Assembly (NCBI GenBank): GCA_964609095.1
Contig: CAZSQN010000002.1
Span: forward strand, 152,066-216,065
Source of the DNA: an uncultured Gammaproteobacteria bacterium
GTDB lineage: Bacteria > Patescibacteriota > Patescibacteriia > CAZSQN01
Length of the DNA: 64,000 bases
Direction: 5' to 3'
Shown: positions 1 to 64,000 of the stretch, piece by piece
Numbering within the stretch: the first letter of the stretch is position 1
How the letters are laid out: the number at the start of each line of letters is the position of its first letter
Notes under the pieces: model-generated
Database searches by the model: none
What the model saw: the letters and a program-made list of their open reading frames with translations, nothing else
What the model was told of the DNA's origin: nothing
Made by a program: the position numbers and the translations under genes

Positions 1-457
1 CATCGCCCGAAATCTGCCGGCGGCGCTCCGACCCCGCCGCCTGTTTTTGTCCCAATTCCCGAGCTTCTATATATATAGGAGCATGGCCGGAGGAGCTGAC
101 GCGCCGCAATTTCTCCTCATATCGTTTTTCAGAAACAATATATTTCGGCTTTACCTTCTGCAGCTCTAACCGCAAGGACTCATCCGAAATATTGGGGGGG
201 ATGAGCAGAGCCGCGGTTCCGGCTTTAAGAACGCCAAAATAGCTCCAAATAAATTCCGGGGAATTCTGCAATAAAATCGCCACCGCCTCGCCCTTATCGG
301 CGTTGGCGGCAAAAAAACCGGCCAGCCGATCGCTCCTTTCGCCTATCTGCCCGTAAGTATATTCCTGATTCTCAAAAATCAGGGCGGTTTTATGAGGAAT
401 GCGCTCGGCCGCCTTATCAAGAAAATCGCAAATTGTGCCGTATGAATCAGAATTCAT
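1..457 (-). CDS. AMP-dependent synthetase/ligase (adenylate-forming enzyme), 5' part only; gene runs off window start
   Basis: Reverse-strand translation from ATG at 457 gives MNSDSYGTICDFLDKAAERIPHKTALIFENQEYTYGQIGERSDRLAGFF, typical N-terminus of acyl/aminoacyl-AMP ligases. Its ATG overlaps the ACP stop (ATGA). Not in the ORF track because it is truncated. Confidence 0.5.
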   Translation of the reverse strand, partial: MNSDSYGTICDFLDKAAERIPHKTALIFENQEYTYGQIGERSDRLAGFFAANADKGEAVAILLQNSPEFIWSYFGVLKAGTAALLIPPNISDESLRLELQKVKPKYIVSEKRYEEKLRRVSSSGHAPIYIEARELGQKQAAGSERRRQISGD

Positions 458-708
458 TGTATATTTTTCTTCTTTTTAAGAAGGTCAACGAACCCCTGCG
501 GCGTTTCCACGTCGACAATTTCGCCAATCTCAAAACGCACGCCAAAAACATTCTCCATTTCCGAAACCAATTGCATATGCGCGAGCGAATCCCAATTTTC
601 AAACTCGCGCCTCAATGTGCCCAAACTGAATTTATCTTCGGACAGATTCTGAAAAATCTCAAAAAATATTTTCTTGACTCCGTCTTCTATTTGCATATTA
701 TCAGACAT
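454..708 (-). CDS. acyl carrier protein
   Basis: 84 aa with DSLAHMQLV phosphopantetheine-attachment motif (DSL). Sits next to AcpS. Confidence 0.8.
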   Translation of the reverse strand: MSDNMQIEDGVKKIFFEIFQNLSEDKFSLGTLRREFENWDSLAHMQLVSEMENVFGVRFEIGEIVDVETPQGFVDLLKKKKNIQ

Positions 709-1078
709 ATTTTTTTAAAGTCAGGCAAAATGCCTGCGCGTATTCTTTAGTATGGCTTAAACTTATGATGGTTTTATATTTTTTATTTATTTTCTTATCC
801 AAATAGCGGACCGAGGGCGAACCGTCGGGATGGCTGCCGATTTCTATCCGGTTAAATCTTAAATTCTCCTTAACGCTTTTACGAACCGCTTCTTTGGCGG
901 CAAAACGCGCCGCCAAAGTTTGCGCCCGATTAGCGCGTCCGGAAACAAATTTCAGCTCGCGCGCGGTAAATATGTTTTTTGCCAATCTGCTCTCCGCCTT
1001 AAAATCAACAAATCTCGCCACTTCCTCCAAATCAGTTCCCAAGGAGACGTTATTAAAATCAAATTCCGCGGACTTCAT
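701..1078 (-). CDS. acpS: holo-ACP synthase (4'-phosphopantetheinyl transferase)
   Basis: GTDLEEVARF and FAAKEAVRK motifs typical of AcpS. Start taken at internal Met (MKSAEF) because the longer ORF overlaps the upstream gene. Confidence 0.7.
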   Translation of the reverse strand: MKSAEFDFNNVSLGTDLEEVARFVDFKAESRLAKNIFTARELKFVSGRANRAQTLAARFAAKEAVRKSVKENLRFNRIEIGSHPDGSPSVRYLDKKINKKYKTIISLSHTKEYAQAFCLTLKKYV

Positions 1079-1080
1079 AA

Positions 1081-2139
1081 TTAAAAAGACAAAGAAACGG
1101 GCAGATTTCCGTTTTTTAACGACTGGTCGCACGCTTCCAAAATCTTAACCGTTTCGTATCCATGATAGCCGTCAATGATTGACGGGAGCGGCTCTTTTAT
1201 TCTTTTTAAGAAATGCTCCAGAGCGCCTTTAAGCGCTTCTTCCTCGTCAAGTTTGGGAATATAAACATCGCCCCGGCGATAAAAAGGCATGGCCGGAGTT
1301 TCTTTGGAAAAATCAAGTTCGGCGCCGCTGTCATGCACTCTTACTTTTTCCGAAACCTCAATATCGTCATAAACAACCATTTTTTTATCTCCGCCGAGCA
1401 GGATTTTGCGCATTTTAACCGGCGAAAGCCAGCTTGTATGAATATGCGCCAAAAATCCCGAAGGATAATCAAGCATCATGTGGGCTACCTCCTCCACGCG
1501 CGTGGAATTTGCCGTAACATACGATTTGCCAATGGCCGTAACGCGATTCGGCCGCTCGGCCGTCAGATAATTTAAAATGGAAACATCATGAGCGGCCAGA
1601 TCGTAAATCACGTTGACATCGCTTTGGATTAAGCCGAGATTGATCCGCGAAGAATCAAAATACCTTAAACGGCCAAGTTCTCCGATGTCAATCAATTCCT
1701 TGATTTTTCTGACGGCGCCGGTAAAAAGAAAAGTATGGTCAACGGCTAAAATCAGATTTTTTTCTTTGGCCAGCTCGTGAAGCGCGAGCGCGTCCGCCGA
1801 ACTTATCGCCAGCGGCTTTTCAACAAAACAATGCTTGCCCGAAGAAAGCGCGGCGCGGACAATTTCAAAATGAGAGCTCGGGGGCGTAGCTACGAGCACG
1901 GCTTCAATTTCGGCGTCGGCAATTACTTCCTGCCAATCGCCGCTCGCGCGCAAATGAGGATAATGGGCGCGCATCCATTCAACCCTTGACGGATCGCGGT
2001 CGCAGATAATCTGGAGCGCGCCGTCCTTTTGCGCCAGCGCGTTTCGCGCCAGATTTTTGCCCCAATAACCGGCTCCTATTAAAGCAAGACGAAGCATAGA
2101 AACGTTAAATAACTTACCAAAAAAATCTCTCCGCGTCAA
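1081..2139 (-). CDS. Gfo/Idh/MocA family NAD(P)-dependent sugar oxidoreductase
   Basis: N-terminal Rossmann LALIGAGYWGKN. Family is typical of UDP-sugar 3-dehydrogenases in glycan loci. Start may instead be the Met at 2097. Confidence 0.75.
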   Translation of the reverse strand: MTRRDFFGKLFNVSMLRLALIGAGYWGKNLARNALAQKDGALQIICDRDPSRVEWMRAHYPHLRASGDWQEVIADAEIEAVLVATPPSSHFEIVRAALSSGKHCFVEKPLAISSADALALHELAKEKNLILAVDHTFLFTGAVRKIKELIDIGELGRLRYFDSSRINLGLIQSDVNVIYDLAAHDVSILNYLTAERPNRVTAIGKSYVTANSTRVEEVAHMMLDYPSGFLAHIHTSWLSPVKMRKILLGGDKKMVVYDDIEVSEKVRVHDSGAELDFSKETPAMPFYRRGDVYIPKLDEEEALKGALEHFLKRIKEPLPSIIDGYHGYETVKILEACDQSLKNGNLPVSLSF

Positions 2140-3536
2140 CCGTTCTTTCGGCGCGCAAAGACGGAAAATCCGTATCCGGCTAAAATAAAGATGAAAGGAT
2201 TAACGGGGTAACGAAAACGCGAATAGCTGCCTATGCCGCTTCCAAGCGCGAAATAAAAAATTACCGCCGCAAAAAGGAGAGTGAGGGAAAACGCCCGTTT
2301 TTTAACTAAGGCCGTTGCCAATCCTAAAACCATAAAAGCCGTAATCGTAAGCCAGATTAGTTTGCCTCCCCAAAAAACAGCCGCGCCCAATCCGATTCTT
2401 CCTCTTAAAAATGAAAGCAGTTGGACGGGATTGCCGTTCCAGTCCGTAATGACGCGGGACGCGGATAAATCCGGAAAGATAACGGAAAGTGAAATTTGCA
2501 GCCCGTCTCCCAAAAAAAACGGAATAAAACTCGCCGAAATAATCTTTATAAAAGTTAAAGGATATTTTCTTATATAAATCCCGGCCAGCCGTTTTTCCGC
2601 TTCCGACGACAAAAGCTGGTTGGAGCTTTTAAGGTTTACGGCATCGGCCGCGAGCCGCTTCATCTCCTCCGTCATAGGCGCGTCCGGCAGAGCCGCGCGG
2701 ATAGCCGCGCCGTACTTGCCCATGCCCACATCGCCGGAGGCCGATGACATATCCGCGACTCCGAACAAAAATCTATTGCGAAGATACCACGGCGCCAAAA
2801 GCGCGGCTCCGGTTATAAAAAATACCAGACAGGCAAGCAAAGCCCGCGAAAATTTTATTTTTTTTATAATCGCCAAAAAAATTAAAAGCAGGACGGCGAG
2901 CGGCGGCAGAAGATAGGTTGAAACAGGCCGGATGTAAGCGCTGGCGGCAAGAAAGGCCGCCGCCAGCGTCAAATGGCGATAGCGAAAATCGTCCAGCGCT
3001 TTCCCAAGAAAATAAACGGCAAAAAAAAGCAGGGTTGCAAACAAGGTTTCGGAAAGAAGCTGGTTGTTCCAATAGATTCCGGTGGGGTCAAAGGAAAAAA
3101 GCGCGGCGGCCGCGAGCCCGGCAATTTTCCCGAATTTCAAACCCAATCTGTAAATAAATACGGCCAAAAAACCGGCGATTATATTCTGCGCCAATATCAC
3201 GGCCGCGATCGCGCCGGTGGCGCCGTAAAAAATGCTGACAAATAACGGATAGCCGGGCGTGCGAAAAGCGTCAGGAGCAAACGGCTCCGCCGCGCTTATG
3301 GAAAAAACGCCGCGGCGCAATAAATTTATGGCCAGCCGCAGATAGCCCTCGCTATCGTCGTTTATCGGCGGGGCAAAACCGATTTCTCCGTATCTCCAAA
3401 ATATCAGATGAAAAAATACCAATCTGGCCGCAAAAGCAAGGCAAAAAATAATAATCTCCGTCCGATGATTCCGAACAAACAGCCGTCCGGCAAGCAAAAA
3501 TCTAACGCAAAAAATTTTTAATTTAACTACACACAT
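2136..3536 (-). CDS. polytopic membrane glycosyltransferase, GT39/PMT_2 (ArnT-like) family
   Basis: Multi-TM protein with RTPGYPLF and DDSEGY motifs seen in PMT_2/ArnT-type transferases. The first 7 codons of the tool ORF (MCWIKQF) are an in-frame readthrough of the upstream repeat, so start set at the second Met. Confidence 0.5.
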   Translation of the reverse strand: MCVVKLKIFCVRFLLAGRLFVRNHRTEIIIFCLAFAARLVFFHLIFWRYGEIGFAPPINDDSEGYLRLAINLLRRGVFSISAAEPFAPDAFRTPGYPLFVSIFYGATGAIAAVILAQNIIAGFLAVFIYRLGLKFGKIAGLAAAALFSFDPTGIYWNNQLLSETLFATLLFFAVYFLGKALDDFRYRHLTLAAAFLAASAYIRPVSTYLLPPLAVLLLIFLAIIKKIKFSRALLACLVFFITGAALLAPWYLRNRFLFGVADMSSASGDVGMGKYGAAIRAALPDAPMTEEMKRLAADAVNLKSSNQLLSSEAEKRLAGIYIRKYPLTFIKIISASFIPFFLGDGLQISLSVIFPDLSASRVITDWNGNPVQLLSFLRGRIGLGAAVFWGGKLIWLTITAFMVLGLATALVKKRAFSLTLLFAAVIFYFALGSGIGSYSRFRYPVNPFIFILAGYGFSVFARRKNG

Positions 3537-3550
3537 AAATTGTTTAATCC

Positions 3551-3594
3551 AGCACATAACATAACATAATTTATGTTATGTTATGTGCTGGATT
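3551..3594. repeat. near-perfect 21-bp-arm hairpin (ccagcacataacataacataa / ttatgttatgttatgtgctgg)
   Basis: Inverted repeat seen directly. Variant of the CCCCGCACATAA unit. Overlaps the stop codon of the GT4 gene at 3581. Confidence 0.7.
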
Positions 3595-4738
3595 TAGCCC
3601 ACTCCCCAATTATATACCGGCCGCGAGATAGCCAAGAATATTTTTCCGCAATAGCCCTCCCTGCCCCGCCATAACGGCGGCGTAAATCTTCATTGTCAAG
3701 AAGAAGACGCAGAGCGCGCCCCATTGCCGCGGCGTCTCCCGCCGGAACAAGGCAAGCGGATTCGGCATTCACCACTTCGCGCACCGAAGGCAAATCAGTG
3801 GCAATCACCGGCCTGCCGCTGGCCAAGTATTCAAATAGCTTAAGCGGAGAAGTCCAGCGCAAAAAAAACGCTGAAGATGCGGGCGTTGGCATTAAAAGCG
3901 CGTCCGCGGCCGCGAGCCAGTCGGGGATTTCCGCGTATGGCCTCTGGCCGGCAAAAATAACAGCGCCGGACGGAAGCCCCAAATCGTTTAAATATTGTTT
4001 ATAAGCGGCTATAGCGCTCTCCGGCCCGCCGACTATGGCCAGAACAATATTTTTATTCCCATTCTTATACGCCTGCCCAAACGCTTCCAGCATCAGATAG
4101 ATGCCTTTTTCCATACCCATGGCCTCTAACCTGCCGACATACATGGCTATTTTCGCTTCAACCGGCAAAGAAAGTTTTTTCCGCGCTTCTTCTTGGCTCA
4201 AAGACGAGCTAAAACGTCTTAAGTCCGCTCCGTCGTGGGCGACAATTATTCTGGCCCCGCTCCTTAAAAACGGTTTGGCGTCTTGCGCCAAGGCGGCGGT
4301 TGTGGCGACCACTAACGATTTGGCATTAATAAATCTCAGCCATTTCCCGTAGGAAGGCAAACGGTGCAGTTCTAAGATAAACGGCTTTTGAAATAAGCTG
4401 AAAATCAAAGCCAGCCACTCGTCGCGCAGATATAAAATATCAGCGCGAGCGCGCCGCGACGCCAAAAGCGCGCCCGCGGCAAAACTTAATCCTTCAAGCG
4501 CCAAAGTAAAGATATTCGGGAAACGGCTTAAAAAATCAATGACCGGCAAGGTCTGCCACTTAAATGTCTGCTTAAAACCATAGGCGGAAAAAGGGTCGCC
4601 GCCATTTCCCCACCGTCTCGGGCTTACAAGCAAAACCTCGTGCCCCTGCTCCGCCAAGGCCGAGCACATTGACATAATTTGTATTCCATGCGCTTTTTCC
4701 GTCGGAAGCCGCGCGTTTACGGCATAAAATATTTTCAT
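3581..4738 (-). CDS. glycosyltransferase family 4
   Basis: GT4-like N-terminus MKIFYAV and C-terminal Glycos_transf_1-like region. Tool ORF prefix MRG is a repeat readthrough; real ATG at 4738 is immediately preceded by TTATGTGCGGGGT. Confidence 0.75.
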   Translation of the reverse strand: MKIFYAVNARLPTEKAHGIQIMSMCSALAEQGHEVLLVSPRRWGNGGDPFSAYGFKQTFKWQTLPVIDFLSRFPNIFTLALEGLSFAAGALLASRRARADILYLRDEWLALIFSLFQKPFILELHRLPSYGKWLRFINAKSLVVATTAALAQDAKPFLRSGARIIVAHDGADLRRFSSSLSQEEARKKLSLPVEAKIAMYVGRLEAMGMEKGIYLMLEAFGQAYKNGNKNIVLAIVGGPESAIAAYKQYLNDLGLPSGAVIFAGQRPYAEIPDWLAAADALLMPTPASSAFFLRWTSPLKLFEYLASGRPVIATDLPSVREVVNAESACLVPAGDAAAMGRALRLLLDNEDLRRRYGGAGRAIAEKYSWLSRGRYIIGEWAKSST

Positions 4739-4739
4739 A

Positions 4740-4835
4740 CCCCGCACATAAATCTATTTAATAATTAAATAGATGACATTATAATTTTTTTATTTTCCCG
4801 CATCCTATTCGTACTAAATAAATTTATGTGCGGGG
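4740..4835. repeat. 96-bp intergenic cassette bounded by 12-bp inverted repeats CCCCGCACATAA...TTATGTGCGGGG, containing a TATAAT box
   Basis: Seen directly. About 80% identical to the copy at 59068-59167. On the minus strand the TAA of its 5' arm is the asnB stop codon and its 3' arm is followed by T then the ATG of the next gene. Confidence 0.75.
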
Positions 4836-6674
4836 TTTCAAATATAAATTATGCCAGACCTGAAATGTCATCAGCGCCCAGATTGTGTTCAAACCGTAAA
4901 CTCTCATTTCCTTATGGTCATCCAAGATTTTAGAAATCGCCGCAAAATCAAAATACGCGTCCGTGCCGGCAGTATATGACGGACTCAAAATTTCTCCGGC
5001 AAACTGATATAATTCCCCTCTTATCCATTTGGCGGCGGGAGAAAAAAATCCCCGTTTTTTTTCTTTAGCCACGAAATCCGGAATCAGGCCGCCGATGGCT
5101 TGACGAAATATCTTTTTACCCAATATCCGCGATTCCAGCTTGTATTTTGACGGGATAGAAAAAGCAAGCTCCGCGAGCCGATAGTCCAATATCGGCACGC
5201 GCTCTTCAAGCGCGAAAGCCATAGACAGCTTGTCTGAACGGATAAGCGACTCGTCAGTAAGCCATGTTTTCACATCCGCCATCATCATCTGATTGGTAAA
5301 ATCTTTTTCTATGTTTTCAAAATATGGAGCAAATGCCCGCGCGGCGGCTTCGGGGCGGCTAACGTCTTTCTTTAAAAATTTTCCGACTTTTTCTTCTTTC
5401 TGCGCCATAAAAGAAAAAAACCTGTCCAAGCCCTGTTTTGCCTGAACCTTTTCCAAAAACGTCGTTCTGCCGGTAATGTTTCCCAAAAATGAAAGCAGCA
5501 TGGGATTAAGAAGCGGCGCCGGCAAAGACCCGATCTTATCAATGACCGAATTATAATAATATCTGTCATAGCCGCCGAAAAGCTCGTCGCCGCCGTCTCC
5601 GCCTAAAACAACATCAACCTTCTTTTTGGCAAACTGCGAAAGCAGATAGGTGGCCGGCTGAATGTGGTTGCTTACCGGCTCATCCATATGATAAATAACT
5701 TTTTCAAAACAATCCCGCGTGCCATTCGCGGAAATTTTTAAAGAATAGTGGTCGGTTCCAAAATGTTTGGCGATTCTCTCCGCCAGATAAAAATCGGCGT
5801 TGTATCTTTCCTCCTGAATGTCAATATCAAAGCCGACCGAAAATGTTTTAATCTTTCCGGGAATTATTTCCGCCATCGCGCCCAACACCGCGGTAGAATC
5901 AATGCCGCCGGAAAGAAAAACGCCCAAAGGACGGTCCGAAATCAGCTGTCTTTTAACCGCGTCCCTGAAAAGAGCAAGAATCTGCTCTTGCGCCTCGCCT
6001 CTCCCAAGCTCTTTTCCGCTTTTTAACTCCCAATACGGAGCCGTCTTCAAATCCCCATTTTTCAAAACCGCGAAATTGCCGGCGGGCAATTTAAAAATAT
6101 TTTTCCAGATAGTTTTGGGCGCGGGAACGTAAAGAAAGCGGAAATAAACGTTTAAGGAATCCAAATCAATTTCTCGCGGCACATTATGGCGAAGAATGGC
6201 TTTTATCTCGGAAGCAAAAATAAATTTCTTTCCGTCCCAGTAATAATAAAGCGGCTTTACTCCCAGATGGTCGCGCGCCAAAAAAAGCTCATTTCGTTCT
6301 TTGTCCCAAACGGCAAACGCGAAAATGCCGTTTAATTTTTTTATTGATTCTTTGCCCCACTCCGCGTAAGCGGCGAGCAATGCTTCCGTATCGCTTTTGG
6401 ATTTAAACGAATGTCCTTTTTTCTCTAATTCCTCTTTCAATTCCTGAAAATTGTAAATCTCGCCGTTAAAAGTGATAGTATATCGCCCGTTCGCGTAACT
6501 CATCGGCTGATGCCCCAGAGGCGAGAGGTCAATAATGGAAAGACGGTTATGACCCAAAGAAATTCCGGGCGCGCTAAAAGTTCCGGCGTCGTCAGGCCCG
6601 CGGTGATTTTGAATCGCAATCATCGCTTTTAATTTTTCTTCATCCTGAAAATTAAATCCGGAAATTCCACACAT
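4824..6674 (-). CDS. asnB: asparagine synthase (glutamine-hydrolysing), AsnB/WbpS-type amidotransferase
   Basis: MCGI N-terminal Cys nucleophile and SGGIDS PP-loop. Confidence 0.85.
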   Translation of the reverse strand: MCGISGFNFQDEEKLKAMIAIQNHRGPDDAGTFSAPGISLGHNRLSIIDLSPLGHQPMSYANGRYTITFNGEIYNFQELKEELEKKGHSFKSKSDTEALLAAYAEWGKESIKKLNGIFAFAVWDKERNELFLARDHLGVKPLYYYWDGKKFIFASEIKAILRHNVPREIDLDSLNVYFRFLYVPAPKTIWKNIFKLPAGNFAVLKNGDLKTAPYWELKSGKELGRGEAQEQILALFRDAVKRQLISDRPLGVFLSGGIDSTAVLGAMAEIIPGKIKTFSVGFDIDIQEERYNADFYLAERIAKHFGTDHYSLKISANGTRDCFEKVIYHMDEPVSNHIQPATYLLSQFAKKKVDVVLGGDGGDELFGGYDRYYYNSVIDKIGSLPAPLLNPMLLSFLGNITGRTTFLEKVQAKQGLDRFFSFMAQKEEKVGKFLKKDVSRPEAAARAFAPYFENIEKDFTNQMMMADVKTWLTDESLIRSDKLSMAFALEERVPILDYRLAELAFSIPSKYKLESRILGKKIFRQAIGGLIPDFVAKEKKRGFFSPAAKWIRGELYQFAGEILSPSYTAGTDAYFDFAAISKILDDHKEMRVYGLNTIWALMTFQVWHNLYLKPRT

Positions 6675-6854
6675 AATACAAATATATTGACTTTTTAATC
6701 TGTAACAATTAGCAGGGGGAACAAATTTTTTGCAGACGTTGCTGTCCGAGGCAAGCCGAGAAGCCCGGCGTTAGATTAAGGATGAGGGCTTCGAGGCCGG
6801 TCGAGCGTCAGCGAGAGCCAAGTTCAATGGCAAAAAAATTTGATTCCACGAGCG

Positions 6855-7997
6855 CTAAAAGCTTGTAATGGCTTTCGCGACCGCAAGAGTTACGTTCTTA
6901 TCAAAGATGTTCGGCAAAATCATGTCGGTTTTGGGTTCTGCCACGCAGGCGGCCAGATTCTCCGCCGCCGCTATAAGCATTTCATCAGTGATTTGTTTAA
7001 TTCCGTTATCCAGCGCGCCCCTGAAAATGCCGGGGAAAGCTAAAACATTGTTTAGTTGATTGGGGAAATCCGACCGCCCGGTAGCAACAATAGCCGCGCC
7101 GGCTTCTTTCGCCAAGTCCGGCATTATTTCCGGAACGGGATTGGCCAGAGCAAAAATAACCGGCTCTTTGTTCATTTTCTTAATCATTTCTCCGCTTAAC
7201 GCTCCGGCTTTGCTCACGCCGACAAAAACATCCGCTCCAGAAAGTACCGCGCCCAAATTGCCGGAAACGCGGCCGAGATTGGTTATCTTCGCCATTTCCT
7301 TCTTAGATTCGTTTAAATCCGCGCGGCCTTCATATATAGGGCCTTTGCTGTCGCACAAAATCAAATTTTTAAAACCGTATTTTAAAAGCAGTTTAGAGAC
7401 GGCGATGCCGGCCGCTCCGGCTCCATTCATAACAATCTTCACATTTTCTTTGGAAACGGCTTTGACCTTCAAAGCATTTATCAACGCGGCCAAAACAACG
7501 GTCGCCGTGCCATGCTGGTCATCATGCATAACCGGAATATCCAGCTCTGTTTTCAGCCGCTCTTCAATTTCAAAACAGCGCGGCGCGGAAATATCTTCCA
7601 AATTAATGCCGCCAAAAACAGGCGCGATATATTTGACCGCTTTGATTATTTCTTCCGCGTCCTGCGTGTCCAGACAAATGGGAAAGGCGTCTATATTGGC
7701 AAATTCCTTAAACAGCGCGGCTTTGCCTTCCATCACGGGAATGGCCGCTTCCGGGCCCAGATTGCCCAGTCCCAAAATGGCCGAGCCGTCCGACACCACC
7801 GCCACCGTGTTCTTTTTAATCGTGTATTCGTAAGCCAAATTTTTATCTCTGCCTATTTCCGCGCTCACGGCTCCCACACCCGGAGTATAAGCCAGAGACA
7901 AATCCGCCTTATTTTTAATAAGAACTTTGTTCGCGATTTCTATTTTGCCTCTATGCTTTTTGTGCAGTTCCAATGAATCCAAATAAACTTTGTCCAT
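6855..7997 (-). CDS. NAD(P)-dependent malic enzyme (short form)
   Basis: 380 aa with malic-enzyme signatures (AYTPGVG, GAGAAG NAD-binding). Confidence 0.8.
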   Translation of the reverse strand: MDKVYLDSLELHKKHRGKIEIANKVLIKNKADLSLAYTPGVGAVSAEIGRDKNLAYEYTIKKNTVAVVSDGSAILGLGNLGPEAAIPVMEGKAALFKEFANIDAFPICLDTQDAEEIIKAVKYIAPVFGGINLEDISAPRCFEIEERLKTELDIPVMHDDQHGTATVVLAALINALKVKAVSKENVKIVMNGAGAAGIAVSKLLLKYGFKNLILCDSKGPIYEGRADLNESKKEMAKITNLGRVSGNLGAVLSGADVFVGVSKAGALSGEMIKKMNKEPVIFALANPVPEIMPDLAKEAGAAIVATGRSDFPNQLNNVLAFPGIFRGALDNGIKQITDEMLIAAAENLAACVAEPKTDMILPNIFDKNVTLAVAKAITSF

Positions 7998-8041
7998 GTA
8001 TCAGAATTATGAATTAAAAATCAAGAATTATGAATAAAAAT

Positions 8042-9058
8042 CTAATTTCCAGCTCGGATATATTTTCCCATTTTTTCCACCAAACCGCTCAAGCTGTGAT
8101 TTTCCCTCACTATTTTTTTAAGATATTCGCCGTCCTCTGTTTTCATATCTTTTATATAAGCCGCCACTTCTTCCGGCGAATCATCTTTTGGTGCATTGGG
8201 AAACCCTATGGCTTTGGCGTGTCCTGGAGTTACAATCGGTGTTGCGCCGCAATACATCGCCTCAAGCACTGTTTTATCAATCGTATCCGGAACCATATTT
8301 ATCAGCACGCGATAACGGGGATAAATTTTTTTAAGTTCGGGCATCGGCACCGAACCCATAAAACGGACGCGGCCTTTTAGTTCCGGCAAATCCGCCAATT
8401 TTTTAATCTCGGCTTCATATTCGGGGTCTATTCTCGGATCCAGCGGGCGCCCGTAATGGGTAAGCGTGTATTCTTTTGGCAGAAGCGCCAGCGCTTTTAA
8501 GACAATATCTATTCTTTTTGATTTGGAGATCCGATGAACCGCCAATAGATTCGTCATCGGTTCGCGGAGATTCTCCGCCGCCTCCGGAACATTCCAAAAA
8601 TCTGTGTCAATCCCATGTCCGGTCACAACTTTGCGAGAATTCCCATTATATTGCGGCAGGCAGTCATTTGTGGCCGCAAACATCCGTTTAACTATCTTAT
8701 CGCCGATTTTTAAGGAAAGCGGGCGCGTGTAATGCGTATACCAAAGATATGTCGGGATGCGGCGCAAAGCCCAATACCATGCTCCGGCAGCCAACCACCT
8801 CGGATTCATATGCGCGAACACGCGGTCGTGCGGAACGGTTAAAATCAATTTCTGGAATCGCAAAAAAGCGCGCCAGTTAGGCAGCCCTTCTTCTTTGCCC
8901 AGAGAATAAACAGGAAACGGAAGAGAGTGCTTGCCTTTTTCCAGACAAATCACTGTTACCTCAAATCCTTGGCGCGCAAATTCCTTGGCCCATAAAGACG
9001 TAAAGGCAAAGTCGTCATCATCCTCTTTTATTTTTGGAGTAATAAAAAGCAGCCGCAT
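8042..9058 (-). CDS. glycosyltransferase (GT4-like)
   Basis: C-terminal Glycos_transf_1-like segment (VLEAMYCGATPIV). Confidence 0.6.
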   Translation of the reverse strand: MRLLFITPKIKEDDDDFAFTSLWAKEFARQGFEVTVICLEKGKHSLPFPVYSLGKEEGLPNWRAFLRFQKLILTVPHDRVFAHMNPRWLAAGAWYWALRRIPTYLWYTHYTRPLSLKIGDKIVKRMFAATNDCLPQYNGNSRKVVTGHGIDTDFWNVPEAAENLREPMTNLLAVHRISKSKRIDIVLKALALLPKEYTLTHYGRPLDPRIDPEYEAEIKKLADLPELKGRVRFMGSVPMPELKKIYPRYRVLINMVPDTIDKTVLEAMYCGATPIVTPGHAKAIGFPNAPKDDSPEEVAAYIKDMKTEDGEYLKKIVRENHSLSGLVEKMGKYIRAGN

Positions 9059-10185
9059 TATTTTGATAACTCTTTATGCAAAATTTCAATGATTCTTTCC
9101 GCCGCATGGCCGTCCCAATTTTCAATTTCCCGCGAATGTTTCCATTTACCCTGCATTATTTTTTCTATACTCTCTTTTATTTTCTGCTCGTCTAAGCCAA
9201 CTATTTCATTGGTTCCCTTCTCTACTGTTATCGGCCGTTCTGTTTCATTTCTTAAAGTAAGGCAAGGCACGCCTAAAATCGTTGTTTCTTCCTGAATGCC
9301 TCCGGAATCAGTTAATACAAACTTGGCATTTTTCATCAATTGAAGAAAATCAATATAACTTAAAGGTTCAATAAAATTTAATCTTTGTTTGCGCTCTTCC
9401 CAGCCCTGTTTCCCCCACGCGGTTATTATCTCTTTCTTTGTTCTGGGGTGAATAGGGAAAATTACCGGTAAATCTTTGCTTGCGCTCTCCAATACTCTAA
9501 GGGCCATACCCAAATTTTTTCCGAGATTTTCCGCTCTATGAAGCGTGATTAAAATAAAATTATCCGACTTCAGTTTCAAAGCATTCAATATATATGATTT
9601 TTCTTCAGCCAAAGGAAGAAAGCGTTTCAAAGTATCTATCATTACATTTCCGACTAAATACTTTTTACCCTTAACTTTTTCTTCTTCCAAATTCTTTAAT
9701 CCGTCCGGTTCCGAAGCAAACAAATAATCGGCAATTTTATCCGTTTCTGTGCGGTTATGTTCTTCCGACATTTTATTGTTAAAACTTCGCAGTCCCGCTT
9801 CTACGTGCGCGACGGAAATACCTGCCGCTTTTGCCGCTTCCGCTCCGGCCAAAGTGGAAGTGACATCCCCGACCACCGCAACAACATCAAATTTTTGTTC
9901 TCTAAAAATCTTTGCCAATTTCTCTTTTATTTCCCTCTTTTGCTCTTCGGCATTCTTGCCGCCGACTTCCAAATTATAATCCGGATGCGGCAGACCGAGC
10001 TCGTCAAAAAATACTTGCGACATTTTGTCGTCATAATGCTGGCCGGTATGAATCAGAGTATATTCAATATCATTAAATTCCTTTCCATTTTCATCGTGCT
10101 CTTTGTTGTGTGTTTCACACGCCTCTATAAGCGCGGCCACTTTCATAAAATTCGGCCTGGCTCCGGCAATAAAGCAAATTCTCAT
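9058..10185 (-). CDS. wecB: UDP-N-acetylglucosamine 2-epimerase (non-hydrolysing)
   Basis: ARPNFMK, HVEAGLRS and DSGGIQEE motifs. Confidence 0.8.
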   Translation of the reverse strand: MRICFIAGARPNFMKVAALIEACETHNKEHDENGKEFNDIEYTLIHTGQHYDDKMSQVFFDELGLPHPDYNLEVGGKNAEEQKREIKEKLAKIFREQKFDVVAVVGDVTSTLAGAEAAKAAGISVAHVEAGLRSFNNKMSEEHNRTETDKIADYLFASEPDGLKNLEEEKVKGKKYLVGNVMIDTLKRFLPLAEEKSYILNALKLKSDNFILITLHRAENLGKNLGMALRVLESASKDLPVIFPIHPRTKKEIITAWGKQGWEERKQRLNFIEPLSYIDFLQLMKNAKFVLTDSGGIQEETTILGVPCLTLRNETERPITVEKGTNEIVGLDEQKIKESIEKIMQGKWKHSREIENWDGHAAERIIEILHKELSK

Positions 10186-10187
10186 AC

Positions 10188-10931
10188 TTAATTATTCTTT
10201 TCACAGACCGCGATAAGCCGGCGGCATTTTCTAAGCGGCGCGCGATTAAAAAATTTCGGCCACAGGCGGCTGTTGTACCGGGAAGCCGCGCCTTTTAACG
10301 TCCAAAAACGGTTATCCAAAAATTTATACAAAAAATTCAGAATATGAAATCCGGCTTTGTCCTGCCCCAGCATTTCTTCAACTCTAAAATGAGCCGCCAA
10401 TCCAGTTTGCAGAGAAGCGGGCGTAAAATGCTGATAATGTTTGTGATGCAAAGATATGGGCATCCCAGTTGAAGGAACGGTTATGATCAGCCGACCGTTA
10501 TCCTTTAGGACGCGCTTGAGATTATCTAAAACCATCGGTATTTTCTCCGGCGCAATATGCTCCAAGGTTTCTATAAAAAAAATAACATCAAAATATTTTT
10601 CTGGAAAAGGCAGGGCCTGCGTTAAATCGGCTTGAACAAGTTCGGCCGCCGGCGCCAATATCTTGGCAAAAGAAAGGGCTCTTTCGGAATAATCCGCTCC
10701 AAAAATCTCACTTGCGCCGCCTTCTTTCAAGAAGCTCAAAAACCTGCCGTCGCCGCAGCCGGCGTCAAGCGCTCTCGGCGATTCCCGGCCATTAAGATAT
10801 TTTTTTAAAAACTCCAAACAGATTGAAAGGTAGCCAAAATAAACCCGCCCGTTAAAAGTATCCGGGCGCATAGACCAATGATACGGAATTTTATATTCGT
10901 CTTCCTGAACTTTTTGCCTGGCGTTAAACAT
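10188..10931 (-). CDS. class I SAM-dependent methyltransferase
   Basis: LDAGCGDGRF motif I. Confidence 0.7.
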   Translation of the reverse strand: MFNARQKVQEDEYKIPYHWSMRPDTFNGRVYFGYLSICLEFLKKYLNGRESPRALDAGCGDGRFLSFLKEGGASEIFGADYSERALSFAKILAPAAELVQADLTQALPFPEKYFDVIFFIETLEHIAPEKIPMVLDNLKRVLKDNGRLIITVPSTGMPISLHHKHYQHFTPASLQTGLAAHFRVEEMLGQDKAGFHILNFLYKFLDNRFWTLKGAASRYNSRLWPKFFNRAPLRKCRRLIAVCEKNN

Positions 10932-10937
10932 AAAAAA

Positions 10938-11639
10938 CTAACGGCGTCCGACGGTATTAAAATAAATAATCGCGCCTATTGCTTTAATGCCGTCCTTCCA
11001 GTTTATTTTTTTCCCTTCTTTATAAGTGCGCCCCCTGTAAGAAATGCCCACTTCATAAATGCGCGATTGATTAGCCGCAAGGCGCGCCGTGATCTCCGGC
11101 TCAAAACCAAAACGGTCTGATTTAAGCGACGGCGCTATCTTCCGGATAACTTCGCCGGCAAACGCCTTATAGCAGGTTTCCATATCCGTGAGATTTAAGT
11201 TGGTAAACATATTGGAAAGGGTGGTCAGGACCCTATTGCCCAAAGCGTGCCAATAATACAAAACGCGGTGCGGATGCGAGCCCAGGAAACGCGAACCGTA
11301 AACAACATCGGCGTCTCCGTTCACAATCGGCTTTATAATCCAGGAAAACTCGGCCGGATTGTATTCCAAATCCGCGTCTTGGATAATCACCACGTCGCCA
11401 GTGGTCCCTCCAAAACCGATTCTTAACGCCGCGCCCTTTCCCATATTTCTGGTCTGATAAACAATCTTGTGCCGTCCCTCGTATTCTTTAAGAATATCCC
11501 TCGTTCCGTCCGTTGAGCAGTCGTCCACAATCACGATTTCTTTTTCAATGCCGCCGATATCAGCATCCTCCACGCGGCGCAAAATTTCGCGAATGGTATT
11601 TTTTTCGTTAAAAACAGGTATGACAACGGATAATTTCAT
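10938..11639 (-). CDS. GT2 glycosyltransferase, polyprenol-phosphate sugar synthase (DPM1-like)
   Basis: [10 protein letters not shown] ... [10 protein letters not shown]2 signature; size and layout like Dol-P-Man/polyprenol-P-sugar synthases. Confidence 0.75.
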
Positions 11640-12571
11640 ATTCTCTTTCTAAAGTCCTCTATCGTTTTCTTTAACCCGTCCTTAAGGGGCACCTCCGGCG
11701 CCCAATTTAATTTTTCCCCGGCCAAAGAAATATCGGGCTGGCGCTGGCGCGGGTCATCGGCGGGAAGGGGTTTGTATTCAACCTTGCTTCGCGACCCTGT
11801 TTCTTCAATAATCATCTGCGCTATATCTTTTATCTTATATTCCTCCGGATTGCCCATATTAAACGGCCCGGTAAAGCGCTCTTTGAGCAGATTTATCATG
11901 CCTCGCGTAAGGTCATCCACATATTGAAAGCTGCGCGTCTGGCTGCCGTCTCCGTAAATGGTGATGGGCTCGCCGCGAAGCGCCTGCACCACAAAGTTTG
12001 ACACGACCCTGCCGTCGTTAACGGCCATGCGAGGGCCGTAGGTATTAAAAATCCTGATTATCCGCGCGTCGGTTCCGTATTGACGGTTGTAATCCATGCA
12101 CAATGTTTCCGCGCATCTTTTTCCCTCATCATAACAGGCGCGCGGGCCGATTGGATTGACATTGCCGCGATAGCTCTCTTTTTGCGGGTGCTCCACCGGA
12201 TCGCCGTAAACCTCGGAGGTAGAGGCCTGGATCATGGGAATTTTCAGCCGCTTTGCGAGTTCAAGCATATTAGCGGTGCCCAAAACATTGGTTCTTATTG
12301 TTTTCACGGGGTCAAACTGATAATGGACCGGCGAGGCCGGACAAGCAAGATGAAAAATGGCGCCGACTTCCAGATTTATCGGCTCGGTAACATCATGGCG
12401 TATCAGTTCAAAGCGGTCCGAAGGAAGAAGGTGGCGGATATTATCCTTTGAACCGGTAAAAAAGTTATCTAAACACGCTACTTCATGACCAAGGGAAAGA
12501 AGCTTATCGCAAAGATGAGAGCCGATAAATCCGGCTCCGCCGGTTACAAGTATGGTTAAACGGTTTTCCAT
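11636..12571 (-). CDS. UDP-glucuronate decarboxylase (UXS-like) SDR
   Basis: [34 protein letters not shown], very UXS-like. Confidence 0.75.
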
Positions 12572-14811
12572 AAGCTGTTCATTTTATCCGCTATTGCCTT
12601 GCTTGACAAGCCCGACACGGAAATCCTCCCTGCTTCGGCCAATCTCTTGCGCAAATCCTCTTGAAGAGCCATTTTCATTAAGGCCTGCCGCATCGCCTCG
12701 CTATTTCCAAAAGGAACAACAAGCGCGTTTTCTCCGTCTTTAAGGAAATCATGCGCCGCGCCAACTTCGGAAGTGGCAACTACGGGGCAGCCGCGCTGCA
12801 ACGCTTCCACAATAACCCTGCCCCACGACTCCTGCCGCGAAGGCAGAACCAAAAAGTCAGCCGTACGGTATTCGTTATCCAATAACGCTTCCGAAACCGT
12901 TCCGACAAAATCAATTCTAGAATCCATATCTAAATCTTTTGTCAGCCCCTTAATCGTTTCGGCTTCCATCCCGTCGCCGACCACGCGCAAATACAAAGGA
13001 ATTTGTTTTGCCGCGGCCGCGAAAACAGGCAAAAACCAATCAAGGCCTTTTTCCTTGGTTAATCTGCCGACAAATAAGGCGCGGATAGCGCCTTCCGGAT
13101 ATTTATCCGCGCTCTTTACAGGCGGTTCGGACTTAATCTCGCCGGAAACTACCGGAAACACTTCTATGTGTTTTGATTTTAACGCTAAAAATTTATTCAA
13201 CATTCCTTCCTTCGCTTTTTGGCTCACAATCCTGATGGCGTCCGCTCGCCGCAAAATCCGGCCGGCGATTAAATTACGGAACAAATGAGGATGCAATCTT
13301 TTATCTTTTGGCCAAAAATCGCCGTGAAGTTCGGCTATTAATTTGGCCTTATTTTTTTTCGCCAAATACCTTGCCAAAAAACCGGTAAAAAACGGGTCCT
13401 GCGCGGATATGATATGCGGCCTAAAACTTTTGACGAGTTTCTTGCCGCCAAAAAACGTATTTACAAACGCGCTGATTTTATTGCTTCCGCCAAATCTATG
13501 AACATATAAATTGGTTCCTAACATATGTTTCTCGCTTCCGGCGCCTAAAACTAAAACAACTAAGCCGTTAGCGCCGAGAGCGTAATTTAACATTCTCCTG
13601 AAACTGGGCGAATCGCTCTCCAAAACAGAGGCGTCCAAACTTATAATCATCGCTCTTTTGCTTAGCAAAACCGCGCCTAACGCCGTTTCTGTTTCCTTAA
13701 AAGTTCTTTCTTCCGTAAAACCTCTTGCTTTCTCTTGCGCGCGCTCCGCCATGCTCTCGGCAAATTTATCATCCGTGAGAAGTTTGACCATCGCCTCTTT
13801 AATCGCTCCAACATCGTTAACGGCAAAAACAACCGCATTTTCTCCGTCAGAGACAAGCTCGGCGTTTCCGCCCGCGCAAGTAGTGGCCAAAGGAAGTCCG
13901 GCGGCCATAACCTCAATCAGCTGATGGGAAAATCCCTCATAGGCGGTATTTAGGACAAAGGCGCGGGAAGTAAGATACAGTTCCGGCAATTCGTTATGCG
14001 GTATCTTGCCCGGCAAATGCGCTGTACCCTCAAGGCCCAACTCTAAAACAAGATTCTCAAGTTTGGCGCGTTCCGGCCCGTCACCCGCGATAACAAGCTG
14101 AGCGTCCGGAATTATTTCCTTGACTTCGCGCATGGCAAAAATCAATTCTTCAAATCCTTTCCACGGAACAAGGCGGCCGGCGGAAAGAATTGTTTTTGGC
14201 TTGCCGCGCACAGTCGGTTTGGGATAAACGGCTCCCAAAACGGCGTTATAAATAACTTTGACATTGAAAGGATATACTCCCCAGCCCAAAACTATTTTTT
14301 GAAGATACTTGCTGGGAACTATCACCAGCTCCGCGGAGCTGGCAACATATTTTTCAATCTTTTTCAAAATCTCAATCTTCAATCCGTATTTTTTTGTCTG
14401 AAAATCGTCCAACGCGTCCCTTATCCCGTATTTTCCCTGCGCCTGCTCCCAGGCGTAATCACCGACCATTTTAAGCGCAAAATATTTTCGCGCGAGTTTG
14501 GCGGCCAGAAGCGCCGGCAATCCCGAAGAAACGGAATCCTGCGCGAAAATAATGTCGCCGCTTCTTCCCGCGCGCCAGACCTTAAGAAAATAAAAAAAGT
14601 GGCGCAATACCGGCGCGGGACGCCTGCTTACTTTATAAATTTCCGCTTCAGGATTGTCTTTGCCTTCGCCGTAAGAAACAACGACAACTTCATGCCCGGC
14701 CGCTAAAAGATGCTCGCGCAATTTTTTACTGTATTGCGCCGGGCCTCCGATATCCGGCGGATAGATGCCTGTGGCAATAATGATTTTCATCCCGTTAGAA
14801 ATAGGGTTCAT
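12556..14811 (-). CDS. tandem double-domain glycosyltransferase (two GT4 units fused)
   Basis: 751 aa. GT4 N-terminus [17 protein letters not shown], a second GT4-like unit in the C-terminal half, and two EX7E-like regions. Confidence 0.65.
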
Positions 14812-15950
14812 AAATATCTGTCGTAGAGCGAACTTACCTGTTCGGTGATTTTATCCCATGAGAAATTTTTAATTCTTTCCTTGGCGGCGGCAACCATCCG
14901 TTTGGCAAGTTCGTCATCGCTCCATATTCTTTTGATTGCTTCGGCAATGGCCTGCGGGTCTTTGGGCGGAACAAGCAACCCGGTCACTTCGTTTTCCACC
15001 GCGTCAGGTATGCCCCCGACATAAGTGCCGACTACCGGCACTCCCAAGGCCTGCGCTTCCAAAAAAACAATCCCCAACCCTTCGGCCAGCGACGGACCGA
15101 CAAAAATTTCCGCGGTCGCGGCTTCGCTCATGGCGCGGCCGTGCGGCAGGGCTCCGCGGAAAAAGACGCATCCTCCAAGATCAAGCGCGCGGACAAGATT
15201 TCTAAGTTTTTCTTCTTCGGCGCCGGAACCGACAATTACCAGATGCGCGTCTCCAAAATGCGCGCGAATTATGGGCATGGCCGAAATCAGATACTCATGG
15301 CCTTTTTCCCAGCTAAGCCGCCCCACGCTGACGATTCTTTTTGGAATTTTGGCGCGCTGATGCGAGAGAAGCGGCTGTATTTCCGTTAAATCCACCCCGT
15401 TGGGGATTTTGGAAATCCTGCTTTCGCTAACGCCAAGACGCGCCGCGCGCTCCTTCAGATAACGGCTGATGGCGGTTATGTGCGAGGGAGAAATATGAAT
15501 CAATTTCCATAAAAAATACGGGATTTTTCTTTGTTTTTTCGCGTCGTCCAAATCTCCGCTCTGCAGCGTCAATATTGTCGGGGTTTTCCACCGGAGAAAC
15601 CGATAAAACATCAAGGCCATGCCGGCATAGGATTCCATAATGGCGTGCGCCAAATCCGGCTTTAATGAAAACGCCGCCACGGGCGCCAAAAACGGAAACA
15701 GCCACTTATCAAATTTCACGCCCAGGCCAAGGCGCACTAATTTTCCGTGACGCAAATTTTCCCGTTTGGGCATCTTGCGGGAATTGCGGGTGGTAAAAAG
15801 CACAAAGTGGTAGCGCTCTCCGAGACGGTCTACCACTTCTCTTACAAATCTTTCCGCTCCGCTCTCCCACGGCATATAAAATGCCGAGAAGATGGCGATA
15901 GTTGGTTTATCGGAGGTATGCTTCATATGTCTTTTTGAGTCCTTCTTCAA
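14808..15950 (-). CDS. glycosyltransferase family 4
   Basis: Typical GT4 body (GxGxxxE / Glycos_transf_1 region). Start may be the internal Met at 15926. Confidence 0.7.
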   Translation of the reverse strand: MKKDSKRHMKHTSDKPTIAIFSAFYMPWESGAERFVREVVDRLGERYHFVLFTTRNSRKMPKRENLRHGKLVRLGLGVKFDKWLFPFLAPVAAFSLKPDLAHAIMESYAGMALMFYRFLRWKTPTILTLQSGDLDDAKKQRKIPYFLWKLIHISPSHITAISRYLKERAARLGVSESRISKIPNGVDLTEIQPLLSHQRAKIPKRIVSVGRLSWEKGHEYLISAMPIIRAHFGDAHLVIVGSGAEEEKLRNLVRALDLGGCVFFRGALPHGRAMSEAATAEIFVGPSLAEGLGIVFLEAQALGVPVVGTYVGGIPDAVENEVTGLLVPPKDPQAIAEAIKRIWSDDELAKRMVAAAKERIKNFSWDKITEQVSSLYDRYL

Positions 15951-16851
15951 GCCCGACGCGCGGCGTAAAGTCCAGACATTGCCGCATCTTGCTTATCTGC
16001 GGCCAACGATGCCAGACCTCAATTTTCCGCGGCGGCAAAAATTCCGGTTTTATACTTTTCCCGGAAATGGAAATTATTTTTTCAGCCAGTTCCAGGACGG
16101 TTGTCGGCCGTCCGGTGCCGATATTTATCACCTGCCCGTTGGCTTCATCGCGAGTGAGCGCGCAAATCGCGGCTTCCACATTATCATCAACAAAGACAAA
16201 ATCCCTTGTCTGGGTTCCGTCGCCAAAAATTGTCGGAGATTTTCCTTCCAAAACCTGATTGATGAATACGCCGACCACAAAACCGTACTCGCTTCCCTCC
16301 TGCCGCGGCCCGTAAACGTTAAAAAAGCGCAAAGCAACGGTTGGAAGTTTTCTTTTTTCCCAATACGCCCGCAGAAGATTTTCTCCCGCGAGTTTTACCA
16401 CCGCGTAGGGCATTTTGGCGTTAACGGCGCCGTCTTCGCGTTCGGGCAGCTCAAGAGGGTTGCCGTATACTTCGGATGAGGAAGAAAAAACTATTTTTTT
16501 AACTCCCGCGCGCTCGGAGCACTCCAGAATGTTGTTTATACCGGCAATGTCAGCCATCACCTCAAGCGGCGATTCCAAGGTTCTTTTTACTCCCACGATG
16601 GCCGCGTAATGAAACACAAAATCTATCTTGAACTGGGAAAATGCCGCGGCAAGCTCCGTCTTGTTATTGGCGTCTCCTTTAATAAAATAAAAATTGCCGT
16701 TTGTTTTAAGATGTTCAATGTTTGATTCGCGGCCGGTGGAAAGATTGTCAAAACAAACAACAGCCGAGCCCATTTTAAGCAGACGTTCGCACAAATGAGA
16801 GCCGATAAACCCGGCTCCGCCGGTAACTAATGAGATTTTTCCTTCAAGCAT
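15907..16851 (-). CDS. NAD-dependent nucleotide-sugar epimerase/dehydratase (SDR)
   Basis: [19 protein letters not shown]; YxxxK SDR architecture. Tool ORF prefix MCWIKQIMCGVCPAHNLNYVRG is in-frame translation of the upstream REP cluster; real ATG at 16851. Confidence 0.8.
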   Translation of the reverse strand: MLEGKISLVTGGAGFIGSHLCERLLKMGSAVVCFDNLSTGRESNIEHLKTNGNFYFIKGDANNKTELAAAFSQFKIDFVFHYAAIVGVKRTLESPLEVMADIAGINNILECSERAGVKKIVFSSSSEVYGNPLELPEREDGAVNAKMPYAVVKLAGENLLRAYWEKRKLPTVALRFFNVYGPRQEGSEYGFVVGVFINQVLEGKSPTIFGDGTQTRDFVFVDDNVEAAICALTRDEANGQVINIGTGRPTTVLELAEKIISISGKSIKPEFLPPRKIEVWHRWPQISKMRQCLDFTPRVGLEEGLKKTYEAYLR

Positions 16852-16852
16852 A

Positions 16853-17176
16853 CCCCGCACATAATTTAGGTTATGTGCGGGGCATACCCCGCACATAATT
16901 TGCTTAATCCAACACATAATTCAGATTATATGTTGAATCTGATAATTAGATAATATACCTCCCCGCATTCTTACAAACAAACTGAATTATGTGCGGGGTG
17001 ATAAACTTCCTCTCATTATGGGCGCAAAAGTACGAATTGTCAATGCGGTTAAAATGTCTTATAGTTAAACGAACAGTATGCCCCGCACATAACTTTGCCT
17101 ATTATAGCGTGGTGCGGGAAAGTAAAAAGATTAAAATATTGTTTGTCTGATTTTATTAAGTAAATTATGTGCGGGG
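16853..17176. repeat. divergent-promoter intergenic region packed with six copies of the 12-mer unit CCCCGCACATAA/TTATGTGCGGGG
   Basis: Copies at 16853 (C form), 16871 (G form), 16887 (C), 16987 (G), 17081 (C), 17165 (G). 16853-16882 is a perfect 12-bp-stem hairpin. 17081-17176 is a 96-bp cassette resembling the 4740-4835 element. Both flanking start codons abut a unit. Confidence 0.75.
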
Positions 17177-17177
17177 T

Positions 17178-18344
17178 ATGAATAAGCCCAAAATACTTTA
17201 TCTCATTACTCAAGCCGAATGGGGCGGCGCCCAACGTTATGTTTTTGATTTGGCAATCGCTTTTAAAACGGAATTTGACGTGTCTATCGCGGCTGGAGCC
17301 GAAAATGGCGACGATTCGCTTTTAAGGCGATCCCGAGACAACGGAATACGCACAGTTGAAATTTCAAACCTGCATAGAGAGATACGGCCAATTGAAGATA
17401 TCCGCGCGCTTTTAAAAATACGTTCACTGCTTAAAGAACTTAAGCCGCAAATACTTCATCTAAACAGCGCCAAAGCAGCCGTCCTCGGAACTTTGGCCGC
17501 GGCTTGGACAGGAATAAAAATAGTTTATACGGTGCACGGCTGGTCGTTTCTCGAACCGCTTTCAATATGGAAAAAGGCGGCCTATCTTATTTTTGAAAAA
17601 ATATCTTGTTCGTTTGGCCGCGAGGCCACCATACTTTTAAGCCAAAAAGAATTGGCGGCCGCCAAAAAATACGGATTGAATTGCGGCGAAACAGAAATTA
17701 TTTTTCATGGAATTGCTCCGCCGGCATTTTTGGACAAGGAAACCGCCTTGCAAAAATTAAACGAACATCTGCAAAAACCTCTGCCCAAAAATGCCCTTTT
17801 AATAGGCACCGTCGCCAACCTTTATGAAACAAAAGATATCGCCAACCTCATCGAGGCGTTAAAAGGCGTAAATGAAAATTTTATTTCAATCGTCATCGGA
17901 ACAGGGCCTTTATTTGGCCGCCTTAAAACATTGATTGAAGAGGAAAAACTTTCAAACCGCGTTATTTTGGCCGGAAAAATCATACCGGCAACGGAGATAT
18001 TAAAATCCTTTGATATTTTTGTCCTGCCATCGGCCAAAGAGGGTTTCCCCTACGCGATTTTGGAAGCCATGGCCGCCGGACTGCCTATTGCCGCCACTTC
18101 CGTCGGAGCCATTCCGGAAATGATTGAAGATAAAAAAAGCGGCCTTATAGCGCCGCCTAAAAACCCGGGCGCGCTTAAAACCGCGATTGAATCGCTTTTG
18201 AAAGATGAAAATCTTCGTTCCTTGCTCGGCCAGACAGCCGCAAATGAATTCAAAATCCGTTTTTCAAAAGATAAAATGGTTCAAGCGACAAAAGAAATCT
18301 ATTTAAAGTTTCTTTCTGATTCGTCAAAAAGCAGGGAAATCTGA
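17178..18344 (+). CDS. glycosyltransferase family 4
   Basis: MNKPKILYLITQAEWGGAQRY GT4 N-terminus. Tool start (GTG at 17169) lies inside the repeat; ATG at 17178 preferred. Confidence 0.8.
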   Translation: MNKPKILYLITQAEWGGAQRYVFDLAIAFKTEFDVSIAAGAENGDDSLLRRSRDNGIRTVEISNLHREIRPIEDIRALLKIRSLLKELKPQILHLNSAKAAVLGTLAAAWTGIKIVYTVHGWSFLEPLSIWKKAAYLIFEKISCSFGREATILLSQKELAAAKKYGLNCGETEIIFHGIAPPAFLDKETALQKLNEHLQKPLPKNALLIGTVANLYETKDIANLIEALKGVNENFISIVIGTGPLFGRLKTLIEEEKLSNRVILAGKIIPATEILKSFDIFVLPSAKEGFPYAILEAMAAGLPIAATSVGAIPEMIEDKKSGLIAPPKNPGALKTAIESLLKDENLRSLLGQTAANEFKIRFSKDKMVQATKEIYLKFLSDSSKSREI

Positions 18345-20734
18345 GCCATAAATGTCGGATTCTTGCGGACATTTCTATCGGGATATGCGCGATAAATCGC
18401 GGCTATAATCTCCCGCGCCTTTTCCCGCTCGCCGCGATTTAAAAATATTCTGCTTAGCAAAACAGAAGTGTATGGTTCAGATTTAACCTGCGCCGCGTAA
18501 CGTTCCACCCACGATGGATCTTTTACCGGATTGCCGGTTTTGTCCGCCAAATTCATAAACAAAACCATTTGCTCGTAAATAACCGGAGTAAAACCGCCGT
18601 CTAAAGATTTTTTCATTGCCTTATAAGCGGCCGAATCGTCGCCTTTAGCGGCCAATCCGATTCCTTCCCACCACAATGCTTCAACCTCGTCATTGTTTTG
18701 CCTTGCCAACGAAATATAAAGCTCCATCTCCTGCGGCATCCAGAGCGCAAACGGCGAACCGTAATCGTAACGGAGCGCGCTTCGCATTTCCTTATACGCG
18801 TCTTTGGGAAAATTCGCCCTGGCAAGCGCTTCGCCGTAGCGCCAGCGCGCTTCGGGCACGCGCTCATATAATTCCACCGCCTGCCTGCCCAGCTCTACTG
18901 CGTTTTCCGTCTGGCCTTTAATCAAGTAAAGCCGCATCAAAGTAAAATAAATCTGCTGCCGCTTGGGAGAAAGCTCTTTGGCTTTAAGCAAGGACTCTTC
19001 CGCTTCAAGATAATATGAGGGACCCAGAACCGAGGCCATCAACATGCTCCAGCGCGCCAAATTCATCATATAATAAGTATCGTTCTGGTGCGCCGCCGAG
19101 CTTTTTTTATACTCGCCATAAACATCATTAATCATCTTTTCGGCGTCGCCGCGGCTCAAATTTGACGCACCCTGGAGAATGGCCACGACCAATTTGGAAA
19201 GTTCGTCGCGGCTTTCCTGCCGGTAAGGGCTTGGTTTTTGAAGCGCGTCATAAATTTTGTCGTAAGAGGCCCGCGGATTTTGCGCAAAATTAACGCCGGC
19301 GGAGATGGTCGCGGCCGAAACGGAAAAAGGAATAACATTTATAAAAATTGACAAAATCAGCAGACCCAAGGCGCCGCCCATGGCCATGGCAATGCGCGCG
19401 GGCGGCTCCAGCCGCAAAAAAGCCGGCTGCTTTTCTGATGCCTTTTTTGGAGCCGTATCTTGCGCCGCCAGAATATGGGCATAACCCAAAAAAGCATACA
19501 GCGTAATCCAAATGCCCAGGGTGTCAAAAGCGAAAAGATTCTGCACGAAATAACCGAGCAGAGCCGCGAGCATTACGGCGCTAGGCCATTTTTGCTCCGG
19601 ACGCCGGCTTTCGCGGAAAAATTCCCGCGCGGCAAAAACAAATACGGATAAATAAGCAGCCAGTCCCAAAATGCCGCTGTCATTAAGCTTGTCAATTAAA
19701 AAATTGTGAGAATGGTCCTGCCAGGTCTCGTAAGAGCCGTAAGCGTAAAATTTCGGATCATAATATCTGTTAAATCCGTAATAATAATTTTCCGGCCCCC
19801 AGCCCAAAATCGGCCTGTGCGCCCAAGCGCGAAGCCCGACTTTCCAATTCATCAGCCGCGTCTGGGCGGTATTGGTGCGCAGATTTAACTCGGCCACCTG
19901 ATGCAAAAATTTGCTGTTCTGCGCCAAGCGCGTGCCGGAAATTAAAAAAACAAAAGCGACTAAAACTAAGGGCAGCGCGGCCGCCGCCAAAGAAACGCGG
20001 GGGCGCGCCTTAAAATTTTTTGCCGCCCGGAAAAGAAAGATGAAAACAAGAGAAACGACGATGGCAATAAGCGCGCCTCTGGTCTTGGCCCAGGAAAAAG
20101 CGACGAATTCAAGTCCAAGCAATCCCAATAACGCCAATTTCAAACCGATTTTTTTCTCGCCGGCGATATACCACGCGAGCAGATACATCTGCATCAAAAG
20201 ATAAGCGGAAAGGTAAATGGCGTTTCCAAAAGTGCTGTAAATGCGCCCGCCTTTGGTTTCGTGAAGAAACGAGGGGGAAAAATATTGAATAAATCCTATA
20301 AGCGTCACCGCGGCTCCGGCAACAATGGCATAAGCAAATAATTTCCGCCATTCATCCTTTGTTCTGTAAATGCTTACGGCCATAAGCGCGAAAAGCGCCA
20401 CATGCGCGTACATAAAAAGCCCCATCATCCGCTCATGATTGCCCCAAAAACTGCGCAAAGGGTCAATGGAAAAAATAGTGGCGAACGTCTCTATAATCAA
20501 AAGAGCGATGATGGAAATAAGAATTTTGGTTTTCCGCGGACGATAAGCCGGGGCCGTCAGCATCAGATACAAATACGGAATCGCCAGCAGTTCCACTAAA
20601 AATCTGAAGGCCAGAGATTTCGGGAAAATAAAAGGAAATATCGTTGCCGAGGTATAGATAAGCGGAACAAAAAATACCAGCCCCACGCCAACGCGCAAAA
20701 ATTTAACTATGATTGTTTCTATTTTATTATTCAT
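18299..20734 (-). CDS. Wzy_C (O-antigen ligase/O-oligosaccharyltransferase-like) polytopic membrane protein with C-terminal TPR repeats, paralog 1
   Basis: About 12 TM helices, LGWGPENYYYGF and WQDHSHNFL motifs of the Wzy_C family, C-terminal TPR-like repeats. Its 3' end overlaps the convergent GT4 gene by 46 nt. Confidence 0.7.
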   Translation of the reverse strand: MNNKIETIIVKFLRVGVGLVFFVPLIYTSATIFPFIFPKSLAFRFLVELLAIPYLYLMLTAPAYRPRKTKILISIIALLIIETFATIFSIDPLRSFWGNHERMMGLFMYAHVALFALMAVSIYRTKDEWRKLFAYAIVAGAAVTLIGFIQYFSPSFLHETKGGRIYSTFGNAIYLSAYLLMQMYLLAWYIAGEKKIGLKLALLGLLGLEFVAFSWAKTRGALIAIVVSLVFIFLFRAAKNFKARPRVSLAAAALPLVLVAFVFLISGTRLAQNSKFLHQVAELNLRTNTAQTRLMNWKVGLRAWAHRPILGWGPENYYYGFNRYYDPKFYAYGSYETWQDHSHNFLIDKLNDSGILGLAAYLSVFVFAAREFFRESRRPEQKWPSAVMLAALLGYFVQNLFAFDTLGIWITLYAFLGYAHILAAQDTAPKKASEKQPAFLRLEPPARIAMAMGGALGLLILSIFINVIPFSVSAATISAGVNFAQNPRASYDKIYDALQKPSPYRQESRDELSKLVVAILQGASNLSRGDAEKMINDVYGEYKKSSAAHQNDTYYMMNLARWSMLMASVLGPSYYLEAEESLLKAKELSPKRQQIYFTLMRLYLIKGQTENAVELGRQAVELYERVPEARWRYGEALARANFPKDAYKEMRSALRYDYGSPFALWMPQEMELYISLARQNNDEVEALWWEGIGLAAKGDDSAAYKAMKKSLDGGFTPVIYEQMVLFMNLADKTGNPVKDPSWVERYAAQVKSEPYTSVLLSRIFLNRGEREKAREIIAAIYRAYPDRNVRKNPTFMAQISLLFDESERNFK

Positions 20735-23015
20735 TGTTGTTGTTTAATTTCTCATTTTCGCGGCGGCTGATTTCCTCCAAAAAAGCTTGCGCTTCGGCCG
20801 CGTAACTTGAATCCAAGCGAACCGCTTCCGCCGCGGCTTTCCGCGCCTTGCCAAATTCGCCAAGTTCAAGCTCAACTACGGCAAGCTGGCCAAAATAATT
20901 TACATCGTCATCTTCCAGCTTGATGTCGGCCAAAAGCAAAACGCGCAAAAGCTCATAATCGCGCTCTTGTGCCGCCAGATCAGCCGCGAACTTTCTTTCT
21001 TTGGAAAGAAGGGGCAGATAATTAAATTTGTCTTTATCAACCAAAACTCCGTCAATCAAATCGTAATCAATGGTTTTTAACTCTTTGCCCAAAAGCGCTT
21101 GCCGCCATTCGCGAAGCGCTTTGCCGTTTTCCCCATTATAAGCATAAGCAATGCCCAGCCGCCAGCGCGCTTGGCCGATGTCGGGATTAAAACTTATTGC
21201 TTTCTCCAACAGCGATACGGCTTCGCCTATTTGCCGTTTTAGATATTTTACCGACGCCAGCTGGAAAAAAAGCGCTTGCCGCCGAGGCGAGTATGGCTCG
21301 GCCGCCGCGTAGGCCTCTTCGGCGGCGTTAAGGTCCTCCGGACCGAAAAGGATCGCGCGCTCAAGATACAAATTTCCCAATTCATAGCGATAGGCAAAGT
21401 CGTTTGGCGCCTCATTGATGTTTTGTTTCATTTCCAAAATAGCGCGGTCCAATAAAACCCTGGCGTCTTCTTTAGTCATGGAATCCGCGTCTTCAAACAC
21501 TTTGTTGGCCAGCCGCAAACGAAAATCGCGGATTAAAGAGGGCTTAAAACCGCTTGCTTGCTCAAACAAAACCAGCCCTTCTCGCGCCGCAAGAGGCGGC
21601 AGCAGTTCAAAAGCAAACATTCTCTTGGCGGCTCGCGCGTTCGCGAGCGTGGGCGCAATGGCCAAAACGGCGAGAAGGCAGCCCAAAATCAAACCCGGAT
21701 AATAGCCCCCTTTTGGTTCTGCTTGTTTTTCCGTCTCTCCGCCGGCTGGCAGAGCATACGCGGAAGAAATATACGCCAAAACAAACATCAAATAAATCAA
21801 GCTGGTCGGCGAATCAAAAGCGAAAAAATTCTGCGCGGCATAAGCGGCAAGCAAAGAGGCCAGAATCGCGCCCTCATTTTTGCTTTGATTTTTATTCTTC
21901 ACGCTTTTGATGATGGCCAAAATCGCGGCGACAAAAATGCCCAGATAGGCCAAAAATCCCAGAACGCCGCCCATAACCAGCATATCCAAATAAGTATTAT
22001 GGCTTCTGTCAGACCATGTTTCCGACACGCCGAATTTGAGCAGAGCCGGGTCATATTCTTTGTCAAAAGCGTAATCAAAATTTTCCCAGCCCCAGCCCAA
22101 AGCTGGCCGCTCGCCAAAAGCGCGAAGCGCCGTGCCGTATATCAGCAATCTCTGATTTGAACTGGCTTCTTGCAGGCCAAGATTTGTAAAACGTCTGACC
22201 GTATTGATTGTCGTTTGGTTGCCGGCGGCGTAAAGAATAATAACTAACATCAGCATTGCCGCGACAATAGAACCGATTTTTAAAACCGCGGACTTGCGTC
22301 GCTCTTTCGGCTGCAAGATTGTGAAAGAAACAAGAGTGAAAAGCGCGCCGGCAAGAAATCCAAAAAACGCGCCGCGGCTCTGGGCAAAAAGCAAAGCGAC
22401 AAAAATCAAAATGGAGGAAGCCAAAAACAAAAAACGGTTTCTTTTCCGGGCGGATAAAAATAACTTGGCTGAAATAAAAAGCGGGAAAAGAAGATAACCG
22501 CCGTAAAATATGGGATTGCCCAAAGTTCCCCCGACGCGGCTGCCGCCTGTTCGCGCGTATTCCCCTATGCCCAACATGGCCATTAACACTCCGACGGCAA
22601 CAGCTAATAACAAAAGCTGTTTTTTTGCCGCCACAGAACGGCTAAAAGCGAAAAAAAAGATAAAATACGCGGCCAGATAATGAAAAAAATTAAAAAGCCC
22701 CAGAACGCGGTTGTCGCTTCCCCAAAAACTCTGATAAAAATCAATTCCCGTTATCGCCGTAATCGCCAAAACAGCGACAAAAATCAATAAAGCCGCCGCG
22801 ACGGGATTATTTCTTATGATTCGCTCGCGCCGGCGCCAAAAAAATACGGCTCCGAGCGCGGGCAAAAGCAGGGCGATAATAATCTGAATAATCACGGCCT
22901 TGCCCAAAACATCGGGATAAAGAACCCTTGGCAAGACATAAAACGGCGCGAGCAAAAGCAAACACGCTCCGACAAACGTTATTTTTTCTAAAATCTGATA
23001 TTTGGATTTTAACAT
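20727..23015 (-). CDS. Wzy_C + TPR membrane protein, paralog 2
   Basis: LGWGWENFDYAF, WSDRSHNTYL; same architecture as neighbours. Confidence 0.7.
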   Translation of the reverse strand: MLKSKYQILEKITFVGACLLLLAPFYVLPRVLYPDVLGKAVIIQIIIALLLPALGAVFFWRRRERIIRNNPVAAALLIFVAVLAITAITGIDFYQSFWGSDNRVLGLFNFFHYLAAYFIFFFAFSRSVAAKKQLLLLAVAVGVLMAMLGIGEYARTGGSRVGGTLGNPIFYGGYLLFPLFISAKLFLSARKRNRFLFLASSILIFVALLFAQSRGAFFGFLAGALFTLVSFTILQPKERRKSAVLKIGSIVAAMLMLVIILYAAGNQTTINTVRRFTNLGLQEASSNQRLLIYGTALRAFGERPALGWGWENFDYAFDKEYDPALLKFGVSETWSDRSHNTYLDMLVMGGVLGFLAYLGIFVAAILAIIKSVKNKNQSKNEGAILASLLAAYAAQNFFAFDSPTSLIYLMFVLAYISSAYALPAGGETEKQAEPKGGYYPGLILGCLLAVLAIAPTLANARAAKRMFAFELLPPLAAREGLVLFEQASGFKPSLIRDFRLRLANKVFEDADSMTKEDARVLLDRAILEMKQNINEAPNDFAYRYELGNLYLERAILFGPEDLNAAEEAYAAAEPYSPRRQALFFQLASVKYLKRQIGEAVSLLEKAISFNPDIGQARWRLGIAYAYNGENGKALREWRQALLGKELKTIDYDLIDGVLVDKDKFNYLPLLSKERKFAADLAAQERDYELLRVLLLADIKLEDDDVNYFGQLAVVELELGEFGKARKAAAEAVRLDSSYAAEAQAFLEEISRRENEKLNNNNE

Positions 23016-23021
23016 TTGGAT

Positions 23022-25256
23022 TTATTTGTTCTCCATCGTCTTCAAAAACAATTCCGCCTCGTCTCTGTAAGACGGGTCCAATTTTGCCGCCAAAAGCGCC
23101 TCTTCGCGCGCGTCCTCCCAGCGTCCGATTTCTTTGTAAACAACGGCTAATTGGGCGTGGATGTCGGCCCGCTCCGGCGCCGCCTCCAGCGCGGCTTCCA
23201 AATAAAGCTGGACTCCGAAATAATTTTTTTCTCTGGCCATTAAGGTGGCGAGAATCAAACGATTTTCAACCTCGTGCGGAATAAATTTTTTCCTTGCCGC
23301 TTCCAAAAGCTCTCTGTCCGCGCTAACAATATCTCCCGTTTCGCGTAGCATTGCCCCGTAATACCAATGCGCTTCCCCCACCTCCGGCTCCAATTCCACC
23401 ATCTTGCGGTAAATCTCCTTGGCGTCTGGAAGCCGCCCTTGCAACACCCGCAATTTAGCCAGGCCGAACCATGTTTGCTGGCGCTTGGGCGAAAGGGCAA
23501 TAGCCGCCTCAAATTCTTTCTCCGCTTCATCATTAAAAGACGGGTCATAGTTAAGCGCTTCAGTGTATAATCTGGCCAGCAGATAGTGATAATAAACGTG
23601 CAACGGGTGGCGGGCGATGTTTGCCTCAAGCGCGCGCCGGGCAAAATCAAAATAATCCTGAAACTGTTCCGGCGGTATTGATTTTTTGATTAAAACGCCC
23701 ACCACAATCTGCGCCGCCTGCGTCCGCGTTTCCTCCTTATATGGAGTCGGCAATTTTAACGCTTCGCGAAAAAGAGGAATGCTGCGAACATCGCTGTAAT
23801 CAGTCGCGTAAACAGTTGATTGCAGCATGGCGTCGGAGGCGACCATCGGCTGCCAGTTTAATTTGTAAATCATAATTCCAGACGCCAAAAGCAATATGGG
23901 GAGAAGAAATTTGGAGTTTTGAGTTTTGAGTTTTGAGTTTGTTTCGGATTTCGGGCTTCGGATTTCGGGTTTAAATTCTCCCATCTTCGAACTTCCAACT
24001 TCCGCCCTCTGGTTCACTCCGGAGAGCAAAAACAGAAACAGAAAAAATGAGGCGGGGGAATCAAAAGCAAACAGATTTTGGATAAAATACATCAGAAGCC
24101 CTATAGAAAAAATCCGGCCTGTCAAAGCGCCCCGCCAGAGCCGATAAAACGCGTAGCCCAAAAGCGTGAGATAGGAAATAAGTCCGAGAACTCCGGAATG
24201 AATCAATGTCTCCAAAACAATATTGTGCGGCCTGTCCCACCATGTTTCATAATATGAAAAGCGCAAAAGAGACGGATTGTAATACTGATTAAAGGCGATG
24301 GGAAAATTCTCCTGGCCCCAGCCCAAAAGAGGCCTCGCGGCAATGCCCTTAAGCGCGACCTGCCATCCCAAAAAACGGGTGGTAATAGTCACTTCTTTTA
24401 AGGAGGTGACGGAAAAACGCCGCAAAGCCGGAATTGACTGAAAAGAAACCGGACCTTTGCTTAAAGATAAAAACAAAGCCATTGCCAAAATAAAAACGCC
24501 GGAGGCAACCGCGGCTATTTTTAGCCGGCGCGAAATCCTTGTTAAAACAAGGGCAACAAGCGAAAATACCAAACCGGCTGCAAGAGCTATAAGCGCGCCG
24601 CGCGTCTTGGTGGCCAAAATCATAATGATAAAAAAAGCCGCGGCCAAAAAAGCAAACCATCGGCGCCATCCGCTTTTTCTAAAAGCCAAATACAAGGCAA
24701 ACGGCAGATACAGAATAAAGGCGGCGGCAAGAAAAATAGGATTACCCAAAGTGCCGGCAAGGCGAAATCCCAAATCAACGCCGAAAATAAGAATGTTCCA
24801 CAAGCGCAAAAGAGCGACAATGCCCAAGGCAATACCTCCAAGCACGGCAATAAAATACGCGCGCTCCTTCCATTTTTGCTCGCCAAAAACAGAACGCGCC
24901 ATTAAAAAAAATACAATCGCGTGCAGCTGGGTGATAAGTCCCATGCCTCTTTCTTCCGTTCCCCAAAAACTGCGCAGAGAGTCAACTCCTAATACTCCCG
25001 CCAAAACGCTCACGGCAAAATAAGCCAGTAAAAGTTTAGAGAGAGTGTCAAACTTCGGCCTGTATTCCGGCGCGCCGACTATCAAAACTATAAATAACGC
25101 CAAAAATAATTCAACCGTTGCTTGCAAAAAAACAATCTTGCCGAAAACAAACGGATAAATTGTCCAGGGGGTTACGGCAAGCGGCAGGAAAAAAATAACA
25201 AACAAAAGCCCCCAGCGCAAAATGCTCAAAATTAAATTTTGATTGGATTTTGTCAT
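23022..25256 (-). CDS. Wzy_C + TPR membrane protein, paralog 3
   Basis: LGWGQENFPIAF, WWDRPHNIVL; low-complexity linker encoded by short tandem DNA repeats around 23915-24000. Confidence 0.7.
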   Translation of the reverse strand: MTKSNQNLILSILRWGLLFVIFFLPLAVTPWTIYPFVFGKIVFLQATVELFLALFIVLIVGAPEYRPKFDTLSKLLLAYFAVSVLAGVLGVDSLRSFWGTEERGMGLITQLHAIVFFLMARSVFGEQKWKERAYFIAVLGGIALGIVALLRLWNILIFGVDLGFRLAGTLGNPIFLAAAFILYLPFALYLAFRKSGWRRWFAFLAAAFFIIMILATKTRGALIALAAGLVFSLVALVLTRISRRLKIAAVASGVFILAMALFLSLSKGPVSFQSIPALRRFSVTSLKEVTITTRFLGWQVALKGIAARPLLGWGQENFPIAFNQYYNPSLLRFSYYETWWDRPHNIVLETLIHSGVLGLISYLTLLGYAFYRLWRGALTGRIFSIGLLMYFIQNLFAFDSPASFFLFLFLLSGVNQRAEVGSSKMGEFKPEIRSPKSETNSKLKTQNSKFLLPILLLASGIMIYKLNWQPMVASDAMLQSTVYATDYSDVRSIPLFREALKLPTPYKEETRTQAAQIVVGVLIKKSIPPEQFQDYFDFARRALEANIARHPLHVYYHYLLARLYTEALNYDPSFNDEAEKEFEAAIALSPKRQQTWFGLAKLRVLQGRLPDAKEIYRKMVELEPEVGEAHWYYGAMLRETGDIVSADRELLEAARKKFIPHEVENRLILATLMAREKNYFGVQLYLEAALEAAPERADIHAQLAVVYKEIGRWEDAREEALLAAKLDPSYRDEAELFLKTMENK

Positions 25257-27494
25257 TGCCGGTTGGAAAGGTCCTCCACCGCGCCTATAAATTCTTCCAC
25301 ATCGGCGCGCCTTCCCGGATCAAGCGTAATTGCCTTAAACGCCTCGGCTCTGGCTTCGTCAAATCTGCCTACGCTGGCGTAAACCGCCGCCAGCCGCAGA
25401 TGCAGGCCCGCGTCATTTGGCTCGGCTAGAGAGAGCCGTTCCAAAATCGGAATTATTTTTTCATACTTCCCGCGCGAGGCGTAAAAATCAACCACAAAAT
25501 TAATGCGGCGGATAACGCTCGCGCGAACATCTTGAAGATTGGAAACATAATTAGTCGCCGCCGCCTTGTCAAAGGCCACTTCAGCCGCGTCATATTCTCC
25601 GGCGGCAACAAGCGCCATGCCATACATCCAATATGACTCGCCGTGCTCGGGATTGGCAAGCGACAGAGCTTTAGCGCGCGCCACCGCTTCCGCCGCATTC
25701 CCGCGAGCCAATTCCATTTGCACGCGCATAATGGCTGTTGTCTGCCTGCCGGGCGCCAGCGCTTCGGCGCGATTAAACATTTCTTCTGATTTTTGGAAAT
25801 ACGCGCCGTCAAGATATTCGCCGGCAAGAGAAAAAATCTGCGCCGAACGGTAAACAAGAGGATAAACTTGCGGATGCGCGTTGGCGGATTTCTCCAGATA
25901 AGCCGCAAACTCCGGAAGAATTGATTTGGTTACGGGAACCGGAATAACTCCGGCCGCGTCGCCTTTTAAGATATCATCGGCAAAAATCTTGGCAATCTCA
26001 TCGTGAAGCGCCGTTTGCGTCCGCAGAGCCGATAAAAAATCTTTTTTGAATTTTTCAAAATCCCGCTGTACAACGTCTTTTTCCGCGCGAATGGCGTAAT
26101 AAGAGGCCTTAACGGGCAAAATCGCTCCGGCCCAAAGGAGCCATAAAATAACAAAAAAACTTAAATACCGTCCGGCTCTTCCCAGAACAAAACCAGGTGC
26201 CGCGGCGCTTTGCTCCGAAAAAATTTGAACATCAATAAAGGCAAGCATGGCCGCAAAAAGAATAAGCGCGCCAAAAGTGTCAAAAAGAAAAAATCCCTGT
26301 CCCAAATAACCCATAAGCCCGCCGGCTAAAAGCCCGGCCTCGCTTATGGGAAGCTGGAAGCTGGAATCCGGAAGCTGGGATATTTTACGGCGGCAAATGA
26401 GCCAAATTGGAATTGCAAAAAGAGCGATAAAAGAAATAAGCCCGACAATGCCGCTACTGCCCGCGATTTCCAAAACAAGATTATGCGGCCGGTCTGACCA
26501 CGTTTCGGAATAAGAGTATTTTAACAATTCCGGCCGATAAAACCGCGAGAACATTATCTCATAATTTTCCGGTCCCCATCCCAGCAGAGGTCGCGCCTTA
26601 AATCCGTCCAGCGCGATTTGCCAGTTGATGATTCTGGTTTCGGCCGTTCCTTCGCGCAGGAGCGAGCCCAGCGCTTTTCCAGGCGCGCTCTCGCGGCCTA
26701 AACCAAAATAGATAAACAATGAAGCGGCAATAAGGACAATCGGCAAAACAACGCCGGCAATGCCTAAAATCCGCGCGAAACGCCGACGCGAAAAGATAAG
26801 CAAAATCAAACCGGTTGTGAGCGCGCCCAAAAACAGTCCCATTATGGCGCCGCGGCTTCCGGCGGCAAAAAGCGCCGCGGTTTCGGCAACAATAACAACC
26901 GTCAAAAAAATTTTAATCTTGCGGCCCCTCTCCCGAGAGAAAAGCAGGGCGGTGAAAAAAATAATTAAAACAAGATAGCCGGCAAAAAAGCTGGGATTGC
27001 CGAAAGAACCGAAAAACCAATCGCCCGAAGAGCCAAAAAGGCGCGAGCCGGCGCCGGTGAATTTTTGCGCAAAACCGATAATCGTTCCCAGGCCTCCGGA
27101 GACGGCTATCATTCGCAAAAATTGAAGCTGTTTGCCGCGGCTTAAAAGCGCCTGCCTTAAAAGCAGAAAAAACAAAAAAAGAAAAATAAAAAAAATCGTG
27201 CCGGTTCCGCGCATTTGGTCGCCCCAAAAACTTTTCTCCGGATTCTCTCCCAAAAAGCCGGTAAAAAGCCGGATTAAAATATAAGCGCCAAAAACATAAA
27301 AAACAGCCGTAATGTTTAATCTAAACCCGCTCCCGGAAAAAACAAAAACAAGAAAAGACAAACCAATGATTGTCTCAAAAATGGCTTCCTTGCCCGAGAG
27401 ATGGGGAAAAAGCACGCCCGGAGTAATAATAAGCGGCAGGAAAAATACGGCTAAAAGCGCGCCACGGATTGCTTTTTCAATTTTCTGCTGATTC
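25253..27494 (-). CDS. Wzy_C + TPR membrane protein, paralog 4
   Basis: LGWGPENYEIMF, WSDRPHNLVL. Start set at MNQQKIEK; the longer tool ORF extends into the MITE-like element. Confidence 0.7.
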
Positions 27495-27500
27495 ATAAAT

Positions 27501-27663
27501 ATAACTGATATTAGGTTTATGAAGAATTGTTTTATAAATTTAGCCAAAAATTTAGGTTTAAACTTTGCCAGTTATTTGTCATTCCCGCGAAAGCGGGAAT
27601 CTACGGGTTCAAATTCTGGATTCCCGCTTTCGCGGGAATGACATAAAAAACCCAATATCAGTT
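27501..27663. mobile_element. MITE-like 163-bp element, copy 1, 16-bp terminal inverted repeats AACTGATATTAGGTTT / AAACCCAATATCAGTT
   Basis: Seen directly. More than 95% identical to 37319-37478. Contains the palindromic core GTCATTCCCGCGAAAGCGGGAAT...ATTCCCGCTTTCGCGGGAATGAC (two GAAA/TTTC tetraloop hairpins). Lies 6 nt upstream of the start codon of the gene at 25253..27494. Confidence 0.75.
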
Positions 27664-27720
27664 ATGTCGGCATTTATAATATATTTTGTTAACCCGCTCG
27701 TCAATGGCTGATAGCCCAAA

Positions 27721-27756
27721 TTCAAACCCCCACGCCAATTATTGGCGTGGGGGTTT
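27721..27756. terminator. hairpin cccccacgccaat/attggcgtggggg followed by TTTT
   Basis: 13-bp stem plus T-tract on plus strand; lies downstream of the large surface-protein gene (minus) and could act bidirectionally. Confidence 0.4.
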
Positions 27757-27852
27757 TGCGAAGAAGCGTCTTTATCACGCCTCCCGGCATCCTGCTAAAT
27801 AATTAGTCCTTCGACTTTCACTCAGGACAAACCCTGAGCTATGCCGAATGGG

Positions 27853-30800
27853 TTAGTAGGAGAGCGTCTTACCGACAAGCGGCAAGCTGTCAACATCAGT
27901 CAGGTTGGTGATGTATTCATCAGACCACTGAACTGGCGACTGACCGCCGGTCGCGCCTGTCTGGATGCCCACCGACAAGGTGTCGTTGGCTCCAATGTCG
28001 CTGTTGGAAGTATCCAAAGTGACAATGACGGTGCGAGAGCTATTACCCGCGATTTCAAGGTCAGTGAGGTTTCCTTCAGTAAGCTGCGTGTCCTGGGCAA
28101 ATCCTCCGCCTGTGTGGTTCATCGTTGTGGTGGCAAGCAGGTTAGCCGCGTCAACTGTCTCTTTATAGATATTCATTACTGCTCTTGTGCCGCCAATCGG
28201 GAGCGAGATGCCGGATGAGTTCACATCAAGGTTCAACTGCTTCAAGGTGATAGTGTAACCGCCCGGACTGGTGTTAGTGAACACAAACTTGGCAACCGTT
28301 GCTTCAGAGCTCTTGGTCTGGAGTCCTGATGGAGCGTCAGAGGCGTGAGCAACCGTGAGCTTGGACTTGAGCACATCAAACACAACCGCTTTAGCTCCGC
28401 CGCCGGTAGTACCGGTTGTAGGACCGATTATCAAACCGGCAGTGGCTGTGGCTCCGCCTTGAGTAATCTTAATGCCCGAGCCCTTGCCTGTTGCTTCTAC
28501 CGCATCATTGAAGCCGGACGTCGCACAATCCCAGTCACCGGTTGAACCAACTGTTGCGTCGCCAGCGAGAGTTCTGCCGCATGGAGAACCTTCCGCAGCG
28601 CTGTCATGAACAGTGGTAGAAGCGCCACCCATCACAAAGAGACGGTGAGTAGAAGATGACTGTCCGCCGTCCGCAAATGGGGTAAGGTCAGCTTTAACCG
28701 TAAGGGTCAGGTTGCCTCCCTTTGGCACTATTAGTCCGCCGCCGGAAAGACCGGTAAGGTCAAATACCGCGAGCGGCACGCTGGTGTTGTAGGTTGTGGT
28801 ATCCAGCGAGGCAAGCGAGCCCAAAAGCGTTGAGCCGTTCCACAGCTTCACGTTCTTAAGAGTACCAGTGGAGTTAAACGGCACCGCGGTGTTAGTGGTC
28901 ATATCATCGGCAACCACAAGCTTGGTGACCAAGATGTCTTCAGCGTTGGACTCTTCAGCCAGTTTGAACTTGGCAAATACCTGTTCGGAAGAGCCAAGCG
29001 TTAGCTGGGAAGCGGCCGGATCGCCGGAAACAGAAGTCACGCGCAGCATTCCCTTAGTGGCAATGAAGAGATCCTGGAGCGAAACATCAGTGGTATAGCT
29101 TGTATCAGTTGAAGTGGTAACGCCGGTGGCAGTCACTTTGTCCGCGATAACTTCGCCGTTTACGTCATCAGTATTCACATTAGAAACAGCCGCCGTGGTG
29201 CTCTTAATGTCAGCATAGACATCAATAACTATTTGTTCACCAATGCCAACGCGAAGCGACGGCGATACGGTAAACTCGTAAGTTGTTGAGTCGGTGTCCG
29301 TAAGAGTGCCGACTGTTGTGCCGAGCTGGGTAGTGCCCTTCTTCAATTTCATATTGATGAAGTAGTCGGCAAGGGTCACAGTGTCGCTTGTTGTATCAAC
29401 GTCATCCTTCAAAGTAACGCCGGTGATATCCGATTCTTCAGCTCCGCCGGTAATGACAAACGAGCCAATGCGCACGCCGGTCAAGCCGGGCACGCCAAGA
29501 GGCCTGGCGGATGTGTAGCTGGCCAAGCTGGTATTCTTAGTGACAGTCAGAAGGCCAGAACCAACCGTTACTGTTCTGCCGGAAACCGCGGAAGTGCTAA
29601 TGGCCGTAAGCGAAGTGCGTCCTTTGGCGTTGGACGAACCAGCTACCAAAGCGGCGCTTAATGTTTCGCCGCCGGCAACTGTCGCGTCTGTCAAGTCAGC
29701 CCTGTATTCAAGCACTTTGGTTGTCCCGGCCGCAATGGTAAAGGTGTTGCCAAAGCTGAAGTCAGTGCCGGTTTCGCTCGTGTCATCGCAGTCATCAGTT
29801 GATTGCGTAGTGCCGACCTGCGAACCGCCAAGGGTAAGCTTGATGTTGTCAAGGTTGTTAGTGGTGTCAGAGCTGTTGCAGGAAGTGTCCAAAGTATCAA
29901 CTTGAACGTCTTCGCCGGCAGCAGTCAAATTCCACTTAGCCAAAAGCACATTGGTCGCTCCGTCAGGCACATTGCCGGCTGGAGCGTCCGGATGAATTTG
30001 GATGGTGAGCGAGCCAGTGTTGATGGTGGTCGCGCCTCCGGCTTGAGTTACGGTAAAAGCGGCGGAATCGCTGGCAAGCACGGTCTCAACATTGTAGTTG
30101 AGGTCCCAAGCCACAATATCGGTTGTGTTCTGCACCGAGAAGCGATAAGTGCGATTTGTTCCGCCTTTAATGTCGCCGCGAAGCGATAACTGCTTGGTTG
30201 TGCCCGAAAGCATCTTCAAGCCGCCATCAGCCATTCCGGAGAGATCAAGCGCAAGCTTGCCGTCGCCCAATTGCGCGGCTGTCGCGCCCAACTGCGTGGC
30301 GCCGTCCATCAGCTTGATGTTCTGAAGGTCGTCAGAATCAACCGAGCCAACATTGGTCAAGGTTACGCGCTTAACAAGCATGTTCTGGTCGTTGGCATCA
30401 AACTTAAAGCGCCAGAGCTCAAAGTTGTCTTGCGGGTCAACAGTTGTTGCCGCGCCCGGAGAAACGTTGGCAACTTCAACATAGCCAAGGTCAGTGACCG
30501 AAGCCACGGTGAATTGATTGCCGACTGCCGAGCCGGAAACCGATGAAGCGTCAGAAGTAACATCTGCCGAAGCCAAGCTCCAGGCAACTGTTTTTCCGGA
30601 AGTGGTGTTATTGTCAATATCCATCTTCAAGGTTACATCCTTTGAACCGCCAGCCGGAACAGTAAAGAGTCCGGAAGTATTTTCAAAGGTGGCTACCCCT
30701 TGAGAAAGCGACTGGTTTTGCGTCAGACGAGTGTCGCCGTCATAGAGGTAGAGCGCGTCAATGTCAGAATCGGCCGTAATGCCGGTCCTGCGAACCAAAA

Positions 30801-31533
30801 GTTTGGTGACTTTTGCCGCCGCGCCGCTTGAAGCAAAGCGCATCTTTAACACTACGGCTCTCTGCGAGCTGCCATTGGTGTCATTGTCAGAGTCAGCGAC
30901 AATGGAACCGCCGGCCGGACTGTCAGACGCCGCGCTCACTTGAAGCGCTCCGCCGCCAGCTCCGCCTTCGGCAAGTCCCTTGTCAGAGTTAATGGTTGTC
31001 GCAGAATCCATTTGCGCCGCTTTATCAAAATCGGATGCTGAACTAACCGCCGAACCAACAGTGTAGTTGGTGAAGAAAGCATCCGGTACATCGTCAATTT
31101 GCGTATTCCAATTCGCTCCGTAAAGCGAAGTAGCGACTGCCTCGGAGGCAACATGCCTCAAGACGCCGCCTTTTGCCACCGCGTAAACCTTGGGGTCAGT
31201 GGTGATTTTCACCATTTTGACGCCCGGGCGATAGGTGGCATTGCCGCCAATGGTGACCGCGGCCAATTCCGCATCGGTTACTGTTTTCACCGTGGAAAAG
31301 TCCGAGTACCATGTCTTGTATGTTTTTTCATTCGGGAATACGTAGCGCTTGCCATCCCCGCCGTAGTAATAAACGGCCGGGAGCGAGGCCTTAATCAAAT
31401 CACCGGAAGAAAGAGCAGCCGCTTTTGCCGTTAAAGGCACGATAAAAGTGGCAAGCCCAATTGACCAGGCAATGGTTGATACGGCCACGCCGATGTGGAG
31501 CGCCCGTTTCCCAATCTGTAACGTGTTAGTCAT
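27853..31533 (-). CDS. large secreted cell-surface protein, Ser/Thr/Gly/Asn-rich with repeated beta-sandwich-like modules (S-layer/adhesin-like)
   Basis: 1226 aa, N-terminal signal peptide (hydrophobic stretch ending TAKA/AA). Recurring module ..V.KLLV....DSDD...L.DG.TQLG. appears at least 5 times. Roughly 20 N-x-S/T sequons, very high T/S content. Confidence 0.65.
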   Translation of the reverse strand: MTNTLQIGKRALHIGVAVSTIAWSIGLATFIVPLTAKAAALSSGDLIKASLPAVYYYGGDGKRYVFPNEKTYKTWYSDFSTVKTVTDAELAAVTIGGNATYRPGVKMVKITTDPKVYAVAKGGVLRHVASEAVATSLYGANWNTQIDDVPDAFFTNYTVGSAVSSASDFDKAAQMDSATTINSDKGLAEGGAGGGALQVSAASDSPAGGSIVADSDNDTNGSSQRAVVLKMRFASSGAAAKVTKLLVRRTGITADSDIDALYLYDGDTRLTQNQSLSQGVATFENTSGLFTVPAGGSKDVTLKMDIDNNTTSGKTVAWSLASADVTSDASSVSGSAVGNQFTVASVTDLGYVEVANVSPGAATTVDPQDNFELWRFKFDANDQNMLVKRVTLTNVGSVDSDDLQNIKLMDGATQLGATAAQLGDGKLALDLSGMADGGLKMLSGTTKQLSLRGDIKGGTNRTYRFSVQNTTDIVAWDLNYNVETVLASDSAAFTVTQAGGATTINTGSLTIQIHPDAPAGNVPDGATNVLLAKWNLTAAGEDVQVDTLDTSCNSSDTTNNLDNIKLTLGGSQVGTTQSTDDCDDTSETGTDFSFGNTFTIAAGTTKVLEYRADLTDATVAGGETLSAALVAGSSNAKGRTSLTAISTSAVSGRTVTVGSGLLTVTKNTSLASYTSARPLGVPGLTGVRIGSFVITGGAEESDITGVTLKDDVDTTSDTVTLADYFINMKLKKGTTQLGTTVGTLTDTDSTTYEFTVSPSLRVGIGEQIVIDVYADIKSTTAAVSNVNTDDVNGEVIADKVTATGVTTSTDTSYTTDVSLQDLFIATKGMLRVTSVSGDPAASQLTLGSSEQVFAKFKLAEESNAEDILVTKLVVADDMTTNTAVPFNSTGTLKNVKLWNGSTLLGSLASLDTTTYNTSVPLAVFDLTGLSGGGLIVPKGGNLTLTVKADLTPFADGGQSSSTHRLFVMGGASTTVHDSAAEGSPCGRTLAGDATVGSTGDWDCATSGFNDAVEATGKGSGIKITQGGATATAGLIIGPTTGTTGGGAKAVVFDVLKSKLTVAHASDAPSGLQTKSSEATVAKFVFTNTSPGGYTITLKQLNLDVNSSGISLPIGGTRAVMNIYKETVDAANLLATTTMNHTGGGFAQDTQLTEGNLTDLEIAGNSSRTVIVTLDTSNSDIGANDTLSVGIQTGATGGQSPVQWSDEYITNLTDVDSLPLVGKTLSY

Positions 31534-31654
31534 AAATTATTATTGGGTTGTTTTTTATGAGAAGGTTAATTCCCTCTCATTTTTATTATCCGCGGAGCCG
31601 TCTTGGTTTCCCAAACGCCGACCTTTCTGCGCCTGCGGCTTATTAATAATTAAC

Positions 31655-31726
31655 AGCTGTTAGCTGTTAGCTTTTAGCTGTTAGAAGTTTTAAGCCCCTA
31701 AAAGCTATAAGCTACAAGCTAAAAGC
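31655..31726. repeat. tandem-heptamer hairpin, family B copy 1 (AGCTGTT/AGCTTTT arms vs AAAAGCT/ATAAGCT arms)
   Basis: agctgttagctgttagcttttagctgttag ... ctaaaagctataagctacaagctaaaagct; related copies at 38391 and 48287. Confidence 0.75.
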
Positions 31727-32899
31727 TTACGGGTTAATAATTCTTGGCGTTGAACTGGATTCGTCTGTTTTTATTTCATCAAAATTTTGCATTTGGAAAC
31801 TGGATGTAGCGCTTCCGTCTTGGCTTTGCGCCCGCACCTTAACTCCGTCTAAATTCAAGCCGCTTCCCTGGCCGGACGAACCTGAACCGGTCAGCGCCGG
31901 AGTTGAAGAATTGCCGCCGGAAGTAAGCGTAACCGTAACCGCCGTTACCGCGCGCACCAATTCCGTGCTTTCTTTAATCTTGCTTAAAGCCGAAACAAAA
32001 TCCCCTTCGGAAATCGCCTCGCGCGCTTCGCCGATAGCTGTTTTAACTTGAGCGGCAGATGACGGGGTTGAAGTGGCGGAAGAATTATCAACCATCTGCT
32101 CCGCTCTTTTTTCTATATCGTTGATTTTATTGGTTACCGAATCCTGGACCTCTTCCATTGATAAAACCGTGGAGCTGGAAGAAGTGTGCGCCACCACCAT
32201 TACTTCAACCGCCTTCACGCTCGCGTCTTCGGCAACTTCTTTTGCTCCCTGCACCATGCCCAGGGCCTCGCCTTCAGAAACCTTTTTTTCAACTTCTCCC
32301 AAAATCTGCTGGTGAACCTCGCTTTTAGCGTCAATTATTTTTGCCATCTGCACGACTTTTTCCGGCTCGCTTTTCGGGTCATCCAGATACTGGCTGGCTG
32401 TTTCCATTTCCTGTTTAAAGTCCTTCACGGCCTTGGCAATCCGGCTTACATTGTTTCCGGAATTGGAATCAGTAATTTTGGAAACCTCCTGCACGCGCCG
32501 GCCGGCAAACTCAATATGAAGTTCGGCTTTGGCCTCGGCATTGCTTGTAAGCCGCACCTGCGCCTCTTCGGTTATTCTTTTAAGGGGATAAAGCAGGTCG
32601 CCCGGAACGCTGTTAAGAGAAGCGGAAACAGTGGTCACGCTGCTGCCAAAAACAATGCCCCCGACAAGCACAATCACGGAAGCAACGCGACCGGCCACGC
32701 GCATATCGTCAATTGGCGCGAACGCGGCAACAACTTCTTTGGCGCGTTCAAGATATGAGAGAGGCCGCGGATTTGGTTCCACGGTATTTTTTACCTGCAT
32801 CATCAAAGTGCTTCTGGACGCCTCAACCCACTCTTTATTCGGCATTCCTAAATCACTTTTTCGCAGGTTCTTAAATTGTTCTTTTAACGCGTCTTTCAT
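31727..32899 (-). CDS. hypothetical membrane-anchored protein, probable anti-sigma factor partner of the upstream ECF sigma
   Basis: ATGA overlap with the ECF sigma gene; single predicted TM segment around residues 60-90; no recognisable catalytic motif. Confidence 0.4.
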   Translation of the reverse strand: MKDALKEQFKNLRKSDLGMPNKEWVEASRSTLMMQVKNTVEPNPRPLSYLERAKEVVAAFAPIDDMRVAGRVASVIVLVGGIVFGSSVTTVSASLNSVPGDLLYPLKRITEEAQVRLTSNAEAKAELHIEFAGRRVQEVSKITDSNSGNNVSRIAKAVKDFKQEMETASQYLDDPKSEPEKVVQMAKIIDAKSEVHQQILGEVEKKVSEGEALGMVQGAKEVAEDASVKAVEVMVVAHTSSSSTVLSMEEVQDSVTNKINDIEKRAEQMVDNSSATSTPSSAAQVKTAIGEAREAISEGDFVSALSKIKESTELVRAVTAVTVTLTSGGNSSTPALTGSGSSGQGSGLNLDGVKVRAQSQDGSATSSFQMQNFDEIKTDESSSTPRIINP

Positions 32900-33444
32900 G
32901 ATTTGTTCATTAATTCGCGCAATGTTTTTGAAGCGCGGTGCAATGTTACCCTTACGGCGCCTCTATTTTTATCAAGAATATCCGCTATCTCTCCTACGGA
33001 AAGTCCGTCTATATATTTAAGCTGAACAACTTCCCGATATTCTTCTTTCATCTTGTTCATTGCCGCAAGCAAAAGTCCGAAATCGTGTTTTGTTTCAATC
33101 TCCTTACCCTGCCTGCCTTCGTCTCCAAACATCGCCGCCGGTAATTCCGATTCCGTTAAAACGGACATCGCCTTTTTTCTGTAATGGTCAATCACTAAAT
33201 TGCGCGCGATTTTATAAAGAAAAGACGAAAGCTGTTTTATCTGCTTACCTTCCTGCAAATACTGCCAGGCCCGCAAAAATGTTTCCGAAACCAGATCGCG
33301 CGCCTCTTCCTCTCCCGAAACCTTAAAATAAATAAACCGATAGATTCGGTTTACGTATTCATCATAGACCTTTCCATACGCCTCCGGGTCCTTGCGGCTC
33401 GTTATGCGGAAAAGCAGGAGTTTTTCTTTTATATACTTGTTCAT
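32896..33444 (-). CDS. RNA polymerase ECF-type sigma factor (sigma-70 family, regions 2 and 4)
   Basis: 182 aa; region-2-like YRFIYFKV..ARDLVSETFLRAW and region-4 HTH LSVGEIADIL..GAVRVTLHRA. Confidence 0.75.
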   Translation of the reverse strand: MNKYIKEKLLLFRITSRKDPEAYGKVYDEYVNRIYRFIYFKVSGEEEARDLVSETFLRAWQYLQEGKQIKQLSSFLYKIARNLVIDHYRKKAMSVLTESELPAAMFGDEGRQGKEIETKHDFGLLLAAMNKMKEEYREVVQLKYIDGLSVGEIADILDKNRGAVRVTLHRASKTLRELMNKS

Positions 33445-33657
33445 GTATTAAGACGGAAAAAATTGATAAACGTTACAGCGGTTAAAGGCATTAGACATTA
33501 TATTGCTATATATAAAGCCATTTGCCGGATAAAATCAAGATGTTGATAAAAGATATCCGGCTGATTCTGAATGATTTATCTATATGTGGATAAATATGAT
33601 TTGCCAATTCCCATATTATTTGTATATACTAATATATACAAATAATAAATACTACTT

Positions 33658-33951
33658 ATGAACCAACCCGATAATGTAATAAGATTATCAATCAGCGAAG
33701 CAGGCCGGATTTTTGGTGTTAATCCGCAAACAATAAGACGGGCGATTAAAGCGCGGGAAGTGACTTATGTTGTGGTAAGGGGGCGCTATAAACTCAATTT
33801 TGAAAGTATTCTTAAATGGTCGCAAAAGCATGCCGGGGTTAAAAACAAACTGCAAAACCGCGGCATTGGGCAATTTGTTTCCGGTTGGAAAATAAACAAT
33901 CCCTTATACTCGCCAAATCCGGCTATTTTTAAAAAAACAAATGACAAATAA
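33658..33951 (+). CDS. excisionase-family helix-turn-helix DNA-binding protein
   Basis: LSISEAGRIFGVNPQTIRRAIKAREVTYVVVRGRY matches Xis/MerR-type HTH (TIGR01764-like) layout. Confidence 0.5.
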   Translation: MNQPDNVIRLSISEAGRIFGVNPQTIRRAIKAREVTYVVVRGRYKLNFESILKWSQKHAGVKNKLQNRGIGQFVSGWKINNPLYSPNPAIFKKTNDK

Positions 33952-34072
33952 AAAACGCTTGAGAGGTCTGGCATATAAACCAAAAAGAGGAGGAGGACTT
34001 CTTGGCAATACACCAAACCAATCAAGCGTTTTTTGTTAGTTTGACCTTACTATAAAAATCTATATTCGTCAA

Positions 34073-34226
34073 CCCCGCACATAACCCTGAACTCATTTAG
34101 GATTTCGCCAATTGTCATTCCCGCGAAAGCGGGAATCCACAATTGGCAAATTAATAATTTGAGCGCCTGGATTCCCGTTTACACGGGAATGACAGGCCAA
34201 AGTTTTTGTCAATTTTATGTGCGGGG
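34073..34226. repeat. REP-unit-bounded element (CCCCGCACATAA ... TTATGTGCGGGG) enclosing a copy of the ATTCCCGC palindromic core
   Basis: C form at 34073-34084, G form at 34215-34226, internal gtcattcccgcgaaagcgggaat...attcccgtttacacgggaatgac at 34114-34193. Lies between convergent genes. Confidence 0.7.
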
Positions 34227-35294
34227 TCAAGGCCGTGCTTTTAAGGTAATTTCTTTTGTTTCTTCGCGGCCGTCTTTGCGGCGGATGGCAAAACGCGCTG
34301 ACGCTCCGACGGGATATTCCGCGATCCGTTCTGACAAACTTATTTTCGCGGTTAGCTCGTCATCATCAATTTTTAAGATAACATCTCCGTCTTCCAATCC
34401 CGCGAGCTGCGCCGGGCCTCCTCTAACCGCTCCGCGGCGGCCGCCTGACGAAGCAATCAACGCTCCGCGCTCGCCATCCTCGCGCTTTGACAAAGTCGCT
34501 CCGAGGTCAATATAATTTACGCCCAAGAAAGGACGGGCTATCTTCCCCTGGCGCAAAAGCTCTCTAAATGCCGGCGACAGGTATTCAAAAGGAATGGCTG
34601 TCCCCCGCAAGGGATCGGTTAGCACGCCGACAAGATTGCTTTTTTCGTCAAACAACGGGCCGCCGGGCAGATTAATATCTTTTGTTCCCGAAACAAAAAC
34701 TGATTTTTTTGTTTTTTCGGATGATTGAATTTCATTTGCCTCGCCATTGATATAATTGATTCCTAAAAATTTAGGGCGATAGACATTCTTGAGATAATCA
34801 ACCGCCAGAAGTTCCGCGCCGGGGGAAAGCTCCCTGCTACTGCCGCCGCCGACTGCCGCGAATCTTTCTCCTTTAATGCGGAGAAAGGCCGCGTCAGTTG
34901 CCGTATCATAAATAATTGATTCAACCTGATGCGGCGCCCTATCCCCGGTCACGGCCAAAATTTTAGCCGTTCCCAAACGCGCGACTTTGGAAGTGGTAAC
35001 AGCCCAGCCGTCGGAAGTAAGCATGGCGCCATAGCCAAGCTGGTCATCATAGGTCGGCGGCGCCTTGCCGCGATTCACGTAAAAGGTGACGAGGCCAAGG
35101 TTAGCTCTTTCAATCTTGTCATTTTCTTTTTCCAATCCGCCGCGGTCAACCGGAGGCCTTAAAAAACTTTCTTTAATCCCGTAAACAGGCGCGTAAACGC
35201 CGGCGATAATAAGGCCGCCCAAAATGCCGGAGATTAAACCGAAAACAGAGGAAAGAAAAATAATTTTTAAAATTTTCCACCTAAATTGGGGCAT
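34227..35294 (-). CDS. HtrA/DegP-like trypsin-fold protein with C-terminal PDZ domain, catalytic His and Ser not conserved (probable pseudo-protease)
   Basis: Trypsin-fold plus PDZ layout (GDVILKIDDDEL). The expected TNAHV and GNSGGP motifs read TTSKV and LPGGPL here. N-terminal TM anchor. Real ATG preceded by TTGTGTGCGGGGT. Confidence 0.55.
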   Translation of the reverse strand: MPQFRWKILKIIFLSSVFGLISGILGGLIIAGVYAPVYGIKESFLRPPVDRGGLEKENDKIERANLGLVTFYVNRGKAPPTYDDQLGYGAMLTSDGWAVTTSKVARLGTAKILAVTGDRAPHQVESIIYDTATDAAFLRIKGERFAAVGGGSSRELSPGAELLAVDYLKNVYRPKFLGINYINGEANEIQSSEKTKKSVFVSGTKDINLPGGPLFDEKSNLVGVLTDPLRGTAIPFEYLSPAFRELLRQGKIARPFLGVNYIDLGATLSKREDGERGALIASSGGRRGAVRGGPAQLAGLEDGDVILKIDDDELTAKISLSERIAEYPVGASARFAIRRKDGREETKEITLKARP

Positions 35295-35295
35295 A

Positions 35296-35427
35296 CCCCG
35301 CACACAACTTGTTTAATCCAATCATATCACGAATGATATGCATTTAATTAACCAAGCCATGTTAATGATTTTTGTTTCTCATTAAGAAGAACATAAAATA
35401 TAAGCTATAAGCAGGTTGTGTGCGGGG
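35296..35427. repeat. REP-unit-bounded 132-bp element (variant arms CCCCGCACACAA / TTGTGTGCGGGG)
   Basis: Seen directly. Internal palindrome catatcattcgtgatatg. The 3' arm abuts the ATG of the HtrA-like gene. Confidence 0.65.
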
Positions 35428-35494
35428 CATATCCGTCTAAATTTTTCGCTTTAATTTTAATTAAAATTGTTCCGCCCGCCTAAGAGCGAAAAAC

Positions 35495-36265
35495 TTAGGC
35501 GGGCCACTCCGCGCTTGCGGCAACAAGCGCCAGCGCCAGAGCCGCGAAAAATAAATTTCTCGCAAATATCCTCTTATCCAAACGCCCTTCCGTCTTTAAC
35601 CGGTAAAGATTCAAAAAAACAGCCAGGGGAATCGCCGTAAACGCGCCGTTAACCGCGAGCGAGGTCGGCAGGCCGTAAACGGCGATAAATATCTGCGGAG
35701 CAAAAAGAGCCAGCCAAAACGACCTAAAAGCAATATCACCCGCCGTAAGCTGGTCCCCCGCCGTCAAGGCGCTGCCTAAAAAAGCGCGATGAAAAAACAG
35801 CGACACCAAAAATATTATTGCCAAAAGAGGCGGCAGAGGAGCGTTCAAGAATATCTTTAAGCCAAACATGGCGGCGCTGGCCCAAAACACCGTGGCCGCG
35901 TAAGACAAAATAATAAATCCGGAAATCGCGCCAGGCTCTTTTTCCTTGCCGGTTGCCTTAAGAAAACGCAGCTGCTCAACCATAAAAACCAGCATGCCGG
36001 AGAGAGCCGCGGCCATCAAATGGCGCGGCGCCGTCCTTTCGGTAAAAAGAAGAAAGCCAAAAGCCGAGGCAATAAGCAATATCTGGCTTAAAAGCACAAT
36101 CCGCAATTGCCCTGACCATTTTCTCTCATAAATTCCCCAAAGAGAAAAGGCCGTTGCCAAAAGCAGAAGCAAAAACGCCGGTATAAAAAAGATCGGCCTT
36201 CGAGCCGCCGCCTCCACGCTTAGAAAAGCGAAAATCCCGACCAAATACGGCAATAGCTGGCGCAT
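35495..36265 (-). CDS. hypothetical polytopic membrane protein
   Basis: 256 aa, about 7 hydrophobic helices, no recognisable motif. Confidence 0.45.
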   Translation of the reverse strand: MRQLLPYLVGIFAFLSVEAAARRPIFFIPAFLLLLLATAFSLWGIYERKWSGQLRIVLLSQILLIASAFGFLLFTERTAPRHLMAAALSGMLVFMVEQLRFLKATGKEKEPGAISGFIILSYAATVFWASAAMFGLKIFLNAPLPPLLAIIFLVSLFFHRAFLGSALTAGDQLTAGDIAFRSFWLALFAPQIFIAVYGLPTSLAVNGAFTAIPLAVFLNLYRLKTEGRLDKRIFARNLFFAALALALVAASAEWPA

Positions 36266-36269
36266 ATTG

Positions 36270-37316
36270 CTAAACGCTATTAGTCATGCCGCGATACTTG
36301 CTTGGAAAAAGCTCGGAAATAAGCGCGTCCAAGGCGGTGACAACCGGGATGGCAAAAAGAACGCCCATTATTCCGGCAAGCCGCGCGCCAACAAGCACGG
36401 CTATGACGGAAATCACCGGATTGATGCCAACCGCTTTTTGCATTACCTTTGGCACCAGGATGTTATTTTCAACCTGCTGAATAACAAAATAAAGAATAAT
36501 AACCAGCATTGCTTTAAGAGGCGATACGGAAAAAGCCAGAAGAACCGCCGGAATGGCCGAAACAATAGGCCCGATATAAGGTATAAACTCAAGCAGGCCG
36601 GCCAACAGCCCCAGGACCAGCGCGTAGTTTACGCCAAGGATAAGCAGGCCGATATAAGCCATCAAACCTATAATCAAAGACAAAATAATCTGGCCGCGCA
36701 GCCATGACCCGACTTTCTTTTGTATTTTCAAAAGAAGCTGTGAAAGCAGGACATGATACTGCTCCGGCGCGATAGCCCGCGCCATTCTCTTTAACGCGCC
36801 CTCTTCAACCACTAAATAGAAAGAAATGACCAGGAACACTATCAGGGAAACAAGGCCGGAGACCGCGCCGGAAATCGTGCTAAACACGCCGCCCGCCGCC
36901 CTTGCCAGACCTGATTCAACGGCTGAAATTCCGCTTTCAATATTTTCTAAAATTCCGTATTTTTGCCCAAACTCCCTGATGCTGCCGGCCTGGTCAAGCA
37001 ATCTTTCCAGAAGACGCGCCAAACTGGCGACAAATTCGCGCATCTGGTCAAAAAGCGGAGGAACAAGAAGAGTGACCACAAGCACCAGCGCTCCCAAAAG
37101 GCCGGCGTAAATAGCCAGTACGCCCAAAGCCCTTGGTATGCGCTTTCTCTCGCACCAATCAGCCGCCGGATCCATTACCGCCGCCAGAATAAGCGAGGCA
37201 AAAAGAATGGCTATAATGTCCCTGATGACATATAAAAACCAAAAAAACAACAAAACCGCGGCGATCTGAAACAATGTCCCTGTTTTTATGCCAATGTAAG
37301 TTTTTCCGTCAGCCAT
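36270..37316 (-). CDS. AI-2E family transporter (UPF0118/PerM-like)
   Basis: 348 aa, 8-TM layout and sequence texture of the AI-2E family. Confidence 0.7.
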   Translation of the reverse strand: MADGKTYIGIKTGTLFQIAAVLLFFWFLYVIRDIIAILFASLILAAVMDPAADWCERKRIPRALGVLAIYAGLLGALVLVVTLLVPPLFDQMREFVASLARLLERLLDQAGSIREFGQKYGILENIESGISAVESGLARAAGGVFSTISGAVSGLVSLIVFLVISFYLVVEEGALKRMARAIAPEQYHVLLSQLLLKIQKKVGSWLRGQIILSLIIGLMAYIGLLILGVNYALVLGLLAGLLEFIPYIGPIVSAIPAVLLAFSVSPLKAMLVIILYFVIQQVENNILVPKVMQKAVGINPVISVIAVLVGARLAGIMGVLFAIPVVTALDALISELFPSKYRGMTNSV

Positions 37317-37318
37317 AT

Positions 37319-37478
37319 AGCTGGTATTAGGTTTATAAAAAATTGTTTATAAATTTAGCCAAAAATTTAGGTTTAAACTTTGCCAGTTATCTGTCATTCC
37401 CGCGAAAGCGGGAATCTACGGGTTCAAATTCTGGATTCCCGCTTTCGCGGGAATGACAATGGAAACCTAATATCAGTT
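37319..37478. mobile_element. MITE-like 160-bp element, copy 2 (left TIR degenerate AGCTGGTATTAGGTTT, right TIR AAACCTAATATCAGTT)
   Basis: More than 95% identical to copy 1 over the interior. Begins 2 nt after the start codon of the AI-2E gene (on its upstream side). Interior has TTGGCT-N18-TTATAA promoter-like spacing facing that gene. Confidence 0.75.
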
Positions 37479-37546
37479 AATAATAATTTAATGATACCAA
37501 AAATCAACTATTAGTCAAACGGTTTCCAACTTGCTATAACAGATAT

Positions 37547-37993
37547 ATGAACGATCTGGCAACAAACAAAAACGCGAGTTATGATTATGAAATCTTGGAA
37601 CGGTTTGAGGCGGGTTTAATATTGTTCGGCCACGAGGTCAAATCAGCCAAAGGCGGCGGAGCATCGCTTAAAGGGTCTTATGTCATCATCCGGGGCAACA
37701 AGGCGTCTCTTATAGGCAGCCACATAGCCAGATGGAAACCAGCCGGAGTTATCCCTGGTTATGACCCGGAACGCTCCCGCGAACTTCTTTTGCGCAAAAA
37801 GGAGTTAAAATACCTCCTGGGAAAAACCGCTGAAAAAGGCTTGACGGCGGTGCCGCTTAGGATGTATACTAAATCGGGCAAAATAAAGCTTGAATTTGCC
37901 CTTGCCCGCCATAAAAAGAAATATGAAAAGCGGGAGAAAATAAAAGAAAGAGAAGTTAAAAGAATTATCGGAAGCGCCGTAAGGCGCACCTAA
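37547..37993 (+). CDS. smpB: SsrA-binding protein SmpB
   Basis: YDYEILERFEAGLILFGHEVKSAK... canonical SmpB. Confidence 0.9.
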   Translation: MNDLATNKNASYDYEILERFEAGLILFGHEVKSAKGGGASLKGSYVIIRGNKASLIGSHIARWKPAGVIPGYDPERSRELLLRKKELKYLLGKTAEKGLTAVPLRMYTKSGKIKLEFALARHKKKYEKREKIKEREVKRIIGSAVRRT

Positions 37994-37995
37994 TG

Positions 37996-38383
37996 GGGGG
38001 ATGCAGGGTTTCGATCAGGAAGTTCCTTTAAACAATCACGTCGGGGGCCATACCCCGTTATAAATAGGAATCTATTACGTGCAAACGTATTTTCTAGAGT
38101 GAAGAGCGCGTTGGCGAAAGCTTTTGCGACTCCTTCGCTCGTTATGGTCGCGGCCTAAAACCGCTTCCCATCCGCCCTGTTGACGTCCGATAAATAGGGG
38201 CCGGGTGTCATATTTCGGGCCTTTGCGCAAAGCATCCTCGTATGCGAATCGTAGATTAGAGGATCGGACGCGATGAACTCTGTCCGCCTTTATCATCGCG
38301 TTCAAAATTGAGACGGACTAACGTGCAGTATTGTTTAAATTCTCTTCTTGAGACGCGGGTTCAACTCCCGCCATCTCCACCAA
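37996..38383 (+). ncRNA. ssrA: tmRNA (ssrA)
   Basis: 5' GGGGGGATGCAGGGTTTCGA..., 3' tRNA-like end ...GCGGGTTCAACTCCCGCCATCTCCACCA. Internal in-frame tag reading frame from GCA AAC ... ending ...LVMVAA then TAA. Immediately downstream of smpB. Confidence 0.85.
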
Positions 38384-38390
38384 AATAACG

Positions 38391-38450
38391 AGCTTTTAGC
38401 TGTTAGCTTATAGAATTTCCTATAAGCTATAAGCTATAAGCTATAAGCTA
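38391..38450. repeat. tandem-heptamer hairpin, family B copy 2
   Basis: agcttttagctgttagcttatag ... ctataagctataagctataagctataagct between tmRNA and infC. Confidence 0.7.
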
Positions 38451-38456
38451 AGTTTA

Positions 38457-39008
38457 ATGAGAATTTCCAGAAGAAAACGATTTGTAAAACCGGATGTTCC
38501 GCACTATCGCGTCAATGAGCAGCTGCGGCTAATACCCGAAGTGCGGATAATTGATGAAAATGGCGTTCACATTGGAGTAATGCCAACCGACCAAGCGCTA
38601 AAACTGGCATTAGAGCGCGGATATGATTTGGTTGAAGTTTCGCCAAAAGAAACCCCTCCCATCGCCAGATTGCTTGACTTCGGACAATTCAAATACGAAA
38701 AAGAAAAAGAAGCGCGCAAGCAGAAAGCGCGTTCGCACAATGTGGAGGTTAAAGGCGTGCGGCTTTCTTTGCGCATCGGTGCCCACGATATGGAAGTGCG
38801 GCGCGAACAAGCCAAGCGATTTTTGGAAAAAGGAGACAAGGTTCAGATAGAGATTGTCTTGCGCGGACGCGAACGGCAATTTACCGACATAGCCAAGGGG
38901 GTTATGGACAAATTCATGGAATTGGTTAAAAATGATTTTGACATTGCGGTTGAGCAGCCGTTTGCCAAACAAGGCGGCCGGCTGACAATGGTCATCGGAA
39001 GGAAATAA
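38457..39008 (+). CDS. infC: translation initiation factor IF-3
   Basis: IF3 N- and C-domain motifs (RVNEQLR..VRIID..G...GVM; KVQIEIVLRGRE). True start may be a non-ATG codon nearby. Confidence 0.85.
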   Translation: MRISRRKRFVKPDVPHYRVNEQLRLIPEVRIIDENGVHIGVMPTDQALKLALERGYDLVEVSPKETPPIARLLDFGQFKYEKEKEARKQKARSHNVEVKGVRLSLRIGAHDMEVRREQAKRFLEKGDKVQIEIVLRGRERQFTDIAKGVMDKFMELVKNDFDIAVEQPFAKQGGRLTMVIGRK

Positions 39009-39010
39009 AT

Positions 39011-39084
39011 ATAGGGTATAGGGTTTAGCGTTTAGGGTTTAGAAAAATTCACTGAACGCTATACGCTAACCGCTGAACGCTAAA
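39011..39084. repeat. tandem-heptamer hairpin, family C copy 1 (GTTTAGC/GTTTAGG arms)
   Basis: gggtttagcgtttagggtttag ... cgctatacgctaaccgctgaacgctaa; fills the infC-rpmI intercistronic gap. Confidence 0.7.
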
Positions 39085-39088
39085 ATCT

Positions 39089-39283
39089 ATGAAACTAAAA
39101 ACCCAAAAAACCGTTGCTAAAAGATACAGAATCACCAAAAGCGGGAAGATTATGCGCAAAACCTCCGGGCAGGACCATTTTAACGCGCGCGAATCAGGCA
39201 ATGTAACGCGGGCCAAACGTTCCGACGCTCCCGCGCACCAAACAGATTTGAAATCAATTAAACAATATATACCGTATCGGTAA
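39089..39283 (+). CDS. rpmI: 50S ribosomal protein L35
   Basis: MKLKTQKTVAKRYRITKSGKIMRK... Confidence 0.85.
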   Translation: MKLKTQKTVAKRYRITKSGKIMRKTSGQDHFNARESGNVTRAKRSDAPAHQTDLKSIKQYIPYR

Positions 39284-39287
39284 TTAA

Positions 39288-39356
39288 AGGGTAGAGGGTT
39301 TAGCGTTTAGGGTTTAGGCAAAAAAATCTAACCGCTAAACGCTAACCGCTAAACGC
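39288..39356. repeat. tandem-heptamer hairpin, family C copy 2
   Basis: gggtttagcgtttagggtttagg ... ctaaccgctaaacgctaaccgctaaacgc; fills the rpmI-rplT gap. Confidence 0.7.
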
Positions 39357-39364
39357 TATTATTT

Positions 39365-39709
39365 ATGCCGCGAGTCAAACGAGGAACGCATAGGATAAAA
39401 AGACGCAAAAACATCTTAAAACGGGTAAAGGGCTACCGCTGGGGCAGAAAGAGCAAAATCACCCTGGCCAAAACTGCGGCGCTTAAAGCCGGCCGCTATG
39501 CTTATCGCGACCGTCGGCGTCTAAAGCGCGACAAGCGCTCTCTTTGGATTGTCCGGCTTAACGCCGCCTTGCGCGAACAGGGAACGCACTACGCGCCGTT
39601 TATCCATCAGCTTAAAACCGCCAATGTGCTTTTGGACAGAAAAATCCTTTCCGAACTTGCGGCGCATTACGGTCCGGTATTCAATGAGATATTAAAACGG
39701 GTAAAATAA
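39365..39709 (+). CDS. rplT: 50S ribosomal protein L20
   Basis: MPRVKRGTHRIKRRKNILK... Confidence 0.9.
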   Translation: MPRVKRGTHRIKRRKNILKRVKGYRWGRKSKITLAKTAALKAGRYAYRDRRRLKRDKRSLWIVRLNAALREQGTHYAPFIHQLKTANVLLDRKILSELAAHYGPVFNEILKRVK

Positions 39710-39851
39710 AGCGTCCATCCCGCCGTCGCGGGATGGCATCTGGGCGCTTTTCCGCGCAATGTGTCGGCTCCGCCGACTGTATTTATAAGGCCTTTTATCC
39801 ACTGCCTTACGACCGCGAATAAAAGACATCGCGGTAAACAAATAAAAAAAT

Positions 39852-39885
39852 CCCCTCCGAACTTATTCGGAGGGGTTTTGTTTTA
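39852..39885. terminator. bidirectional intrinsic terminator cccctccgaa-ctta-ttcggagggg flanked by A/T runs
   Basis: 10-bp GC stem; T-tract TTTTGTTTT on plus, A-tract upstream. Between convergent rplT and protease genes. Confidence 0.65.
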
Positions 39886-40650
39886 AAGAGCCGGAGGGCT
39901 GGCATGGACGCCGCGCCTGTTAACGCGGGGGGCTTGTCTGTTTAACCTGTTTCGCAGCAGTCCTTCGGCCGCCCTTTCTATAGGCACGGCAAAAGTGACC
40001 AAATCAACAGCCACGCTTCTTGGCGGGGATGAGGTGACTATGCCCACAAGCCGCCCCCGCTCGTCAACCACCGGGCCGCCGGAAGCGCCTCCCCGCACAG
40101 GCATCAGAATCTCCATTCTGTTAGACGCCATTTCCGAAAAGGGATTGACGAGCGCTCCGGCCGTCCAACCGGTATCGTCCATGCCCACCCGCCAGAGCAG
40201 GTCGCCCCGTTCTATTTCATTCATATTTCCCAAACGGAAAAATTTCGTTTCAGTCCGCCTTTTAAGGCGCAGGAGCGCCAAATCATTTGGCGGATCACGG
40301 GCCACAAGCTCGGCCTCTTCTTTTTCGCCGCACTTGATCGCGCTATGTTCCGCTTCCAGAACGCATCTATGAACATAGACGGCCGCAAACTGTCCGCCCA
40401 AAACATGATTGGCGGTAAGAATTAAACCGTTGCCGGAGACAAAAGCTCCGGTTCCTTTATTGGTAAAAGTTCCGGAAGTATTGCCCAAAGAAACAACTTC
40501 AATCATTGCCGAACGTTCAACCGCTGACGCCAAAAAAGCATTGCCGTTATCGTCAAACGGGTATCTGTCAAGCCAACGGATATTGGCGCGCGAGGCGCAG
40601 CAGGAAGAGATAAAAATTAAAAACAACCAAAGTCCTTTGCCATACCTCAC
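39883..40650 (-). CDS. secreted trypsin-like serine protease (S1 family)
   Basis: Signal peptide; catalytic triad motifs TANHV, DLALLRL, GGASGGPVV. Confidence 0.7.
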   Translation of the reverse strand: MRYGKGLWLFLIFISSCCASRANIRWLDRYPFDDNGNAFLASAVERSAMIEVVSLGNTSGTFTNKGTGAFVSGNGLILTANHVLGGQFAAVYVHRCVLEAEHSAIKCGEKEEAELVARDPPNDLALLRLKRRTETKFFRLGNMNEIERGDLLWRVGMDDTGWTAGALVNPFSEMASNRMEILMPVRGGASGGPVVDERGRLVGIVTSSPPRSVAVDLVTFAVPIERAAEGLLRNRLNRQAPRVNRRGVHASPPAL

Positions 40651-40974
40651 TTTTTTCTCCTTGCCCCGAGCGCTTTGAGGGGCTTTGTCAATGTACTACC
40701 CAGACATTAACAAAAAACTCTATTAAAATCAATCAGCATCGCGCTAGCGCGCAATTGAGGAAAACAAAAAACAGATTAAAAAACAAACTGGTCCGATCGG
40801 ACCAAAGTATTATCTGTAAAAAAATTTTAATATTTAAAATATGAAATTAATTGTATTCCCAATCCCCTATTACTTGCTATAGCAAGTAATAGGGGACAGA
40901 TGATATCTTTCCTTCCAAAATTAAAAACGCCCGCCTCTCCGAAGAGAAGCGGACGCAAAGAGCTAATGAGAAAG

Positions 40975-41382
40975 CTAATTGGCGGAAATGTCCGCGCCGC
41001 GGCGCCTGGATGGCGCAAAATGCGTCTTTGTTTCCGCCACATACTTCCGGTGTCGTTCCAAGCGCGAACGCAGTTCGCAAATTTCCGCTGAAACGCCGCT
41101 TCGCTCCTGAATCTTTTGCGCCAACTCGCGGCGGCCGGCTTCTCCGCGCTTCAGGCTAAGCATGGAGATTTCCGCGTCCAAAGCGGCATAGCGCAAACTG
41201 CGCTGGCGAAGCACCGCGCGAAGCGCTTTGCCGCGAAGCTCCAGCTCGCGGAGGTAATCATCCGGACGGAGCAGCTTCGCGCGCCGCTTTTCCCGCCGTT
41301 CCATCAAGTAGACGGCGAGAAAAAGCAAGCCGCAAAAGATGATGAGAACAAACGTGTACGTGTGCCAGTTCTGCCAGACCAT
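40975..41382 (-). CDS. hypothetical membrane-anchored coiled-coil protein (GC-rich island)
   Basis: N-terminal TM helix then Arg/Glu/Leu-rich heptad-like region; high GC3. Confidence 0.35.
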   Translation of the reverse strand: MVWQNWHTYTFVLIIFCGLLFLAVYLMERREKRRAKLLRPDDYLRELELRGKALRAVLRQRSLRYAALDAEISMLSLKRGEAGRRELAQKIQERSGVSAEICELRSRLERHRKYVAETKTHFAPSRRRGADISAN

Positions 41383-41410
41383 TTGGTCCTCCTTTGGTTA
41401 TTGGAAGGAA

Positions 41411-42097
41411 CTACCAGTTCTCGCAGTTCAACGCGCGCTGTCCCGGCGTCAAACGATTGCCGTCGCACATGAGCTTGGTAATCTGCTCCACGCCCTGGCG
41501 CGGATTGCCAGCAACCAGAGCGCAAGACCCGTAGTCCTCTGCGTGCTCCGAAGGAGTTACCACAATGAAGTGGTCGCCGGTTCCGCTCAAGTCGGAGCAG
41601 AGCTCGGCGCCTAAATCAATGCACTCCTCCAGCCCGCTATCGCTCTGCAGCGGCTCGTCTGTGAAAAGAACGATGACGCGCTCGGCTTCCTCGTCCCAAG
41701 TGAACGGAAGTTCGCCAGTAGCCAGATCGGAAACCGCCTCGAAAGTCGGCTCCGTTCTGAAACCGCGCCATTCACGTGTGGCAGATCGGAAAGAGAAGGC
41801 AAAATCAGTGAAAGCAACGAGTTCCGAGTAAATTGACGGGTTGAAATCCGTCTTGCCCTCTTGCGAGACCGTCACGATTCCCATGCGGACGGACTCGTCC
41901 GCGAAAATCCACCAGCGCGACGCATAGGCGTCTTCGATGGCGTTGTGCGTTCTCTCCATGGAAGGACTTGTGTCCACGACGAATACGATGTTGTATGCTG
42001 GCTGGACACACTGCTCGCCATAGGCCGCCTGCGCCAAAGGCGCAAACGAGAAAACGACACACACGGCCACGAACAAACGAATGTTCCAGAGTTTCAT
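41411..42097 (-). CDS. secreted von Willebrand factor type A (vWA) domain protein
   Basis: Signal peptide ending AQAA; MIDAS-type DxSxS motif VVDTSPSM early in the mature chain. Confidence 0.55.
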   Translation of the reverse strand: MKLWNIRLFVAVCVVFSFAPLAQAAYGEQCVQPAYNIVFVVDTSPSMERTHNAIEDAYASRWWIFADESVRMGIVTVSQEGKTDFNPSIYSELVAFTDFAFSFRSATREWRGFRTEPTFEAVSDLATGELPFTWDEEAERVIVLFTDEPLQSDSGLEECIDLGAELCSDLSGTGDHFIVVTPSEHAEDYGSCALVAGNPRQGVEQITKLMCDGNRLTPGQRALNCENW

Positions 42098-42210
42098 CTG
42101 CTTTTCTCCTTGTTTGTCGAAGGTCTAAGCTCATCACACCTATTGTGATGGCCTTAGATTTCGGGGCGAGTGATTTTTAAGCACTCGCCCTGGGTCAAAA
42201 GAACTTGTTG

Positions 42211-42489
42211 TTACTTTTCGTCACAGTGGCAACAATGTACAACACCGTCGCCATCGCAGTGAAAACAGAGATCATCGGAGGCACCGCTGTTGGTGCTGAA
42301 AACGCCGTTACCTGCGCAATCGGGGCAAATGATATACCCCTTATCGTTGCAGAGACGGCAGCTCACTGCCCGTTCTCGGCAGAAATTTGCGCACCATCCA
42401 TTCAAATTCTTCTCGCCGCCGCACTTGGAGCAGCGATCGGCAGTGAAGATGCGCTGGCCGATCTCCAAACCGTGTTCACAGGCCGCCAT
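42211..42489 (-). CDS. small cysteine-rich protein with four CxxCxGxG motifs (DnaJ-type zinc-finger-like)
   Basis: CSKCGGEK, CRLCNDKG, CPDCAGNG, CFHCDGDG plus terminal HCCHCDE. Chosen over the antisense 299-aa plus-strand ORF because of this motif periodicity. Confidence 0.5.
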   Translation of the reverse strand: MAACEHGLEIGQRIFTADRCSKCGGEKNLNGWCANFCRERAVSCRLCNDKGYIICPDCAGNGVFSTNSGASDDLCFHCDGDGVVHCCHCDEK

Positions 42490-42501
42490 TGTCTTCTCCT
42501 T

Positions 42502-42981
42502 TCATGGCAAAATTATTTCGCATCCCGGAGCATGGACGAGGTGGGGCATATCGTCAATGATCTGGACGCCGGTAATTCCCAGCGCCTCAAAATCCTTGGC
42601 GAGCTTAAACCTCTCCTCATCTTCTCCGTTTACTACCACCGTAAAAGTTTGAATGACCTTGTTCGGAGGATTCAAGATCAGCCGCGGACGCGGCAAGGAA
42701 GCGAAACGACCCTTCTCAAAGAAGAAATCTCGCGCTCCCGCCGGATTCCAGGTCTGGATGATGAACGGCTCCTCGGCCAGAAACTCGTGAAGCAACTTGC
42801 CGCAGAGCCAATCGCGGCCAGTCCATCCGTTGTCGTCGGAAATGGTCTGGTCAAAATCAATGAAGCGGCGGACGCTTCCGATGATCTCACGGACTTGCTC
42901 GCCCGTGAGCGTGGCCGGATTCGGCCAGGCCACGAAATCAAGCAAATCGTGATCAGAGAACATGATTTTTTCCTTTTTCAA
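42502..42981 (-). CDS. hypothetical protein (GC-rich island)
   Basis: 159 aa, no recognisable motif; co-oriented and tightly spaced with neighbours. Confidence 0.35.
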   Translation of the reverse strand: MKKEKIMFSDHDLLDFVAWPNPATLTGEQVREIIGSVRRFIDFDQTISDDNGWTGRDWLCGKLLHEFLAEEPFIIQTWNPAGARDFFFEKGRFASLPRPRLILNPPNKVIQTFTVVVNGEDEERFKLAKDFEALGITGVQIIDDMPHLVHAPGCEIILP

Positions 42982-43074
42982 AGATTCCTCTTAATCCCCC
43001 TCCGCAGAATTGCAGAGAGGAACTTAGTGGGAACCCCGACAAAGAAATATGTCGGGGAGTTGGAAAGAACATTT

Positions 43075-43476
43075 TCAGCGACGGGAAGCGTAGGCGAAGC
43101 TTGAACGCTGCCGGATGGCCGTGTAGCCGTTCACGATGACGAGGGGCTTGCGCATTGCCTCTTCCAGAATCTGGCGGATGCGCCCTTCGTTGCGGCTGGA
43201 AAGCCGCGGGGCGATGACCGTCACCTTGACGGTGGTGGCGCCTGGATGTGGAAGAACATCCACGAAGAGCTCGAAACGCGGAAGAATCCGCGCAAGCTCA
43301 TCGCGCACCGCAACCGCGTAGGTTTGGGCGACCACGCGGCCACCGGTGACCACCTGAACCTCGTGATGCAAGGGCTCGGCATCGGCCTCGCTAATGAAAG
43401 CGAAGAAAGCCGCGGCCAAGAGGGCTCCGAGCGCGAACGCGAACAACAATTTGCTCTTCATCTCTTTCCTCCTCAT
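43075..43476 (-). CDS. hypothetical secreted protein (signal peptide)
   Basis: Signal-peptide-like N-terminus (hydrophobic stretch ending ADAE); ATGA overlap with the upstream gene. Confidence 0.35.
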   Translation of the reverse strand: MRRKEMKSKLLFAFALGALLAAAFFAFISEADAEPLHHEVQVVTGGRVVAQTYAVAVRDELARILPRFELFVDVLPHPGATTVKVTVIAPRLSSRNEGRIRQILEEAMRKPLVIVNGYTAIRQRSSFAYASRR

Positions 43477-43976
43477 CTTGCGTTGTTTGTTCTCTGAACT
43501 CGCGCCGTTCTCAAAACGATGACGCGAGCAAGATGTTCCTCTTGCGGAACGGCCTTGTTCGCGTTTCCGCCGGCCTTCTCTTCCGCGAGAAAGTTGAACT
43601 TTGCTCGCAAAGAGTCCTGCCAGGAAAGAAGCCGACCCATTCCGTCTGAAGGCAGGTTTTCGCCCTCGTTCTTGGCGGCGGAGAAGATGCTGATGAGCCG
43701 AGAAACACGGAGCATCTCCCCAAAGATTTCGTCCATTTGCCTTTCTCTCTCTTCCCTTTTGAGGTCAGAGAGCAGGACCGACGCGGAAGGCGGGTTGAAC
43801 GCAACCGACCACACCTCGCGCTTTCGGAACCGAACGGCCGGCGTAGTGAAAGCTTTCACCGTCAGCACGAAACAAAACCCGATTGCAAACAGCGCGTACA
43901 TGCAGTAGACCACTTTATCCTCCTTGCCCCCAACGAAGTCGAGGGGCTTGTTGTTGAATGTCCTATGAGCTCCCAA
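43473..43976 (-). CDS. hypothetical membrane-anchored protein; first gene of island operon
   Basis: TM helix (YALFAIGFCFVLTV) then charged region; start uncertain (the Met at 43901 is equally plausible). Confidence 0.35.
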   Translation of the reverse strand: MGAHRTFNNKPLDFVGGKEDKVVYCMYALFAIGFCFVLTVKAFTTPAVRFRKREVWSVAFNPPSASVLLSDLKREERERQMDEIFGEMLRVSRLISIFSAAKNEGENLPSDGMGRLLSWQDSLRAKFNFLAEEKAGGNANKAVPQEEHLARVIVLRTARVQRTNNAR

Positions 43977-44067
43977 TCACCATGATTGATTTCTCAATTG
44001 GATTTCCAAATGTTTTTAACATACACACATTTGGCAGATTTTTTAATAACTGTTATATTATATTTAT

Positions 44068-44433
44068 ATGAACAATGAGCCAACAACCAATGAAGTTCTT
44101 GAAGCAATCAACACTCTGTCAACTCATATTGATGAACGTTTTACGCGAGTTGAAAATGATATCACTGGCATAAAAGGTGATATCACTGGCATAAAAGGTG
44201 ATATCACTGGCATAAAAGGTGAGATTATCGAAATCAAGGCCACCATGGTTACTAAGGATTATCTTGATGACAAACTTGCAGATTTGCGAGGCGACCTTGT
44301 GGTCTTGATGCGCAAGGAAGACAAAAAGGTTCAGAGTTTGGTGGAATTGCTTCACTCTAAAAAAGTCATTTCCGAAGAAGAAGCCAAGCGCATTCTCTCC
44401 ATGGATCTTTTTCCGCAAGTTTCTCTGCGATAA
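44068..44433 (+). CDS. hypothetical protein containing three perfect tandem DITGIKG heptapeptide repeats
   Basis: Perfect 21-bp x3 DNA tandem repeat at 44157-44219 (gatatcactggcataaaaggt); remainder predicted helical/coiled-coil; AT-rich. Confidence 0.45.
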   Translation: MNNEPTTNEVLEAINTLSTHIDERFTRVENDITGIKGDITGIKGDITGIKGEIIEIKATMVTKDYLDDKLADLRGDLVVLMRKEDKKVQSLVELLHSKKVISEEEAKRILSMDLFPQVSLR

Positions 44434-44460
44434 TTACTTGCAGAAAAGATTTTACTTTTG

Positions 44461-44490
44461 CGCCCCGCGTAGGCGGGGTGTTTTTATTTT
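44461..44490 (+). terminator. intrinsic terminator cgccccgcgtaggcggggtg + TTTTTATTTT
   Basis: 8-bp GC stem, T-tract; 28 nt after the 44068..44433 stop. Confidence 0.65.
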
Positions 44491-44826
44491 CTTTCCTTTC
44501 CTCCTTATTCTCCTAGTCGTGCGACTAAGCGACTATTTGAATGTCCGCTCGCCAGTTCGGCGAGCGGTCGCTGATGTAGCGACCGAATCTCGCAGACCGC
44601 TACGCACCATGCGTAACGACCTATGAATTCGCCCCCACAACCAATTTTCATTGGTGTGAGGGGTAAAGGGCGAGTGGTTTTACAACCATTTCAATTGCCT
44701 CATAAAGAGCTTTATTTGTATTTATTACTATAGCACACTGGGGATAAGTTGTCAAGGACATATAGACGATTTTAGAGTGAAATAGTCATTTTAAGCCATT
44801 TTTTATGTTAAAAATACCTAACAAAA

Positions 44827-44850
44827 TACCCTCTTATCAGAGGGTATAAC
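44827..44850 (-). terminator. intrinsic terminator for thrC (taccctc-ttatcag-agggta then U-tract on minus strand)
   Basis: Hairpin directly after thrC stop; minus-strand downstream sequence ttttgtt. Confidence 0.5.
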
Positions 44851-46128
44851 TTAAAGAACTTTTTTCAGCTCATCCAAAGTCGGCTCAATCACCACCGATC
44901 TATTGGCCAAAGGCGAATCTGATTCGTGGAAATTCAGAGTTGCCGTCTGGTCTTTTAAGAAATGTCCGGTCAAAATACAGACAACAAAATCGCTCTCCTC
45001 TATAATTCCGCTCGCCCGCAGTTTCAGAAGTCCGGCCAAAGTGGCGCAGCTTGCCGGTTCCGCGCCAACGCCTTCGCGGTCAAGCAGGGCTTTGGCCTCC
45101 ATAATCTCCTCATCGCTTACTTTTTCCACCACGCCTCTGGTAAACCTGATGGCTTGCGCCGCTTTACTATGATTTATCGGAACGCCTATTTCAATGGCCG
45201 AGGCGATTGTTTTCGCCTCCGGCAGAACAAAGCGCATAGTGAAATTTTCCCTAAACGCTCTATAAAACGGATTGGCGCCCTTGGCCTGGATTACGGCAAG
45301 GCGCGGCATTTGCGAATAATCTATCACGCCCGCAAGAAATATCTCCCTAAGGGCTTTGCCAAAAGCGGAAACATTTCCCAAATTGCCGCCCGGCAGAATA
45401 ATCCAATTTGGCAACTGCCAATGCAGCTGCTCCAGCAGTTCCCAGATAATCGTCTTCTGCCCTTCCAAACGGACGGGATTAATGGAATTCACAACATGCA
45501 GTCCCAGTTCCGAACCGTGAGCGGCCACCAGCTTCATGCAGGCGTCAAAGTTGCCGCGCACTTTGATAACGCGGGCGCCATAAGCAATTGCTTGCGAGAC
45601 CTTGCCCAAAGCCACACGTTCGCTGGGCATCAGGATATAAGCGCGCATTCCCGCGGCGCGGGCATAGCTTGCGACAGAGGCCGCCGTATTGCCGGTGCTG
45701 GCGCATAGAAGCGCGCGGCTGCCAAGATGCTTTGCCCAAGAAACAACAACAGTCATGCCGCGATCCTTAAAGGAGCCGGTCGGATTCTCGCCTTCATGCT
45801 TAAACATCAATTTGCGCACGGCCGCCATCTCCGCCAGCTTGGAAAATTCATAGACGCGCGTATTGCCTTCCGCTCTTGAAATAATTTTTTCGTCCGGAAA
45901 TCCGGGCAGAATAAGATCGCGATAACGCCAAACGCCGGAGGAGTCCGGCAAATTTTTAGCTCCCCATCTGCGCTCCAAAATCCGCATCCAGTTCTGCCAT
46001 CTCAATTGAGCCAATACTTCGCTATGGTCAACTTCCAAGAGCCCGCCGCATTCGCAGAGATTGCGTCCGGAAAGCAAGGGGTATTTCCGCTCGCAAGAAC
46101 TTTGAACGCACTTCAAAACCGATTTCAT
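44851..46128 (-). CDS. thrC: threonine synthase
   Basis: PLP-lysine motif FKDRGM, 425 aa, ThrC N-terminal Cys cluster. Confidence 0.85.
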   Translation of the reverse strand: MKSVLKCVQSSCERKYPLLSGRNLCECGGLLEVDHSEVLAQLRWQNWMRILERRWGAKNLPDSSGVWRYRDLILPGFPDEKIISRAEGNTRVYEFSKLAEMAAVRKLMFKHEGENPTGSFKDRGMTVVVSWAKHLGSRALLCASTGNTAASVASYARAAGMRAYILMPSERVALGKVSQAIAYGARVIKVRGNFDACMKLVAAHGSELGLHVVNSINPVRLEGQKTIIWELLEQLHWQLPNWIILPGGNLGNVSAFGKALREIFLAGVIDYSQMPRLAVIQAKGANPFYRAFRENFTMRFVLPEAKTIASAIEIGVPINHSKAAQAIRFTRGVVEKVSDEEIMEAKALLDREGVGAEPASCATLAGLLKLRASGIIEESDFVVCILTGHFLKDQTATLNFHESDSPLANRSVVIEPTLDELKKVL

Positions 46129-46162
46129 TTCTCTTCTCCTTTTTTCACGGTTTTCTCAAAAA

Positions 46163-47179
46163 TTATTCCGCTCCAAGCAGTTTCGCCCCGGCTGAACTGA
46201 ATTGGCTCCCATAGGCGTTTCCTCTGCCAAAGGCAGAAGCCATCGCCGCCGCGATCATCAGCGCTTGGTGATAGCTTTCCGCAACCACAAATAACGACGG
46301 TCCGGCTCCTGATAATCCAATGGCGGCTTTTGCGCCAAGATGCTTTGCCGCGCTTTTGGCAACGGCAACGGCCTTGGCATATATTCTCTTTCCGTAAAAT
46401 TCAAACCGTTTTGGCGTCACCAACTCATCGCTTTCAACAATGGAAACAAACTCGTCAAAATCACGATGAGAGATCGCCTCAATCAGGCCAAGAGATGCTT
46501 TGGCTGACCTTTCGCGAACTTCAAACCAAAATCCAATATCTTGAGGCAAAATCTCGCGGCTGGACTTAGTTGATTCCTTGGAAAACGGCGGCGTAAAAAC
46601 CGCTATACCCCAATCAGGCAAGTCGTGGATAAACTTAGCGCGCACGTTTTTATCATCTTCGCTGATTATTGATGTAAATCCGCCCAAAAGAGAAGCCGCC
46701 GCATTATCATAATGAGCAACTCCGGAAGAAACGGCCTCAACACCTCCGGCAAGTTTAACGGCCTCTGAAAGACGAAATCCGGCGTTTAACTTCTTATTAA
46801 ATGCCTGATTCTTCCCGACAAGGGCTGAGGCGCTGACTAGTCCGGCAACTGCCGAAGCCGCTGATGAGCCAAGCCCGTATCCCGCCGGCACGCCTTTCCA
46901 AACCCCGACTTCAATGCCGATTGATTTTTCCCAATCAGGCGCGAGCGCGTCTAAAGCAACTTTAACCGCGATGGACGCGATGTTTTCTGCCGGATTGTCC
47001 GAGGTTCCCAAAAGCAAACTGTCTTTGGATAAGACAACGCCGCGAAGGCGGCTGTTTGCTTTTACGGAAACAACATCCCAAAAATACGGAAAAGACAAAC
47101 CCACTCTGTCAAAACCAGGTCCAAGATTGGCGATGGAAGCCGGCGCCTTTGCGCGCGCTTCGCTGTATTCCAATTTCAT
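46163..47179 (-). CDS. thrB: homoserine kinase (GHMP kinase)
   Basis: PASIANLGPGFDRVGLS GHMP motif. Confidence 0.8.
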   Translation of the reverse strand: MKLEYSEARAKAPASIANLGPGFDRVGLSFPYFWDVVSVKANSRLRGVVLSKDSLLLGTSDNPAENIASIAVKVALDALAPDWEKSIGIEVGVWKGVPAGYGLGSSAASAVAGLVSASALVGKNQAFNKKLNAGFRLSEAVKLAGGVEAVSSGVAHYDNAAASLLGGFTSIISEDDKNVRAKFIHDLPDWGIAVFTPPFSKESTKSSREILPQDIGFWFEVRERSAKASLGLIEAISHRDFDEFVSIVESDELVTPKRFEFYGKRIYAKAVAVAKSAAKHLGAKAAIGLSGAGPSLFVVAESYHQALMIAAAMASAFGRGNAYGSQFSSAGAKLLGAE

Positions 47180-47224
47180 TCTAATTCTCCTTTGTAAAAG
47201 AACAAGATAACTTTAATGGAAAAA

Positions 47225-48280
47225 TCACCTTCTTGGCAAGAGTCCTTTTGCCGCCAGCAGTTCCGCGTTTAATATTGAACCTCCGGCCGCGCCGCGAATG
47301 GTATTATGAACCAAAAGCGTGAATTTGTAATCCAAAACATTATCCGGCCGCAAACGGCCGATAACCACGCTCATCCCATCGCCCTCATTCCTGTCTTTTC
47401 GCGGCTGAGGCCGGTCATCCTCTTGGCGCAAAACAAGACAATGCTTTGGCGCGCTTGGCAGATTAAGTCCGAAAATAGACGGAACAAATTCAGAAAACGC
47501 GCGGCGCGCTTCTTCTATGGTCGCTTTGCGCTCAAATTCCGCGCTGACGCATTCCGTATGCCCGTCGCGCACGGCCACGCGATTGCAGTGCGCCGATATT
47601 CTAAACTCCGCCGGAATAAATCCTGAAGGCGACAATCCGCCCAAAATTTTTCTTGGCTCCGATTCCACTTTTTCTTCTTCGCCGCCGATATAAGGAATGA
47701 CATTATCCAGAATATCCATAGAGGCCACGCCCGGATAACCGGCGCCGGAAAGCGCCTGCATCGTCGTGACTATAACTTTTGTTATTTTAAAATTATCGTG
47801 CAGCGGCTTTAACGCCATAACCAGACCGGTTGTGGTGCAGTTGGGATTGGTAATGATAAACCCGGACGAGCCGCGGCGCTGCTTTTGCAATTCCAATATC
47901 TCCAAATGCTCCGGATTAACCTCCGGCACAAGCAGAGGCGCATCAACATCCATCCTGTGATTTTTTGAATTTGAAAGCACGGCATATCCGGCTTGCGCGA
48001 ATCTTTCTTCAATCTCTCCGGCAACGGAGGCGTCTAAGGCGGAAAAAAGCGCGTCGCAGGGAAGATTGGAATAAACATCGCTTACGGCCATGCCTTTAAC
48101 TTGCTCCGGCATTGGCTCGTCCAATACCCATTTTGTCGCTTCGGCATAAGATTTTCCGGCCGAGCGTTCAGATGCGGCAAGAGCGGTTAACTCAAACCAA
48201 GGATGATTTGACAATAATTGGACAAACCGCTGTCCGACTGCGCCGGTCGCGCCTAAAATTCCGACACGATACTTTTGCAT
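47225..48280 (-). CDS. asd: aspartate-semialdehyde dehydrogenase
   Basis: VGILGATGAVGQRF Rossmann, active-site Cys context SGAGYPG..CTTT. Confidence 0.85.
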   Translation of the reverse strand: MQKYRVGILGATGAVGQRFVQLLSNHPWFELTALAASERSAGKSYAEATKWVLDEPMPEQVKGMAVSDVYSNLPCDALFSALDASVAGEIEERFAQAGYAVLSNSKNHRMDVDAPLLVPEVNPEHLEILELQKQRRGSSGFIITNPNCTTTGLVMALKPLHDNFKITKVIVTTMQALSGAGYPGVASMDILDNVIPYIGGEEEKVESEPRKILGGLSPSGFIPAEFRISAHCNRVAVRDGHTECVSAEFERKATIEEARRAFSEFVPSIFGLNLPSAPKHCLVLRQEDDRPQPRKDRNEGDGMSVVIGRLRPDNVLDYKFTLLVHNTIRGAAGGSILNAELLAAKGLLPRR

Positions 48281-48286
48281 AAACTA

Positions 48287-48351
48287 AGCTGTTAGCTGTT
48301 AGCTTTTAGCTGTTAGAAGTTTCGTGACCCCTAAAAGCTATAAGCTAAAAG
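48287..48351. repeat. tandem-heptamer hairpin, family B copy 3, occupying the entire hom-asd intercistronic space
   Basis: agctgttagctgttagcttttagctgttag ... ctaaaagctataagctaaaagctaaag; begins 6 nt from asd ATG and ends at the hom stop. Confidence 0.75.
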
Positions 48352-49386
48352 CTAAAGTGCGCCCAGCAGCCGAAGAATGTCTCCCATCATCCCCTGCGCC
48401 GTCACTTCCGCTCCGGCTCCGGGCCCGCGGATAATGAGCGGATGGCGAAAATATCTTTTGGTGCGGATAACGGCCATATTTTCCGGGCCGGAAAGAGTGG
48501 CGAGCGGATCGCCGGAGGCGAGCGGCTCTATGGCGACGCGCGCGCCAAAGGGAGTGGCTGTCACCGCATATCCCAGTTTTTCATTGCGTTTGTATTTATA
48601 ATCCTCTTCCCGCAGATTTTCCAAAAATTCTTTTATCGGCGCTTCTTTAAGCCCATCCGGAACAAGCGATTCGGATTGAACCAGTTCGGAAGGCAGTTCC
48701 GCGCCAAGCGCGCGCGCCAAAATCAGCGCTTTTCTTTTCACATCGGCTCCGGAGAGGTCATCGCGCGGATCCGGCTCGGTATATCCGAGCTTGTGCGCCT
48801 CGCTTACGGCTTCGGAAAAAAGTTTTCCGGAAGAAACTTCGTTCATTATATATGAAAGCGTACCGGAAAGCAGTCCGCGAATATCAATAATCTCATCGCC
48901 GGAAGCGCGCAAACGTTTGATGGTTGAAATAATCGGCAATCCGCCGCCCACCGTCGCCTCATAACGAAAGTTGCGCGTCAAATAAAATTTCTTGCATTCC
49001 TCATACGGACCGGCCAGCGGCTTTTTGTTGGCCGTCACAACCGCCGCGCCGCCGTCAATAATTTTGTTCCAAAATAAACCAGTTTCGCCTGCCGTGGCAT
49101 CAACGATAAGAAGGTTGTTTTGATTAAGCGACAAAACGCTCTTGGCCAATTCTCCCAAATCTTTATTCGGCAAACTTTGCGGATGCGATGATAAACTGCG
49201 TTTTAGAACAATCTTTTGATAATCTTGCAGAGAAGTTTGCTCGTCTAAAATATAATTCTTGCTGTCGGCAATTCCAGCCAATCTGAACTTAATATCCGAA
49301 CCAAGGCCCGAGAGCTGTTTAAGAAAAGAGTTCCCCACGCCGCCAATGCCCAACAAAAATAAACTTGCGCCGTTCATACGGGGCAT
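48352..49386 (-). CDS. hom: homoserine dehydrogenase
   Basis: LLGIGGVGNSFLKQL NAD-binding N-terminus; HDH catalytic-domain texture. Confidence 0.8.
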   Translation of the reverse strand: MPRMNGASLFLLGIGGVGNSFLKQLSGLGSDIKFRLAGIADSKNYILDEQTSLQDYQKIVLKRSLSSHPQSLPNKDLGELAKSVLSLNQNNLLIVDATAGETGLFWNKIIDGGAAVVTANKKPLAGPYEECKKFYLTRNFRYEATVGGGLPIISTIKRLRASGDEIIDIRGLLSGTLSYIMNEVSSGKLFSEAVSEAHKLGYTEPDPRDDLSGADVKRKALILARALGAELPSELVQSESLVPDGLKEAPIKEFLENLREEDYKYKRNEKLGYAVTATPFGARVAIEPLASGDPLATLSGPENMAVIRTKRYFRHPLIIRGPGAGAEVTAQGMMGDILRLLGAL

Positions 49387-50762
49387 ATAAAAGCATTATG
49401 AATGGCTTTTACCGCCGCCTCCGCGTCGCTTGCGGCCACGGCAAAAGATATGTTCAGTTCCGATGAACCTTGGGCAATGGCCAAGATGTTTACTCCGGCA
49501 CCGGCCGCCGCGGAAAACGTTTTGCCGGCAATGCCCGGCGTGCCAGCCATACCCGCGCCAACTACCGACACGATGGACACGTTTTCATCCAAAATCGCTC
49601 CTTCAACCGATTTCATTTTTATTTCATTGGCAAAAGCGCGCTCCAAGGCGGCTTTAAGGCGCAGCCCGTCGGCGCGGTCAACAATCATGCAAATGCTCTG
49701 CTCCGACGACGCTTGAGTAATCATAATGATATTAGCCCGCTCGCGGGAAGCAACTTCAAAAACGGCTGCCGCAAAGCCGACGCGGCCGCGAAGCCCCAAA
49801 CCGGAAACGGTTATCAAAGATACTTTTGAAATGGCCGTGACTACTTTCACGCCTTTTCCGTTGCCGTAAGCGTTTTTGCTGATTCTCGTGCCCGATGAAT
49901 TGGGGCGAAAAGTATTTTTAATGATAATGGGAATGCCCGCGCCAAAGGCCGGAAGCATTGTTTTGGGATGGATTACTTTCGCGCCAAAATAACTCATTTC
50001 AATCGCTTCGGCGTAACTTACTTCCGATAAAATCTTCGCGTTTGGCACAATCTTTGGGTCAGCGGAAAGAATCCCGTCAACATCGGTCCAAATCTGGATT
50101 TCTTCCGCTCCAAGCGCGGCTCCGAGGATGGCGGCGGTATAATCGCTTCCGCCGCGGCCAAGCGTGGTGGTGGCGCCGTCATGGCTTCTGGCGATAAAAC
50201 CGGTAACTACGGGTATGATATTAGCCCGAAGCAGCGGCAAAATAAGGGCTCGCAGCCGTTCGTTTGTTTTTGTAAAATCCACTTCTGCCGATGTGTACGA
50301 ATCATCAGTAATAATGCCGTCGCGCGAGTCAATAGCCGCGGCGGAAACGCCGACGGAAGATACATAAGCGGCAAGAATGGGGGCGGCCATCCGCTCGCCG
50401 CATGAAGCGATTAAATCCAGCGAACGCGCCGTTAGCTCGCGCAAAAGAATCAGTCCGGAGAGCACCTGCTTTAATTCCAAAAAAATCGCGTCCAGCTCCG
50501 CTATTACTTTTTCTCTTGCTTCAAAAGAAGCCGGGACGGCCTCATAATGCTTTTTCTTCAAAGCGTCAAAACGAGACGCTGCCTCGCCGGAGGAACCGGA
50601 GGCGGCCAAACGGGCAAGTTTCAAAAGCTCGTCAGTCGCTCCGCTCATGGCGGAAGTGACGACAATCGGATGTTTCTCCCGTTTGGCAAAAACAATATCT
50701 GCCGCCTGCCTCATGGCTTCCAATGTTCCAACCGAAGTGCCTCCAAATTTCATGACTATCAT
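49374..50762 (-). CDS. lysC: aspartate kinase
   Basis: MIVMKFGGTSVG kinase N-terminus; C-terminal ACT-like region; first ATG at 50762 (tool start at 50777 is TTG). Confidence 0.8.
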   Translation of the reverse strand: MIVMKFGGTSVGTLEAMRQAADIVFAKREKHPIVVTSAMSGATDELLKLARLAASGSSGEAASRFDALKKKHYEAVPASFEAREKVIAELDAIFLELKQVLSGLILLRELTARSLDLIASCGERMAAPILAAYVSSVGVSAAAIDSRDGIITDDSYTSAEVDFTKTNERLRALILPLLRANIIPVVTGFIARSHDGATTTLGRGGSDYTAAILGAALGAEEIQIWTDVDGILSADPKIVPNAKILSEVSYAEAIEMSYFGAKVIHPKTMLPAFGAGIPIIIKNTFRPNSSGTRISKNAYGNGKGVKVVTAISKVSLITVSGLGLRGRVGFAAAVFEVASRERANIIMITQASSEQSICMIVDRADGLRLKAALERAFANEIKMKSVEGAILDENVSIVSVVGAGMAGTPGIAGKTFSAAAGAGVNILAIAQGSSELNISFAVAASDAEAAVKAIHNAFICPV

Positions 50763-50872
50763 AAAACGAAGAACCAACGGCTATGAGGCCGTTGGTTTTG
50801 TTTTTAATTCCAACCTGCCTCACTCTAAAGAGAGGTAGCTGTCGTGGTAGTGATTAAAACAAACATTTCCAT
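50763..50872 (-). promoter_or_regulatory. threonine-operon leader peptide and transcription attenuator
   Basis: 15-aa ORF MEMFVLITTTTATSL (50825..50872, minus) with ACT ACC ACG ACA in a row. Downstream hairpin aaccaacggc/gccgttggtt (50772-50797) followed by UUUU 10 nt before the ask ATG. Segment gagtgaggcaggttgg (50808-50823) is complementary to ccaacggcctca of the hairpin (antiterminator). Confidence 0.6.
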
Positions 50873-50922
50873 AAATTTATGGTATCCCAACGGATAAAGA
50901 CAGTCAAAAATAAAATGTGGAT

Positions 50923-50951
50923 AATAAAAAAACCCCGCCAATCCAACGGGG
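50923..50951 (-). terminator. intrinsic terminator of sigma-factor gene (ggcaaaccccgttggattggcggggttttttt on minus strand)
   Basis: GC stem plus 7-U tract immediately after the stop at 50960. Confidence 0.7.
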
Positions 50952-50959
50952 TTTGCCAA

Positions 50960-51973
50960 TTACGGAGCAACAAGAGCATTCTTTAACTTTTGGAGCGCGC
51001 CTGCTTCAATTTGGCGAATGCGCTCGCGAGAAAGCGGCTCTGTACGCCCTTCCTGAACGGAAGCGACAAAACCGCGTTGTCCGATTTCCTGCAAAGTCAG
51101 CCCGCCATTAAACCTTAGCTCCAGCACGGCGCGTTCCCTGTCGCTAAGCACGCGTTCCATAGCCAATCGCAACCGGACAATATCTTCCTTTTTGCCGATT
51201 TCATCATCGGGAGATGATTCTTCCGGAGCAACGAGGAAATCAAGATACTCATCATTATGAGCGGGAGCAGAGTCGCTTTCCCTAACTTTACGGTTTAAAG
51301 ACATAACGGAAACTTGATTTTTCTGCGCATTTTCAATATCAGTTGGCTTGCAATCGGCCAGTTGGGCCAATTCAGCAACGGTCGGATTTCGCCCGTGTTT
51401 TGCGTAAAACCTATTAACAAGACGCCTGAGAGTTATCTGCCTCTCCACCATATGAATCGGCGTGCGCACCGTCGGACCCAAATCGTGCGAGGCCCGCGAA
51501 ATATAATGTCTGATCCACCAGGAGGCGTAGGTTGAAAAACGCAATTTTCTTTTTGGGTCAAAACGCAGTATGGCCTGAAAGAGCCCCTCAATGCCAAAAC
51601 CAACCTGGTCGGCCTTAGTTACGGCGCCGAAACTGCTAAAGCGATTGGCGATGGAGATGACCAGACGGATGTTCCTCACCACCATCGCGTCAAAAGCCCG
51701 GCGGGCTTTGCCGCTGAATTTACGAAGTAATTCGCGCTTATCAATCTCCTGCCAAAGTATGGGGCGGCTTGGAGAAATCCTTAGAATCCGGCGAATCTCG
51801 CGGTCAATAATTCCGGCATAGGCCAGCTCCTCATCCGGAGTCGGCACCGCGCGCGCCTGGATTTCTTTTAAGAAAGCCGGGCTTAAATCCGCTCCGAATC
51901 CGGCGTTGGCAAAACCGCTAAAATTATTGCGTCTTCCGGTTCTGGGCTTTTGCGCAAATTTCTTTTTTCCCAT
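50960..51973 (-). CDS. RNA polymerase sigma factor, RpoD-family (short primary-like sigma)
   Basis: Region 2 TYASWWIRHYISRA and RpoD-box-like VRTPIHMVE; region 4 HTH LTLQEIGQ. Confidence 0.8.
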   Translation of the reverse strand: MGKKKFAQKPRTGRRNNFSGFANAGFGADLSPAFLKEIQARAVPTPDEELAYAGIIDREIRRILRISPSRPILWQEIDKRELLRKFSGKARRAFDAMVVRNIRLVISIANRFSSFGAVTKADQVGFGIEGLFQAILRFDPKRKLRFSTYASWWIRHYISRASHDLGPTVRTPIHMVERQITLRRLVNRFYAKHGRNPTVAELAQLADCKPTDIENAQKNQVSVMSLNRKVRESDSAPAHNDEYLDFLVAPEESSPDDEIGKKEDIVRLRLAMERVLSDRERAVLELRFNGGLTLQEIGQRGFVASVQEGRTEPLSRERIRQIEAGALQKLKNALVAP

Positions 51974-52108
51974 TATTTGCTCCTCTCCTCTTGTAAAAGA
52001 CCTTCACGGCACCTTAACAAAAAAGGATATCGGCGTCAAGGCGCATCTCTTGCCGAAAAGCAAACTTTATGATAAAAAAATAACGGCCCTTTACAACGAG
52101 GTGAAAAA

Positions 52109-53152
52109 ATGGCGATGGAAACAAGCAATGATTCTCGGATAAAGATCGCGCTGGTTACGGGCGCTTGCGGATTTATGGGTCCGCATATGGTTGATATTCT
52201 CCGCGAACATGGCTGGTTCGTTATTGCCACCGACATTGTCGCCCCGACCGGCTACAAGCCGCCTTGGCACAAGTTCCATCTTGCCGATCTGGCTAACCAA
52301 GAAGAAGTTCTGGAACTTGCCAGTTTCATCAAAAAGCAGAGCGCGTTCCTTAATGCCGTCTTTGATGTCAAAGGATTATTTGATTATTCCAGTCCGATTG
52401 AAGCTCTGCGCCGGGCAAACGTGCGGGGGTCGCAAAACCTCTACGATATGCTCGCGGAATTTTTCCCAGGCACCAAAGTCGTGCTCTGGAGCGCGGCCGG
52501 AATCTATGGGGACTTTCCCCAAGTACCGGCGCGCGAAGACGCGCCGAAAAATCCAAAGGCCGCCTATCTTGTCTCCAAGCTGGAGCAGGAAGAAATGGCT
52601 TTTGCCGACTACAAGAACGACCTCTGCGTGAGCTCGCTTCGCCCGGCCGGAGTCTACGGACCCCGGGCTCGCTATGGCGTAGCCATGTCCATTATGCTCG
52701 CAAGTCGCGGCATGATGGGTCCGGTTTTCATGGGCTCGGGCAAAAACAGGGTGAGCATGGTGCACGGACGCGATGTCTGCAACGCGGCACTCTTCCTCGC
52801 CAACCAACCCTGGCCGGCTGTGCATTGCCAGCCATTCAACGTGGGCGACAACTCTGCTTATACGATTGAAGAGCTTTCGCGATTCATCGCCCGGGAAGTC
52901 GGTTTCCCCTTTGCTCCCTGGCTTCGCCTGCCCTTCTCTGTGATGGTCAAGACAACCCAGGGGCAAATGAAACAGGCGGAAAAGAAGAAATTAGTTTCCC
53001 TTCTGAACGAAGAAATGCTTGATCTCCTGAAGCTGGAAGCGTTCCTGGATCTCTCCAAAATCCGCGCTCTTGGCTGGACCCCGGAATTTCCGGATTCATT
53101 CCAAGGACTTCGCAAAACCATCCAAGCGTACCGTGAGGAGGGCTGGCTATGA
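52109..53152 (+). CDS. NAD-dependent epimerase/dehydratase family SDR
   Basis: ALVTGACGFMGPHMV glycine-rich Rossmann; GC-rich codon usage. Confidence 0.7.
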   Translation: MAMETSNDSRIKIALVTGACGFMGPHMVDILREHGWFVIATDIVAPTGYKPPWHKFHLADLANQEEVLELASFIKKQSAFLNAVFDVKGLFDYSSPIEALRRANVRGSQNLYDMLAEFFPGTKVVLWSAAGIYGDFPQVPAREDAPKNPKAAYLVSKLEQEEMAFADYKNDLCVSSLRPAGVYGPRARYGVAMSIMLASRGMMGPVFMGSGKNRVSMVHGRDVCNAALFLANQPWPAVHCQPFNVGDNSAYTIEELSRFIAREVGFPFAPWLRLPFSVMVKTTQGQMKQAEKKKLVSLLNEEMLDLLKLEAFLDLSKIRALGWTPEFPDSFQGLRKTIQAYREEGWL

Positions 53153-53655
53153 TTGCTCTAACGATTGCCTTTTTCTTTTTCGCTCTGCTTTGCGGGTTGG
53201 CTATGCGCCAAGAACCGCAAAAAGGCACGGTCTTGAACACGCTGGTCTTCGACCCTCTGATTCTGATTGTTTCCGGACTTGCCCTGGTTTTTGCGCTACT
53301 GCGGATTGCTCCGGCTAAAAATGGCCCCGCATTCAGAAAGAGACGGACGGTCATCAGAATCGTCTGCCTTGGCTTCATGGTCGCCTTCTGGACCGGCGCG
53401 GCCATGTACTATTTCGGAGTTTTGGAAAGTCCCTACCACACTCCGGGCAATGACTTTGCCTGGAACGGTTACCTGGATCTTCTGGGCCTCAAGGTCATGG
53501 ATACGGATACGCCCACCTATTACTCGTGGTGGAAGAACATCATCGCCCTGCTCCTTTTCGCAGTTCAGCCCGCTTTCTTTTGGCTTGGCTACCGCCTTGG
53601 TTTCACCATTGGCGGATTCCGGGACTTCTCGCTTTGGACTCGCCCGAAGAGATAA
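53149..53655 (+). CDS. hypothetical integral membrane protein
   Basis: 4-5 hydrophobic helices, ATGA-coupled to upstream SDR gene; last 14 codons lie inside direct repeat DR1. Confidence 0.45.
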   Translation: MIALTIAFFFFALLCGLAMRQEPQKGTVLNTLVFDPLILIVSGLALVFALLRIAPAKNGPAFRKRRTVIRIVCLGFMVAFWTGAAMYYFGVLESPYHTPGNDFAWNGYLDLLGLKVMDTDTPTYYSWWKNIIALLLFAVQPAFFWLGYRLGFTIGGFRDFSLWTRPKR

Positions 53656-53745
53656 AAATGAAAACCCCTCCGATGGACATCGGAGGGGTATTTTGTTGGC
53701 GGGATTTATTCTTGGATGTAGCGCTCTCTCCAAGCGGACACATCT
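53612..53745. repeat. 134-bp direct repeat DR1 (identical copy at 56084-56217)
   Basis: Verified by eye over its full length. Contains the bidirectional terminator cccctccgatggacatcggagggg plus the 3' ends of both flanking convergent genes. Confidence 0.85.
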
Positions 53746-53783
53746 TGATATTATCGTTAAGTAATAGTACAATAGCATAAAAT

Positions 53784-54383
53784 ATGCAACAAATATTAAT
53801 CGCAACAAAAAACCCGCATAAACAGAAAAAACTATCAGAGATAGTAAACGATTTTTTTATTCCCGAAATAAAAAATAATTTACAAAGCATCGAGGAAAGG
53901 GGTGATAATTTTTTAGAAATTGCGGAGAACAAGGCCATGGAATATTCCAAAATATATAATTGTTTAGCAATAGCAACGGATGGCGGAGCGGTAATACCCG
54001 CGCTCAAAGGCAAATGGGATCCAATAAAAACAAGAAGATTTGCGGAAACTGACAGAAAAAGGATAGAACAGCTTTTAAGAATGATGGGGGGAGTAAAAAA
54101 TAGAACGGAAGAATGGTATGAAGCAATGGCGGTAGCAGATAAAGGAAAGATGATATTTTCTGCGAAAGCGAGAGCGATGGACAGCGTAATCGACAAAACA
54201 TTTAACCCAAAATTTTATCAGGAAGGCATTTGGCTGTGTTCTATAACTTCTTTTCCTCAATTTGGCGGCAGAAATTTTTTTGAATTAACCGACAAAGAAA
54301 AAACGGCGACGGAAGATTCGTGGAATAAATTAAAAAAATCATTCGCAGAATTCATGCAAAAAAAAACACCGTCCAATAGATGA
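53784..54383 (+). CDS. Ham1/RdgB-family non-canonical NTP pyrophosphatase-like protein (divergent)
   Basis: ILIATKNPHK vs ATGNxGK, AIATDGGA vs ADDSGL, FELTDKEK vs FAELSPEEK of ITPase. The GFGYDP loop is not conserved, so activity is uncertain. Confidence 0.55.
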   Translation: MQQILIATKNPHKQKKLSEIVNDFFIPEIKNNLQSIEERGDNFLEIAENKAMEYSKIYNCLAIATDGGAVIPALKGKWDPIKTRRFAETDRKRIEQLLRMMGGVKNRTEEWYEAMAVADKGKMIFSAKARAMDSVIDKTFNPKFYQEGIWLCSITSFPQFGGRNFFELTDKEKTATEDSWNKLKKSFAEFMQKKTPSNR

Positions 54384-54393
54384 TGCTTTTGCA

Positions 54394-55929
54394 CTAATCT
54401 TTAAAATAAATTACGCCATCCTTCAGTTCCGGCAAAGGTTCAAGCGTGCTTTTTCTGATTATAACATCAAAAACATCCATAGCCGGCAACAGTTCAAATG
54501 TTGGATGCGTGCTTTTGACCTCGCCGCTATATCCGGATTTTTCCAAACTTCTTTTTGTCGTGGCTTGCCAAACCACGCGATTGTCTATTTTAATCGGCGT
54601 AAAGTAATGTCGCAATTCTTTAAGACAAAGAACTTTATCCAATCCTCCAGCTATCGTAGTGGCTTTGGTTTTTGAATAAGTCGGCATCGTCCGCGTAAAA
54701 AGCGCTTCCATGCCCTTCTGTCTGTAATATCTCCTGACCAATGCGTCCATCATCGAAACAGAATTTAGCGGCGAACCAGGGAGATTATACATCCGCGTCA
54801 GTTCAACGGCTTTGTCGGGGTTTATTCCATGAGCCAACAATGCTTTTCTTTTATATATTCTGGCAAGTTTGCCGAATTCAGCGGTTTCTATGGCCCAAGG
54901 ATATTTATCGCCCTTAAAATAAAAAGCAAAAATATCGCCGGAATCCCTGCCCTGATGAATATAGTGCAATGTCTCAGTGAAAAGCTTGATGGTTTTATCA
55001 GATGTATCAGCGACTTTGAATTCAACCTCAAATTTTCTGCCATCGCCCACAGCATATAACTGCCCTTTTTCTCTTACGAGTTTTAACCTGTATGCGACAT
55101 TCAGGTCCGGATAAAATTTTTTCAACCCGCGAAAAAGATATGATAACTCATCATGGGACATTGCTCTTAGTAATCTGTCTCGAACTATGGCGTACTGATC
55201 TTCCACTGCGCTGACGATGTCTGACGAGGTTATCTTACCAGGACTAATAGTTGTAAGGTAAAATAATGCCTGATGCTCCAAATCTTGGGAGTCAAAAGGA
55301 ATATCAGACGATATCATTTTCTTATCCACTAAATCAGCGACTTCGGCTCGCAACTTATTTATCAGCCAATGTGAGTGCCAAAGAGCATCAGTATCAATTT
55401 TTACTACCCGCAGATTTAGTCGCCGTTGCTCATCAAGCAAAGACGTTTTATTTTGGACATTATTGATTATGTTGATTAGAACCTCAACCGATTTCTCTAA
55501 TGATGAATCCTTGATGAGGATGAATGGCGCCGATAGTCGCCTAGCCAGATCAATCGCGCGTCTTTTAGATTTCAACTGCTCGTCCATCACAACGCTCTCA
55601 TCTAAGCATCTTTGGCGATTCTTATCCTGCCTGCGTCTTTTTATTATTTCTTCCGCCGATTCTTCCAAAAAACATATTGCCACGGTATCTTCTTCTTTGT
55701 AGATATCAAACAAGTCATTTGTGCCGATCTCTAAATGCTCGTCAATGAGCACCAATTTATCATTTAATGGCGTCAAATCTTCCGACCATTTTATATTTGC
55801 TTCATCTCCATATTGATCAAGATATTGGCCAAAACTCATGTGCCTAATTTCAGGCATCAGGGAAATGACCTTTTCGATCAAGGTTGTTTTTCCTATACCA
55901 GAAATGCCCACTATTTTGATCGTTTGCAC
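54394..55929 (-). CDS. P-loop NTPase / nucleotide-kinase-like domain fused to about 350-aa uncharacterised C-terminal domain
   Basis: Walker A GISGIGKTTL, Walker-B-like LVLIDEH, Arg-rich lid KRRRQDKNRQR within the first 160 aa; remainder has no motif I can place. Confidence 0.55.
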   Translation of the reverse strand: MQTIKIVGISGIGKTTLIEKVISLMPEIRHMSFGQYLDQYGDEANIKWSEDLTPLNDKLVLIDEHLEIGTNDLFDIYKEEDTVAICFLEESAEEIIKRRRQDKNRQRCLDESVVMDEQLKSKRRAIDLARRLSAPFILIKDSSLEKSVEVLINIINNVQNKTSLLDEQRRLNLRVVKIDTDALWHSHWLINKLRAEVADLVDKKMISSDIPFDSQDLEHQALFYLTTISPGKITSSDIVSAVEDQYAIVRDRLLRAMSHDELSYLFRGLKKFYPDLNVAYRLKLVREKGQLYAVGDGRKFEVEFKVADTSDKTIKLFTETLHYIHQGRDSGDIFAFYFKGDKYPWAIETAEFGKLARIYKRKALLAHGINPDKAVELTRMYNLPGSPLNSVSMMDALVRRYYRQKGMEALFTRTMPTYSKTKATTIAGGLDKVLCLKELRHYFTPIKIDNRVVWQATTKRSLEKSGYSGEVKSTHPTFELLPAMDVFDVIIRKSTLEPLPELKDGVIYFKD

Positions 55930-56083
55930 GATGTTTCTCCTTTGTTATGTTTTTAACGAACTGCTTCTGCTCTCGATTTATCATGATTTCACCTTGCTGT
56001 CAATATTTCTAAATGTTTCCACATATTGCGCCGGAGATATTTTAGTTCAAAGAAGTACGCATGACGAATAAAATGCAGTTTTA

Positions 56084-56217
56084 GCGGATTCCGGGACTTC
56101 TCGCTTTGGACTCGCCCGAAGAGATAAAAATGAAAACCCCTCCGATGGACATCGGAGGGGTATTTTGTTGGCGGGATTTATTCTTGGATGTAGCGCTCTC
56201 TCCAAGCGGACACATCT
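56084..56217. repeat. 134-bp direct repeat DR2
   Basis: Identical to DR1; overlaps the last 13 codons and stop of the metzincin gene at 56178. Confidence 0.85.
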
Positions 56218-57275
56218 GCGTCTGAAACGCAGGTTCGCCTGGTAAGCGACGGGTTCATTACCGCCTCGCCGCAAAAGAACGGAACATGGTCAACGCCCTG
56301 AGTGTGGGCGAGTTCGTGGCTGGCTACGGCAGTCATCCACTCCTCGGCTGCCGCGGGCTCCTCCGGCATGCAGTCAAGATTAAACTCAACCGCATAACGG
56401 CCGTCCAAACCGTCATAATCGCGGTAAGTAAAGCCCGCGACGCCGCAGCGTTCGGACTTGTACTCGCGCACGACCACTTCGGCGTCTTCACGCGAGCTGG
56501 CGCGAACGCAAGAAGCATGCACCGGCGTCCACCACGAGCAGCCAGAAAGCACCTGCTCGCTCCATGCTAGAAGCTCCGGCTCAAACCAGACGCTGATGGC
56601 AATGGTTTCTCCGCCAGTTTCGGAAGCGCAGCTCATCGGCTCTTCGTCAGGTGGCGCGGGCTCTGGCGGAGGCGCAACATCGTCGCCGCAGTCCAGAACC
56701 GCCTCGCCCGAATCCAGCAGAGACGAAGTGTGGTAGCGCTCGGTAAAAGCCAAGCGGTCACCCTCGCTAATGGCGGAAAGCAGCGTGAACGGCTGATGTC
56801 GCTCAATCGCCGGGTTCATCACCGCGTTGCCGCAGAAGGCAGGCACATCGGAAATTCCGAACAAGTGTCCGATCTCATGAGCAACCAAGTGAGTGAACCA
56901 CGGCCTGATATCCGACGGAAGGCAAGGATAGGCGGAGTTAATCCAAACGCCTCTTTTCCTGTCGTGGTAATCGCCAAGCGCGCCGACAAAGCCGTCTTCG
57001 CGGCAATCCCAATCAGAGTAGAAGTCAACGTAAATGTCCGCTTCCTCCACCGTTTCCGCAAGAGAGCAAGAAACACCCACCGTCTCCCACATCTTGCAGC
57101 CCGCGAGAGCTGCCTCGTTCGAGGCCTCCTGCCCGCCCCAAGGCGGGTCAAAAACGGCAATGGCAAGCTGAACGGTCTCGTTCAGCGGTTCGGACTTGCC
57201 GCAAACAGGCGGCAGCGGCTCGCGCCAAACACAGCCAAAACAAGCAAAACCCAGAGCAAAAATCGCGTTTTTCAT
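56178..57275 (-). CDS. lipoprotein with two metzincin-type zinc-protease modules
   Basis: Lipobox-like LGFACFGC; HEIGHLFGISD and HELAHTQGVDH (HExxHxxGxxD/H) each followed by a Met-containing turn (AVMNP). Confidence 0.6.
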   Translation of the reverse strand: MKNAIFALGFACFGCVWREPLPPVCGKSEPLNETVQLAIAVFDPPWGGQEASNEAALAGCKMWETVGVSCSLAETVEEADIYVDFYSDWDCREDGFVGALGDYHDRKRGVWINSAYPCLPSDIRPWFTHLVAHEIGHLFGISDVPAFCGNAVMNPAIERHQPFTLLSAISEGDRLAFTERYHTSSLLDSGEAVLDCGDDVAPPPEPAPPDEEPMSCASETGGETIAISVWFEPELLAWSEQVLSGCSWWTPVHASCVRASSREDAEVVVREYKSERCGVAGFTYRDYDGLDGRYAVEFNLDCMPEEPAAAEEWMTAVASHELAHTQGVDHVPFFCGEAVMNPSLTRRTCVSDADVSAWRERYIQE

Positions 57276-57382
57276 CTCTTTTTCCTTTCTTTTGTTTTCA
57301 AAGACCTAACAAAATAGCATAACACAAAACACCTATTTTGTCAATACAAAATCCCCTTTCGGAGTTAACAGAAAGGGGATAT

Positions 57383-57946
57383 TTAATCAGTACACGGTTC
57401 CGCGCACCAAGGTATCAGAAACGGCGATTTGGCTTCCAGCACGCTTCTTGCCCGATCGCGCGCGATCCAGCCCCTTATGTCTTCCTGCCGCAAACATTGA
57501 TGCGCGCGGCGCATAATCGGGCTCATTACCGAATCGGTGTCTTGGTCCGTATGGCGCACTCCCAGCTGGTGTCCAATCTCGTGAGCGGTGATGTTTATAA
57601 GCTTCATGTCGTCTTTAGAAAGACACTCGGTAAAAATATCTATTCTCCCGCCCCTGTAGGCATGGCCGAGAAGGGAGCTCCCGTTAGCGCGCCGGCAAGA
57701 CGGCGTTCTATTGGCGCAGACGCTCACATCCCGGCAAAATTCATCAGCGGCCAGCACGCAATTTACTCCGACAACCCTCCAAAAATTACAGCCGATAAGC
57801 AACGTTTCCGGCGCCAAATCGCTGTCAGGATAAACATACAGTTTAAGCGTCCACCTTTGGCGGATTTTGTAACGGCCGCATTCCGCATCTTCGCCGCGGC
57901 AGGCCGAAAATAAAAAAAGAACGGCAAATAACATTTTCCTTTTCAC
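57383..57946 (-). CDS. metzincin-like zinc metalloprotease lipoprotein (single module)
   Basis: Lipobox LFSAC; HEIGHQLGVRH ... SVM Met-turn. Confidence 0.6.
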   Translation of the reverse strand: MKRKMLFAVLFLFSACRGEDAECGRYKIRQRWTLKLYVYPDSDLAPETLLIGCNFWRVVGVNCVLAADEFCRDVSVCANRTPSCRRANGSSLLGHAYRGGRIDIFTECLSKDDMKLINITAHEIGHQLGVRHTDQDTDSVMSPIMRRAHQCLRQEDIRGWIARDRARSVLEAKSPFLIPWCAEPCTD

Positions 57947-57976
57947 CTTTCTCTCCTTTTTTACTTACAAAAAACT

Positions 57977-58420
57977 TTATTCCTCTTTATCTTGATTTAA
58001 TCTCGCGGCAAGGCGAAACTCCAGTTTCCTCAAACCCCACAAAATCAAAAGCGTTAAAATAACGCTGGCTATGGCAATGGAATAAAGGCGCAGACCCACG
58101 GCCGCTCCGATGGCGGCCGTAATCCATAGGCCGGCGGCGGTGGTCAGCCCGCGCACCTTGCCGCCCTGGACAATAATCAAGCCGGCGCCAATAAAACCAA
58201 CGCCGACAACAATCTGCGAGAGCACGCGCGAAGGGTCAAAATAAGGAGAAGTAGAAAACGCCTCCGACAGAACGGAAAAAAGGCAAGCCCCCAAGGCCAC
58301 TAGGGCGTAAGTGCGCAGCCCGGCTGATTTGCCGGTCCATTCGCGTTCAAAACCGATAATACCGCCGAGCAGAGCGGCGATAACAAGCTGTCCTATGATT
58401 TGGTAATCGGGAAAAAACAT
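57977..58420 (-). CDS. MgtC/SapB family membrane protein
   Basis: QLVIAALLGGIIGFEREW signature of the MgtC family. Confidence 0.8.
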   Translation of the reverse strand: MFFPDYQIIGQLVIAALLGGIIGFEREWTGKSAGLRTYALVALGACLFSVLSEAFSTSPYFDPSRVLSQIVVGVGFIGAGLIIVQGGKVRGLTTAAGLWITAAIGAAVGLRLYSIAIASVILTLLILWGLRKLEFRLAARLNQDKEE

Positions 58421-58427
58421 ATTTTTA

Positions 58428-59066
58428 TTATATCAACCCGTAAACAAAATTTACAAATCCTCTAAAGAGCAAACTGAATATGCCAAGCCCAAAAAAAGAA
58501 TCAAGCAAAATTATTGCCAAAAGAATCAGCGGGCCTCTTGTCTCCATCGACAGCATCATTGGCGCGTACTTTGGAGAAGAAAGAACCGCAAAAAGAAGCT
58601 TTGACCCGTCAAGAGGCGGCACGGGAATCAGATTAAAAAGCAGCAGAATGAGATTGATGGTCAAAAATAAAAATAAAAACTGGATTAAAAGATTGGAAAC
58701 GGACAAATCGGTTGTCAGCCGCAAAGTTTTTAAAACCAGCACTGAGATGCCGGCAAAAAAAAGATTTGCCGCCGGGCCGGCAAGCCCCACCAGCGCCGGT
58801 CCCCATCTTTTGACTGAAAGATTATAAGGATTAAACGGCACCGGCTTGCCCCAGCCAAAACCGACAAAAATAAGCGCCAAAAATCCAAGAAGGTCTATAT
58901 GCGCCAAAGGATTAAGAGTGAGGCGGCCGGAGTTCCTGGCCGTAGAATCGCCCAAAACAGTGCTGGCGAGCGCGTGCGAGAATTCATGAACCGTCAGCGC
59001 CGTCAAAATGGCAATGACCCAGACGACAAAACCAAGCGGACTTTCCATTAAAAGATTAAAAGGCAT
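58428..59066 (-). CDS. site-2 protease family (M50) zinc metalloprotease
   Basis: HEFSHAL HExxH in TM helix plus NLIPVPPLDG (LDG motif). Tool ORF's 29-aa prefix is repeat readthrough; real ATG at 59066 is preceded by TTATGTGCGGGGT. Confidence 0.75.
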   Translation of the reverse strand: MPFNLLMESPLGFVVWVIAILTALTVHEFSHALASTVLGDSTARNSGRLTLNPLAHIDLLGFLALIFVGFGWGKPVPFNPYNLSVKRWGPALVGLAGPAANLFFAGISVLVLKTLRLTTDLSVSNLLIQFLFLFLTINLILLLFNLIPVPPLDGSKLLFAVLSSPKYAPMMLSMETRGPLILLAIILLDSFFGLGIFSLLFRGFVNFVYGLI

Positions 59067-59067
59067 A

Positions 59068-59167
59068 CCCCGCACATAAATTTGTTTAATAATTATACAG
59101 ACAGCATTATAATTTCTCTTTTTATTTTCCCGCACCCCGTTTACAATAAACAAATTTATGTGCGGGG
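59068..59167. repeat. 100-bp cassette bounded by CCCCGCACATAA ... TTATGTGCGGGG, paralog of 4740-4835
   Basis: Shares TIRs, the conserved core tgcgggaaaataaaaa and an attataatg box with the other copy, in the same orientation relative to the downstream start codon. Confidence 0.75.
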
Positions 59168-59236
59168 CATAACATTGACATTATATCACAGCTTTGGTAA
59201 GCTAATCCCATAATTTATCTTGATATATCTATCCTT

Positions 59237-59413
59237 ATGGCCCGAATTTGCGAACATTGCGGCCGCCGTCCGCTTAAAGCGGTTTCCAGATCGCATTCAA
59301 ACATCGCCACCAAACGCAGGCAAATGCTTAATCTCCAGTGGAAAAGATTAGATGGTGAACGAGTGCGCATTTGCGCTAATTGCATTAAAACAATGAATCG
59401 CGTCAGAATCTAA
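59237..59413 (+). CDS. rpmB: 50S ribosomal protein L28
   Basis: MARICEHCGRRPLKAVSRSHSNIATKRRQMLNLQ... (58 aa; below the ORF-track length cutoff). Confidence 0.8.
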   Translation: MARICEHCGRRPLKAVSRSHSNIATKRRQMLNLQWKRLDGERVRICANCIKTMNRVRI

Positions 59414-59436
59414 TCCCTCGGCCGCGGGATAAACAG

Positions 59437-59460
59437 CCCCTCTTTTTAAGAGGGGTTTTA
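59437..59460. terminator. bidirectional intrinsic terminator cccctcttttt aagagggg + TTTT
   Basis: Between convergent rpmB (+) and dsbB-like (-) genes. Confidence 0.65.
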
Positions 59461-59461
59461 G

Positions 59462-60031
59462 TTACTGCTTTTCGTCCCGAAATGATTTTTTATGCGCGGC
59501 CATTAAAAGAATGATAAGCAAAAAAGCCGTAAGCATCATCATCGGAATAGTCACATAACCAAATTCCAATGTCAGGCGCTGGGAACATGAAACGGCGTTC
59601 GCGGAACACGAAAAAAGCGAATGTCCTCCAAATTGGAGATATTGATGATAGGCGGAAAAAATCGCGCCAATGCCGGAGAGAGCGATAGAATAATTAGCAA
59701 CCCCGCTATCCTCTTTGCGCAAAGCCATTCCCAAAATAATCACTTGCGGATAAATAAAAATCCGCTGTATCCAGCACAATTTGCACGGCGCAAAACCGAC
59801 AATCTCAGAATAATATAAGCTGCCGGCAACTGACGCAAGCGCGATTAAAAAAGAAAAAAGAACGGCGTTTTTGCCCAAAAAACGAAGAGCTTCACGGCCG
59901 TCCTTAAAATAATTCGCGTCTTGCTTAAAATATAAAATTATAAAAACAACCAAAAACGCGACAATTAAAATATCTCCGGCAACAGTGAGGGAGGACAATA
60001 TCTTGGTGGTGGTTTGCGCGGCTCCGTCCAT
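59462..60031 (-). CDS. DsbB/BdbC-family disulfide bond formation protein
   Basis: CKLCWIQR motif in first extracytoplasmic loop, 4-TM layout, second Cys pair CS..C. Confidence 0.7.
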   Translation of the reverse strand: MDGAAQTTTKILSSLTVAGDILIVAFLVVFIILYFKQDANYFKDGREALRFLGKNAVLFSFLIALASVAGSLYYSEIVGFAPCKLCWIQRIFIYPQVIILGMALRKEDSGVANYSIALSGIGAIFSAYHQYLQFGGHSLFSCSANAVSCSQRLTLEFGYVTIPMMMLTAFLLIILLMAAHKKSFRDEKQ

Positions 60032-60037
60032 AAATCA

Positions 60038-60424
60038 TTATTTTTTCTCGGGAAGAGCGCAGCCGGTTTTCTCGCTTAATTTTTCCAAAGAAACCTCACC
60101 GCCCAATCTGCCGCCGTCGCTAAATTCCCAAGTGGGATAACCGTCTATATTTTTTTCTTTGCAAATTTCTTTTTGACCGCGGCCATCCGGAGTGGAACAT
60201 TCAACATACGGCAAAAACTTTTCCGATTTTCCAAACATCTTTTTCTGATTCTGGCAATGCGGGCACCAAAACGCGCCGTAAAAAACCGCCGATTTGTCTT
60301 TAAGACATTGGCTAAAACCATCCAATTCTCCAGGACGGCTTCCCGCGTATGCCCATAAACCGACCGCGGCGGCAAAAATAATTGCCACAGATACCCAAGT
60401 TAGAATTTTTTTATTAGAGTTCAT
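60038..60424 (-). CDS. membrane-anchored thioredoxin-fold thiol-disulfide oxidoreductase (DsbA-like partner)
   Basis: N-terminal TM anchor, WCPHC active site. Confidence 0.7.
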   Translation of the reverse strand: MNSNKKILTWVSVAIIFAAAVGLWAYAGSRPGELDGFSQCLKDKSAVFYGAFWCPHCQNQKKMFGKSEKFLPYVECSTPDGRGQKEICKEKNIDGYPTWEFSDGGRLGGEVSLEKLSEKTGCALPEKK

Positions 60425-60431
60425 AGTTAGA

Positions 60432-60506
60432 TTGGTCGGGCCGCGGGGAATCGAACCCCGGCTGCAAGACCCCCAGCCTCGCGTACTACCATTATACTAC
60501 GGCCCG
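60432..60506 (-). tRNA. tRNA-Pro (anticodon GGG), CCA encoded
   Basis: Reverse-strand CGGGCCG...acceptor, T-arm CGGGGTTCGATTCCCCG, anticodon stem cgagg/tcttg (with GU pairs), loop CTGGGGG. Confidence 0.75.
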
Positions 60507-60873
60507 ATGAGTGAGAGGAAAACAAAACATTTTTGCTTTCCCGAACGAAGATGGGCCGAATCAAGTGAAGCGCAGATACGGCCCGCAATTATAAAACTTG
60601 CTTATTTTAACAAAAAATTGCCCATTAGGCAACTGAAATAGCTTCATCGCAATTAACCGACAATGGTTCTGGCTTATACCCAAGTGGGTGCCCTCATCCG
60701 CATTTCCACAGAAATACGGCGATATAAGGCGTTCCGCCCGAGGCGGAACACTCCGCGCCGCCTAATGCCTCGCCGAAGCGTTGAACATTAAGCAACAAAC
60801 GGAGCTCCCATTATATTTGGTTGTCCCAAAACCAAACACCGGAATTGCCAATGAAGCCAATTTCATTATACCC

Positions 60874-61578
60874 CTATTCAGCCACTCTGACCATGTCCGC
60901 AAATTTTTTCATTATTGTCTCAGCTTCTGGCGAGGGCGCGAGGGTATCCGCCCACTCCGGTTGGCCGCTGTCTTTGAAACGGTATTTTAAAATTTCTTCG
61001 TAATCCTCCTTGCTTCGCTCGGGATGAAATTGTACGCCGTAAACATTAGCGCCAATCCTACATGCCTGCACGGGGCATAATCTGCTTTTGATTAAAATTT
61101 CCGCGCCGGATGGCAGAGCTTCCACTCGGTCATGATGCGCCGATTGCGCGTTAAATTTTTCCGGCAGATGGCCGAATAAAGGATCGTTTTTGGCCGCGGG
61201 CAAAAGTTTCATCTCGCGCGTTCCATATTCTTTTGACGCGTCATCGCGGATAACTTCTCCGCCGCAAACACGGGTAAGCAATTGGTGGCCGAAACAGATT
61301 CCCAAAATAGGAATATTTTTTGCCAGTGCGACTTTAATAATTTTAACAAGTTCTTCCAATTTTGGAACCATAAGTCCTGAATCATTTTTAGCCACTCCGT
61401 ATTTGCTCCCGCCGATAATCAGCGCATCAGCTGACGCGACGCCATCTTTTGTTCCATCGGCAAAAAAATCAATTGATGCCAGTTCTTCCGCAGATATTCC
61501 CAAAGAGCGCAAAAACGACTTGCGTTCAAAATCAAGTTCCTTTTTTTCTTCTCGTATTTGCAGCAAACAGATTTTCAT
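60874..61578 (-). CDS. class I glutamine amidotransferase-like protein
   Basis: GICFGHQLL catalytic Cys and GVQFHPE His motifs. Confidence 0.8.
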   Translation of the reverse strand: MKICLLQIREEKKELDFERKSFLRSLGISAEELASIDFFADGTKDGVASADALIIGGSKYGVAKNDSGLMVPKLEELVKIIKVALAKNIPILGICFGHQLLTRVCGGEVIRDDASKEYGTREMKLLPAAKNDPLFGHLPEKFNAQSAHHDRVEALPSGAEILIKSRLCPVQACRIGANVYGVQFHPERSKEDYEEILKYRFKDSGQPEWADTLAPSPEAETIMKKFADMVRVAE

Positions 61579-61615
61579 CTCGTTAGAAGTTTAAGTAATA
61601 ATTATCAATTTATTT

Positions 61616-61680
61616 GTCATTCCCGCGAAAGCGGGAATCTGCGGGTTCAAATTTTGGATTCCCGCTTTCGCGGGAATGAC
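61616..61680. mobile_element. degenerate copy of the MITE-like element core (ATTCCCGC double-hairpin), TIRs eroded
   Basis: gtcattcccgcgaaagcgggaatctgcgggttcaaattttggattcccgctttcgcgggaatgac with a partial right-end match aaaaaacctaag; 38 nt upstream of the GATase start codon. Confidence 0.65.
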
Positions 61681-61739
61681 ATAAAAAACCTAAGTTCTTT
61701 CAAATCTTGATATTATTCCTTTTTTAAAAAAAAGAAAAG

Positions 61740-61773
61740 CCCCGCGCATAACTTACTTAAATTATGTGCGGGG
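61740..61773 (-). terminator. intrinsic terminator built from a REP pair (ccccgcacataa-loop-ttatgcgcgggg then cuuuucuuuuuuuu on minus strand)
   Basis: 12-bp stem with one mismatch, 10-nt loop, long U-tract; directly after the ATP-grasp gene stop. Confidence 0.65.
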
Positions 61774-61789
61774 TTGTATTCATTTTGAA

Positions 61790-63019
61790 TTATTTTTTGG
61801 TGGCTTCAACAGCGGATTCAAACAAGAATGCCGCTTCTTCCGCTCCCTCGGCCACGCACATAAGGCCGCACTTTGGTTCGGCAAGCGACAGGCACCGCAC
61901 GTTAAAAGGCAAAATGCCGTACTGGCCGTCAAAAAGATCGGGTTCCAATTTTGCCCGAAGCTCGGCAAAATTCCGCGCGTTTTCCGGATGCAGATTCTGC
62001 ATATGCACGGCCCAGGGCTTATGGCCGCGTTCCGCTTCAATCTGCCGCGCCAGTCCGTAGGCGTAAACCGTAGCCGTAATCCGTCCGTTGCACTCAAGGC
62101 AGAAAATATTTCCCGAGCGCGTTTTCATAAAATCAAAACCGCATATTCCGCGAAAGCCGCGCTCCCGCAAGGCCTTGGCGAGCAATGAAGATTTTTCAAC
62201 CAACTGCCCGCCATCCGCCACGGAGACCTCCGGCGGAAGCCCGGAAGAAATGATGTTGCCTTGATGGACAAAGCGCTCATCAACAAGCTGGCGGGACACA
62301 ATCAGCGGCTTCTCATCATCGCTTTCAATGTTCCAAAGAACGGAAAGAGAAAGATGTTCGTAGCCGGCTTCAAGAATGAGTTCGCGCGCCTCGCCGTACT
62401 TGGAAAAATAACTTTCCACCTGCGCCTTAAGCAACCCCGGGTTATCCGTGCGCAGTTTGACCAGTCCCAGCCCGGAGGCCAGATCGGGCCTTTTCAAAAC
62501 AATAAAATCCGGCTCTGCTTCTTTTTGCAGCATCTCTACCCCCGCAAGCGCTTCCGCCCTCTTTCGGCAGAAAACATGCGCCGGGAACAAGCCGGTTAAG
62601 CCAAGCTCCATCGCCAGTTTGCGGAGCGCGGCCTTGTTGTCAGCCAAAGCGGAAATCTCCGCCGGCGCCGAAATCGTGTCCTCCCAGCCAAGCCCCAATT
62701 GCTGAAGAAACATCTCTTCCCGCGCCGTGGAATTGAAAAACTGCAATTTTCCCCCGCCCAAAACAAAACAGTGAACAGCCGAACGCAGCTCTCCGCTCTC
62801 AAGAATGCCTTGGAAAAGGTCATCTTCGGGAACCTGAACAACGATTTCCGCGCCAATACCGATGTCATTAAGAAAACGGCGGTAATCATGAACCTCTTCT
62901 CCGGCTCGCACAAAAACAACGCCGGGAAGAAGCATGGCCCTGTCGGCGTAACGCTCTTTTCCCGGAAGCGGCAATTCCGGATAATTTGGCAGATGAATTC
63001 TTAGCGCCATCTTCTTCAC
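61790..63019 (-). CDS. ATP-grasp family ligase-like protein
   Basis: VLKRPDLASGLGLVKL and GICGFDFM...CLECNGRI resemble ATP-grasp B/C motifs; N-terminal region unassigned. Confidence 0.5.
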   Translation of the reverse strand: MKKMALRIHLPNYPELPLPGKERYADRAMLLPGVVFVRAGEEVHDYRRFLNDIGIGAEIVVQVPEDDLFQGILESGELRSAVHCFVLGGGKLQFFNSTAREEMFLQQLGLGWEDTISAPAEISALADNKAALRKLAMELGLTGLFPAHVFCRKRAEALAGVEMLQKEAEPDFIVLKRPDLASGLGLVKLRTDNPGLLKAQVESYFSKYGEARELILEAGYEHLSLSVLWNIESDDEKPLIVSRQLVDERFVHQGNIISSGLPPEVSVADGGQLVEKSSLLAKALRERGFRGICGFDFMKTRSGNIFCLECNGRITATVYAYGLARQIEAERGHKPWAVHMQNLHPENARNFAELRAKLEPDLFDGQYGILPFNVRCLSLAEPKCGLMCVAEGAEEAAFLFESAVEATKK

Positions 63020-63109
63020 GCTTCGCCTCCTTGTTAAAGAACGAAAAGACGCTCTGGTGGCAGAGCGCCCAATTATTTAAATTGTAATATAACTAAAAAA
63101 ATCTGTCAA

Positions 63110-63234
63110 CCCCGCACATAATTCTTGGATTAAAATACGCAAGGTTCAATCCTAATGACAAATTATTAAATAAAAACATTTCGTAAATCAACAAAAACGA
63201 AAAATCAATTTCGCGCCAAGAATTATGTGCGGGG
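63110..63234. repeat. REP-unit-bounded 125-bp element between ndk and the ATP-grasp gene
   Basis: C form at 63110-63121, G form at 63223-63234 (abuts the ndk stop). Confidence 0.7.
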
Positions 63235-63729
63235 CTAAAGCGTGTGCCCTTCATGCGCAAGCTTGTAATCAGACAATTCGTCTTCGTTAAACCAAAGCCA
63301 AACCTCGCGTTCGGCGTCATTTTTATCAGCAGAAGCGTGAATCAAGTTCTCCACCACCTTGCCCTGTTCATCGGCGTGGGAAAAACTTACATGAGAAAAA
63401 TCTCCGCGGATTGTTCCGGGCGCGGCTGATTTTGGTTCGGTGGCGCCAACTATCTTGCGCACATTCTCTATGGCGTTCACGCCCTCAACCGCAAAAGCCA
63501 GCACCGGACCGCTTTTTAGAAAATCAACAAGCATTGTCCGCACGCGCTCCCCGCGGCGGACGGTGATATCTTCCGTGTAATGCTTAAGCGCGTGTTCTTC
63601 CGGCACATTCCTCATTTTCATTCCCACGATCTTCATCCCGGCGTCTTCAAAACGGGACAGGATGCGGCCCATAAGCCCGCGCTTCACGCCGTCCGGTTTT
63701 ATTAAAACTAACGTCTTTTCTAAAGCCAT
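63235..63729 (-). CDS. ndk: nucleoside diphosphate kinase
   Basis: LEKTLVLIKPDGVKRGLMGRILSRFE... NDK signature and His active-site region. Confidence 0.9.
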   Translation of the reverse strand: MALEKTLVLIKPDGVKRGLMGRILSRFEDAGMKIVGMKMRNVPEEHALKHYTEDITVRRGERVRTMLVDFLKSGPVLAFAVEGVNAIENVRKIVGATEPKSAAPGTIRGDFSHVSFSHADEQGKVVENLIHASADKNDAEREVWLWFNEDELSDYKLAHEGHTL

Positions 63730-63754
63730 ATTTTTATTTTCTATTTACTATTTT

Positions 63755-64000
63755 CTAATTTCTACACAAGAGCCATTTTAGCACAGGGATTTTTATTTTA
63801 CAAGGCGCGCTCCTCGCGTTCTCAGGCCATACCTCCCAAGTTCTGCCGTCGCCATGCGCCGTAACAGTTCCGTCAGTATCCGTCCGATACACTGCCGCGG
63901 CGGCGCGCGAGAGCGTGCGCAAGGTGCGGAAATGCGGATGGCCGTACTTATTGCCGGCTCCGGAAGAGATGACCGCGTAGGCCGGCGAAACCTCTTTTAC
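63755..64000 (-). CDS. C-terminal end of a ComEC/Rec2-like MBL-fold protein (gene continues beyond window end)
   Basis: Reverse translation from the window edge gives ..VISSGAGNKYGHPH..VYRTDTDGTVTAHGDGRTWEV, a layout typical of ComEC metallo-beta-lactamase domain C-termini; stop at 63755. Confidence 0.45.
   Translation of the reverse strand, partial: VKEVSPAYAVISSGAGNKYGHPHFRTLRTLSRAAAAVYRTDTDGTVTAHGDGRTWEVWPENARSAPCKIKIPVLKWLLCRN

Follow-up and report, generated by a model that had tools for sequence, protein, structure and literature searches.

The minus strand of the window, by which the whole stretch of 64,000 nucleotides analyzed is meant, carries immediately upstream of an aspartate kinase gene an element that is very probably a ribosome-mediated transcription attenuator, sensing charged tRNA-Thr and controlling the genes ask-hom-asd-thrB-thrC. 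Based on sequence comparison and RNA folding, we assign a probability of roughly 85% to this reading. An attenuator of the E. coli thrL type had already been proposed in the initial annotation of this DNA, which named an Rfam search, the folding of alternative structures and a survey of leader conservation as checks. The interpretation was supported, as every component inferred at that time is present, and all sequence-level features of the classical trpL/thrL/hisL attenuator class were recovered, including the geometry of ribosome positions. The element has to be regarded as an analogue of thrL, not as a homologue.

The operon downstream of the element comprises five genes:

50762–49374, minus strand: ask, aspartate kinase (462 aa, MIVMKFGG...), Pfam AA_kinase and ACT, NCBIfam TIGR00657 above cutoff
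49386–48352, minus strand: hom, homoserine dehydrogenase, Pfam Homoserine_dh; the NCBIfam matches are below their cutoffs and all are homoserine dehydrogenase models
48280–47225, minus strand: asd, aspartate-semialdehyde dehydrogenase, TIGR00978 with 448 bits, above cutoff
47179–46163, minus strand: probable thrB, homoserine kinase (GHMP kinase family), Pfam GHMP_kinases_N and GHMP_kinases_C; the best NCBIfam matches are homoserine kinase models, below cutoffs
46128–44851, minus strand: thrC, threonine synthase, TIGR00260 with 254.6 bits (cutoff 167.1)

The identification of these genes by Pfam and NCBIfam agrees with the five-gene operon including asd that had been described before, with thrB as a probable assignment. 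The start of ask is the ATG at 50762, where it is also called by NCBI; the relatives all keep ATGATAGTC, and in one of them (L087) the second ATG reads GCG. The start codon had previously been placed 10 nt past the U-tract of the terminator, which has to be corrected, since with the start at 50762 the U-tract abuts the start codon. No Shine-Dalgarno sequence precedes ask in the window. The aspartate kinase is 100% identical to an Uhrbacteria aspartate kinase at NCBI, and all window proteins that were looked up match exactly NCBI entries of ‘Candidatus Uhrbacteria bacterium’ (locus tags HYT45_02xxx). The organism is uncultured and represented by a metagenome-assembled genome. Uhrbacteria are a lineage of the candidate phyla radiation (CPR, Patescibacteria), in line with the earlier impression of a lineage far from Proteobacteria. 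The leader is unannotated by NCBI, the entries of ask and the sigma factor having consecutive accession numbers.

Between the sigma-70 gene and ask, the following features were identified:

50954–50930, minus strand: terminator of the sigma-70 gene, AAACCCCGTTGGATTGGCGGGGTTT followed by TTTTATT, found by terminator scan
50924–50916, minus strand: TTATCCACA motif, matching the DnaA-box consensus exactly, with 8 nt between it and the −35 hexamer downstream
50907–50879, minus strand: promoter predicted by promoter scan, TTGACT (50907–50902), 17-nt spacer, TACCAT (50884–50879)
50872–50825, minus strand: leader ORF, 15 codons and TAG, encoding MEMFVLITTTTATSL, read directly
50851–50834, minus strand: putative regulatory Thr codons, ACT ACC ACG ACA (codons 8–11) and ACC (codon 13)
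50838–50829, minus strand: region 1, CU.CCUC.CU, leader codons 12–15, pairing with region 2 if not covered by a ribosome
50823–50810, minus strand: region 2 or arm A, GTGAGGCAGGTTGG, 5′ arm of the antiterminator, beginning 4 nt past the stop codon
50795–50783, minus strand: region 3 or arm B, CCAACGGCCTCAT, 3′ arm of the antiterminator and also 5′ arm and loop of the terminator
50797–50763, minus strand: intrinsic terminator, 10-bp stem AACCAACGGC/GCCGTTGGTT (50797–50772), loop CTCATA, U-tract CUUCGUUUU (50771–50763)

The leader ORF starts with the ATG at 50872, 110 nt upstream of the operon, and ends with the TAG at 50827–50825. On the minus strand its codons read ATG GAA ATG TTT GTT TTA ATC ACT ACC ACG ACA GCT ACC TCT CTT TAG. 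The four consecutive Thr codons ACT ACC ACG ACA are located at 50851–50840; other residues of note are Ile (codon 7), a further Thr (codon 13) and Ser (codon 14). Direct reading thus confirmed the minus-strand ORF of 15 codons, in which all four Thr codons are used, and with it the Thr-enriched upstream ORF that is typical of this attenuator class. The enrichment in Thr is kept in nine further leaders besides that of the window.

Within the window, the leader ATG begins 6 nt past the −10 hexamer of the predicted promoter. The pattern TTGACn-17-TAnnAT-6/7-ATG occurs once in the window and is present in 7/7 members of the leader family, with a distance of 6 nt in five and of 7 nt in two of them. 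A Shine-Dalgarno sequence upstream of the leader ATG was not detected. Since a transcription start is expected 6 to 7 nt past a −10 hexamer, the transcript is predicted to begin at or next to the A of the ATG, and the position of the promoter suggests that the leader is probably translated from a leaderless mRNA. Leaderless mRNAs may be common in the host genome, as SD-like motifs precede no more than nine of the 53 crude gene starts of the window and several of the 53 have a TATAAT-like hexamer 6–8 nt upstream. The sigma-70 gene possesses its own terminator, which is stronger than that of the leader, and hence the thr leader is a separate transcription unit. For the same reason, the leader hairpin was rejected as terminator of the sigma gene. 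Read on the plus strand the hairpin also scans well as a terminator, but no plus-strand gene ends there.

Directly 3′ of the leader stop codon lies agtgaggcaggttgg (also read as AGTGAGGCAGGTTGG, then an A-rich spacer), while the terminator hairpin is followed by CTTCGTTTT and then immediately by ATGATAGTCATGAAATTTGGAGG. The intrinsic terminator belonging to this type of attenuator was found by terminator scan; its stem contains six G-C among 10 base pairs and its U-tract (cttcgtttt) is interrupted. The hairpin as such had been recognized correctly at the outset, but the transcribed strand has the 6-nt loop CTCATA, the ‘ctatgag’ given before being the plus-strand reading. Arm B is shared by the A:B helix and the terminator, which makes the two structures mutually exclusive. 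For the window, energies of −10.5 (1:2), −15.8 (A:B) and −18.0 kcal/mol (terminator) were predicted; A:B pairing in the other leaders ranges from −13 to −28 kcal/mol. The duplex of the arm with the terminator scores −19.6 in the window versus −9.5 ± 2.4 for shuffled sequences, and the complementarity beats 498/500 dinucleotide shuffles in the window and 495–500 of 500 in the nine other leaders. In all 10 leaders, the best upstream duplex with the 5′ arm and loop of the terminator is located at or just after the stop codon. The initial annotation had already pointed to a post-stop arm complementary to this part of the terminator, and reading, energies and shuffles all bear this out. The terminator hairpin, searched as a pattern with up to three mismatches, and arm A each match once in 64 kb, and the arm GAGGCAGGTTGG likewise occurs once in the window. 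A REP-type or dispersed palindromic repeat was therefore rejected; the fear that the hairpin might be such a structure, with no conserved alternative pairing, proved unfounded, the hairpin being unique and the pairing being kept.

With these parts, the element would operate by four RNA regions, namely region 1 (codons 12–15), region 2 (GTGAGGCAGGTTGG), region 3 (CCAACGGCCTCAT) and region 4 (GCCGTTGGTT and the U-tract). The transcription start, translation of the leader, pausing and kinetic competition, and the response to threonine are predicted parts of this scheme. Transcription would proceed from TTGACT-17-TACCAT, its first nucleotide probably being the A of the leader ATG or a neighboring base. 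With ample Thr-tRNA, the ribosome would reach the stop codon and cover arm A, leaving arm B free to form the 3:4 terminator. In the case that translation is absent, region 1 would pair with arm A, again leaving arm B to the 3:4 terminator; the 1:2 pairing modelled here would thus act as anti-antiterminator and possibly also as pause hairpin. In both situations transcription would end just before ask. When Thr-tRNA is scarce, the ribosome would stall on codons 8–12 and cover region 1, so that arm A is exposed and can capture arm B once this has been made. The terminator would then not be formed and RNA polymerase would read into the operon.

The effect of ribosome position was studied by constrained folding, in which the 5′ part of the transcript was masked as far as 13 nt from the A-site codon, counted from the first base of that codon. 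When the stop codon occupied the A site, the terminator was obtained in 10/10 leaders. For a ribosome with a mid or late Thr codon in its A site, the antiterminator was the minimum-energy fold in 9/10 leaders, the exception being the window itself, where the terminator remained the minimum-energy fold even with a ribosome on the Thr codons. Ribosome-free RNA folded into the 1:2 hairpin and the terminator in most leaders. Folding thus supported the alternation of terminator and antiterminator that had been proposed, with the terminator being favored in the window. Since the window terminator (−18.0) is more stable than the antiterminator (−15.8), antitermination would have to rely on the capture of arm B before region 4 is made, and the folding model implies that such a kinetic capture must be assumed for the window. 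We take the E. coli trp attenuator to behave likewise, antitermination presumably resting there, too, on capture before the 3′ part of the terminator is made.

In a collection of 5.8 billion proteins, nine relatives of the aspartate kinase with more than 60% identity were found, and the contigs of eight of them were examined. The gene order sigma70-ask-hom-asd-(thrB)-thrC is kept in the relatives. Six further lineages, whose aspartate kinases are 61–80% identical to that of the window, retain the leader element:

L081: ask 80% identical, leader MDLFILITMTTTTSP
L082: ask 70% identical, leader MKFVRATTTGTTTSP
L083/L084: ask 69% identical, leader MQSVRVTTTGTATSP
L087: ask 66% identical, leader MRMFIFTTLTTTTSP
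L086: ask 64% identical, leader MEMFMVTFATTTTYPRG
L089: ask 61% identical, leader MRMFIFIAKATTTSP

The leader ORFs of these relatives have 15–17 codons, including three to six Thr codons that differ between leaders in position and third base, and their N-terminal residues drift. The spacer between the arms is variable and has been rewritten (aattaaaaacaaaa versus ttcgtacgcgcttaac). By contrast, GAGGC..GTTGG and CCAACGGCCTC are invariant in all seven members. Every close member has a terminator; five of them use another register (AACGGCC/GGCCGTT and ATTTTTT), which always overlaps arm B/CCAACGGCCTC. The drifting N-terminus, the mobile Thr codons and the rewritten spacer next to invariant arms point to selection acting both on decoding and on the two helices. 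In the family alignment, A:B is paired in 96% and 1:2 in 89% of the cells. Column covariation among the seven close members is weak, with one compensatory pair per helix that cannot be told apart from shuffles, as these members do not differ in their arms. In two other relatives (L085 and L088), short intergenic regions without a leader were found, and their operons also lack thrB. A scan of metagenome contigs with the pattern GAGGCN{1,3}GTTGGN{8,30}CCAACGGCCTC yielded 54 loci, all of them chance palindromes or coding sequence and none with a Thr ORF. A scan of genome contigs with the ask alignment returned only ask genes of other phyla with at most 48% identity, the lineage of the window being absent from them.

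The relatives also bear on the question of which process the leader acts upon. It is conceivable that the Thr ORF senses tRNA-Thr, but that the output is mainly translational or Rho-dependent, with a stalled ribosome remodeling the hairpin at the ask start and thereby controlling initiation or mRNA stability. Such an output would suit the window and L081, where the extended terminator stem and the U-tract reach the ask ATG, as well as the imperfect U-tract of the window and its ask gene without a Shine-Dalgarno sequence. However, in the other five members the terminator lies approximately 35 to 340 nt upstream of the ask start and its T-run (ATTTTTT, TTTTTT) is conserved. The conserved feature is thus the terminator and not an occlusion of the start codon, which renders a mainly translational or Rho-dependent output improbable compared to transcription attenuation.

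Leaders of the same architecture were also found in more distant loci:

L144: ask 53% identical, leader MNRVSLTTTTTTTTTTTTRSAG with 12 consecutive Thr codons
L146: ask 51% identical, leader MDSNIGFNFVTTTTTTTTTLSAG with nine consecutive Thr codons
L007 (contig labelled Candidatus Saccharibacteria): fused ask-hom, leader MIFFALTTTTATIQANTGEF

The arms of L144 and L146 are GCGGGGTAGTTGG and CCAAGAACCCCGC, with the terminator CCCGC..GCGGG. In L007, CACTGGGG inside the leader ORF pairs with CCCCAGTG of the terminator, and the promoter reads TTGACG-16-TATACT-7-ATG. The distance between the −10 hexamer and the ATG is 10 nt in L146 and ambiguous in L144, which is a poorer fit to the leaderless geometry. 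The architecture shared by outgroups with unrelated arms is the strongest structural evidence available. In total, the Thr-codon run is kept in the six close lineages, two outgroups and the Saccharibacteria-labelled contig, and the survey of conservation thus turned out in favor of the attenuator. Beyond these, a Thr-rich short ORF was detected within 400 nt upstream in 21 of 80 distant ask loci from the scan of genome contigs, mostly of Bacteroidota, and terminators are also present in those examples that were read. The sequences thus indicate that Thr leaders are widespread before this ask subfamily in other phyla. The initial annotation had described leader-peptide attenuation as documented in Proteobacteria and a few other phyla; for Thr leaders before such ask genes, this picture has to be widened.

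That the hairpin is a constitutive terminator or insulator separating the sigma-factor gene from ask, accompanied by a chance short ORF and without any regulation, is strongly disfavored. It is true that runs of at least four ACN codons are not rare, two being present in 64 kb in any frame with about two expected. The match to the Rfam thr leader (RF00506), which spans the full length of the model and is driven by the ACN run and the terminator, is not significant either (18.6 bits, E = 0.62, versus a gathering score of 55), so that the element is not a member of this family. On the other hand, the sigma gene has its own terminator, which is followed by a conserved promoter; the ORF, its frame, the Thr codons and the stop codon beside arm A are conserved in seven lineages and three outgroups; and the antiterminator complementarity is non-random in 10/10 leaders. 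A switch set by a factor other than the ribosome, such as uncharged tRNA bound by a T-box, a small molecule or an RNA-binding protein, with the ORF being incidental, is very improbable as well. Alternative structures alone do not reveal their selector, but no T-box or riboswitch family of Rfam matched even at E ≤ 10, the T-box having been rejected for the region 50500–51100 at this threshold. The element comprises only about 110 nt without a conserved region resembling a ligand pocket, and its sole conserved non-helical feature is the in-frame ACN run, whose free third positions bear the signature of decoding and not of RNA recognition. Least probable of all is a function of the small peptide itself, with the hairpins as ordinary mRNA structure: a C-terminal Thr-Ser-Pro is indeed conserved in 5/7 members, but its codons (ACC UCY CCN) form region 1 and their pairing with arm A explains the conservation at the nucleotide level, while no conservation is seen in the N-terminal half and the outgroup peptides terminate in SAG or GEF.

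Returning to the attenuator, its sensor looks Thr-specific, unlike that of E. coli thrL, because Ile codons occur inconsistently in the family leaders (only at codons 5 and 7, and absent from some members) and because stalling at these codons would leave region 1 uncovered. The thrL leader of E. coli has 21 codons, among them eight for Thr and four for Ile. The leader of the window, by contrast, has 15 codons with five Thr and at most one Ile, which is probably not sensed. What both systems have in common is a short ORF containing a Thr-codon run, an intrinsic terminator and an antiterminator overlapping it, and the logic of four regions, as well as the control of aspartate kinase, homoserine dehydrogenase, thrB and thrC, which links the window to thrABC. 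Homology of the leaders is not detectable by Rfam, and a search of the whole window at gathering thresholds identified only one tmRNA and one tRNA. Unlike thrL, the leader of the window is without a Shine-Dalgarno sequence and probably leaderless, and its operon includes asd and has separate ask and hom genes.

Vitreschak and colleagues are said to have predicted Thr/Ile attenuators in Bacteroidota. The Bacteroidota leaders (Pedobacter, Epilithonimonas and others) resemble the element described here in having a Thr-rich ORF and an arm close to the stop codon, which pairs with the 5′ side of the terminator stem, and they precede ask genes of the same subfamily as that of the window (40–48% identity). 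They differ by unrelated arms, interspersed Ile codons (e.g. MYINSSITTITTTTTGINRGR), another type of promoter and their non-CPR lineage. Comparative work on attenuators in Actinobacteria (PMC1262725) also cites threonine attenuators in other species, with Vitreschak et al. 2004 (FEMS Microbiol Lett 234:357) as the source. For leaderless leader peptides there are precedents in Deinococcus deserti, in which 14 have been predicted upstream of genes for amino-acid biosynthesis and tRNA synthetases (de Groot et al. 2014, PMC4007540). As probably in the window, the attenuation peptide is encoded there at the very beginning of the mRNA, transcription starting at the AUG and no Shine-Dalgarno sequence being present. 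However, the transcription starts of this species, which belongs to another phylum, were mapped by dRNA-seq, whereas that of the window is deduced from the position of the −10 hexamer. In mycobacteria, leaderless polycysteine short ORFs attenuate the downstream biosynthetic operon (Canestrari et al., bioRxiv 10.1101/834739), and an earlier comparison of the cys leaders of mycobacteria did not reveal a conserved terminator hairpin (PMC1262725). These ORFs sense Cys, while the element of the window is predicted to sense Thr and has a clear intrinsic terminator together with an antiterminator.

A second control site may be located upstream of the promoter. The TTATCCACA motif occurs twice in 64 kb (0.19 copies expected) and is found at the equivalent place in L081, L083, L086, L087, L144 and L146. 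Its sequence and position suggest a possible operator or activator site, although it is uncertain whether it belongs to the system. A more far-reaching interpretation, which we consider unlikely, is that leaderless Thr attenuators are old in CPR/Patescibacteria and vertically inherited there, and that they are complemented by a second layer of control through a protein binding to TTATCCACA, possibly DnaA. The part of this interpretation that concerns Saccharibacteria depends on whether the record of L007 is labelled correctly.

A full-text literature search yielded no paper joining CPR or Patescibacteria with leader-peptide or transcription attenuation. Together with the missing annotation of the leader at NCBI, this means that the element would be the first documented attenuator of its kind for CPR. 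The mechanism is a textbook one, so that the gain lies in phylogenetic breadth and annotation and not in a new principle. With about 110 nt the element is compact and amenable to testing in a heterologous host. If the attenuator reading is correct, a CPR bacterium would couple transcription to translation, and its leaderless initiation would be rapid enough for a kinetic switch to work. The Uhrbacteria lineage would also synthesize threonine by itself and adjust this synthesis to the charging of tRNA-Thr. To our knowledge, CPR genomes are generally described as lacking amino-acid biosynthesis, and a self-made and regulated threonine would be notable against this picture of general auxotrophy. 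Should the interpretation of old attenuators with two layers of control be true, some supposedly auxotrophic ultra-small bacteria would not only make threonine but also regulate its synthesis by both tRNA charging and a DNA-binding regulator, and if this regulator were DnaA, the threonine operon would be tied to the replication or growth state of the cell.

For the promoter of the predicted threonine leader, a putative regulatory site was identified. The sequence TTATCCACA, which is identical to the DnaA-box consensus, occurs twice in the 64-kb window, compared to 0.19 expected copies:

50916–50924, minus strand: TTATCCACA at the thr-leader promoter, near its -35 hexamer
33585–33593, minus strand: TTATCCACA, with an ECF-type sigma gene (32896–33444, minus strand) approximately 140 nt downstream of it

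In most family members, TTATCCACA precedes the -35 hexamer of this promoter by 6–8 nt. It was found at the equivalent position in four relatives possessing the leader (L081, L083, L086 and L087) and is still retained in the outgroups L144 and L146, at 51–53% identity. TTATCCACA may serve as an operator or as an activator site. Another relative with the leader, L089, revealed an insertion of about 70 nt in the thr promoter region (positions 1–120), flanked by repeated TTGACC and containing a long palindrome (ccccgcccttttgat...atcaaaagggcgggg). It resembles a small element that has inserted between the TTATCCACA site and the working promoter.

Three relatives harbor another strong promoter downstream of thrC, in which TTATCCACA lies within the spacer (TTGACAag-TTATCCACA-gtgtgc-TATAGT):

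L085, approximately 10352–10500: promoter with internal TTATCCACA
L086, approximately 12280–12430: the same arrangement
L088, approximately 10955–11100: the same arrangement

After this promoter, all three carry a conserved stretch of about 100 nt (..ggagagac..ataacggacgcgtgtgtgtttgaggttaatctc), which is absent from the window and did not match any Rfam family. Since no plus-strand gene was called at this stretch in L085, it could be a non-coding RNA of unknown type. Two of these contigs, L085 (5349–5462) and L088 (5930–6001), entirely lack the leader and attenuator, with aspartate kinases (ask) 65% and 63% identical, respectively; thrB is also missing from their operons.

Within the window, only two RNA genes matched Rfam families at the gathering thresholds:

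37997–38382, plus strand: tmRNA gene (114 bits)
60433–60506, minus strand: tRNA-Pro(GGG) gene

Two genes of the thr operon, encoding a homoserine kinase-like protein (46163–47179, minus strand) and homoserine dehydrogenase (48352–49386, minus strand), are labeled 'hypothetical protein' by NCBI. Their best NCBIfam matches were the expected enzymes, with scores under the curated cutoffs. The products are divergent versions of these enzymes, whose functions we infer from the operon context.

Several intergenic regions contain short arrays in which a 7-nt unit is repeated in tandem, with 3.4–4.4 copies each (units AGCTGTT, CTAAAAG, CTATAAG, TAGGGTT and others), and a perfect 21-nt tandem repeat was detected just downstream of thrC:

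48287–48316 and 48331–48356: 7-nt arrays between hom and asd, upstream of asd
38420–38450, 39012–39084 and 39295–39358: other 7-nt arrays
44157–44222, plus strand: 21-nt repeat TGATATCACTGGCATAAAAGG (3.1 copies, 100% matches)

The 21-nt repeat lies within a 121-aa ORF (44068–44433) and, if read in frame, would yield a 7-amino-acid repeat. Two of the 7-nt arrays directly precede starts without a Shine-Dalgarno sequence; that of asd, in the thr operon, is among these.

The 13-mer TGTGCGGGGTATG was observed six times in the window (0.03 expected):

4736–4748, 16849–16861, 16883–16895, 35292–35304 and 59064–59076, minus strand: TGTGCGGGGTATG
17168–17180, plus strand: TGTGCGGGGTATG

Four of the six copies terminate precisely at the ATG of genes that look unrelated, where they are usually preceded by TTA (..ttaTGTGCGGGGTATG). 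The 13-mer may represent a conserved motif for start sites or for regulation. In the whole window, a Shine-Dalgarno-like motif at -18 to -4 was present at just 9 of the 53 gene starts obtained by crude calling, and several starts have a TATAAT-like hexamer 6–8 nt upstream, e.g. that of gene 57977–58420 (minus strand; tTGATATAATaaaaatATG). Leaderless mRNAs, i.e. those transcribed from at or next to the ATG, may be common in the genome represented by the window. In the relative L088, the ask gene may itself be leaderless, because the hexamer TAAGAT lies 7 nt before its ATG.
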